Below, piece after piece: positions 1 to 32,000 of a stretch of DNA of 32,000 nucleotides. The stretch is from Kineococcus radiotolerans SRS30216 = ATCC BAA-149. GTDB taxonomy: Bacteria; Actinomycetota; Actinomycetes; Actinomycetales; Kineococcaceae. Within the stretch, counting starts at the first letter, position 1, and every line of letters begins with the position of its first letter. A model generated the notes under the pieces. It was not told the origin of the DNA, searched no databases, and worked only from the letters and a program-made list of their open reading frames with translations. The translations under genes and the position numbers were made by a program. The stretch covers positions 60,001-92,000 of the forward strand of contig NC_009806.1 in NCBI RefSeq assembly GCF_000017305.1, read 5' to 3'.

Positions 1-552
1 CTCATCGGGGTGAGTGCGGCTTTTGCCCTGATGGTCGAGAAGATCCAATTGCTGCAAGACCCCGCCTACGTGCCGTTGTGCAGCGTCAACGCGCTGCTCA
101 GCTGCACATCGGTCATGACCAGTGACCAGGCGGAGGTCTTCGGGTTCCCCAATCCACTGCTGGGGCTCATCGGCTTCGCGGTGATTGCAGCGGCGGGCGG
201 CGGGCTGTTGGCCGGGGCCTCGTACCGTACCTGGTTCTGGGTGGGGCTGCAGATCGGTGTCAGTGCCGCGTTCGTCTTCGTGCATTGGCTGATCGTGCAG
301 AGCGTGTACAGCATCGGCGCCCTGTGTCCGTATTGCCTTCTCGTGTGGATCGTCACCGCACCGGTGTTCTGGTACACGACCCTGCGCAACGTCTCCGTGT
401 GGGCGGCGGATGCACCCCGCCCACAGCGACGGCACGCGGTGGTGAGGCTGGCCCAGGAGTTCCACTCCGTGCCCTTGGTGATCTGGTACCTCGCGGTACT
501 GGTAGTCGTCGCCCTGCGGTTCTGGAACCAGGCATTGGGAATGGTTCTCTAG
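1..552 (+). CDS. Vitamin K epoxide reductase (VKOR) family integral membrane thiol oxidoreductase; 5' end runs off the window
   Basis: Frame is open from base 1 (codons LIG precede the listed GTG at 10). Multi-pass hydrophobic protein with a loop Cys pair (PLCSVNALLSC) and a CPYC redox motif inside a TM helix, the signature of bacterial VKOR homologues. Stop at 550-552. Confidence 0.8.
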   Translation, partial: LIGVSAAFALMVEKIQLLQDPAYVPLCSVNALLSCTSVMTSDQAEVFGFPNPLLGLIGFAVIAAAGGGLLAGASYRTWFWVGLQIGVSAAFVFVHWLIVQSVYSIGALCPYCLLVWIVTAPVFWYTTLRNVSVWAADAPRPQRRHAVVRLAQEFHSVPLVIWYLAVLVVVALRFWNQALGMVL

Positions 553-908
553 GTCGGTGGGCTGCTGGCGGACGGGTACCCCCACGTCGGGCAGGACTAT
601 CATTCGGCGGACTGTTGGTGAGAACTCAAGCGGGCGTCGGGCCCCTACGGCGGAGCACTAGCCCCTCCCATTGCCTGAGATCGACATCACTGGCTGCGAT
701 CGCGGCATGCTGACCCACCTGATAATTGGCCGCGGTGATCGCGGTGAGTGTCACGCAGCGCATTCACCATCCGGGGAGGGTTCGACCGCGCGCTGGGCCG
801 GCGCGGGCAGGGGACTGCGGAGGCGCACGATAATCGCTGCTGCCCGGCGAGAAGACCCACCTCGCAGTCTCCTAGCCCTTTCCCCGCCGTTTCCTGAGTC
901 GCCGCTGG

Positions 909-1895
909 TCAGACCCCCGCGTAGGAGTGCAGGCCGGGGAAGAAGATGTTCACCACGAGGTAGTTGAACAGCATGCACGCGAAGGCCAGGACCGACAGCC
1001 ACGCGGCGCGGCGGCCGTCCCAGCCGCGGGTGGCGCGGGCGTGCAGGTAGCAGGCGTAGACGACCCAGATGACGAACGTCCACACCTCCTTGGAGTCCCA
1101 GTTCCAGTAGCGGTTCCAGGCGACCTGCGCCCACACCGCCCCGGCGATGAGGGTGAACGTCCACATGACGAACGCGACGGCGTTGAGGCGGAACGCGGTG
1201 CGCTCCAGCTCCACCGACCCCGGCAGGGCGTCCATGAAGACCCCGCCGGCGCGCTTCCCGGCCGCGGTGACCCGGTCCCGCTTCTCCTGGACCAGCTGCA
1301 GCACCGTCGCGGAGAACCCCAGCGTCGACAGCGCCGTGGCGAGGATCGCGACGAACACGTGGATGATCAGCCAGTAGCTGTCCAGCGCCGGGACGAGCTG
1401 CGCGGCCTCGACGTAGAGCTTGACCAGCGCGATCCCCAGGGTCACCAGGACCGGCCCGGCCACGAAGGTGCCGAGGTAGCGGGCGTCGCGGCCCCCGCCG
1501 AGGCCGGCGCGGTGGGCCCGGACGACGGCGACGAGGTAGGCCAGCGCCACGACGAGGGTCCCGGTGAGGGCGAACTCGAACATGTTGCCCCACGGCACGC
1601 GGTGCACCGAGACGCCGCGGGAGACCACCGAGCCCAGGTGCAGCAGCGCCCCGAGGGCGAACAGCGACGTCCCGACCGCGGCCGCGCGGCGGCGGCGGGC
1701 GGTGATCGGCTTCTCGAGGGTCGTGGTGGAGCCGCCGGCCGCGGCCTGCTCCCGGCGCCGCGCCTCGCGGGCCTTGATCTCCTTGCCGCCGTCGGCGAGG
1801 TCGCCGGCGTAGGCGACGAAGGAGAACAGGTAGGCGGTCATGGCGCCGTAGAGCAGCAGGTTGCTGATCTGGGCGATGTTCTCGTCGACGGTCAT
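909..1895 (-). CDS. ccsB: System II c-type cytochrome biogenesis protein (CcsA/ResC-type haem handling protein)
   Basis: Start placed at ATG 1893-1895 (MTVDENIAQ...), preceded by a GAAGGAGAG RBS. The listed start at 2051 only adds a low-complexity leader. Polytopic protein with a Trp-rich WWD-type motif (WAQVAWNRYWNWDSKEVW) and conserved His residues typical of CcsA/ResC. Confidence 0.85.
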   Translation of the reverse strand: MTVDENIAQISNLLLYGAMTAYLFSFVAYAGDLADGGKEIKAREARRREQAAAGGSTTTLEKPITARRRRAAAVGTSLFALGALLHLGSVVSRGVSVHRVPWGNMFEFALTGTLVVALAYLVAVVRAHRAGLGGGRDARYLGTFVAGPVLVTLGIALVKLYVEAAQLVPALDSYWLIIHVFVAILATALSTLGFSATVLQLVQEKRDRVTAAGKRAGGVFMDALPGSVELERTAFRLNAVAFVMWTFTLIAGAVWAQVAWNRYWNWDSKEVWTFVIWVVYACYLHARATRGWDGRRAAWLSVLAFACMLFNYLVVNIFFPGLHSYAGV

Positions 1896-2096
1896 CTTCT
1901 CTCCTTCGCACAGACCCGACCCCACGTCATGTGCACTTCGATCCTGTGGTGGCGCGCGGGCCGCTCTCGATGTCCTCGTGGATGTCCTCATCCACGTTCC
2001 TGCCGATGTCGACGCCGATGTCGACGCTGACACTCGCATGGACGCCGCCACCGGTGCTTCGGTCCACGCCCACCGCTGGCTGATGTCTTGATCCGC

Positions 2097-2999
2097 TCAA
2101 GCACTGGCTAGGGGGCCACCGCGTGCGGTGAGCATCTGCTGCAGCACGGTAATTTCTGCGTTCTGGGAAGCTGCGATGGTCTCAGCGAGCCGCCGCACGA
2201 CGACCGTTTCGGCCTGCTTGGCAGCGACCTCCGCCATGGTGACTGCGCCCCGGTGGTGCGGGATCATCAACTGCAGGTAGAAGCGTTCGGCCTCGACGCC
2301 GTTCAGGCCCGCCAGACGCTGCAGGTCCGCCTCGCTGGCCATCCCCGGCATCCCCGGCATCCCCGGCATCCCCGGCATCCCTGTGCTTGTGGTCTCTGTC
2401 GGTGCGGGCGCTGCCCCCGCCCCGGCCATAGTGTGTCCAGCCATCGGCGCATGCGGCATCCACTGCATAGGCGCCGCAGCGCCGCTTTGCGCAACGCCCC
2501 AGTCAGCCAACCACCCATACATCTGGCCAGCCTGCTGCTGCTGGGTCAGCATCACATCCAGCGCCAGGGTCCTCACCTCAGGGTCAGCGCTGCGGTCCCG
2601 CACGAGCACGGACATCTGCACCGCCTGGCCGTGATGCTCCCGCATGTCGCGAGAAAACCCCACATCGACCGAGCCCTCCACGGGCGCCGCTGCGCTCACC
2701 GGCGCATTCGACCGACCCCACCACACCCCCGCACTTCCCCCGACAGCAGCGGCCAGCAGCGCTACGGTCACTAGAACCGCGACACCTCGCACCTTGCGGT
2801 CAGGTGCCGAGTGGCCGCTGGGCTCCTGCTGTCGGTCTCCGCCCCGACCGCCATCGTCTCGACCGCCAGCATGGTGACCGCCGACATGACGACCATCGAC
2901 GAGACGACCGTCCCCGCTGTGGTCACCCTCATCACGATCGTCCTCGTCGTGATCGTCGTGATCGTCGTGATCGTCGTCGACTGCAGGCGGGACGGTCAT
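2097..2999 (-). CDS. DUF305 domain protein, membrane anchored, with Asp/His-rich N-terminus and Met-Pro-Gly repeat
   Basis: Two copies of the DUF305 four-helix signature (DVGFSRDMREHHGQAVQMS and ERFYLQLMIPHHRGAVTMAE). Single TM segment (GVAVLVTVALLAAAVGG). N-terminal DDDHDDHDDHDEDDRDE tract and internal MPGMPGMPGMPGM tract. Its ATG overlaps the stop of the upstream gene (ATGA). Confidence 0.85.
   Translation of the reverse strand: MTVPPAVDDDHDDHDDHDEDDRDEGDHSGDGRLVDGRHVGGHHAGGRDDGGRGGDRQQEPSGHSAPDRKVRGVAVLVTVALLAAAVGGSAGVWWGRSNAPVSAAAPVEGSVDVGFSRDMREHHGQAVQMSVLVRDRSADPEVRTLALDVMLTQQQQAGQMYGWLADWGVAQSGAAAPMQWMPHAPMAGHTMAGAGAAPAPTETTSTGMPGMPGMPGMPGMASEADLQRLAGLNGVEAERFYLQLMIPHHRGAVTMAEVAAKQAETVVVRRLAETIAASQNAEITVLQQMLTARGGPLASA
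2340..2381. repeat. 9-bp tandem repeat (CATCCCCGG, about 4.7 units) inside the DUF305 gene, encoding (MPG)n
   Basis: Direct reading: c atccccggc atccccggc atccccggc atccccggc atccc. In frame on the minus strand. Confidence 0.9.
2936..2980. repeat. 9-bp tandem repeat (GATCGTCGT x3 perfect at 2951-2977, plus degenerate flanks) encoding the (DDH)n tract
   Basis: Direct reading: gatcgtcgt gatcgtcgt gatcgtcgt, preceded by gatcgtcctcgtcgt. In frame on the minus strand at the N-terminus of the DUF305 protein. Confidence 0.9.
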
Positions 3000-3637
3000 G
3001 ACATCGCGCCTGCGCCGCCACTGCAGGGCGCTCCTGGTTCAGGTGTCTGGGGACCCTGCTGATACTTGCGCACGAACGTGGCCAGGCGAGGGTCGCCAGC
3101 ATCGTCAAGACTGATTTGCGCACCCCAGGCGCTGACGGCGATGGGTGAGGGCAACTCTTGCACCGGGGAAAGCAACACATAGCTGTTGCCCTCGGCCAAC
3201 GCGCTCAACCGCTGCACTTGATCAGCCGGCAGGTCAGATCGGTAGCCGATCCACACCGCCCCGTGCTCCAGGGAGTGCACCGCCTCGGTGGGCTGAACCG
3301 CGTCGGCGTAGACACCACAGTCAGTCCATACCGGGGCGTGATCCCCCCCGACCGGCAGAGCCTGCGGATAGGCGACCGGCGTCGTCACATGGTTCCTCGA
3401 CAGCTCCGAAAAGGTCTGCACCCCCTCGATCGGGGCGTTGGCAGTTGCCGCCTCCTGCGCCTGCTGGCGCTGCTCACGCACGATGGGCACAGCCACAGCC
3501 GCCACCAACCCAACGGCGATCACGGCGGCTGCTGCGATGAGCAGCGCAGCGCGGCGCCGCTCCCCGCGCCGCACCCGCGCCCGCATCTGAGCCGCACGCG
3601 TACGGCGGGCCTGCTCCCGGACCTCGCGCTCACTCAT
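2996..3637 (-). CDS. DUF3105 domain protein (single N-terminal TM anchor)
   Basis: Start placed at ATG 3635-3637 (MSEREVREQ...). Arg-rich cytoplasmic N-terminus, then a TM segment (AALLIAAAAVIAVGLVAAVAV). Conserved HSLEHGAVWIGY motif and C-terminal Cys typical of DUF3105. 4-nt ATGA overlap with the downstream DUF305 gene. Confidence 0.7.
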   Translation of the reverse strand: MSEREVREQARRTRAAQMRARVRRGERRRAALLIAAAAVIAVGLVAAVAVPIVREQRQQAQEAATANAPIEGVQTFSELSRNHVTTPVAYPQALPVGGDHAPVWTDCGVYADAVQPTEAVHSLEHGAVWIGYRSDLPADQVQRLSALAEGNSYVLLSPVQELPSPIAVSAWGAQISLDDAGDPRLATFVRKYQQGPQTPEPGAPCSGGAGAMS

Positions 3638-4330
3638 ATCGCTCCCTCTGCTCCTACCAACCAGCTCGGCATCAGCGCACCGGCAGCGGCACAACACAAA
3701 AGCTCCCGAACGCCCCCACAGACCCGCACAGCTTCAGCCGCACGCCATGCATCACCATGAGGCCAGTGCCGACAATGACGACCCTCACTGAGCCGGCCGT
3801 CCGCCCGCCCGCACCAGCCCACCCGCGCTTCCCTCGTGCGCGTTAACGACTTACTGTAGTACTTCGATGCGACGCTTGCGCCACCTAGCGCTTACGCCGA
3901 GCCGCGGCCGCCCAGCTTCCTCCGGTAGCTCGGCTCAGCACACCAACGATTGGCAAGGTCAGAATCTCAGAATGAGAATCAGACTGAGAAACGGGGTAGC
4001 CGCTGTCGCATCCAGCGGTGGATGCACTACGCAGGTCGCATACATCCTCCACGGTCTAAGGCTCTAGCTATCCCCAAGACACCAGGCCGTCCTGCAAGAG
4101 GAGGCACGCCGAATGGCCAGCCTCCGCCGAGTTCACGGCTCGCACTCCCTCGGCCACCCCGTACCGGGCGGACGCGTCGAGATGCGCACCCCAAAGAAGT
4201 GCTACCCGATTCAACGGGTTCGATCGCTGACCGTCGCTTCCCGTTGGTCCCTGCCGCTCACCGCGGCCGGTGATGGTGGCCACCGACGTGGTAGACCCCA
4301 ACTGTGCGCTAGAGGCGCTAGCATCGCTTT

Positions 4331-4756
4331 GTGGCGATAAGTGGCGCGGTCCTCAAGGCGCCGACCCATCCCTCCACCGCACCGCCGGCGGCGGCGGCAC
4401 TGTTCCGTTCGATTGGTGAACCGGCCCGTCTGGCGCTACTGCTGCGGCTGGCGCAGGGTGAAGCACGCGTAGGCGAGCTCGTGGCTGCTGTCGGTCTAGC
4501 GCAGTCGACGGTCTCGGCGCATCTGCACTGCCTGCGTGAGTGCGGGCTGGTCGCCTCCCGGCCAGAGGGGCGGGCCTCGGTGTTCTCCCTGACTTGCGCT
4601 CCCGAGCTGGCGGCGTTACTCAGCGCTGCCGAGCAACTGCTGATTACGACGGGGGATGCGGTTGAGCTGTGCCCTACCCATGGCACCAAGGTCGCTACGC
4701 GCCGGCGAAACATCCAACAGGACGTGCAGGGGAGAACATCGGCACTCGGGCGCTGA
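4331..4756 (+). CDS. cmtR: ArsR/SmtB family metalloregulator, CmtR-like (Cd/Pb-sensing type)
   Basis: wHTH core LFRSIGEPARLALLLRL...VGELVAAVGLAQSTVSAHLHCLRECGLV. The CxxxC pair in the recognition-helix region (HCLREC) plus a C-terminal Cys (ELCPTHG) matches the CmtR ligand arrangement (Cys57/Cys61/Cys102 in the M. tuberculosis protein). The start codon (GTG 4331) is uncertain. Confidence 0.7.
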   Translation: MAISGAVLKAPTHPSTAPPAAAALFRSIGEPARLALLLRLAQGEARVGELVAAVGLAQSTVSAHLHCLRECGLVASRPEGRASVFSLTCAPELAALLSAAEQLLITTGDAVELCPTHGTKVATRRRNIQQDVQGRTSALGR

Positions 4757-5230
4757 GCACCGTGGAGGTGAAGCAACTGGCCCGCCGCGAACTGCGCACG
4801 CGCCGTCGATCATGACCTCTAACATTCCTAGAAGAACACGGGCGATCGTCGTAGTCTGGTTACGCGGGCTGGTCCGCCTGGTCGGGTTTGAGCTGCAATC
4901 CGGCACCGAGTCCAGCACGGGGGTGCTGGCGGGCTTACGCCTGGCCGCCCGGCTACGCCACGGCAAAGGCCTTAGTGCTCGAGAAAGCCCAGCGAGGCCG
5001 AGGACGCCAGGGAGCAGGGCATGGCGCAGGGTGGGTATCCGATGAGGCGAGCGGCCCATCCTGGCCGATGCCTCCGTGACCGGAACCGGCGTACTGCTGA
5101 GCATCCTTAACCGGTGCGCCTGGGAAGGCGAACTCATCGAGGACGAGAAAGATGACAGCGGCAATGACGATGACGGCAGAGCTAGAGATGGGACAACGAT
5201 GACTGACGGCAGCGCTTCCTTGCGTAGGGC

Positions 5231-5785
5231 TTGGACGTGACCCGCTCGGTTCGCAGAGTTCATGGGGCTGATGGGGTTCGCGCCGGGCGCCGGCGCATCG
5301 GGGTCTACGCCGGGGCTGCGGGGATTGCCGCTGCGGCCTGGGGCGTGAAGACCTGGGCGGAGCGCGACCTATCCAGCGCCGGGCGCGATGACGGACTGCT
5401 ACAACTGCGCCTGACCTACAACCCCGGCGCCGCCTTCAGCCTCGGCGCCGACCATCCCACCTTGGTGGTGGTGGTCACCGGCGTGCTGTGCGCAGCGATC
5501 GCGGTGGCAGCCTGGTGGGCCGCCGCTCACCGGCCCCCTCTGCAGCTGGCCGGACTGGCCGCCGTGCTCGGCGGAGCAGTGGCCAACCTTAGCGATCGCC
5601 TCGACGATGGCGTGGTCACTGACTACCTCCACTCTGGCTGGTGGCCCACCTTCAACCTGCCCGACGTCGCCATCGTCGTCGGCGCCGCCCTGCTCGTACT
5701 GGCCGAGTTCCGCCGGACTCCCGCCGCCGACGCCCGCCCTGACACCGCGCCCGACCGCGCCGCCCCGGGCTCCGAATCACCATGA
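5231..5785 (+). CDS. lspA: Lipoprotein signal peptidase (signal peptidase II), accessory copy in the metal-resistance context
   Basis: Conserved LspA boxes: NPGAAFSL, the GGAVANLSDRL..GVVTDYL block, and WPTFNLPDVAIVVGA containing the catalytic Asp residues. Four hydrophobic segments. The start (TTG 5231) is uncertain. Confidence 0.8.
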   Translation: MDVTRSVRRVHGADGVRAGRRRIGVYAGAAGIAAAAWGVKTWAERDLSSAGRDDGLLQLRLTYNPGAAFSLGADHPTLVVVVTGVLCAAIAVAAWWAAAHRPPLQLAGLAAVLGGAVANLSDRLDDGVVTDYLHSGWWPTFNLPDVAIVVGAALLVLAEFRRTPAADARPDTAPDRAAPGSESP

Positions 5786-6768
5786 CACCCATAACCACCG
5801 TCCACCAGGTAGAGCGTCGCCATCAGCGGGAGCAGTTCCAGCGTTAGCCGCCGAACCCAAAGCTGTAGCAAACTCTCAACGCGCCGCCTACGCGCCATGG
5901 GACCTGAACGGCGTTCAGCCGCAACCAGAACGTGGTGACGCACTGTAGCCGCAGCCCCTGGGCCGCCGGGGTGCTGCGGCCGACGCGTCCTACGGCGGGC
6001 GCGTACTTCCTGGCGCTTTCCCGACCGCAGCACGATCTTGGTCTCCTCAACTGGCTGTGCTCCTCCCGGAACTCCAGCATTCGCAACGCCGCCGGCCCCT
6101 GCAGACCTGGATGCACATGGAGGTCAGGCAAGGCTACTTACAACTGCGACGAGAGCACGACGGGTACTGAAGCGCCCGCCGGTGGGGGTCCCGACGCCCA
6201 CGCTGATGAGGACGCTCACGCGGACGGAGTGGCTCCCGTGAAGCAGGCCCCCGCCTCGGCAGCAACATCCGATGATGATCACGCCCACTGATGTAGGGAA
6301 CCTTCGGTATCATCTCAGCGCGCCGCACGGAGACATCAGCCCCGCCCCGGCCAAGCCGTCTCAGTGCAGCCCACTGGTGCATCACCCAGGCCCATCGATG
6401 TGATCATTCACCGCCCTCTTCCGTCGTCCCGCCGGCGGCGACCAACAGCCGGCTGCGCTGGCAGGCACCACCAGCATCCCCAGGCTGCTAACAATGGGTG
6501 CGGTAAAGCCATCGGCCCGCCCGGTACCTTGCGAAAGCGCGCGGCTGTGGTCAGGTGGTCTTGCACCATCAAATTCAACAATCAGGATCGGCCGCAGCAG
6601 GCGCTGTCATCATCGATTGCCAGCAGCCTCGTCTGCCGCCTCAGCCGGTGGAGGCCTCAAGGTGCGGACGGCTCCGGTCGAGGCATGCCAGGGTGACGGC
6701 GTGCCGGTGAGGCGGCATGTCGGCGCTGGGACGAACGAGTGGCCGGTACCTGACCAGGGAGGTGGACG

Positions 6769-7509
6769 ATGGACGGCATCAGCAGCGTCACGTCGCGCAT
6801 CGCGGAGATCCAGGCGCTCATCGGCTCGCTGCAGCCGGCGGCGCCGGTGAGGGTGCTGGGCACCACCTCCGGCGCGGCCGTGAACGGGACCGCTGCCGCC
6901 CGGAACGGCCTCAGCAGCGGCGCGAGCACCGGCCGAAGCGGCGACGCGTCGGGGTTGACCTTCGCGTCGGCGTTGTCGCAGAGCATCGCCACCCGCACCA
7001 GCAGCGGGGGCCTGCTCAACGGCGTTCCCTCCGCGGCGAGCGCGGGAACGGTGAGCGCAGCGGCCGGAGGTGTCTCCTCCACGGGTGCCCGCTCGACCGT
7101 CGGCCTGCGCACCGCGGACGGAGTGCCGCTGGCCCTGGCCGGGTACGGCAACGGCAAGGTCCCCGCCGCCGCGTTGAGCAGCATCGGTCAGGGCTCGCAC
7201 ACGATGTGGGCACCGGCTGCGCAGGCCTACCAGCAGCTGCGCGCCGCCGCCGCCCGCGACGGCATCACCATCAAGGCCACCGACTCCTACCGCTCCTACG
7301 AGCAGCAGGTCGACCTGGCGCGACGCAAGGGCCTGTACTCCCAGGGCGGACTCGCGGCCAAACCCGGCACCAGCGAGCACGGGTGGGGCCTGAGCCTGGA
7401 CCTGGACCTGAGCCCGAAGGCCTTGAACTGGATGCGCACCCACTCGAAGGAGTACGGCTTCGCGGAGAACGTGCCCCGCGAGCCGTGGCACTGGACCTTC
7501 ACCCCCTGA
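6769..7509 (+). CDS. M15B (VanY / D-Ala-D-Ala carboxypeptidase-like) zinc peptidoglycan peptidase
   Basis: GGAGG RBS 6-10 nt upstream of the ATG. C-terminal domain has SYRSYEQQ, the PGTSEHGWGLSLDLD (H-x6-D) and EPWHW zinc-ligand motifs of the VanY/M15B family. The N-terminal ~130 aa is Ser/Gly/Ala-rich low complexity. Confidence 0.8.
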   Translation: MDGISSVTSRIAEIQALIGSLQPAAPVRVLGTTSGAAVNGTAAARNGLSSGASTGRSGDASGLTFASALSQSIATRTSSGGLLNGVPSAASAGTVSAAAGGVSSTGARSTVGLRTADGVPLALAGYGNGKVPAAALSSIGQGSHTMWAPAAQAYQQLRAAAARDGITIKATDSYRSYEQQVDLARRKGLYSQGGLAAKPGTSEHGWGLSLDLDLSPKALNWMRTHSKEYGFAENVPREPWHWTFTP

Positions 7510-8915
7510 CCCACTCATTCCACCCACCCGTCGGCGTTACCGCTGCTGGGCCCGGCTCGCCCTGGCTCCTGTGCCTGCCCGACGTGCAGTCACCGGTGCG
7601 CGGCCACCGACGCGCGGCCACCCACGCGCAGAGTCGATGCGCCTACTGGGTGATCAGCGCAGGACTGACCCGCGCGGGGCGTTACCCTCCCGGCATGGAG
7701 GTGCCCTTCACCGACCCCTCTCTCAGGAGGGCTCCGGTCAGAAGCAGCACCGCTGGATGGTTCGCGAGCAGTTGCCTGCTCATCGTCGCGATCCTCTTCA
7801 GCGGGGTGGCTCACCACGCTGCCCCGCTCCCCACGCACAGCACCTTCACGACGTGGTCGGCAGCTGCCACCGCCTCTCACTCGCACGGCGCCAGCGACAA
7901 GGCCGGCGCCCACGAGGAAGTCACCTCCCATCGCCGCGGCCTGCTACGCAGCCTGCGGCATGCGCTGAGCACACGGCGCCAGCTTCGCTCGCGCAATCAC
8001 TTCGCTTCCCGGCGCGATCGGATCGGGCAGGGTCACCACGCCCGCCCGCGACACCAGCGTCCACTGCATACCCGTCGCCGACTTCGGGCCTCTCGACGCC
8101 ACCTCATGCTGTGTGTGCACCGCGTGTGATCAGCCGCGGCTAGCCGGCAACACTTGATGTCTGCCCGGTAGATGGGCTGTCGATTGAGCCTGATCATCGC
8201 GCCTGCAGGCACGCAGGCTGAATTGTTTACCTCAGCGCCTTGATCCGACCGCGGTAGCACGGTGATTCCGGCCGTGAGTGCACCAACGTCGGTGGCAGAC
8301 ACCAGTCTTTGAAGACTCTGCAGCCACCTGCGCTTGAGCCTCGATTGCGGTACCGCCGCCGAGGACCCACGTCGCGGGTGCCCTGCACCAAGGTGTTCAG
8401 CAGCCGAGGCGTCCAGCAAGCGAGGCGTCCAGCAGCGGTGTGGCCGCCGATCTACTAGCCGGTGTCAGCAGAACGGCACGCCACCACGCTGGTCACTACC
8501 GACGTTAGTCACCGCCACGCAACTGATGGCTTTTTGACCTTGCCTACTGGCGACTGCCTCCCGACTGCTGGCCGCGGCTGGCGTACGAAGGGATACCCCT
8601 GTAGCCGGGGCCGTCGCTGAATCGCCGGGCTAACTATCAGGGCTGCTGCCCATGCTTTCTGGTCGCTGCCGCTGGCTGCCGCCCAGCGCAGCCCAGCCCA
8701 CCGTCGTCGCTGCGAGTCGCAGCGTCGCGCGGCAGTGCCCTCCTGTCATCGACAGTCCTTTCGAGTGCTACCCATCCAATGACACCTCGCGTTCCTCACG
8801 ACCCGTCCAGGCACCTGCGCTCAGGCACTTGCGCTCAGGCGTCTCCCACCAGAAGGGCTCCACGGTGGAGGCCTAGGCGGTGGTCGGGGATCGCTCGCAG
8901 GTGTGGGGAGAAGAT

Positions 8916-10121
8916 ATGACTTACACGAACGTCAACCCACGTGATCCACAGCTCAAGCAGGGAGCATCGAGTGCTTTTACCGGCTTCCGCGCCGATATCG
9001 AAGGCTTGCGTGCCGTCGCCATCGGCTTGGTGTTCCTGTTCAATGCTCAGGTGCCGTTCTTCAACGGCGGCTTCATCGGCGTCGACGTCTTCTTCGTCAT
9101 CTCAGGCTTCCTGATCACTGGCCTGCTGGTGCGGGAAGTCGAACGCACCGGGACCGTCTCCCTGGCCGCCTTCTACGCCCGCCGGGCCCGGCGCATCCTG
9201 CCCAGCGCCACCCTCGTCCTGCTCGTGACCTTGCTGGTGTGCGCGGCGGTGCTGCCGCAGGAGCGAGTGCAGGCCATCGCCCTCGATGGGCTCGCCGCGA
9301 CGCTGCAGGTCGCCAACTGGTGGTTCCTCAGCTTCGACGCCTCCACTTTGGCCCCGCAGATTGCCGACAGCCCGCTGCTGCACTACTGGTCGCTGGCGGT
9401 AGAGGAGCAGTTCTACCTGCTGTGGCCGGTGACGGTGCTGCTGGTGGCCGCTCACGCCCGCCGGCGCGGGCGTGATGCGCGCCGGGCCCTGGTGATGGCG
9501 ATCGCGGTGATCACTCTGGTCTCGTGGGCGCTGCACGCGGTGCTGTCGGTGCTGGCCTTCCAAGCCGCCTTCTTCTCCGGCCCCACCCGCGCCTGGCAGC
9601 TGGGCGCGGGAGCCCTTCTTGCCCTTACAGCCCCCACCGTGACCCGCTGGGCGCAGCGCCACCTCGGCGCCCACGCGGCGCAGTGGCTGGCGGGCTCAGG
9701 CGCCCTGCTCCTGCTAACCACGCCGCTGTGGTCCGCACGGTGGGGCCTGTCGATCACGGCCACCCTGGCCACGGCGGCCACCGCGCTGATCATCGCCGCG
9801 GGTGGGCTGCCCGGGGCTCCCACCGTGGTTGCCCGCCTGCTCTCCACCCCGGTGGTGCGCTTCGCCGGGCGCCTGTCCTATGTCTGGTACCTGTGGCACG
9901 TGCCCTTCCTCGTGGCCGCGGAGAGCATGGGGGTGCACTCCTGGCGGCTGCTGCTGGGGGTGGAGCTGCTCGCGGCGGTGCCGGCGGTGGCGACGATGCT
10001 GCTAGTGGAGCGACCGTTCCTCGTCTCGACGCGCTTTCGCGCCACCCGCAGTGGTCTGCTCCTGGGGGCGCTGGCCACCACGGTGGCCGGCGGCGTCGCC
10101 CTGACCCTGGCCTTGGTGTGA
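8916..10121 (+). CDS. Acyltransferase family 3 (OafA/YrhL-like) integral membrane O-acyltransferase
   Basis: Start placed at ATG 8916 (MTYTNVNP), preceded by GGGGAGAAG. Motif FRADIEGLRAVAIGLVF...GGFIGVDVFFVISGFLIT is the family-3 N-terminal signature. About 10 predicted TM segments. Confidence 0.85.
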   Translation: MTYTNVNPRDPQLKQGASSAFTGFRADIEGLRAVAIGLVFLFNAQVPFFNGGFIGVDVFFVISGFLITGLLVREVERTGTVSLAAFYARRARRILPSATLVLLVTLLVCAAVLPQERVQAIALDGLAATLQVANWWFLSFDASTLAPQIADSPLLHYWSLAVEEQFYLLWPVTVLLVAAHARRRGRDARRALVMAIAVITLVSWALHAVLSVLAFQAAFFSGPTRAWQLGAGALLALTAPTVTRWAQRHLGAHAAQWLAGSGALLLLTTPLWSARWGLSITATLATAATALIIAAGGLPGAPTVVARLLSTPVVRFAGRLSYVWYLWHVPFLVAAESMGVHSWRLLLGVELLAAVPAVATMLLVERPFLVSTRFRATRSGLLLGALATTVAGGVALTLALV

Positions 10122-10228
10122 CCTTCGCCCTGGTCTAGCCCGCACCCTAGGTCGGATCGGGTGCCAGCCTGCTCCTGACCTGCTGTGGTCGGGCTCACGT
10201 CACGGGCAGCCCCTCCTCAGCTGCGCGC

Positions 10229-10246
10229 ATACCCCCTAGGGGTTAT
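10229..10246. promoter_or_regulatory. CsoR-type operator-like near-palindrome (ATACCCCCTAGGGGTTAT)
   Basis: GC-tract pseudo-palindrome TACCCCC-TA-GGGGT(T)A, 10-35 nt upstream of the DUF6153-like/DUF305 gene pair. It resembles the two perfect palindromes upstream of csoR in this window. Confidence 0.6.
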
Positions 10247-10279
10247 GGTGCCTCCGTGGTCGGCATCAGGCAGCGCGCG

Positions 10280-10951
10280 ATGACCAGGATGGTCATCGCG
10301 CGCTGCCTGCTGAGCACCGCCGTGATGCTGGGCTTGTGCGCCATGCACGTACTCGCCGCCGCTAGCAGCATCACCAGCCTCAACCTCAAGGCCAGCAGCG
10401 CGGCGTCGTCCGCTCCTGCCGCCACCCCCACCATTGCCGATCCAGCCACCGCCACAGCCACCGACGCACCTACCCCGGCCCCGGTCTCCGCAGCCCTTCC
10501 TGCACCCGATCCCGTCATGGCCGGGCCCGGGCACCTAAGCCGTGCCGGGCTCGCAGGTGGGCTTGCGGATGGGCCCGCGGGTGGGCCTGCGGGTGGGCCT
10601 GAGGCGGGAATGGGGGCGATGGCAACAGGCTCCGGCCAGGCGGCTGGTCAGAGAACCGGCCATGTAACTGGTCACGGCCCTGGTCGTGTGGCTGGTCATG
10701 GCGGGACTTCGGTGTTGCATCAGGTGGCGGCCGGGGAGCATGACCACGGCTCGGTGAGCGACTGCGTCCTCTTCCTGGGCGCCGGTATCGCGCTGCTGGT
10801 GCTGCTCGTGGCCGCAGCCGCGGCCCGAGCCCTGCGCCCCTCCTACTGGATGCTCACCGGCTGGCCGCAAGTCCTCATGGCTTGCACCCCGTGGCGTGGG
10901 CCTCCGGTGTGGCACTGGCCACGCATCCACCTGTGCGTGATCCGGATTTAG
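10280..10951 (+). CDS. DUF6153-like membrane protein (hypothetical, copper-cluster associated)
   Basis: N-terminal TM with a GLCAMHVLAA motif, a Pro/Ala/Gly-rich linker, a His-rich patch (HVTGHGPGRVAGHG, EHDHGSVSDC), a second TM and a C-terminal ...HLCVIRI tail. From memory this resembles the DUF6153 family found next to DUF305 genes. The start is either GTG 10256 or ATG 10280. Confidence 0.45.
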   Translation: MTRMVIARCLLSTAVMLGLCAMHVLAAASSITSLNLKASSAASSAPAATPTIADPATATATDAPTPAPVSAALPAPDPVMAGPGHLSRAGLAGGLADGPAGGPAGGPEAGMGAMATGSGQAAGQRTGHVTGHGPGRVAGHGGTSVLHQVAAGEHDHGSVSDCVLFLGAGIALLVLLVAAAAARALRPSYWMLTGWPQVLMACTPWRGPPVWHWPRIHLCVIRI

Positions 10952-11033
10952 GCCGACTACTGCGTCCCCGGCGGTGATACCGCCCTCGCTAGTCGACCCC
11001 TTGATCCTTCACATCATCAGGAGTTTGAGCTTC

Positions 11034-11831
11034 ATGCGTACTTTCCCGTTCACCAGCACCCTCACCCTCACCGGCACCGGCACCGGCACCGGCACCGGCA
11101 GCAATGGCACCCGGGGCACCCGTCGTGGCCTTGCTCGCGCCGGCGCCCTGAGCGCTGCCGCTGTGTTGACCCTGGGGCTGGCCGCCTGCGGTGGTCAGGA
11201 CAGCGGCTCGATGGATCACTCGTCGATGGCCTCGTCCTCGACGAGCTCGTCGAGTCCTGCCACCAGTGAAACGAGCGCGGCCACCGACGCCGTTGACGCC
11301 GTTGACGCCGAGCACAACGACCAGGACGTCATGTTCGCGCAGATGATGATCGTGCACCACCAGGGCGCCATCGAGATGGCTCAGATGGCCACCACTCAAG
11401 CCTCCAGCCAGGAGGTCAAGGACCTCGCTGCGAACATCGAGTCCGCCCAGCAGCCGGAGATCGATCAGATGACTTCCTGGCTCGAGGCGTGGGGTGAGCC
11501 GGTCTCGGCCGACTCCTCGACGGGCGGCATGGACCACTCCACGATGGACCCCTCGGCCGACTCCTCGATGTCCGGAACCTCCGAGACGTCGGGGATGTCG
11601 GGGATGATGACCGAGGAGCAGATGACTCAGCTGCAGAACGCCACCGGCGTCGACTTCGATCGGATGTTCCTGCAGATGATGATCGAGCACCACACTGGCG
11701 CGGTGCAGATGGCTGAGACCGAGCAGCAGCAGGGCTCCAACCCTCAAGCCCTGGAACTGGCTGACTCGATCGTGACCTCGCAGACCGAGGAGATCAGTCA
11801 GATGCAGCAGATGCTGACCACTCTGGGCTGA
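11034..11831 (+). CDS. DUF305 domain lipoprotein (probable Tat-exported), Met/His-rich
   Basis: AGGAG RBS before ATG 11034. GTRRGLARAG twin-Arg-like n-region and LGLAAC lipobox. Two DUF305 signatures (DVMFAQMMIVHHQGAIEMAQ and DRMFLQMMIEHHTGAVQMAE). Met/Ser/Asp/His-rich linkers (MDHSSM, MDHSTMDPSADSSMSGTSETSGMSGMM). Confidence 0.85.
   Translation: MRTFPFTSTLTLTGTGTGTGTGSNGTRGTRRGLARAGALSAAAVLTLGLAACGGQDSGSMDHSSMASSSTSSSSPATSETSAATDAVDAVDAEHNDQDVMFAQMMIVHHQGAIEMAQMATTQASSQEVKDLAANIESAQQPEIDQMTSWLEAWGEPVSADSSTGGMDHSTMDPSADSSMSGTSETSGMSGMMTEEQMTQLQNATGVDFDRMFLQMMIEHHTGAVQMAETEQQQGSNPQALELADSIVTSQTEEISQMQQMLTTLG
11070..11099. repeat. Hexanucleotide repeat (ACCGGC)5 in frame, encoding (TG)5 ahead of the signal peptide
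   Basis: Direct reading: accggc x5. It is the reverse complement of the intergenic (GCCGGT)n tract at 16722-16790. Confidence 0.9.
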
Positions 11832-11838
11832 GTTGACG

Positions 11839-11868
11839 CCGCGCGGGAGCCGACCGGCTCCCGCGCGG
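11839..11868 (+). terminator. GC-rich hairpin (12-14 bp stem) directly after the DUF305 lipoprotein stop; intrinsic-terminator-like but with no U tract
   Basis: ccgcgcgggagccg-ac-cggctcccgcgcgg is a perfect inverted repeat starting 8 nt after the stop codon. There is no T-run, as is common for actinobacterial I-shaped terminators. Confidence 0.55.
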
Positions 11869-12189
11869 TACCCAGCCCCGACCCGCCCCCACCTACCCCG
11901 CCCGGCCCGCCCACCCTGGCCTGCCCCGTCGTGACGCTGACCTGCAGCTCTGGCGAGCCGGGACCTGACCGTCCGGATCTTGATTGGCACGGTCTCGACT
12001 GCCTGGGACAAGGCTCGGCTAGCTCAGGCGTCGGGGCGTCACCTCTGGCGCGACCCGCCGGTGCGGCGACACTGCCCCAGCCTCCTCTGCGCTCCCGCCT
12101 GCTCTGGTCCATGCCTCCAGGTGGGCCTCTTGCCGCTGCATCTCCCGCGGCTTTGCCCTAGGCCGCCCGCAGCCTGACCAGCTGCATTT

Positions 12190-12206
12190 GTACCCCCTGG
12201 GGGTAC
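12190..12206. promoter_or_regulatory. CsoR operator-like palindrome 1 (GTACCCCCTGGGGGTAC)
   Basis: Perfect 17-bp palindrome of the TACCC..GGGTA class used by CsoR repressors. It lies 59 nt upstream of the csoR ATG. Confidence 0.75.
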
Positions 12207-12216
12207 TTGCCAGGAT

Positions 12217-12233
12217 GTACCCCCTGGGGGTAC
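12217..12233. promoter_or_regulatory. CsoR operator-like palindrome 2 (GTACCCCCTGGGGGTAC)
   Basis: Identical perfect palindrome, 27 bp centre-to-centre from copy 1 and 32 nt upstream of the csoR ATG. With flanks (TGTAC...GTACA) it is a 19-bp palindrome. Confidence 0.75.
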
Positions 12234-12264
12234 AACAGAGGTATCAACGAGCTAGGAGGCGGCC

Positions 12265-12546
12265 ATGGTCGGCTACGACACCCACAAGGACGAGGTCCTC
12301 AAGCGCCTGCGCCGGATCGAGGGGCAGGTCCGCGGCCTGCACCGCATGGTCGAGGAGGACACCTACTGCATCGACGTCCTCACCCAGGTGTCCGCGGCCA
12401 CCAAGGCACTGCAGGCGGTGGCCCTGTCCCTCCTCGATGACCACCTAGCGCACTGCGTCGCCGACGCCGCCCGTCAAGGCGGTGAGGTCGCCGACGCCAA
12501 GGTGAAGGAAGCCTCCGACGCCATCGCCCGCCTCGTGCGTTCTTGA
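12265..12546 (+). CDS. csoR: Copper-sensing transcriptional repressor CsoR (DUF156 family)
   Basis: AGGAGG RBS. Sequence RLRRIEGQVRGLHRMVEEDTYCIDVLTQVSAATKALQAV...LDDHLAHCV carries the C-H-C Cu(I) ligand pattern (YC...HxxHC) of CsoR. Confidence 0.9.
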   Translation: MVGYDTHKDEVLKRLRRIEGQVRGLHRMVEEDTYCIDVLTQVSAATKALQAVALSLLDDHLAHCVADAARQGGEVADAKVKEASDAIARLVRS

Positions 12547-12636
12547 TCCACCACCCCTGCGCCGACACCCCCAGCGCACCCTGCACCAGACGGCACGACA
12601 CCGCTGATCTGGTCCATCCGCGAAGGAGCAATCCCG

Positions 12637-13059
12637 ATGGCTGAAGACCTCAAGCTCACCGCCGGCCCCACCGACGTTCCGGCCTCCTCCGGGTGTGCGT
12701 GCTGCGCACCCGCCGACACGACTGGCTCCGCCACCACCCCCGTCGGGTCCTCCGCTTCCGCCTCGTCCAACGAGGGGCCCAGCGAAGGGTCCAGCGGGGG
12801 ACCCAGCAAGGGAGTCGATGACGAGGGTGGCGCTGCGGTGCGTTCGTCCTACGCGGTGATTGGCATGACGTGCGGGCACTGCGTCAGCGCGGTGCGCTCC
12901 GAACTGAGTACGGTGCCGGGCGTGCGCGCGGTCGACATCGACCTCGTCGTCGGTGGCGCTACCACCGTCACTGTCACCTCGGATGCCGCACTGGAGCACG
13001 ACACCGTCGCCGGCGCCATCGACGAGGCCGGCTACGAGCTGGCTGGTCAGCGTTCTTGA
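12637..13059 (+). CDS. copZ: Heavy-metal-associated (HMA) domain copper chaperone with a long N-terminal Cys-containing extension
   Basis: GAAGGAG RBS. C-terminal ~70 aa form a ferredoxin-like HMA domain with MTCGHC. The N-terminal ~70 aa are Ser/Gly/Pro-rich and contain a GCACC motif. Confidence 0.8.
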   Translation: MAEDLKLTAGPTDVPASSGCACCAPADTTGSATTPVGSSASASSNEGPSEGSSGGPSKGVDDEGGAAVRSSYAVIGMTCGHCVSAVRSELSTVPGVRAVDIDLVVGGATTVTVTSDAALEHDTVAGAIDEAGYELAGQRS

Positions 13060-13259
13060 TCCTCCTCCCCAACCTCCCGCCGCTGCAGCCCACCTCATCC
13101 CCCGCCCGCACAGCCGTCGCCACGGGTCGTGCCGTCGCGGGCTAGGCGACATGGATTGAGTGAGCTGCCTCCCCAGTAGCGAACCGTGGCACCGAACCGT
13201 GGCACTGCCCCGTGGCACCGCACCGCAGTATCGAACTGCCCTGGATCAAGGAGATCCGC

Positions 13260-15863
13260 ATGAGTGAGCACACCACTCGCCCAACCCCAGGCGGTGACGT
13301 CGCCGCCGCTGCCTCTACCGCCGCTGCTTCCGCCGGTGCTGCCTCTACTGACGGGACCCTCGGCGCTACCTCAGCTACGCAGCAGCCCACGCCGAAGCCC
13401 ATGCAACGTCAACAGCCCAAGCAGCCGGTGGCCGAGGTGACGCCCCTGCAGGTGGTGGAACTCAACATCAGCGGCATGACGTGCGCCTCGTGCGCAGCGC
13501 GTATCGAGAAGAAGCTCAACAAGATGCCCGGGGTCGAGGCCAGCGTGAACTACGCCACCGAGAAAGCACGGGTCGCCCTGCCCGCCGGTACCGACGTCGA
13601 AGCCGCCATCAAGGTCGTGCAGGCCACCGGCTACAGCGCCGCCCTACCGCCGGCTCCCCGCCCCAGCGCAACCCCGACCCACCTGCGCAGCAACGCTGCA
13701 CATGGTGTGGAACATGGTGAGGAAGGTGGCGGCCAGCACGGCGAGCAGAACAGTGGGCACGACGGTGGGCACGACGGTGGGCACGACGGTGGACAGGACG
13801 AGGAGCACGGTGCAGGTGAGACACGGGCTCTGCGCCAGCGGCTGCTGATCTCCCTCGCCCTCAGCGTGCCGGTGGTGGTGCTGGCCATGGTGCCGGCGCT
13901 GCAGTTCACCTACTGGCAGTGGCTCTCGCTGACCCTGGCCGCACCGGTGGCGATCTGGGGGGCGTGGCCCTTCCACCGCGCAGCTGCCCTCAACGCCCGT
14001 CACGGCGCGGCCACCATGGACACCCTCATCAGCGTCGGGGTTCTCGCCGCCTTCGCGTGGTCGCTGTACGCGTTGTTCTTCGGCGGCGCCGGGATGGCCG
14101 GCATGCGGATGGCGTTCACGCTGCTGCCTGAGCGGGGCAGCGCCCACGCCGGGGCGGAGATCTACCTGGAGGTCGCCGCCGCGGTGACGGTGTTCATCCT
14201 CACCGGCCGCTATCTCGAGGCCCGCGCCAAGCGCAGCTCGGGAGCTGCGCTGCGCGCCCTGCTGCACCTGGGGGCCAAAGAGGTCACCGTTCTCCGCGAG
14301 GGGGCCGAGTCACGCATCGGCATCGAGCAGCTGGGCGTCGACGACGTCTTCGTGGTGCGGCCCGGGGAGAAGATCGCCACCGACGGCGTCGTGCTCGAAG
14401 GCTCCTCGGCCATCGACGCCAGCATGCTCACCGGTGAATCGGTGCCGGTGGAAGTCGGACCCGGCGCCGCCGTCAGCGGAGCCACGGTCAACGCCGGGGG
14501 CCGGCTGCTGGTGCGCGCCACCCGCATCGGCGCCGACACGCAGCTGGCGCAGATGGCGCGCCTGGTGCAGGACGCGCAGTCCGGGAAGGCCGCGGTGCAG
14601 CGTCTGGCGGATCGGGTGTCGGGGGTCTTCGTGCCCATCGTCATCGTGCTAGCCATCGCCACCCTGGCCGGCTGGCTGCTAGCCGGTGCCGGTGCGGAGG
14701 CGGCGTTCACCGCCGCGGTCGCGGTGCTGATCATCGCCTGCCCGTGCGCGCTGGGGCTGGCCACGCCGACCGCGCTGCTGGTCGGTACCGGGCGCGGGGC
14801 GCAGCTGGGGGTGCTCATCAAGGGCCCGCAGGTGCTGGAGTCCACCCGCCGCATCGACACCGTGGTGCTGGACAAGACCGGCACCATCACCACCGGGCAG
14901 ATGAGCCTGACCGGGGTGCACCCGGCTCCTGGAGTCGATGAGACCCAACTGCTGCGTCTGGCCGGTGCCCTGGAGCACGCCTCGGAGCACCCCATCGCCG
15001 CCGCCATCACCACCGGTGCCCGCCAACGCCTGAGCAGCGCAAACGGCAACGCAGACGGCAGCGCAAACGGCAGCGCAAACGGCAGCGTGCAACTGCCCGC
15101 GGTGACGTCTTTCGCCTCCACCGGCGGCCTCGGGGTCACCGGTGTCGTCGAAGGGCACGCCGTCATCGCTGGCCGCGCTTCCTGGCTGGCGCAGCAGTGG
15201 TCCCAGCCTCCGCCCGTGGAGCTGTCCGAAGCCGCCGCCGCCGCGGAAGGCGAGGGACGCACCGCTGTCGCGGTCGGCTGGGACGGGCAGGTTCGTGGGG
15301 TGCTGGTGGTCGCCGACACCGTCAAGACCTCCAGCGCCGTCGCGGTGGCGCAGATGCGCGAACTGGGTCTGCGCCCGGTGCTACTGACCGGTGACAACGC
15401 CCGCGCCGCCCGCGCGGTCGCCGAGCAGGTCGGCATCGACGACGTCATCGCCGAGGTCCTGCCCGCCGGCAAGCTCGACGCCATCACCGCCCTGCAGCGT
15501 CAAGGTCGGGTGGTGGCGATGGTCGGTGATGGCGTCAACGACGCCGCCGCCCTGGCCGGTGCTGACCTGGGCATCGCCATGGGTACCGGCACCGATGTGG
15601 CCATCGAAGCGTCCGACCTGACCCTGGTGCGCGCTGACCTGCTCGCTGTCGTCGACGCGCTGCGCCTGTCGCGCAGGACACTGTCCACCATCAAGGCCAA
15701 CCTGTTCTGGGCCTTCGCCTACAACCTCGCCGCCCTGCCGCTGGCGATCGCCGGGTTGCTCAACCCCCTGGTGGCCGGTGCCGCCATGGCCTTGTCCTCG
15801 ATCTTCGTGGTCACCAACAGCCTGCGCCTGCGCCGCTTCGCCCCCACCACCTCCCGCGCCTGA
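13260..15863 (+). CDS. copA: Cu(I)-translocating P1B-type ATPase
   Basis: AAGGAG RBS before ATG 13260. N-terminal HMA domain ([15 protein letters not shown]), TM CPC motif ([10 protein letters not shown]), DKTGTIT phosphorylation site, and [10 protein letters not shown] hinge. Confidence 0.92.
13752..13799. repeat. 12-bp tandem repeat (GGTGGGCACGAC, 4 units, outer ones degenerate) inside copA, encoding (GGHD)n
   Basis: Direct reading: agtgggcacgac ggtgggcacgac ggtgggcacgac ggtggacaggac. In frame, between the HMA domain and the first TM helix. Confidence 0.9.
15037..15084. repeat. 12-bp tandem repeat (GCGCAAACGGCA, 4 units, one degenerate) inside copA, encoding [16 protein letters not shown]
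   Basis: Direct reading: gcgcaaacggca acgcagacggca gcgcaaacggca gcgcaaacggca. In frame, and located in the cytoplasmic nucleotide-binding region after DKTGT. Confidence 0.9.
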
Positions 15864-16019
15864 TCCCGGCAGGTCCCGTGTGGATCAGCCCGACACCACA
15901 TCGAGCAGCCGTTCATCGAGAACCCGTTCAGGGACCAGTTCGAGTACCGGCCAAGTACCAGTGCGACGACCAAGGCGCGAAGCCACGGCACCTTCCGAAA
16001 ACTCACCGAGGGAGAAGTC

Positions 16020-16595
16020 ATGCCCGACCCACGGCACCAGCACCACCCCACCACCGCAGAGCCCACCCTCACCCACCACGCGGACATGAACCACGTCAGC
16101 GCGGGCCACAGTGGTCATGGCGGGCATGGTGCCCATGAGGGCCACGGGGGCCCCGGCTCCACGTCGTGGGCGATGGCTGCGCAGGCCACACTGCACTGCC
16201 TCACCGGCTGCGCCATCGGCGAGGTCCTCGGCATGGTCATCGGCACCAGCTTGGGCTGGCACACCGCCGCCACCGTGGCCCTGTCGATCACCTTGGCCTT
16301 CATCTTCGGCTACGCGCTGACCATGCGCGGCGTGCTCAAGGCCGGCGTCGGCTTCCGCACCGCCCTGAAAGTCGCCCTGGCCGCCGACACCATCTCCATC
16401 GCCGTCATGGAGATCATCGACAACACCGCCATGGTCGCCATCCCCGGCGCCATGCACGCCGGCATCGGCTCGTGGATCTTCTGGGCCTCACTGGCCGGCG
16501 CGCTGGCCTTGGCCTTCGTGATCACCACCCCGGTCAACCGCTGGATGATCAGCCGCGGCAAGGGCCACGCCGTGGTCCACGCCTACCACCACTGA
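16020..16595 (+). CDS. DUF4396 domain membrane protein with His-rich N-terminus
   Basis: GAGGGAGAAG RBS before the ATG. HCLTGCAIGEVLGM motif and 4 TM segments typical of DUF4396. N-terminal HQHH...HSGHGGHGAHEGHGG tract and C-terminal HAVVHAYHH. Confidence 0.75.
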   Translation: MPDPRHQHHPTTAEPTLTHHADMNHVSAGHSGHGGHGAHEGHGGPGSTSWAMAAQATLHCLTGCAIGEVLGMVIGTSLGWHTAATVALSITLAFIFGYALTMRGVLKAGVGFRTALKVALAADTISIAVMEIIDNTAMVAIPGAMHAGIGSWIFWASLAGALALAFVITTPVNRWMISRGKGHAVVHAYHH

Positions 16596-16627
16596 GCAGC
16601 ACCAGCGCCTGGGCCGGCGCTACCGGT

Positions 16628-16683
16628 TCCACGGCACAAGTTCCACGGCACAAGTTCCACGGCACAAGGTCCACGGCACAAGG
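16628..16683. repeat. Intergenic 14-bp tandem repeat, 4 copies (TCCACGGCACAAG[T/G])
   Basis: Direct reading: tccacggcacaagt x2 then tccacggcacaagg x2. It starts 33 nt after the DUF4396 stop. Confidence 0.9.
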
Positions 16684-16721
16684 TCCGGTGCTGCCTGCCC
16701 TCTCTCATCCCCGTCCCCACA

Positions 16722-16790
16722 GCCGGTGCCGGCGCCGGTGCCGGTGCCGGTGCCGGTGCCGGTGCCGGTGCCGGTGCCGGTGCCGGTGCC
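16722..16790. repeat. Intergenic hexanucleotide microsatellite (GCCGGT), about 11.5 units
   Basis: Direct reading: gccggt gccggc gccggt then continuing (gccggt)n to 16790. It ends 37 nt before the ATG of the beta-propeller lipoprotein gene. Confidence 0.95.
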
Positions 16791-16826
16791 GAGCTAAACC
16801 GACGCAGAACGAGCCGAGAAGGACTG

Positions 16827-17759
16827 ATGACTACACTCTCCCGCCCGCGAATCCGGGTCCCGCTGCGGGCCGCCACGCTCAGCGCTGCGCTCCTGCTGGC
16901 CGGTTGCTCCAGTGCCGAGCCGGCAGTTGATCCCGCCGCCGTGGAGCAGCACGGCGGCGACGTCGAGGGCGGTGAGAGTCAGCACAGTGAGGGTCAGCAC
17001 GATGGCGGTGACGCCGTCACCTTGCCCAGTGCTCACGTGCACGGCGTGGCCGTCAACCCCGCCGACGGCCAGGTACACCTGGCTACCCACGACGGGTTGT
17101 TCCGCTTCGAGGAGTCCGGTCCGGTGCGGGTGGGGCCGGTCATCGACCTGATGGGCTTCACCGTCGCCGGCCCGGACCACTTCTACGCCTCGGGCCACCC
17201 CGGTCCCGGCGTGGACCTGCCCCAGCCGGTGGGCCTGATCGAGACCACCGATGGCGGGCGCACCTGGCAGGCGCTCTCGCGGCAGGGAGAGTCGGACTTC
17301 CACGCCCTGGCCGCCTCCGCCGGCGGCGTCGTCGGCTTCGACGGCACCCTTCGCTTCAGCTCGGATGGAACGACATGGAACGTCCTGCAGACGCCCGTGA
17401 AGCCGTATGCCGTGGCCGCATCCCCTGACGGCGCGGTGCTTCTCGTCACCAGTGAGGCTGGTCCCGCCCGCTCCACCGACGCCGGCATCACCTGGTCGGT
17501 GCTTCAGGAAGCACCGCTGCTGCAGCTGGTGGACTGGGCCGACGGCGCCACTGTCGCCGGGGTGAGCCCAGAGGGGACGGTGGCGATGAGCACCGACGCA
17601 GGCGCGACGTGGAGCGTACGAGGGCGTGTCACAGGAGCACCGCAGGCGGTAGGTGCCGACCTCCAGCCTGACGGCTCGATGCGTTTGCTGGTCGTCACCG
17701 AAGAAGGCGTGCACGAGTCCCGCGACGGCGGGGCAAGCTTCAGCCCGGTTCCGTTGTAG
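16827..17759 (+). CDS. BNR/Asp-box repeat beta-propeller lipoprotein (F510_1955-like glycosylhydrolase-like family)
   Basis: GAAGGA RBS. Signal peptide with LLLAGCSS lipobox. HVHGVAVNPADGQVHLATHDGLF motif. Repeated SxDxGxTW Asp-boxes (TTDGGRTW, SSDGTTW, STDAGITW, STDAGATW, SRDGGASF). Confidence 0.75.
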   Translation: MTTLSRPRIRVPLRAATLSAALLLAGCSSAEPAVDPAAVEQHGGDVEGGESQHSEGQHDGGDAVTLPSAHVHGVAVNPADGQVHLATHDGLFRFEESGPVRVGPVIDLMGFTVAGPDHFYASGHPGPGVDLPQPVGLIETTDGGRTWQALSRQGESDFHALAASAGGVVGFDGTLRFSSDGTTWNVLQTPVKPYAVAASPDGAVLLVTSEAGPARSTDAGITWSVLQEAPLLQLVDWADGATVAGVSPEGTVAMSTDAGATWSVRGRVTGAPQAVGADLQPDGSMRLLVVTEEGVHESRDGGASFSPVPL

Positions 17760-18119
17760 GGACGAACGCGGAACGGGGACACAGTGCACCGATCAGCCAC
17801 TGTCGCCGTCGAGGCGTCGGTGAGTCGGTGGCGTCAGCCACGGCGTCCAAGACGGCGCGAGGGTGCTCAAGGAGCGGCTCAGCGACGGTCAGCTGCGCCG
17901 ACTCGCCCCTAGATCTCAAGGGGCGACAGAGACCCCAAGGCTCGTGGTGACACGTGCGTCACAGAGCTCAGCTCCGACCGAGACATGTCACACATGAGCT
18001 GACCTGCAGAAATAGCAGATACCCATGGATAACCGACCACCTGATCCTCTACATCCGCCTCACCGACCGGCAGGCCCCCGCCACCGTCTGAGCGCGCCCC
18101 TCAAGCTCACCCACACACC

Positions 18120-18728
18120 TCACGCCCCGAAGGCCGCCGCGTAGACCTCGTTGACGCTGGGCGGCAGCTGACCACTGACGCGCAGCAGGACGTTGCCGCG
18201 CACATGGTGGTACTCACTGCCCAGCAGGGTGTTGCCCTTCTGCAGAGCGGCGATGTAGTCCGCGCGGGCTTGAGCATCAGCCGGGGTGGGCCACACCTCC
18301 AGGACGGCACCGAGGTCGATGCCTCCGGTGCCGGCGGGGTCGCTGGCGCGGGAGTCGGTGAGGCTCGCTGCGGCGGTGTAGCCGTTGGGCCGGCCCAGCA
18401 GGTCGTTGGGGTCGCTGGTCTCGTCGTAGATCAGCGCGTCAGTGATCTCGGGGACGCCGGTGCGCATCTGCTGGACGAGGTCAGGCAGCTCGGCGGCGGC
18501 GGTCTCGACAGTGGCGGTGTCACCGCTGCCGCTGGCCGGGTTGCTGGGGTTGCCGGCGCTGCTGGAAGCCGACGACGGGCTCGCAGATCCACTCGAGGAG
18601 GTGGTCGCTGAAGGGCCGGTCGACGAAGCCGGACCCGCCTCGTCACCAGACCCGCCGCCGCAGCCGGCGAGCAGCGCCGCCGCCCCGACAGCGCCAACCA
18701 GACGAAGAAGAGTCCATGCGGGCTTCAC
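18120..18728 (-). CDS. Hypothetical secreted lipoprotein with Ser-rich linker
   Basis: Start placed at GTG 18726-18728 (VKPAWTLLRLVGAVGAAALLAGCGG, a classic lipobox). The longer listed ORF (to 18851) adds a non-signal leader. Ser/Thr/Gly-rich linker followed by a ~120-aa globular domain with no family I recognise. Confidence 0.6.
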   Translation of the reverse strand: MKPAWTLLRLVGAVGAAALLAGCGGGSGDEAGPASSTGPSATTSSSGSASPSSASSSAGNPSNPASGSGDTATVETAAAELPDLVQQMRTGVPEITDALIYDETSDPNDLLGRPNGYTAAASLTDSRASDPAGTGGIDLGAVLEVWPTPADAQARADYIAALQKGNTLLGSEYHHVRGNVLLRVSGQLPPSVNEVYAAAFGA

Positions 18729-18819
18729 CCGGGCAGCATGCCTGTCCTGTCGTGGGAGTTGGTAGGCGGGCTGGACCGCGCGGGTGGTCCTGGTCAAGGC
18801 CTGGTCACCCCGGGCCGAG

Positions 18820-19269
18820 ATGACGATCATGCGGTTCGAGGACACCGGCAAGGCCGCGGTGCGCGGGGGGACGGGTGGAGCGGGGCCCCACTACGGCCTG
18901 CCAGCGACGAGCAGCGACCTGCACGAGGCACCGCTGGAGGGTGTGCGGCTGCTGCCCACCGACCCCCGCGACATGGTCCCCTCCGCCGTGCGCTGGGCCC
19001 GCGCGATCCGCACCCTGATCCGCACCATCCCGCGCGCGCAGCTCCAAGCCCCTTCCCGCAGCTCGCTGCAGGCGGTGGTGTGGGTGCTGGCCGCGGCCGC
19101 CGACTACGAGAACCGCATCCCGGCCGATCACACCGCGGCCGTGCTCGCCCGGGAGGCCGGTGTCGGGGACCGCGTCTGGCAGAAGCGGACCGCGTGGCTG
19201 CGTGAGCAGGGCTGGCTCATCCACGGCCCCGGTGGGCAGAGCGACGGCTGGCAGCTGACCACGCCGTGA
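18820..19269 (+). CDS. Hypothetical winged-helix DNA-binding protein
   Basis: The C-terminal segment SLQAVVWVLAAAADYENRIPADHTAAVLAREAGVGDRVWQKRTAWLREQGWL has the pattern of a wHTH (the type seen in replication or regulatory proteins of actinobacterial integrative elements). The start is uncertain (GTG 18784, ATG 18820 or ATG 18829). High GC3. Confidence 0.45.
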   Translation: MTIMRFEDTGKAAVRGGTGGAGPHYGLPATSSDLHEAPLEGVRLLPTDPRDMVPSAVRWARAIRTLIRTIPRAQLQAPSRSSLQAVVWVLAAAADYENRIPADHTAAVLAREAGVGDRVWQKRTAWLREQGWLIHGPGGQSDGWQLTTP

Positions 19270-19571
19270 CCCAGACCCAGACCGAGCTGCAGCCCTCCAT
19301 GCAGTCCCAGCCGTCTGTGCCGGGCTACCGGCCGCACCGGTCGCACCGGTCGCAGGCCCAGCGTCACGAGCACACCGCCGCGGTCGCGATGCGGCGCACC
19401 GCGCCGTGGACGCCGCTCGAGGACGAGGAGCTGGCTGCGTGCGTCAGCGCCGATGACCTGGAGGCGTTCGCGCTGCGCTGGTCGCGCACCTTCCGCGCCG
19501 TGGAGCAACGCCGGCGCCGTCCCCGCCCACCCCGCAACGCTGCTGTCCGAACCGGCACCGGCTGGGTCTAA
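19266..19571 (+). CDS. Hypothetical small protein with a Myb/SANT-like WTPLEDEEL segment
   Basis: Its GTG overlaps the stop of the previous ORF (GTGA). The sequence APWTPLEDEELAACV...RWSRTFRAVEQRRRR is reminiscent of a single Myb/SANT-like repeat. No other support. Confidence 0.35.
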   Translation: MTQTQTELQPSMQSQPSVPGYRPHRSHRSQAQRHEHTAAVAMRRTAPWTPLEDEELAACVSADDLEAFALRWSRTFRAVEQRRRRPRPPRNAAVRTGTGWV

Positions 19572-19942
19572 GACCTATCCCGCAGGAGCATCCTGCGGGC
19601 TGCGCCGCGGGGCCAGCGGGTCTGCGCGGCGGAGTCAGTGCGGCGAGGTCTGCGCACGCCCGGCGGCGGCGGTCAGCCCGTCGCAGCTGGCCTCACCGGG
19701 CGCGACGATGATCTCCGGCGGGACCCACACCTGCACCTCACCATCGGGCAGTCGCCGGCCAAGTAGGCAGTCACGGGTGGGGGCTGCGGCACGGCGCGGC
19801 CAACGCGGGCGACATCTCGTGGCGTGGCGCGGGCATGCGGGTCATCCCGGCGTGGTTGAGTACGGCGCCCTGCTGAGACGGCGGCCTGGGGAAGCCGGGC
19901 CGACCTCGGGGCGGACAGCGCAGAACGTGACGAGAGGTACCG

Positions 19943-20254
19943 ATGGCGACCGACTACGACGCACCGCGCAAGACCGATGAGGACCTCGACACCGACTCCA
20001 TCGAGGAGTTGAAGGCCCACCGCACCGACAAGGCAGGCTCCTCCAGCGTTGACGAAGACGAGGCCGACACCGCGGAGGGCTTCGAGCTGCCCGGGGCGGA
20101 CCTCTCAGGCGAGGAGCTGACGGTGCGGGTCCTGCCGCGCCAGCAGGATGAGTTCACCTGCACCAGCTGCTTCCTGGTCAAGCACCGCAGCCAGCTGAAC
20201 GCCGCGCAGAGCGACGCCGACGGGCAGCTGATCTGCAACGACTGCGCCGACTGA
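19943..20254 (+). CDS. DUF4193 domain protein (conserved actinobacterial acidic protein with a C-terminal Cys4 knuckle)
   Basis: MATDYDAPRKTDEDLDTDSIEELKA...FELPGADLSGEELTVRVLPRQQDEFTCTSCFLVKHRSQL...LICNDCAD matches the highly conserved DUF4193 pattern along its whole length. Confidence 0.9.
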   Translation: MATDYDAPRKTDEDLDTDSIEELKAHRTDKAGSSSVDEDEADTAEGFELPGADLSGEELTVRVLPRQQDEFTCTSCFLVKHRSQLNAAQSDADGQLICNDCAD

Positions 20255-20313
20255 CACGCCGCCGCGGCCGGCCGGCCCTCTAGCTTCGCTCGCTCGTCAC
20301 CTTCAGCCGCTCG

Positions 20314-20628
20314 TCACCACCTCGCCCGGATCTGCGAGTGACGTCGGCGGTGCCACGCACCAAGGACGAGGGAGGTGATGCTGAAGGCGACGGCAGCGAC
20401 CAGCCACACGACGTCCTCGAGGATGGTGCCGCTGGTTCCGGTCTCATCGGCGCGGACGCCGCCCTGGTAGGTCAGGACGACCCAGACGACAGCGAGCCCG
20501 GCGCCGGCGAGGGCGACCGTTGCGGGTCGCCGTGGCGGTGTGGTCAGGGCGAACACGACGGCGATCAAGACGGTGACACCCCCTGCCATCAGGCAGGCCA
20601 AAGTCAGCAACGCCGAGAAGGAGTCCAC
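20314..20628 (-). CDS. Hypothetical small membrane protein (3 TM)
   Basis: Three hydrophobic segments and a positively charged C-terminus. It lies 97 nt downstream of dnaE2 on the same strand. No recognisable family. Confidence 0.45.
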   Translation of the reverse strand: MDSFSALLTLACLMAGGVTVLIAVVFALTTPPRRPATVALAGAGLAVVWVVLTYQGGVRADETGTSGTILEDVVWLVAAVAFSITSLVLGAWHRRRHSQIRARW

Positions 20629-20724
20629 ACCGTCAGCATCGTCGGGAACGGGTGCAGCCGCGGCACTCCCTCCTGATCTTCACCGGGCCTGCTGACCGGG
20701 GACACAGGCGCCAAAGGGTGACCC

Positions 20725-23700
20725 TCATGGCATCGCGTGCAGCTGCAGCGCGCGGACGCTGACCCCGCGCGGGCCGGTGCGGCGCACCTGCCCGGTGACC
20801 AGCAGCAGAGAGGCTCGGTAGAGCAGGTGGTGGCTGGTGGTCTCCTGCACGTCGGCGAAGACGGTGACGTCCACGCAGCCGGTGCCATCGTCCAGGGTCA
20901 GGAACACCACCCGACGCCCGGAGCGCACCGGTGGGGTCTGGGTCGCCACCCGCACGCCGGCGACGAGGACGTCGACGTCGGTGCGTACCTCCAGCAGCCG
21001 CTCGGCTGGAGTGAAGCCGCGTCGGCGCAGTTCGGGCAGGTGCGGGGTGAGGATGTGCTGCTGCAGGTCCATCCCGGTGCTCGCCAGCTCGGTGCTGACC
21101 TGCTGCTCCGGGGTCGGTGCCAGGTGACCGGCGGGGGCGCTGGCCAGGTCGAGGTCCCCCAGGGGCAGGACGAGCTGGCCGGGGTGCCAGCCGGCGAAGC
21201 GTCCTGCCGGCCGGGCTGTGGCGCGCGCCGTCGCTGGCCGGGCCGGCGCCATGGTCTGGATGGCCCGGGTCGCGGTCAGGGCGGTGCGCTGAGGGCTCGT
21301 CACGGCAGCATCCGCGGTCAAGGGCGCTGGGGAGACTCGAGGCTGCGGCAGGGACCCGCTCCCGGCGCCGACCCCGGGGGCGCGTCCCGCCTTCGACCGT
21401 GTGCTGATCTGCTGCAGGTGGGCCAGCAGGTCCCCCCGGGTCAGCACCCGCCCACTCCCCTGCCCGCTGCCGTGGCTCGAGCGGTAGGTGACCCCCGGTC
21501 GTAGCGACGCACCCAGCACGGGGTCCAGGCCGGCGAGGTCGTCGAGGGCTCCGAGGCGGGCCAGGCGGATGAGGGTGGGGCGGCGGGGGCGGGCCCGGTC
21601 GCGGAAGTCGCCGACGTCGGCGAAGGGCTGCGTGGCCACGATGCGCTCCACCTCCGCGGCGTGCAGGTCCTTGACCACGGTGAGCGGGGGGCGGATCCCC
21701 CACCGCCGCTCCCCACCGGCTGATTGGCCGGTGGGAGCCGGCAGCTCGGCACGCCAGACGTCGGTGGAGGTCTGGACGTCGACGGGCAGGATGGCGATGC
21801 CCAGGCGTCGGGCCTCGGCCACCAGCAGCCGGCGGGGGTACATGCCGGGGTCGTGCTCGAGGAGGCCGGTGAGGAACTGCACCGGGTAATGCGCCTTCAG
21901 CCACGCGCTCTGGTACGTGATCGCGGCGAACGCCGCGGCGTGGGCGCGCGCGAAGCCGAACCCGCCGTGGGCGGCGATCAGCTTCCACACCGCGTCGACG
22001 ACGTCGCGGGGGTAGCCGCGGGCGGTGGCGGCGGTGCGGAAGTCCGCCTCGACCTCGACGCGGGCGTCGGGGTCGGACAGGTGGCGGCGCCACACGTCGG
22101 CGCGGGCCAGGCCACAGCCGGTGAAGACGTCGAGGATGCGCATGACCTGCTCGTGGAAGATGACCACCCCGTGGGTCTCGGAGAGGATCGGGGTCAGGTC
22201 CGGGTGCGGTAGGCGGCGGGGGCCGCCGGTCGCGACCCAGCCGTGGTGGCCTTCCAGGAACGGGGAGATCATGTCCCCGGCCATCGGACCGGGGCGGAAC
22301 AGGGCGACGTCGATGACGAGGTCGGAGAACGCCCGGGGCTGGAACTTCCCCAGCAGTTCGCGCTGGCCGGGGGATTCGATCTGGAACACGCCGAGGGTGT
22401 GGGTGGAACGGATCAGCTCGAACGTGGCGTGGTCGTCGAGGGCGATGGCGTCCAGATCGGGCACCGCACCCGGCGCCGTGGGCTCAGCGCGAGGCGCGGC
22501 GGCAGGCGGGGCTTCGGTGGCCGGGGCCCGGTAGGCATGGACGAGGTTGGCCAGCGCAGGAAGGCCGGCGGCTGGAGCAGTTGCAGCGGTTGCGGCGGGG
22601 TTCGCCGACGCCGGAGTGACGTGAGCTGGCTGCATGTTCTCGGGTACGGCGGCGGTGCGCTCGATCTCGGTGAGGGTGTACGCGATGGCGGACTGCATCC
22701 GCACCCCGAGAACGTCGAGCTTCAGCCAGCCCATCGGGTCGATGTCGTCCTTGTCGAACTGGCTCATCGCCATGCCCTCGATCCCGCACGCCTGCACCGG
22801 AGTCCGGGTCAGCAGGGACGCGTCGGAGAGGATCACCCCGCACGGGTGCATCGACAGGTGCCGCGGTAAGCGGTCCAGGGTGGCGGTGACGTCGACGAGC
22901 AGGTCCAGCTGCCGGTGACTGCGCACCAACTCGGCGAGCTCACGCAGTTCCGGCAGTTCCGCCATCGCTTCCCGGACCCGGGAGGCGGACACCCCGCGCA
23001 GGCTGGCGGCGACTTCGTCGACGACCTCGGGTTCCACCCCCAGGGCGAGACCGGCGGCGCGGACCGCGCCGCGGGCGCGGTAGGCCTGGGTGGTGGCCAT
23101 CAGAGTGACGCGTTCGGCACCGAAGCGATCCCGGATGGCGCGGTAGATGTCGTGGCGGCGGGCGGACTCCACGTCGAGATCGATGTCGGGCAACGTCTCG
23201 CGGCGATCTGAGATGAAGCGCTCAAAAAGGAGGCCCTGGTCGAGGGGATCCACGTTGCTGACCCCGAGCAGCCACAGCAGGACGCTGCCGACGCCGGATC
23301 CGCGGGCAGTGGCGCGCACCCCGAGGCCGTGGATGAGGCGGGTCGCCTCGCTGACGGCGAGGAAGTAGGTGGCGTAGTTGAGGCGGTCGACGACGGCGAG
23401 TTCGGCCTGCACCCGCTCCTGCACCGCCCGCACCTTGGCGAGGCTCGCGCCGGGGTGGCGACGGCCGATGCCGGCGTCGGCGCGAGCGCGCAGCATGCCC
23501 AGCGCCGCGGCGTAGCCGTGCGGGTCCCCGGCGGAGGTGGCCGCGGCGTCGATTCCCAGGACCGCCGGTTCGGGCACCCGCGCCCTCCCCCACCCCAGAT
23601 CCCTTTCAAGATCCAGGCGGCAGCGCTCGGCGAGCGCGGCGGTGCGTTCCAGCAGTCCGCCGGCGTGGTCGCGACCGCGGTGCTCGACGCCGGCGGCGGT

Positions 23701-24567
23701 GGCGATCTCTCGGGCCAGGTCTTCCATCAGGTGTGGGGGTTTCAGCCAGGCCTGGGCGTTGGGCGACAACGCGTGCGCGGCGTGCAGCTCCTCCAGCCCG
23801 CGCAGGGCGGCGACGGCGTCGCCGACGTCGGCGGTGGGGACGTCACCGGGATGCAGGAGCCGGACGGCGTTGCTTAGCACGGTGGGGATGCCGACGGCGG
23901 CCGCAGCCCGCAGCACCCGGGCGGTGACGCCGACGGAGGCCGGGTGGCCTTCGCGGGTCAGGTGGCACACAACCTCCACCGCGAGCGCCGAGGCGGGCAG
24001 GAGCCGGGTCCAGGCCTCCCAGGCGTCGATGACCTCGCGCATGCGCCCGGTAGCGAGAGCCCGGCCGAGGTCGGTGCCGGGTCCGAGAAGGACGGTGGCG
24101 GCGGGGTCGTTGCCGGCGGCTGGGGCGAGGGCGGCGACCAGGTCAGCGGGAGTGAGGCTGGCTGTCGCGGCACTGGCGCTAGGGGTGGTGTTGGTGCGGT
24201 GGGCGGCGGTAGTGGCTCGGCACAGCGCGGCCCAGCCGGCCCCGTGGGTGTGGCCATGGGCGAGAACCACCACCCGCCCCGAACCAGCGCTGAAGCCGGA
24301 ACCAGTGGTGCCCGGTTTCGAGGTCCGGGTGGAGTCGCGCCGGGTGCTGGAATGCAGGGCGAGGTCTACACCGGCGATGGGGTCAATACCGGCGAAGCGG
24401 CAGGCGCTGACGTGCTGGATCAGCCCGGCCATCTGGCCGCGATCGGTAAGGGCCAGAGCGGAGGCCCCGGCGCTCGCGGCCGCCGCGGCCAAGGTGGCGG
24501 GGTCAGTGGTGCCGTGGTGGTGGGAGTGCCCGCTGGCGACGTGCAGGTGGGTGAACGGGGTGCTCAC
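20725..24567 (-). CDS. dnaE2: Error-prone DNA polymerase III alpha-subunit paralogue DnaE2 (ImuC)
   Basis: N-terminal PHP domain (FTHLHVASGHSHHHGTTDP). Pol III alpha core motifs (PDIDLDVES, HPCGVILS, KLDVLGV, GVFQIESPGQ, ALFRPGP). C-terminal OB-fold region. SOS box upstream of the operon. The size and lack of a tau-binding tail fit DnaE2 rather than DnaE1. Confidence 0.88.
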   Translation of the reverse strand: MSTPFTHLHVASGHSHHHGTTDPATLAAAAASAGASALALTDRGQMAGLIQHVSACRFAGIDPIAGVDLALHSSTRRDSTRTSKPGTTGSGFSAGSGRVVVLAHGHTHGAGWAALCRATTAAHRTNTTPSASAATASLTPADLVAALAPAAGNDPAATVLLGPGTDLGRALATGRMREVIDAWEAWTRLLPASALAVEVVCHLTREGHPASVGVTARVLRAAAAVGIPTVLSNAVRLLHPGDVPTADVGDAVAALRGLEELHAAHALSPNAQAWLKPPHLMEDLAREIATAAGVEHRGRDHAGGLLERTAALAERCRLDLERDLGWGRARVPEPAVLGIDAAATSAGDPHGYAAALGMLRARADAGIGRRHPGASLAKVRAVQERVQAELAVVDRLNYATYFLAVSEATRLIHGLGVRATARGSGVGSVLLWLLGVSNVDPLDQGLLFERFISDRRETLPDIDLDVESARRHDIYRAIRDRFGAERVTLMATTQAYRARGAVRAAGLALGVEPEVVDEVAASLRGVSASRVREAMAELPELRELAELVRSHRQLDLLVDVTATLDRLPRHLSMHPCGVILSDASLLTRTPVQACGIEGMAMSQFDKDDIDPMGWLKLDVLGVRMQSAIAYTLTEIERTAAVPENMQPAHVTPASANPAATAATAPAAGLPALANLVHAYRAPATEAPPAAAPRAEPTAPGAVPDLDAIALDDHATFELIRSTHTLGVFQIESPGQRELLGKFQPRAFSDLVIDVALFRPGPMAGDMISPFLEGHHGWVATGGPRRLPHPDLTPILSETHGVVIFHEQVMRILDVFTGCGLARADVWRRHLSDPDARVEVEADFRTAATARGYPRDVVDAVWKLIAAHGGFGFARAHAAAFAAITYQSAWLKAHYPVQFLTGLLEHDPGMYPRRLLVAEARRLGIAILPVDVQTSTDVWRAELPAPTGQSAGGERRWGIRPPLTVVKDLHAAEVERIVATQPFADVGDFRDRARPRRPTLIRLARLGALDDLAGLDPVLGASLRPGVTYRSSHGSGQGSGRVLTRGDLLAHLQQISTRSKAGRAPGVGAGSGSLPQPRVSPAPLTADAAVTSPQRTALTATRAIQTMAPARPATARATARPAGRFAGWHPGQLVLPLGDLDLASAPAGHLAPTPEQQVSTELASTGMDLQQHILTPHLPELRRRGFTPAERLLEVRTDVDVLVAGVRVATQTPPVRSGRRVVFLTLDDGTGCVDVTVFADVQETTSHHLLYRASLLLVTGQVRRTGPRGVSVRALQLHAMP

Positions 24568-24573
24568 GGCGGT

Positions 24574-25107
24574 TCACGGCTCCTCGGCGCTGAGGACGTG
24601 CCAATCGTCGCCGGCGCGCAACACGTCGACGACGATCGTGGCCGGTTCGAGCCCTGGGTGCTCCGGCTCGAGGTCATCGAGGTCTTGAGACCCCTCGTCG
24701 AAATCGTCGAAGGCGTCTGTGTCGAAGCCACCCCCGAAGTCACCTTTGTACCCGCCGCGTGCCCCGTCCCCGCCGGGCTGTCCCGGCTGCATGTCGGTGG
24801 GGACCTTGCGCAGGGTCGGAGCGGGCGGAGGGACCTCGGCGTGCAGGCGCCAGCGTTCCTGATCGACCAGGGCGAGGGCCTGGTCGAGGTCGAGGCGGCG
24901 TTGGGAGCGCCACCAGGGGATGACCGGGCGTTCGTGCCAGCGCACGGCGTGGGTGACCGGCAGCAGCAGGCCGCGCCAGCGCACGGCGGTGGGGCGGCCC
25001 ACGTCGACCACCACGATCACGTCAGAGGAGACGTCGGAGACCGGTCGCTCGGTGTGCCCTTCCCAGCTGTCGTCGTCGGGGGCGTACTCGCCAGCGGTAG
25101 CGGGCAT
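24574..25107 (-). CDS. Small Trp/Arg-rich protein with acidic tail, first gene of the SOS-regulated dnaE2 operon (possibly ImuB C-terminal-like / DUF6504-like)
   Basis: Its stop lies 6 nt before the dnaE2 GTG. The ATG at 25105-25107 is 21 nt from a perfect LexA box. The core VVVDVGRPTAVRWRGLLLPVTHAVRWHERPVIPWW recalls (from memory) the Trp-rich C-terminal module of ImuB-type proteins, but there is no Y-family polymerase-like N-terminal domain. Confidence 0.55.
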   Translation of the reverse strand: MPATAGEYAPDDDSWEGHTERPVSDVSSDVIVVVDVGRPTAVRWRGLLLPVTHAVRWHERPVIPWWRSQRRLDLDQALALVDQERWRLHAEVPPPAPTLRKVPTDMQPGQPGGDGARGGYKGDFGGGFDTDAFDDFDEGSQDLDDLEPEHPGLEPATIVVDVLRAGDDWHVLSAEEP

Positions 25108-25127
25108 GAGCCTCCCCCTCAGCTAGA

Positions 25128-25143
25128 TCGAACACCTGTTCGA
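25128..25143. promoter_or_regulatory. LexA SOS box (TCGAACACCTGTTCGA)
   Basis: Perfect match to the actinobacterial/Gram-positive Cheo-box consensus TCGAAC-N4-GTTCGA. It lies in the divergent intergenic region between the dnaE2 operon and the XRE-like gene. Confidence 0.9.
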
Positions 25144-25254
25144 TCAGCACTGTAGGGGGTAGCGCCCGATTTGCGCCCACCATGCGTGCCCGGTCGGACC
25201 AACGACCCAGTACCGGGGGCGCCTTGAGGCCTTCCGTGTCGTCGTCCTGGCATC

Positions 25255-25953
25255 GTGGCGCCCATGTCGAACCTGCTGGCGCACCTGCCGCTCGGCCCCC
25301 AGAGCATCGGGGAGGACCCGCCTCAGGATGGGGAAGCCATCGACCGGCGGTCCCTGCCCTACCGGCTCAACCAGGCCTTGAACACCTTCCAGATCGGCTG
25401 CTTGCGCGGCGCAGAAGGCTCTCCCGAACCACACCGCCTCATCCACGCTTCCTTCATCGCCTACCTGGCGCGCCAGCTCGGTGCGACGATCACCGGCGAG
25501 GAGCTGCACGAGATCCGTGAGGGGCGGCAGCTGGAGGCCGACCCGCGGCAGCTGCAGCTGGTCGCGGACGTGCTGTGCGTACCGGGCTGGGTGCTCACCG
25601 AGACACCGCCACCGGGACGGCGCGTCGTCCTGGCCGCCGGGTCCGGTGACTGGCGGGCGACGCTAGTCAGTGACGACGGCGGCGCGCGCCTGAGCACCGC
25701 CGCCGTGCGGGAACTGACCCAGTGGATCAGGAGCTTGCCCAAGGAAGAGGTGAGCAACTCCCTGCTCCCGGTCGTCCTGCAGAGACTTTCCCAGGGACCG
25801 GGCGTGGAGGGGCCCAGCAGCGACAAGCAGGCTCCGGAGTCGCCTCAGGCGTTCTTCGACGACGTCGTGAGGCTGGTGCAGGCGCACGCGCCGCGAGCGC
25901 TCGCCGACGACCATTCGGCGGTCGACGAGTCCGCGGCTCACCCCCTTCCGTGA
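25255..25953 (+). CDS. XRE-like helix-turn-helix protein (hypothetical regulator)
   Basis: The pattern RLNQALNTF...FIAYLARQLGATITGEELHEIREGRQLEADPRQLQLVADVLCVPGWVLTE mirrors actinobacterial XRE-type regulators (LN.LF....S..EVA.....G..IS..YL..LR.G.r.NP....L.ALA.FFGV...YF). High GC3. The start is GTG 25255 or ATG 25264. Confidence 0.5.
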   Translation: MAPMSNLLAHLPLGPQSIGEDPPQDGEAIDRRSLPYRLNQALNTFQIGCLRGAEGSPEPHRLIHASFIAYLARQLGATITGEELHEIREGRQLEADPRQLQLVADVLCVPGWVLTETPPPGRRVVLAAGSGDWRATLVSDDGGARLSTAAVRELTQWIRSLPKEEVSNSLLPVVLQRLSQGPGVEGPSSDKQAPESPQAFFDDVVRLVQAHAPRALADDHSAVDESAAHPLP

Positions 25954-25959
25954 GTGCGA

Positions 25960-26200
25960 AGTCGCCCAGGCGGTCTGGGAGTGGCATCTCGTAGGACGTT
26001 GGTACCAGTCCTGCATCAGGACACCAGTGACACCGTCGGTCTTGGTGGTAACACCTTTCAAGCCCCCGGATCTGCGGGTGAAGGGCGTTCGTGCCTGCAA
26101 GCGATGCACCTTCGACTTGCCGTTCGAGTAGTCGATAACCGGGCCGACACCCAGTTCGCGATGAGCGGGTCGTTCGATCACCGCATCGGCCACCGCGGGG
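25960..26200 (-). pseudogene. Possible C-terminal remnant of an IS110-family transposase (Transposase_20-like)
   Basis: The minus-strand translation RELGVGPVIDYSNGKSKVHRLQARTPFTRRSGGLKGV can be aligned by eye to the IS110 C-terminal consensus (laaylGLvPrqrqSGgkvrrgrisKrGnrrLR). There is no N-terminal part and no start codon. GC is locally lower. This is a weak, eye-only match. Confidence 0.25.
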
Positions 26201-26227
26201 GCGCCAGAGCGCCTAGGGTTGCCATCC

Positions 26228-28756
26228 ATGAGCGGCGTTGACACATACCGTGGCATCGCCTACCAGCACGCGCAGGCGGTCCTGTGCGCGCTCGACGTCC
26301 TAGAGAGTGACGCATTCGCGGCGATCCGGGTCGAGGGTGTCGAAGACGTAATCGACATCGAGCTGCTCGACGCGCACGGGAGGGTCGCAATCGGCAAGCA
26401 GGCGAAGGTCCGGTCCGACGACTACACGTGGGCCAAGGCCGACCTGATCGGGCTGCTCCGTCGGTGGGCGGCGGTCGACGCGCCGAATGGGGCATCGTTC
26501 CAGTTCGTGACTGACGGGCGCCTCGGGCCCTCCGGCGAGGAGGTCAGGGACGCCCTGACGCAGGCGGCGGTGGGCGATCGTGGCCCGCTGGCGGAGCTAC
26601 TGGGGGACGCACCCGACGGAGACACCGTCCGCAAGGCAGCCCGCGCCACGGTGGTGCAGGACCCGGGCGGTCTCGGAGCACTTCTCGCCAGGGCCGAGCG
26701 ACAGGTCATCGCGCTGCTCCCGACCGCAAGGTCGGCGGCCGACGCGATGGAGCAAGCGAAGTCCGCTGTCGATGCACTGTTCCGGTTGCTGCTGGACCGC
26801 GCGTGCCGGCCTGACTCAGCAGACCGCGTGGCCTCCCGGCACGAGATCTGCGTAGCGCTCGGGATCCCTCCGAGCGCGGCGGCCGTGGTGCCGTGGGCTG
26901 GCCAGATGCGTGATCAGTACCTCGCGGCCGTGGCCGCACAGGGTTTCGCCGCGGCGGTGCCCACACGACTTCGATTGGAGGTGTCGTCCGGTACCGCCGA
27001 AGAGGTGGGCATGGACGCGCTATTGGGCGACGGGCTGGCGCCGGCTGCCGTCGCTGGGCCGACCGGCGCCGGGAAGTCCACCGCGGCCCGCGAACTCCGG
27101 GCCATGGGCGCCGCGCAGGGCCGAGTCGTGGTCGTGGCGCACGCGGAAACGTACATCCCCGGCCGCATCGACGCGCTCACCGCTGACGCCGTGGCCGACG
27201 TCTTGGGCCGTGACGTCCCGACGCTGACCGGCCGGCAAGTCCTTGCCGAGCCGGGCACGGTCGTCGTGATCGACGGTGTCTCGGAGGTCCCCGAGCCGGT
27301 TCGGGATGCCCTCGCCGAGGATCTCCGGACGCCGGTCGCGACCGGGCGGGGGGCGCGCCTTGTGCTGCTAGGGCGTGGGCTCGCCGCTGTCCGCTCAGTC
27401 CTTCCGGCATCATCCACACCATCCCGGTTCCGCCTCGAGCCGTTCGGGCGGGAGCGTCGGAGGGCCCTCGCCGAGATCGCCCTTAGGGGCGGCGACGACG
27501 CAGTAGAGGCCGATGTCGTCCTCGCGCAGGCGGAGGCATCGCTCGGCGACGCAGCCGGGAACCCCATGTTGCTCGAGATGACGCTTGGCCTCATCGTGTC
27601 CGGGGTCGCGTTCGACGACCGGGCGGCGGTGTACGGAGCGGTCCTCGATCAGCTCGGGGAAAAGGCGGGCGTCGCCGGGCTCGGGATTGCGCAGGTCCTG
27701 CTCGGTGCGTGCTTCGCGAGACTCCTCGATGAGGACCGCCGCTACGCCGATCCCTACACGTGGCGTCGCTATTTGATGGAGGAAGCGAAAGCGCAGGCCG
27801 ACCTGATCGGACCCATCGACGCAAGCGCGATCGACGACGCCGCCCGCAGGTCGGGGCTGATCGTTCGGCTCGGCCATGCCGAAACCGTCGCCGCGGTCCA
27901 CGACTCCTTTGCCGACTACCTCGCAGGGCTGGCCCTGGCGCGCGGAGCCGTCGCATTCCCCACCGACGTGAAACCCGGCGACGAGGAGCGACTGGCGTTC
28001 GCAGCACAGGTTGGCGGGATGGATCGCACGCTCGCCGAAGCCGTAGCGGAGCGCCTTCCATTCGCGCTACCGCGGTTCGGTGCCCTCGATCGGCGCCGCC
28101 CAGGAGCCGATGCACCGGACGAGGTGTCTGCGGTCCTGCGCGCTGTCGTCCCGGAGGGTGTGGCAGCTGGTGTTGACCTGTGGCGCCACACCGACGGTCG
28201 CGTCGTCGCGTTCAGCCGACCGGACAGCGGTGGCTGGCTCTCCGACATGGATGCACGCGCGGCGCGCTCCTCTAGGCCTTGGGTGGTTGGGGAAGCCGGA
28301 CCTGTCGACCTCGCAGTCCGGCTGTGGCGTCAGTGGCTCCTCATGCAACTCGCAGGCAACAACGGCGTCGGTCGGCCGCACCCTAGGACCGCGGAGGAAG
28401 CTCGCGATGCTGTGGCAGCGCACGTAGCTGAGACCGCCGCGGAGACCGACCGGCTCGTTCGCGTGGCGGTGCGAGCCGAGCACCGCGCTGTCGTTGCGGC
28501 CGAGATCGGCCCGATGGGCCTCACCGGACAGGTACACCCTGCGCGGGACGGCCTGTTGCGTCGCGGTCCCGACTGGTCAGTCGTCTACACCCCAACCGAG
28601 GGAATCGACATATCCATTGCTGATGAGCCTTTCGTCGGCGACGACTACCGTTCGCGCGCGGCTCTCGACTCGATGATTGACAGCCCCGCATCGGCTAAGG
28701 CAGCGGAACGAGTAAGGAAGGCGATCAACAAGATGGCCGGAGGGCGGTGGCTGTGA
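26228..28756 (+). CDS. STAND/NACHT-type P-loop NTPase with an N-terminal Cap4/DUF4297-like PD-(D/E)xK nuclease domain and an unassigned C-terminal region (Avs/bNACHT-like defence candidate)
   Basis: - N-terminus: TYRGIAYQHAQAVL...IRVEGVEDVIDIEL...GKQAKV, i.e. a GxxYQ motif plus an E/D...QxK PD-(D/E)xK pattern, as in DUF4297/Cap4 nuclease domains.
- Walker A: GPTGAGKST (27056-27082).
- Walker B: TVVVIDGVSE.
- NACHT-type motifs: GNPMLLEM and HDSFADYLAG.
- The last ~270 aa have no repeat or domain I recognise.
- Start at ATG 26228 (TTG 26219 is possible). The stop overlaps the next gene's ATG (TGATG). Confidence 0.7.
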   Translation: MSGVDTYRGIAYQHAQAVLCALDVLESDAFAAIRVEGVEDVIDIELLDAHGRVAIGKQAKVRSDDYTWAKADLIGLLRRWAAVDAPNGASFQFVTDGRLGPSGEEVRDALTQAAVGDRGPLAELLGDAPDGDTVRKAARATVVQDPGGLGALLARAERQVIALLPTARSAADAMEQAKSAVDALFRLLLDRACRPDSADRVASRHEICVALGIPPSAAAVVPWAGQMRDQYLAAVAAQGFAAAVPTRLRLEVSSGTAEEVGMDALLGDGLAPAAVAGPTGAGKSTAARELRAMGAAQGRVVVVAHAETYIPGRIDALTADAVADVLGRDVPTLTGRQVLAEPGTVVVIDGVSEVPEPVRDALAEDLRTPVATGRGARLVLLGRGLAAVRSVLPASSTPSRFRLEPFGRERRRALAEIALRGGDDAVEADVVLAQAEASLGDAAGNPMLLEMTLGLIVSGVAFDDRAAVYGAVLDQLGEKAGVAGLGIAQVLLGACFARLLDEDRRYADPYTWRRYLMEEAKAQADLIGPIDASAIDDAARRSGLIVRLGHAETVAAVHDSFADYLAGLALARGAVAFPTDVKPGDEERLAFAAQVGGMDRTLAEAVAERLPFALPRFGALDRRRPGADAPDEVSAVLRAVVPEGVAAGVDLWRHTDGRVVAFSRPDSGGWLSDMDARAARSSRPWVVGEAGPVDLAVRLWRQWLLMQLAGNNGVGRPHPRTAEEARDAVAAHVAETAAETDRLVRVAVRAEHRAVVAAEIGPMGLTGQVHPARDGLLRRGPDWSVVYTPTEGIDISIADEPFVGDDYRSRAALDSMIDSPASAKAAERVRKAINKMAGGRWL

Positions 28757-29862
28757 TGCCGACACCCGACAACGAGGCGGCGCTGTGGCATGCGGTGGCA
28801 GAGATGGCAGCGGTCTGGGGAGACCTGCCGGTGGTTCGCCGCTTCGCCGAGCAGCTACCGCGTAACGCGCCCCAGCGCAGGCTCGGGCTCCCAGGCCTGC
28901 TTCAGCACGTCACAGCCTGCGGCGGGATGGTCGCAAGCCACCCGATGAGGCTAGGCACGAACGTGCCCCCGATGCTCTCCCTTGTGCAGGGCCTCGTCGC
29001 GCCGCCCGTCGGTCCGGAAGTTCTAGATCCGTGGCTTGAGGACGCGAGCCGCGTCGAGGGGGCCCACCGCGTCACCGTCGCATGGTTGCGGTCTCGGCTC
29101 CCCGGATACCCGCAGCTCCCGGCCCCGCAGCTCGCGCAGGGAACCCCCCTAACGACCGATGAGTTCACGTACCGACTCCCCTGGACTCGGCAGGAGTTTG
29201 CGGCCGGGTTCCAGTTCCAGAACCCGCCTTTTGAACCGCTGGAAATTCTCGGGGCCACAAAGAATGAGGCCGTACGTGCGGGCGATACGACCCGCCGGCT
29301 CGCACTGGCACTTCTTGAGACAGCGCCGTGGCGTCAGTTGCGCGACGCAGAGCGAGCGCTCTTGCCACCCCACCGCGCAGAGCTCCGCTCGACCCGTCAA
29401 GCGATTACCCAGGCGACTCGGCCAGCACTCATCGACGCCCACGAGCCGGACCGCGCTCTCCCGCGGGACGCCTACCGCCAACAGGTGGTCGTCAAGGCTG
29501 TAGGCGCCCTGTCTGGGCCCGCCCGTGAGTACGCGGACGCTTTCGACGCTGCAGACCGTCTCATCGAGCTTGTCGCTAGCGACGTCTTCGGTCAGCTTGC
29601 CATCTACGGCACCATCGGCCTTGCTGGCGTCAGCGAGCTCGACGTCCGCGGCGGTAACCATGGCAAGGTGGAGTTCACCTTCCAGGACACAGTGCACCCT
29701 GACCCTGGGACGGTCGTCTGGCTGGACGACCCGCTGTTCTCGGACGCAGTGCGCGTGACCGGCCTCAACTACAGCGGCGACCAAATCCGCGGCACACGGG
29801 CCCGGGTAACAGGCCAAGTGCTGGGCGGGACGGCGGGCGTGTTGCCCCGACCCAAACCGTGA
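28756..29862 (+). CDS. Hypothetical 368-aa protein translationally coupled to the nuclease-NACHT gene; no recognisable domain
   Basis: ATG 28756 shares its A with the upstream TGA (an in-frame GTG at 28747 is also possible). High GC3 across the whole ORF. No TM segment, signal peptide, P-loop or catalytic motif recognised. The C-terminal ~90 aa look beta-rich (KVEFTFQDTVHPDPGTVVWLDD...VRVTGLNYSG). Confidence 0.6.
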   Translation: MPTPDNEAALWHAVAEMAAVWGDLPVVRRFAEQLPRNAPQRRLGLPGLLQHVTACGGMVASHPMRLGTNVPPMLSLVQGLVAPPVGPEVLDPWLEDASRVEGAHRVTVAWLRSRLPGYPQLPAPQLAQGTPLTTDEFTYRLPWTRQEFAAGFQFQNPPFEPLEILGATKNEAVRAGDTTRRLALALLETAPWRQLRDAERALLPPHRAELRSTRQAITQATRPALIDAHEPDRALPRDAYRQQVVVKAVGALSGPAREYADAFDAADRLIELVASDVFGQLAIYGTIGLAGVSELDVRGGNHGKVEFTFQDTVHPDPGTVVWLDDPLFSDAVRVTGLNYSGDQIRGTRARVTGQVLGGTAGVLPRPKP

Positions 29863-30085
29863 CGACGCGGTCCCCGAACAACCTGAAGCTAGTACAAGTC
29901 AAGCTGGCGGAGCACCTCCGGCCTCGGGAATGCTCGAAAGACGGACCTGAACAACCCTGCGGCCTAGGCCACACCGCGCGCGACGTCACGCCCATGACGG
30001 GCTGTGTGCGCCGTCGTTGCGGCTGACACCCGCTCCATTCTGCGACTGTCACCGATGTCCTACGACATGACAAACCTGGTGGCCT

Positions 30086-30517
30086 TCACCCGCCTGGGCA
30101 GTCCGGATCGTTAGGCACGCCCATCGACTGGCAGTTCGGCGACACGATGCGCGGCCCATCGGACGTGACGGCCGGCTGCGGCGCCGGCAGCGACCGCACG
30201 CCCGCGATGTCGAACACCCACGTCCATCCGCAGTAGATCAGCGCGGCCACGACGAAGAAGGTCAGCCACCGGCCACGTCGTAAGCCGCTGAGCACCACGC
30301 CCACCATGGGGATGCCGACACCTGTGACAATCGCCCACCACTCCCAGCGGTTCGCCTGCTCCGCGCTCTCGGCACTCAGCGATGCCCCGAAAAAGGTCAG
30401 CCGGGACATGACGGCTTGGACCACGAGAAAGGCCGGCACGACGAACCACGCCACCGCCAGCAACGCCAGACCCAGCGAGCGCTGTCCGTCCTCGGCACCG
30501 GACCGCTGACTAGCCAC
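30086..30517 (-). CDS. Hypothetical membrane protein (4 TM) with a Cys-containing C-terminal tail
   Basis: Four hydrophobic segments with coding-like GC3. C-terminal ...SPNCQSMGVPNDPDCPGG. No family recognised. Confidence 0.45.
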   Translation of the reverse strand: MASQRSGAEDGQRSLGLALLAVAWFVVPAFLVVQAVMSRLTFFGASLSAESAEQANRWEWWAIVTGVGIPMVGVVLSGLRRGRWLTFFVVAALIYCGWTWVFDIAGVRSLPAPQPAVTSDGPRIVSPNCQSMGVPNDPDCPGG

Positions 30518-30600
30518 AAGCGTGGATCGTACTGCGGCCAGGACGATTCGGGCGGATACGCAACCGCCGGAGATAGCGACCCGCCGGCCTGATGAGGCAC

Positions 30601-32000
30601 CTATCCCAGGGCGCTCCTGCCTTCACCCGCGAGCGCCGGGGCCTCCAGATCCCGGAGATCAAGAGGGGCGTGTGCATCGCCCCCGAAGGGACGGGGGCCT
30701 CGCGCGGGAGTGGCTTCTGGTGCCTGCGAGCGGCGGGGGCGCAGACGCGAACGCAGTGACGCCAGGAGCAGCGGCGGGGTGAACAGCGCAATCGGGTGTG
30801 ACATCAGGTGCGTCACGGCCTGCATGACGTCCGCGGCCCGATCATTGCCCTGGCCAGCAAGGCGGGCCACCTCCGAACCCCACCATCCGACGACCGCCTC
30901 GACCGGGCGTGCGCGTTGGGGAGTGGTGAGCAGCTGACGATCCTGCGACGTCGCCATCGTCCACGGCAGGTCAGCGGTACGCGCCAAGCCGCGCTGGAGG
31001 CGACGGGTGTTCAGCCGGCCCCCCTGGGCCTTCATGAACGACCGCTCCAGCAGCAGCCCCTGGCAGGCCGCCACGGTGATGCCGGAGCCGTAGACGGGGT
31101 TCAGCGCGCAGAGAGCGTCGCCGGTCACGAGCAGCCCCGCGGGCCAACGACGCGACTTGCCGTAGTGGTGGCGGACGTTGGCGGTCTGTCGGTGGACGAC
31201 GACGTCGCTGACGGGGGTCATGCCCTTGACCATGTCCAAGGCCATCGGGTCCGGCAGCTTGGCCAGGTGCTCCAGGAACTCCTCACCGTCACGGCTGGGC
31301 CGGTCCTCACCGCGGCCCACGGTCGTGACCTGCCAGTAGCCGTCCTCGACGGGACTCACGATGCACCCGCGGCTCTGCCTGGCCGAGGCGAGCATCAGGA
31401 CTCCGGGCCCTGGAGGACGGGGGCTGGTGAAGCGTCGGGTGGCGTAGCCGACGCGGGCGTCGATCGTCGTAGTCGGCACCGGCGGCAGGCCGAGTCCCTT
31501 CAGCCACGTCGGCAGCCGGGAGGAGCGTCCCGAGGCGTCGATCACGAGGTCGGCGGCGAGGGAGTGCTCACCTCCAGGTGAAGAGGAATGGTCCGTCGGC
31601 TGCAGCTGGATGGTCCAGGCGCCTGACGGGTCCTGGTGCAGGGCCTGCACGCGCGTCTGCTCGAGGACCCGCACGTTGGGCAGGGCCAGGACGCGCTTCC
31701 TGATCACGTGCTCCAGCAGGGTCCTCGAGGAGCAGACCAGGGGGTAGCCGTAGTCGCCGCGTGGTGCCCAGCCGTCGGCGCTGAGCAGGGCCATGCGTCC
31801 GACCTTGAACTCCGGGGCGCCGCGCTGGATGAGCTCATCGTGCAGGCCGGGGAGCAGGTGCTCGGCGGAGAGCAGTCCGCGGTGCAGCAGGATGTGGGTC
31901 TGCTCGCTCTGCGGCACCCCTCGTCGTGCTTGTGGGGTGGTCGGGATGCCGTCGCGTTCGATGATCGTCACCTGGTGACCGGCGTTCGCGGCTGCGGCGG
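30601..32000 (-). CDS. FAD-dependent monooxygenase/oxidoreductase (geranylgeranyl-reductase / aromatic-ring hydroxylase-like); N-terminus runs off the window
   Basis: The frame stays open to base 32000 (...AAAANAGHQVTIIERD is the end of the Rossmann GxGxxG-...-E dinucleotide-binding unit). DLVIDASGRSS and LVTGDALCALNPVYGSGITVA motifs of FAD-dependent hydroxylases. The listed start at 31971 is an internal GTG. Confidence 0.75.
   Translation of the reverse strand, partial: AAAANAGHQVTIIERDGIPTTPQARRGVPQSEQTHILLHRGLLSAEHLLPGLHDELIQRGAPEFKVGRMALLSADGWAPRGDYGYPLVCSSRTLLEHVIRKRVLALPNVRVLEQTRVQALHQDPSGAWTIQLQPTDHSSSPGGEHSLAADLVIDASGRSSRLPTWLKGLGLPPVPTTTIDARVGYATRRFTSPRPPGPGVLMLASARQSRGCIVSPVEDGYWQVTTVGRGEDRPSRDGEEFLEHLAKLPDPMALDMVKGMTPVSDVVVHRQTANVRHHYGKSRRWPAGLLVTGDALCALNPVYGSGITVAACQGLLLERSFMKAQGGRLNTRRLQRGLARTADLPWTMATSQDRQLLTTPQRARPVEAVVGWWGSEVARLAGQGNDRAADVMQAVTHLMSHPIALFTPPLLLASLRSRLRPRRSQAPEATPARGPRPFGGDAHAPLDLRDLEAPALAGEGRSALG

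Follow-up and report, generated by a model that had tools for sequence, protein, structure and literature searches.

Two adjacent genes of Kineococcus radiotolerans, Krad_4601 (gene 1, WP_012001962.1) and Krad_4602 (gene 2, WP_012001961.1), are probably a two-protein form, not described before, of a known kind of defence against viruses. Gene 1 consists of a Cap4/DUF4297-like PD-(D/E)xK nuclease, a NACHT-type STAND NTPase and a short non-repeat C-terminal domain, and gene 2, an orphan, is adjacent to it and strictly co-inherited with it. Our preferred reading, to which we give a probability of roughly 0.55, is that the two form a mobile system of the Avs/bacterial-NACHT kind, directed against phages or mobile elements, in which gene 2 supplies a split-off sensor or autoinhibitory part. 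The pair is absent from PADLOC-DB v2, NCBIfam 2026 and the searched literature, in agreement with an earlier note on this DNA, which had proposed that it belongs to no catalogued subtype.

The gene pair

Within the window (the whole 32,000-nt stretch of DNA that was analysed), both genes lie on the + strand, gene 1 at 26228..28756 (842 aa, an ATG ORF) and gene 2 at 28756..29862 (368 aa, also with an ATG start). Reading the ORFs gave the same coordinates for the two overlapping frames as had been reported from the sequence before, and the Krad_4601 sequence is a 100% match to the K. radiotolerans protein. A TTG at 26219 is an improbable start codon for gene 1, because a conserved MSGVDT opens the homologues. 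The junction (28739..28758, +), read directly as CTG TGATG CCG, has the TGA of gene 1 at 28754-28756 and the ATG of gene 2 at 28756-28758, so that TGATG is shared at 28754-28758; a GGAGGG Shine-Dalgarno sequence (28739-28744) lies within the 3' end of gene 1. These are real genes and not chance ORFs. Homologues were retrieved for both (104 for gene 1, 74 for gene 2), and their AF2 models have pLDDT values of 89.2 and 93.4, respectively. The GC3 of the pair is 0.77-0.79, versus 0.85-0.89 in the flanking genes, which matches the rarer codons that the earlier note had remarked in gene 1. The replicon is presumably the 182.6-kb plasmid pKRAD01.

Gene 1 is a nuclease-NACHT protein

Residues 1-215 (26228..26872, +) form the Cap4/DUF4297-like PD-(D/E)xK nuclease domain, assigned from family profiles and structure, in which an alpha-beta-beta-beta-alpha-beta core reaching about residue 100 precedes a helical extension. 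The predicted active site, D43, E45 ... Q58-x-K60 (26354..26407, +), is based on invariance in homologues: these four residues are unchanged in all 46 gene 1 homologues, and E36 and D40, which lie just upstream of D43, are invariant together with D43 and Q58 in a 31-sequence alignment of the domain. YRGIAYQ (residues 7-13), VEGVEDVIDIEL (residues 35-46) and GKQAKV (residues 56-61), like the other motifs quoted in the earlier note, were all found in the gene 1 translation, and its placement of EDVID (26342-26356) and of the Walker A lysine codon (27074-27076) is correct.

At the family level, the nuclease domain matches profiles of LmuA (38/46 members, best 2.6e-9), HamA/DUF1837 (14/46) and Cap4_nuclease (11/46). 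Krad_4601 alone gives weak matches to PF14130 (E 0.19), LmuA PDLC03848 (E 0.003) and NF042945 (E 0.14); the Cap4 call for this protein itself is thus below the Pfam threshold, and its basis is the family-level and structural evidence. Searched against the PDB, the nuclease-domain profile retrieved 9n00_A (E 0.0019), whose Q-C-K aligns with the Q-x-K of gene 1; this 1523-aa chain is labelled only 'AAA family ATPase' and probably represents SeAvs7. AbpA (8zue) gave a weaker match. The domain therefore shares a nuclease superfamily with Lamassu LmuA, Hachiman HamA and AbpA, but those nucleases have separately encoded SMC (LmuB) or helicase (HamB, AbpB) partners, whereas that of gene 1 is fused to a NACHT NTPase, with no SMC or helicase gene present.

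The nucleotide-binding domain (NBD) spans residues 263-405 (27014..27442, +), as judged by motif invariance and profiles, and contains Walker A (GPTGAGKST, residues 277-285, 27056-27082), Walker B (VVVIDGVSE, residues 345-353, 27260-27286) and the sensor-1 arginine R383. Eight of its residues (G280, G282, K283, T285, D349, G350, E353 and R383) are invariant in the 46 homologues, of which 36 match AAA_16, 19 match PF05729 NACHT (best 6.9e-9) and 13 match nSTAND_NTPase5. Residues 406-642 (27443..28153, +), delimited by AF2 secondary structure and Foldseek alignments, comprise helical domain 1, the winged-helix domain (WHD) and HD2-like helices. Helical domain 1 carries GNPMLL, a GxP-type motif (GNPMLLEM, residues 444-451), and the WHD bears the NACHT signature P-x-HDSFADYLAG (27899-27916; HDSFADYLAG, residues 558-567); N445, H558, D559, A562 and D563 are again invariant in the 46 homologues. 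The best Foldseek match of the AF2 model is Avs3 (8dgc_A, E 4e-12); NLRC4, NOD2 and NLRP3 come next (E 1e-9 to 1e-7), with alignments that span 450-540 columns. Gene 1 encodes a bacterial protein related to the NLR immune receptors of animals, with a DNA-cutting domain fused to it. The three-part architecture first read from the gene 1 sequence is backed by Foldseek, family-level profiles and invariant motifs.

The remaining residues, 643-842 (28154..28753, +), form an alpha/beta domain in the AF2 model that is non-repeat and ends in an invariant W841-L842. It has no Pfam match, and its profile found nothing in the PDB. Column entropy is 2.24-2.37 bits here but lower in the NBD (1.61), the WHD (1.62) and the Cap4 core (1.40), and median identity over 44 loci is 30%, versus 41-45% in the other gene 1 modules; by sequence divergence, this is the fastest-evolving module of gene 1, as sensors are. 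The earlier note had taken the short tail to be unusual, but short-tailed bacterial NACHT proteins are already an established class. The tail of bNACHT01-clade proteins is short and non-repeat, with a 'SNaCT' domain that diversifies quickly (Kibby et al. preprint). Among proteins of defence-associated STAND clades, ~80% have tails of <400 aa, and Lee et al. 2026 left these short-tailed ones out of their analysis, so a short tail alone is not unusual. Gene 1 resembles bNACHT01 in its NACHT, N-terminal effector and short, fast-diversifying tail (the likeness to SNaCT being one of described pattern); unlike bNACHT01, the Krad family keeps an operon partner in essentially every locus. The unusual feature of the Krad pair is this strictly conserved partner.

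Gene 2 is a co-inherited orphan partner

A gene 2 homologue lies directly downstream on the same strand in 43 of 44 full-length gene 1 homologues from Actinomycetota genomes, and in the sole exception the locus is cut off by a contig edge. In reverse, gene 1 is present in 16/17 metagenome loci found via gene 2, counting only those with enough upstream DNA (n = 17). The pairing on which the earlier note had staked its proposal is thus conserved elsewhere, and the retrieved homologues showed neither fusion nor effector swapping. The translational coupling that it had also claimed is not universal: genes overlap, by -13 to -1 nt, in roughly one locus in four, the Krad pair included, and the other loci have gaps of 10-89 nt, all but one of them ≤64 nt. 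Distance matrices of gene 2 correlate with those of each gene 1 module at r of at least 0.90.

Gene 2, in which the earlier note had recognised no domain, matched nothing in Pfam, PADLOC or NCBIfam, and Foldseek with its AF2 model gave no PDB or BFVD match with E<0.001. The model (pTM 0.92) has a helical domain (residues 1-284) followed by a small beta-barrel (285-358). Clustered at 50% identity, the family has 278 representatives; among the best 150, lengths run from 124 to 416 aa and there is no fusion. Its most conserved segment, residues 93-165 (29032..29250, +; entropy 1.24 bits), is a helix followed by a proline-/aromatic-rich loop (AHRxTVAWLRSRLPGYPxLPAPQL...) in which W110, R112, R114, Y118, P119, P124, W143 and P158 are invariant, and may be a docking surface. 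Further downstream (29506..29829, +), a conserved long helix (251-284; GPAREYADAFDAAD...SDVFGQL) leads into the barrel, with entropies of 1.06 and 2.03 bits, respectively. The barrel gives weak, non-significant Foldseek alignments to phage baseplate-hub/tail-tip barrels and to the HerA N-terminal barrel.

Proposed function

The proposed pathway is drawn by analogy with SeAvs3 and SeAvs7, in which Cap4 domains tetramerise to cut dsDNA. Gene 1 would be the receptor-effector, with a resting NACHT NTPase that is closed and ADP-bound, WHD residue H558 contacting the nucleotide, and the N-terminal nuclease kept inactive. An infection cue would open the NTPase, and ATP binding would then drive oligomerisation, so that the Cap4 domains meet as an active dsDNA nuclease (D43, E45, Q58-x-K60). 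By degrading DNA the system would keep the phage from replicating, and the cell would probably be sacrificed in the process (abortive infection). Gene 2 would act as a dedicated stoichiometric partner, a stand-in in trans for the sensor of at least 400 aa in single-chain Avs proteins, and would bind gene 1 so as to form, with its C-terminal domain, a composite trigger-binding and autoinhibitory module; taken together, the 24-kDa C-terminal domain and the 40-kDa partner amount to about 590 residues.

Avs3 and Avs7 (Gao et al. 2022; Lee et al. 2026) are like gene 1 in having, in this order, a Cap4-like nuclease, a STAND NTPase and a C-terminal recognition region, and their sequence of trigger binding, ATP-driven oligomerisation, Cap4 assembly and dsDNA cleavage is what we would expect here. 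They differ in being single genes of 1500-2000 aa with large TPR-like sensors; gene 1 has 842 aa, of which a non-repeat alpha/beta tail takes up 200, and the Krad pair further differs in its NACHT-type NTPase signatures and its dedicated, co-inherited 368-aa partner gene. In SeAvs7, Cap4 is sequestered by the sensor C-lobe and host EF-Tu is built into the complex (PMC13581612). Another nuclease-NACHT protein, bNACHT25 (nuclease mutant D48A; Kibby et al. preprint), is reported to require host DnaJ for phage sensing; that helper is a housekeeping chaperone encoded elsewhere, whereas gene 2 is a dedicated, co-transferred orphan.

Overall identity is higher for gene 2 (38%) than for the gene 1 C-terminal domain (30%). 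Since a pure sensor would be expected to evolve at least as fast as that domain, a core or regulatory subunit fits equally well. It is possible, though rather unlikely, that within the same defence system gene 2 is a safety catch, i.e., an antitoxin-like inhibitor or 'guardee' that restrains the nuclease-NACHT protein. Gene 1 would then oligomerise and cut DNA once a phage factor removed, modified or displaced gene 2, or once host translation was shut off, and its C-terminal domain would either be the only true sensor or monitor gene 2. The order of the genes and their close coupling, with overlaps of 1-13 nt at about one locus in four, would ensure that both proteins are made together, as in toxin-antitoxin pairs. 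An antitoxin, however, is usually a small, unstable protein whose gene comes first, whereas gene 2 is a 40-kDa, well-folded protein (pLDDT 93) encoded second. A small-tailed nuclease-STAND protein may be without the intramolecular C-lobe by which SeAvs7 sequesters Cap4 (PMC13581612); however, validated single-chain short-tailed proteins such as bNACHT01 stay off without a partner (Kibby et al. preprint). Addiction-like behaviour would be useful on the plasmid-like, integrative conjugative and transposon backbones that carry the pair. The conserved cores of gene 2 (1.06 and 1.24 bits) diverge with the NTPase (partial r 0.47-0.58) and not with the C-terminal domain (~0), a weak signal confounded by saturation.

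It is improbable that gene 2 is instead a second effector or enhancer activated by the NACHT oligomer, whether DNA- or membrane-targeting or a scaffold that delivers substrate to Cap4. In bacteria and fungi, NLR-like platforms often fire separately encoded effectors (CARD-NLR/gasdermin and fungal NWD2/HET-S), and gene 2 has several conserved arginines (R36, R112, R114, R207, R237, R241) and a small OB-like/HAS-like barrel with the weak HerA matches. Gene 1, however, has its own intact and invariant effector, for which no swapping was seen in the family, and gene 2, with a near-neutral pI of 6.3, showed no catalytic motif, transmembrane segment or enzyme-like structural neighbour.

Genomic context

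The preferred reading, a mobile defence system, agrees with the context of the homologous loci, which is mobile and defence-rich. Homologous pairs, often next to other defence genes, occur on an AICE-like element (actinomycete integrative conjugative element) with IS elements, as cargo of a Tn7-like transposon, on an integrase island that also holds NERD and NOV_C genes, and at a chromosome end where DUF4365 and an AAA_15/21 ATPase are neighbours, the latter also a neighbour in Sinomonas. A census of 145 neighbours includes integrases (7), Replic_Relax (4), transposases, a type I MTase, a type IV REase, PDC-S48 and HEC-06. Some loci lie amid housekeeping genes with no defence neighbours (after nrdAB in Amycolatopsis; M. 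senriense), and none of the phage, prophage or plasmid records in the collections searched carries the pair. NACHT proteins as a whole are encoded by ~25% of actinobacteria (Kibby et al. preprint).

Around the Krad pair itself, a 'transposase scar' and a neighbouring 'HTH gene' that had been suggested are both unsupported, with no Pfam evidence for either. The evidence cited from the window for a defence islet is thus mostly wrong, and it is the homologous loci that bear the idea out. The nearby SOS box exists, as a perfect LexA box at 25128-25143, ~1.1 kb from the pair, but it lies 21-36 nt upstream of 25107, the start of the divergent (- strand) 177-aa/dnaE2 operon, which it serves; no such box was found upstream of gene 1 in any of 53 homologous loci. 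A non-immune role, in the maintenance or competition of mobile elements (addiction, entry exclusion) or as a DNA-damage nuclease co-regulated with the SOS mutasome gene dnaE2, is improbable: the adjoining dnaE2 with its LexA box, the presumed plasmid location and the integrases, relaxases and transposases that dominate the neighbours would suit it, but dnaE2 neighbours no other locus examined, the characterised Cap4-STAND and nuclease-NACHT proteins are all anti-phage (PMC13581612; Kibby et al. preprint), and defence genes themselves typically travel as cargo of mobile elements.

Gene structure and co-inheritance of the pair

Gene 1 (26228-28756, + strand) is an ATG open reading frame of 842 aa whose product is 100% identical to ABS06060.1/WP_012001962.1, and gene 2 (Krad_4602; 28756-29862, + strand) is an ATG open reading frame of 368 aa, 100% identical to ABS06061.1/WP_012001961.1; gene 1 is presumably Krad_4601. 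The two meet at the junction CTG-TGATG-CCG, which is preceded, as read from the sequence, by GGAGGG at 28739-28744. The coordinates and the TGATG overlap proposed in an earlier note on this DNA are confirmed in the window, as is every gene 1 motif that it quoted. Both reading frames are real genes, since they have 104 (gene 1) and 74 (gene 2) homologues and yield confident AF2 models (pLDDT 89.2 and 93.4, respectively). The GC3 of the pair is 0.77-0.79, as compared with 0.85-0.89 in five flanking genes, which is consistent with horizontal acquisition. The longest record containing both proteins has 182,572 bp, and this replicon is probably the linear plasmid pKRAD01.

A genome scan for the gene 1 family gave 47 loci, of which 44 have a near-full-length gene 1 and the other three carry gene fragments. 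A gene 2 homologue lies directly downstream on the same strand in 43 of the 44, the lone exception being locus L021, where the sequence stops 110 nt past gene 1. For the reverse comparison, starting from gene 2, there were 20 metagenome loci; in 17 of them the upstream sequence reaches about 700 nt or more, and the C-terminus of gene 1 is directly upstream in 16 of these 17. Co-conservation, which had been named beforehand as one of the points on which the proposal could fail, thus holds in both directions. About a quarter of the loci have overlapping genes (-13 to -1 nt), and in the rest the two are separated by 10-89 nt (all but one 64 nt or less); they are therefore always an operon, and not always translationally coupled. 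The coupling suggested by the earlier note stands for the TGATG of the window, but does not extend to most homologous loci, which have the 10-89 nt gaps.

The pairwise distances of gene 2 correlate with those of each gene 1 module (r of at least 0.90), which indicates, at the level of sequence comparison, co-divergence without partner exchange. Mirror-tree partial correlations, which address the module of gene 1 that co-evolves with gene 2, are weak and confounded by saturation, and were set aside as evidence. Among the homologues retrieved we found neither Rosetta-stone fusions nor effector swapping; two gene 1 homologues of 995 and 1037 aa were considered as fusions and turned out to be N-terminal over-calls of the gene start.

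The hosts include Streptomyces, Kitasatospora, Actinoplanes, Amycolatopsis, Nocardia, Mycobacterium, Frankia, Microbacterium, Arthrobacter, Nocardioides, Jiangella and others, and the pair loci also include Acidimicrobiales and Solirubrobacterales MAGs, with identities down to 28%. The three fragmentary loci (L046, L047 and L048) retain gene 1 residues 10-110 in Nocardia sp. CA-128927, 317-684 in Streptomyces sp. NPDC006602 and 538-589 in S. vastus, and in S. antimicrobicus (locus L024) the gene 1 matches are scattered across 5.6 kb (8001-13665). This suggests that the system has decayed or been disrupted by insertion in some lineages.

Gene 1: a predicted nuclease-NACHT protein

The N-terminal module had been proposed to be a Cap4/DUF4297 effector nuclease. 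The scores of gene 1 itself are below threshold for PF14130 (Cap4_nuclease; E 0.19, 12.4 bits against a cut-off of 26.2) and for NF042945 (DUF4297_antiphage; E 0.14), and its match to the PADLOC LmuA model has an E-value of 0.003. In a set of 46 diverse gene 1 homologues, Cap4_nuclease matches 11 at 0.01 or better, LmuA matches 38 (best 2.6e-9) and HamA/DUF1837 matches 14. Searched as a profile, the first 215 residues match PDB chain 9n00_A (E 0.0019; 1523 aa, named “AAA family ATPase” by the depositors), which we take to be probably the Cap4-STAND protein SeAvs7, and, more weakly, AbpA; in the alignment with 9n00_A, GxxYQ falls on GxxYQ and Q-x-K on Q-x-K. Residues D43, E45, Q58 and K60 are invariant in the 46 homologues, and across the homologue alignments E36, D40, D43, E45, Q58 and K60 show little or no variation. 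The AF2 model has strands at 32-35, 44-47, 53-60 and 90-95, with helices on the flanks. Alignment and model together place an acidic...(E/Q)xK constellation on the alpha-beta-beta-beta-alpha-beta core of a Cap4/DUF4297 PD-(D/E)xK nuclease, and catalysis is predicted. The constellation and the core fold agree with the proposal, and profile evidence for it comes from the family-level matches, the PF14130 and NF042945 scores of gene 1 itself being below threshold.

The central region gives sub-threshold AAA_16, AAA_30 and AAA_18 matches in the Pfam scan of gene 1 itself, and PF05729 (NACHT) matches 19 of the 46 homologues (best 6.9e-9) and nSTAND_NTPase5 13 of them. The functional positions are invariant throughout this set: G280, G282, K283 and T285 of the Walker A motif GPTGAGKST; D349, G350 and E353 of the Walker B motif VVVIDGVSE, with its NACHT-like DG..E pattern; the sensor-1 residue R383 and N445 of the GNP motif; and H558, D559, A562 and D563 of the WHD motif P-x-HDSFADYLAG. 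The last of these we take to be the NACHT signature (HxSFQEFLAA; HxSFxE/D(F/Y)LA in NLR sequences). In a Foldseek search the best PDB neighbour of the AF2 model is terminase-bound Avs3 (8dgc_A, E 4e-12), followed by NLRC4, NOD2 and NLRP3, with 450-540 aligned columns (E 2e-9 to 3e-8). By its NBD features and its modelled NBD-HD1-WHD(-HD2) fold with the WHD histidine, gene 1 is predicted to be a STAND NTPase of the NACHT clade, in agreement with the earlier assignment.

The approximately 270 aa that follow the WHD consist, in the AF2 model, of about 70 residues of helices and an alpha/beta domain of about 200 residues without repeats, and the protein ends in an invariant W841-L842. No Pfam family, repeats included, and no PDB profile matches this region, and the claim that the tail has no TPR/WD40/LRR-type repeats is borne out by both scan and model. 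The C-terminal domain is the fastest-evolving module of gene 1, with an entropy of 2.24-2.37 bits where the Cap4 core has 1.40, the NBD 1.61 and the WHD 1.62, and a median identity of 30% across the 44 loci as compared with 45% for Cap4 and 41% for the NTPase.

Gene 2: the orphan partner

Gene 2, in which no domain had been recognised by eye, indeed has no match in Pfam, PADLOC or NCBIfam. Its AF2 model (pTM 0.92) consists of a helical domain (residues 1-284) and a six-stranded small barrel (287-356), and Foldseek searches of PDB and BFVD with it gave nothing below E 1e-3. In both PDB and BFVD the barrel region (285-358; window 29608-29829) repeatedly gives short Foldseek alignments below significance (E 0.003-1) to phage barrels, namely those of baseplate-hub, gp27/VgrG and tail-tip (J) proteins, and it has a non-significant one to the N-terminal barrel of HerA. 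We regard the phage-barrel likeness as a lead only: it may hint at phage mimicry, or small barrels may simply resemble one another. Likewise, the gene 2 family profile has a weak match in PDB to the YmcA/RicA helical bundle (E 0.002, residues 169-279), which is treated as generic helical similarity, and which probably lies behind the NCBI label “YlbF family regulator” on one gene 2 homologue.

An exhaustive HMM search over 1.84 billion representatives gave 278 relatives of gene 2, and the best 150 of these are all stand-alone proteins of 124-416 aa, without fusions or other architectures. Conservation is concentrated in two cores, one formed by a helix and a Pro/aromatic-rich loop (residues 93-165, 1.24 bits) and the other by residues 251-284 (1.06 bits); the variable parts are residues 57-92 (2.34 bits) and the barrel (2.03 bits). 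A relationship between gene 2 and the C-terminal domain of gene 1 was also considered, and hhalign found none (probability 0.1%). Conservation and profile scans make no catalytic motif evident in gene 2, and the suggestion that it is a co-effector strikes us as improbable.

Genomic context of the pair elsewhere

The pair occurs in several kinds of mobile setting. One copy is in an AICE-like element (actinomycete integrative conjugative element) with TraB/FtsK, GntR, NUDIX and IS elements. In Streptomyces sp. WMMC1477 (L075:3524-9670), near the chromosome end, it directly follows TnsB-like (Mu-transpos_C), TniB and TniQ genes and is followed by a second TniQ gene and two DDE transposases, which suggests that it is cargo of a Tn7-like transposon. 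A Logan contig from SRR28401867 (L076:163-8675), which carries the closest homologue (78% identical), has a NERD-domain protein, the pair, NOV_C/DUF3883, a 228-aa protein without assignment, a tyrosine integrase and an HTH_17 excisionase; this island resembles an integrative element into which several candidate defence genes have been loaded. At one further locus the pair adjoins an IS element, and at two it lies among housekeeping genes.

An ATPase of about 600 aa (AAA_15/AAA_21) is encoded just upstream of the pair in Kitasatospora papulosa (L050:7331-9199), where the pair is 4 kb from a chromosome end and also beside DUF4365, and in Sinomonas gamaensis (L074:7020-8825), where there is an IS605 remnant. 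ATPases of this OLD/Gabija/PARIS type are thus near the pair in two unrelated hosts, which may be coincidental clustering in defence islands or a recurrent association.

Of 145 predicted proteins within 4.5 kb of the pair, taken from 22 loci, plain counts put Phage_integrase (7), Replic_Relax (4), rve (3), Transposase_20 (3) and AAA_21 (3) first among the Pfam families, and there is one pSAM2 RepSA. The PADLOC matches with an E-value no higher than 1e-10 include a type I MTase, a type IV restriction enzyme, PDC-S48, HEC-06, PD-T4-6, PD-T4-7 and IetS. By these counts the pair bears the mark of mobile accessory cargo that moves with defence genes. A non-immune role is unlikely. Gene 2 has no tblastn match in INPHARED phages or PLSDB plasmids and no match in IMG/VR, and a megablast of PLSDB with the pair gave no near-identical DNA.

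Relation to known systems

The Avs1-21 families recognise a conserved phage protein with a large C-terminal sensor, usually TPR-like and 400 aa or longer, and gene 1 has no such sensor. The earlier note considered so short a tail unusual for a NACHT protein, which does not agree with two recent studies. Lee et al. 2026 left tails of fewer than 400 aa out of the Avs families, and found tails of at least 400 aa in just 34,990 of the 178,641 proteins of defence-associated STAND clades; short-tailed proteins are thus the majority in these clades, and are excluded from the largest survey to date. The preprint of Kibby et al. defines in the bNACHT01 clade a rapidly diversifying domain, SNaCT, and gene 1 resembles the bNACHT01/SNaCT class in having a short, non-repeat C-terminal domain that diversifies rapidly. 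That class is single-gene, whereas the pair has its conserved partner (43/44 loci forward, 16/17 reverse). Because bNACHT genes are rarely in operons, and such operons are poorly conserved (Kibby et al.), the strict pairing is the distinctive feature.

Two catalogued systems with partial likeness were rejected. For Lamassu, the operon contains no SMC gene (LmuB), gene 2 has no PADLOC or Pfam match, and the likeness to LmuA is confined to the nuclease domain. MADS requires all of MAD6, MAD7 and MAD8 (Maestri et al. preprint), and in gene 1 there is a P-loop-level match to mad8 alone (residues 273-327 against profile positions 30-75 of 314), and mad6 and mad7 are absent. In PADLOC-DB v2.0.0 and NCBIfam 20.0 gene 2 has no match and the gene 1 family has domain-level matches only, so that the pair, as the earlier note supposed, is not a subtype catalogued in either. 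It is absent from the six Actinobacterial systems of Mordret et al. and from the nuclease-NTPase survey, and the searchable papers do not mention Krad_4601, Krad_4602 or the accessions. What appears to be new, judging from sequence, is a predicted NACHT/Avs-like nuclease receptor with an obligate orphan-fold partner; its general kind is known.

Possible mechanism and alternative readings

Cap4-STAND proteins in the apo state bind ADP and are closed, and the NBD and the C-lobe of the sensor sequester Cap4; a trigger opens the protein, ATP binding leads to tetramerisation, and the assembled Cap4 domains cut dsDNA (PMC13581612). Because gene 1 conserves every element needed, we infer the same pathway for it, from trigger-induced opening through ATP-driven tetramerisation and Cap4 assembly to dsDNA cleavage. 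Gene 1 itself is short of sensor bulk, and its C-terminal domain (222 aa by our domain boundary) and gene 2 (368 aa) together amount to about 590 residues, the size of a typical Avs sensor. Gene 2 would then be a constitutive subunit that completes the sensor and the autoinhibitory module. We put the probability of this whole reading, an Avs/bNACHT-like defence system with gene 2 as constitutive sensor/autoinhibitory subunit, at about 0.55. Of its parts, a defence system of the Avs/bNACHT kind is very probable, and the split-sensor role of gene 2 is tentative, somewhat short of an even chance.

The main rival is that gene 2 is a safety catch or guardee, which is in keeping with its highly conserved cores and with its being more conserved overall than the C-terminal domain of gene 1; we nevertheless think it unlikely. 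A specific form, which we rate as distinctly doubtful, is that gene 2 is a dedicated, co-transferred guardee or decoy that restrains the nuclease-NACHT protein and that phages attack or bind, which would make the two a prokaryotic NLR guard pair in one operon. The NACHT protein would here detect perturbation of gene 2 rather than a phage protein directly, and the parts concerned would be the variable helix 57-92 and the barrel, with its faint likeness to phage tail hub/tail-tip barrels. If true, this would parallel the guard and integrated-decoy logic of plant NLRs. It would also be a departure from the characterised Avs and bNACHT proteins, which, to our knowledge, all bind their triggers directly or through housekeeping host factors.

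The family suggests that recognition or autoinhibition can be partly outsourced to a separate, strictly co-inherited orphan-fold protein. If confirmed, the sensor/autoinhibitory subunit would bring a two-component design into bacterial NLR-like immunity and provide a compact system (88 + 40 kDa) for the study of how NLR activation is controlled in trans. It would also extend recent findings on the recruitment of host proteins, EF-Tu being inside the SeAvs7 complex (PMC13581612) and DnaJ reportedly serving bNACHT25 as a second protein for sensing. The family is spread over Actinomycetota, a phylum whose defence is little explored and in which phage resistance is relevant to industrial strains and phage therapy.

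Surroundings in the window

The pair is flanked by the dnaE2 operon and an FAD-monooxygenase gene, and a copper/heavy-metal cluster is found upstream. The earlier note had pointed to an SOS box nearby, and a perfect actinobacterial LexA box, TCGAACACCTGTTCGA, is indeed present at 25128-25143 in a divergent promoter region. It belongs, however, to the dnaE2 promoter region, 21-36 nt before the first base of the 177-aa/dnaE2 operon, which runs on the strand opposite to the pair, and at 53 homologous loci no comparable box precedes gene 1. SOS control was therefore rejected as a feature of the system. A LexA site with two mismatches at 26112-26127 is at chance level (0.73 expected per window; at least two sites in 22 of 100 shuffles). 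The proposed transposase scar and HTH neighbour are unsupported, as the reading frames at 25663-26256 (-), 25954-26241 (+) and 25255-25953 (+) have no Pfam match at E of 1 or less. Terminal inverted repeats with 29-nt arms (25982-26010 and 30044-30072) were considered as cassette ends and rejected, since equal or better repeats arise in 58 of 60 dinucleotide-approximating shuffles.

The frame at 25255-25953 (+), between the LexA box and gene 1 (232 aa, 229 aa as called in L049), has a gene-like GC3 of 0.88. It has no Pfam, PADLOC or NCBIfam match and no homologue beside the pair at any other locus. Its direction of transcription, away from the SOS box, makes LexA regulation of it possible. On the other side of the box, 20725-25143 (-) is an SOS-mutasome-like cassette that appears to be plasmid-borne, in which dnaE2 (1280 aa; PHP, DNA_pol3_alpha, HHH_6) is preceded by a 177-aa frame with a weak DUF6504 match, possibly ImuA'-like, and there is no imuB-like gene next to the cassette.

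The left half of the window (900-17800) is a copper and heavy-metal homeostasis cluster. It encodes a cytochrome c assembly protein (909-2051, -), DUF3105 (2996-3697, -), signal peptidase II (5231-5785), VanY (6769-7509), acyltransferase_3 (8880-10121), DUF305 (10974-11831), an HMA-domain P-type ATPase (13212-15863) and DUF4396 (16020-16595), and fits an accessory, plasmid-like region.
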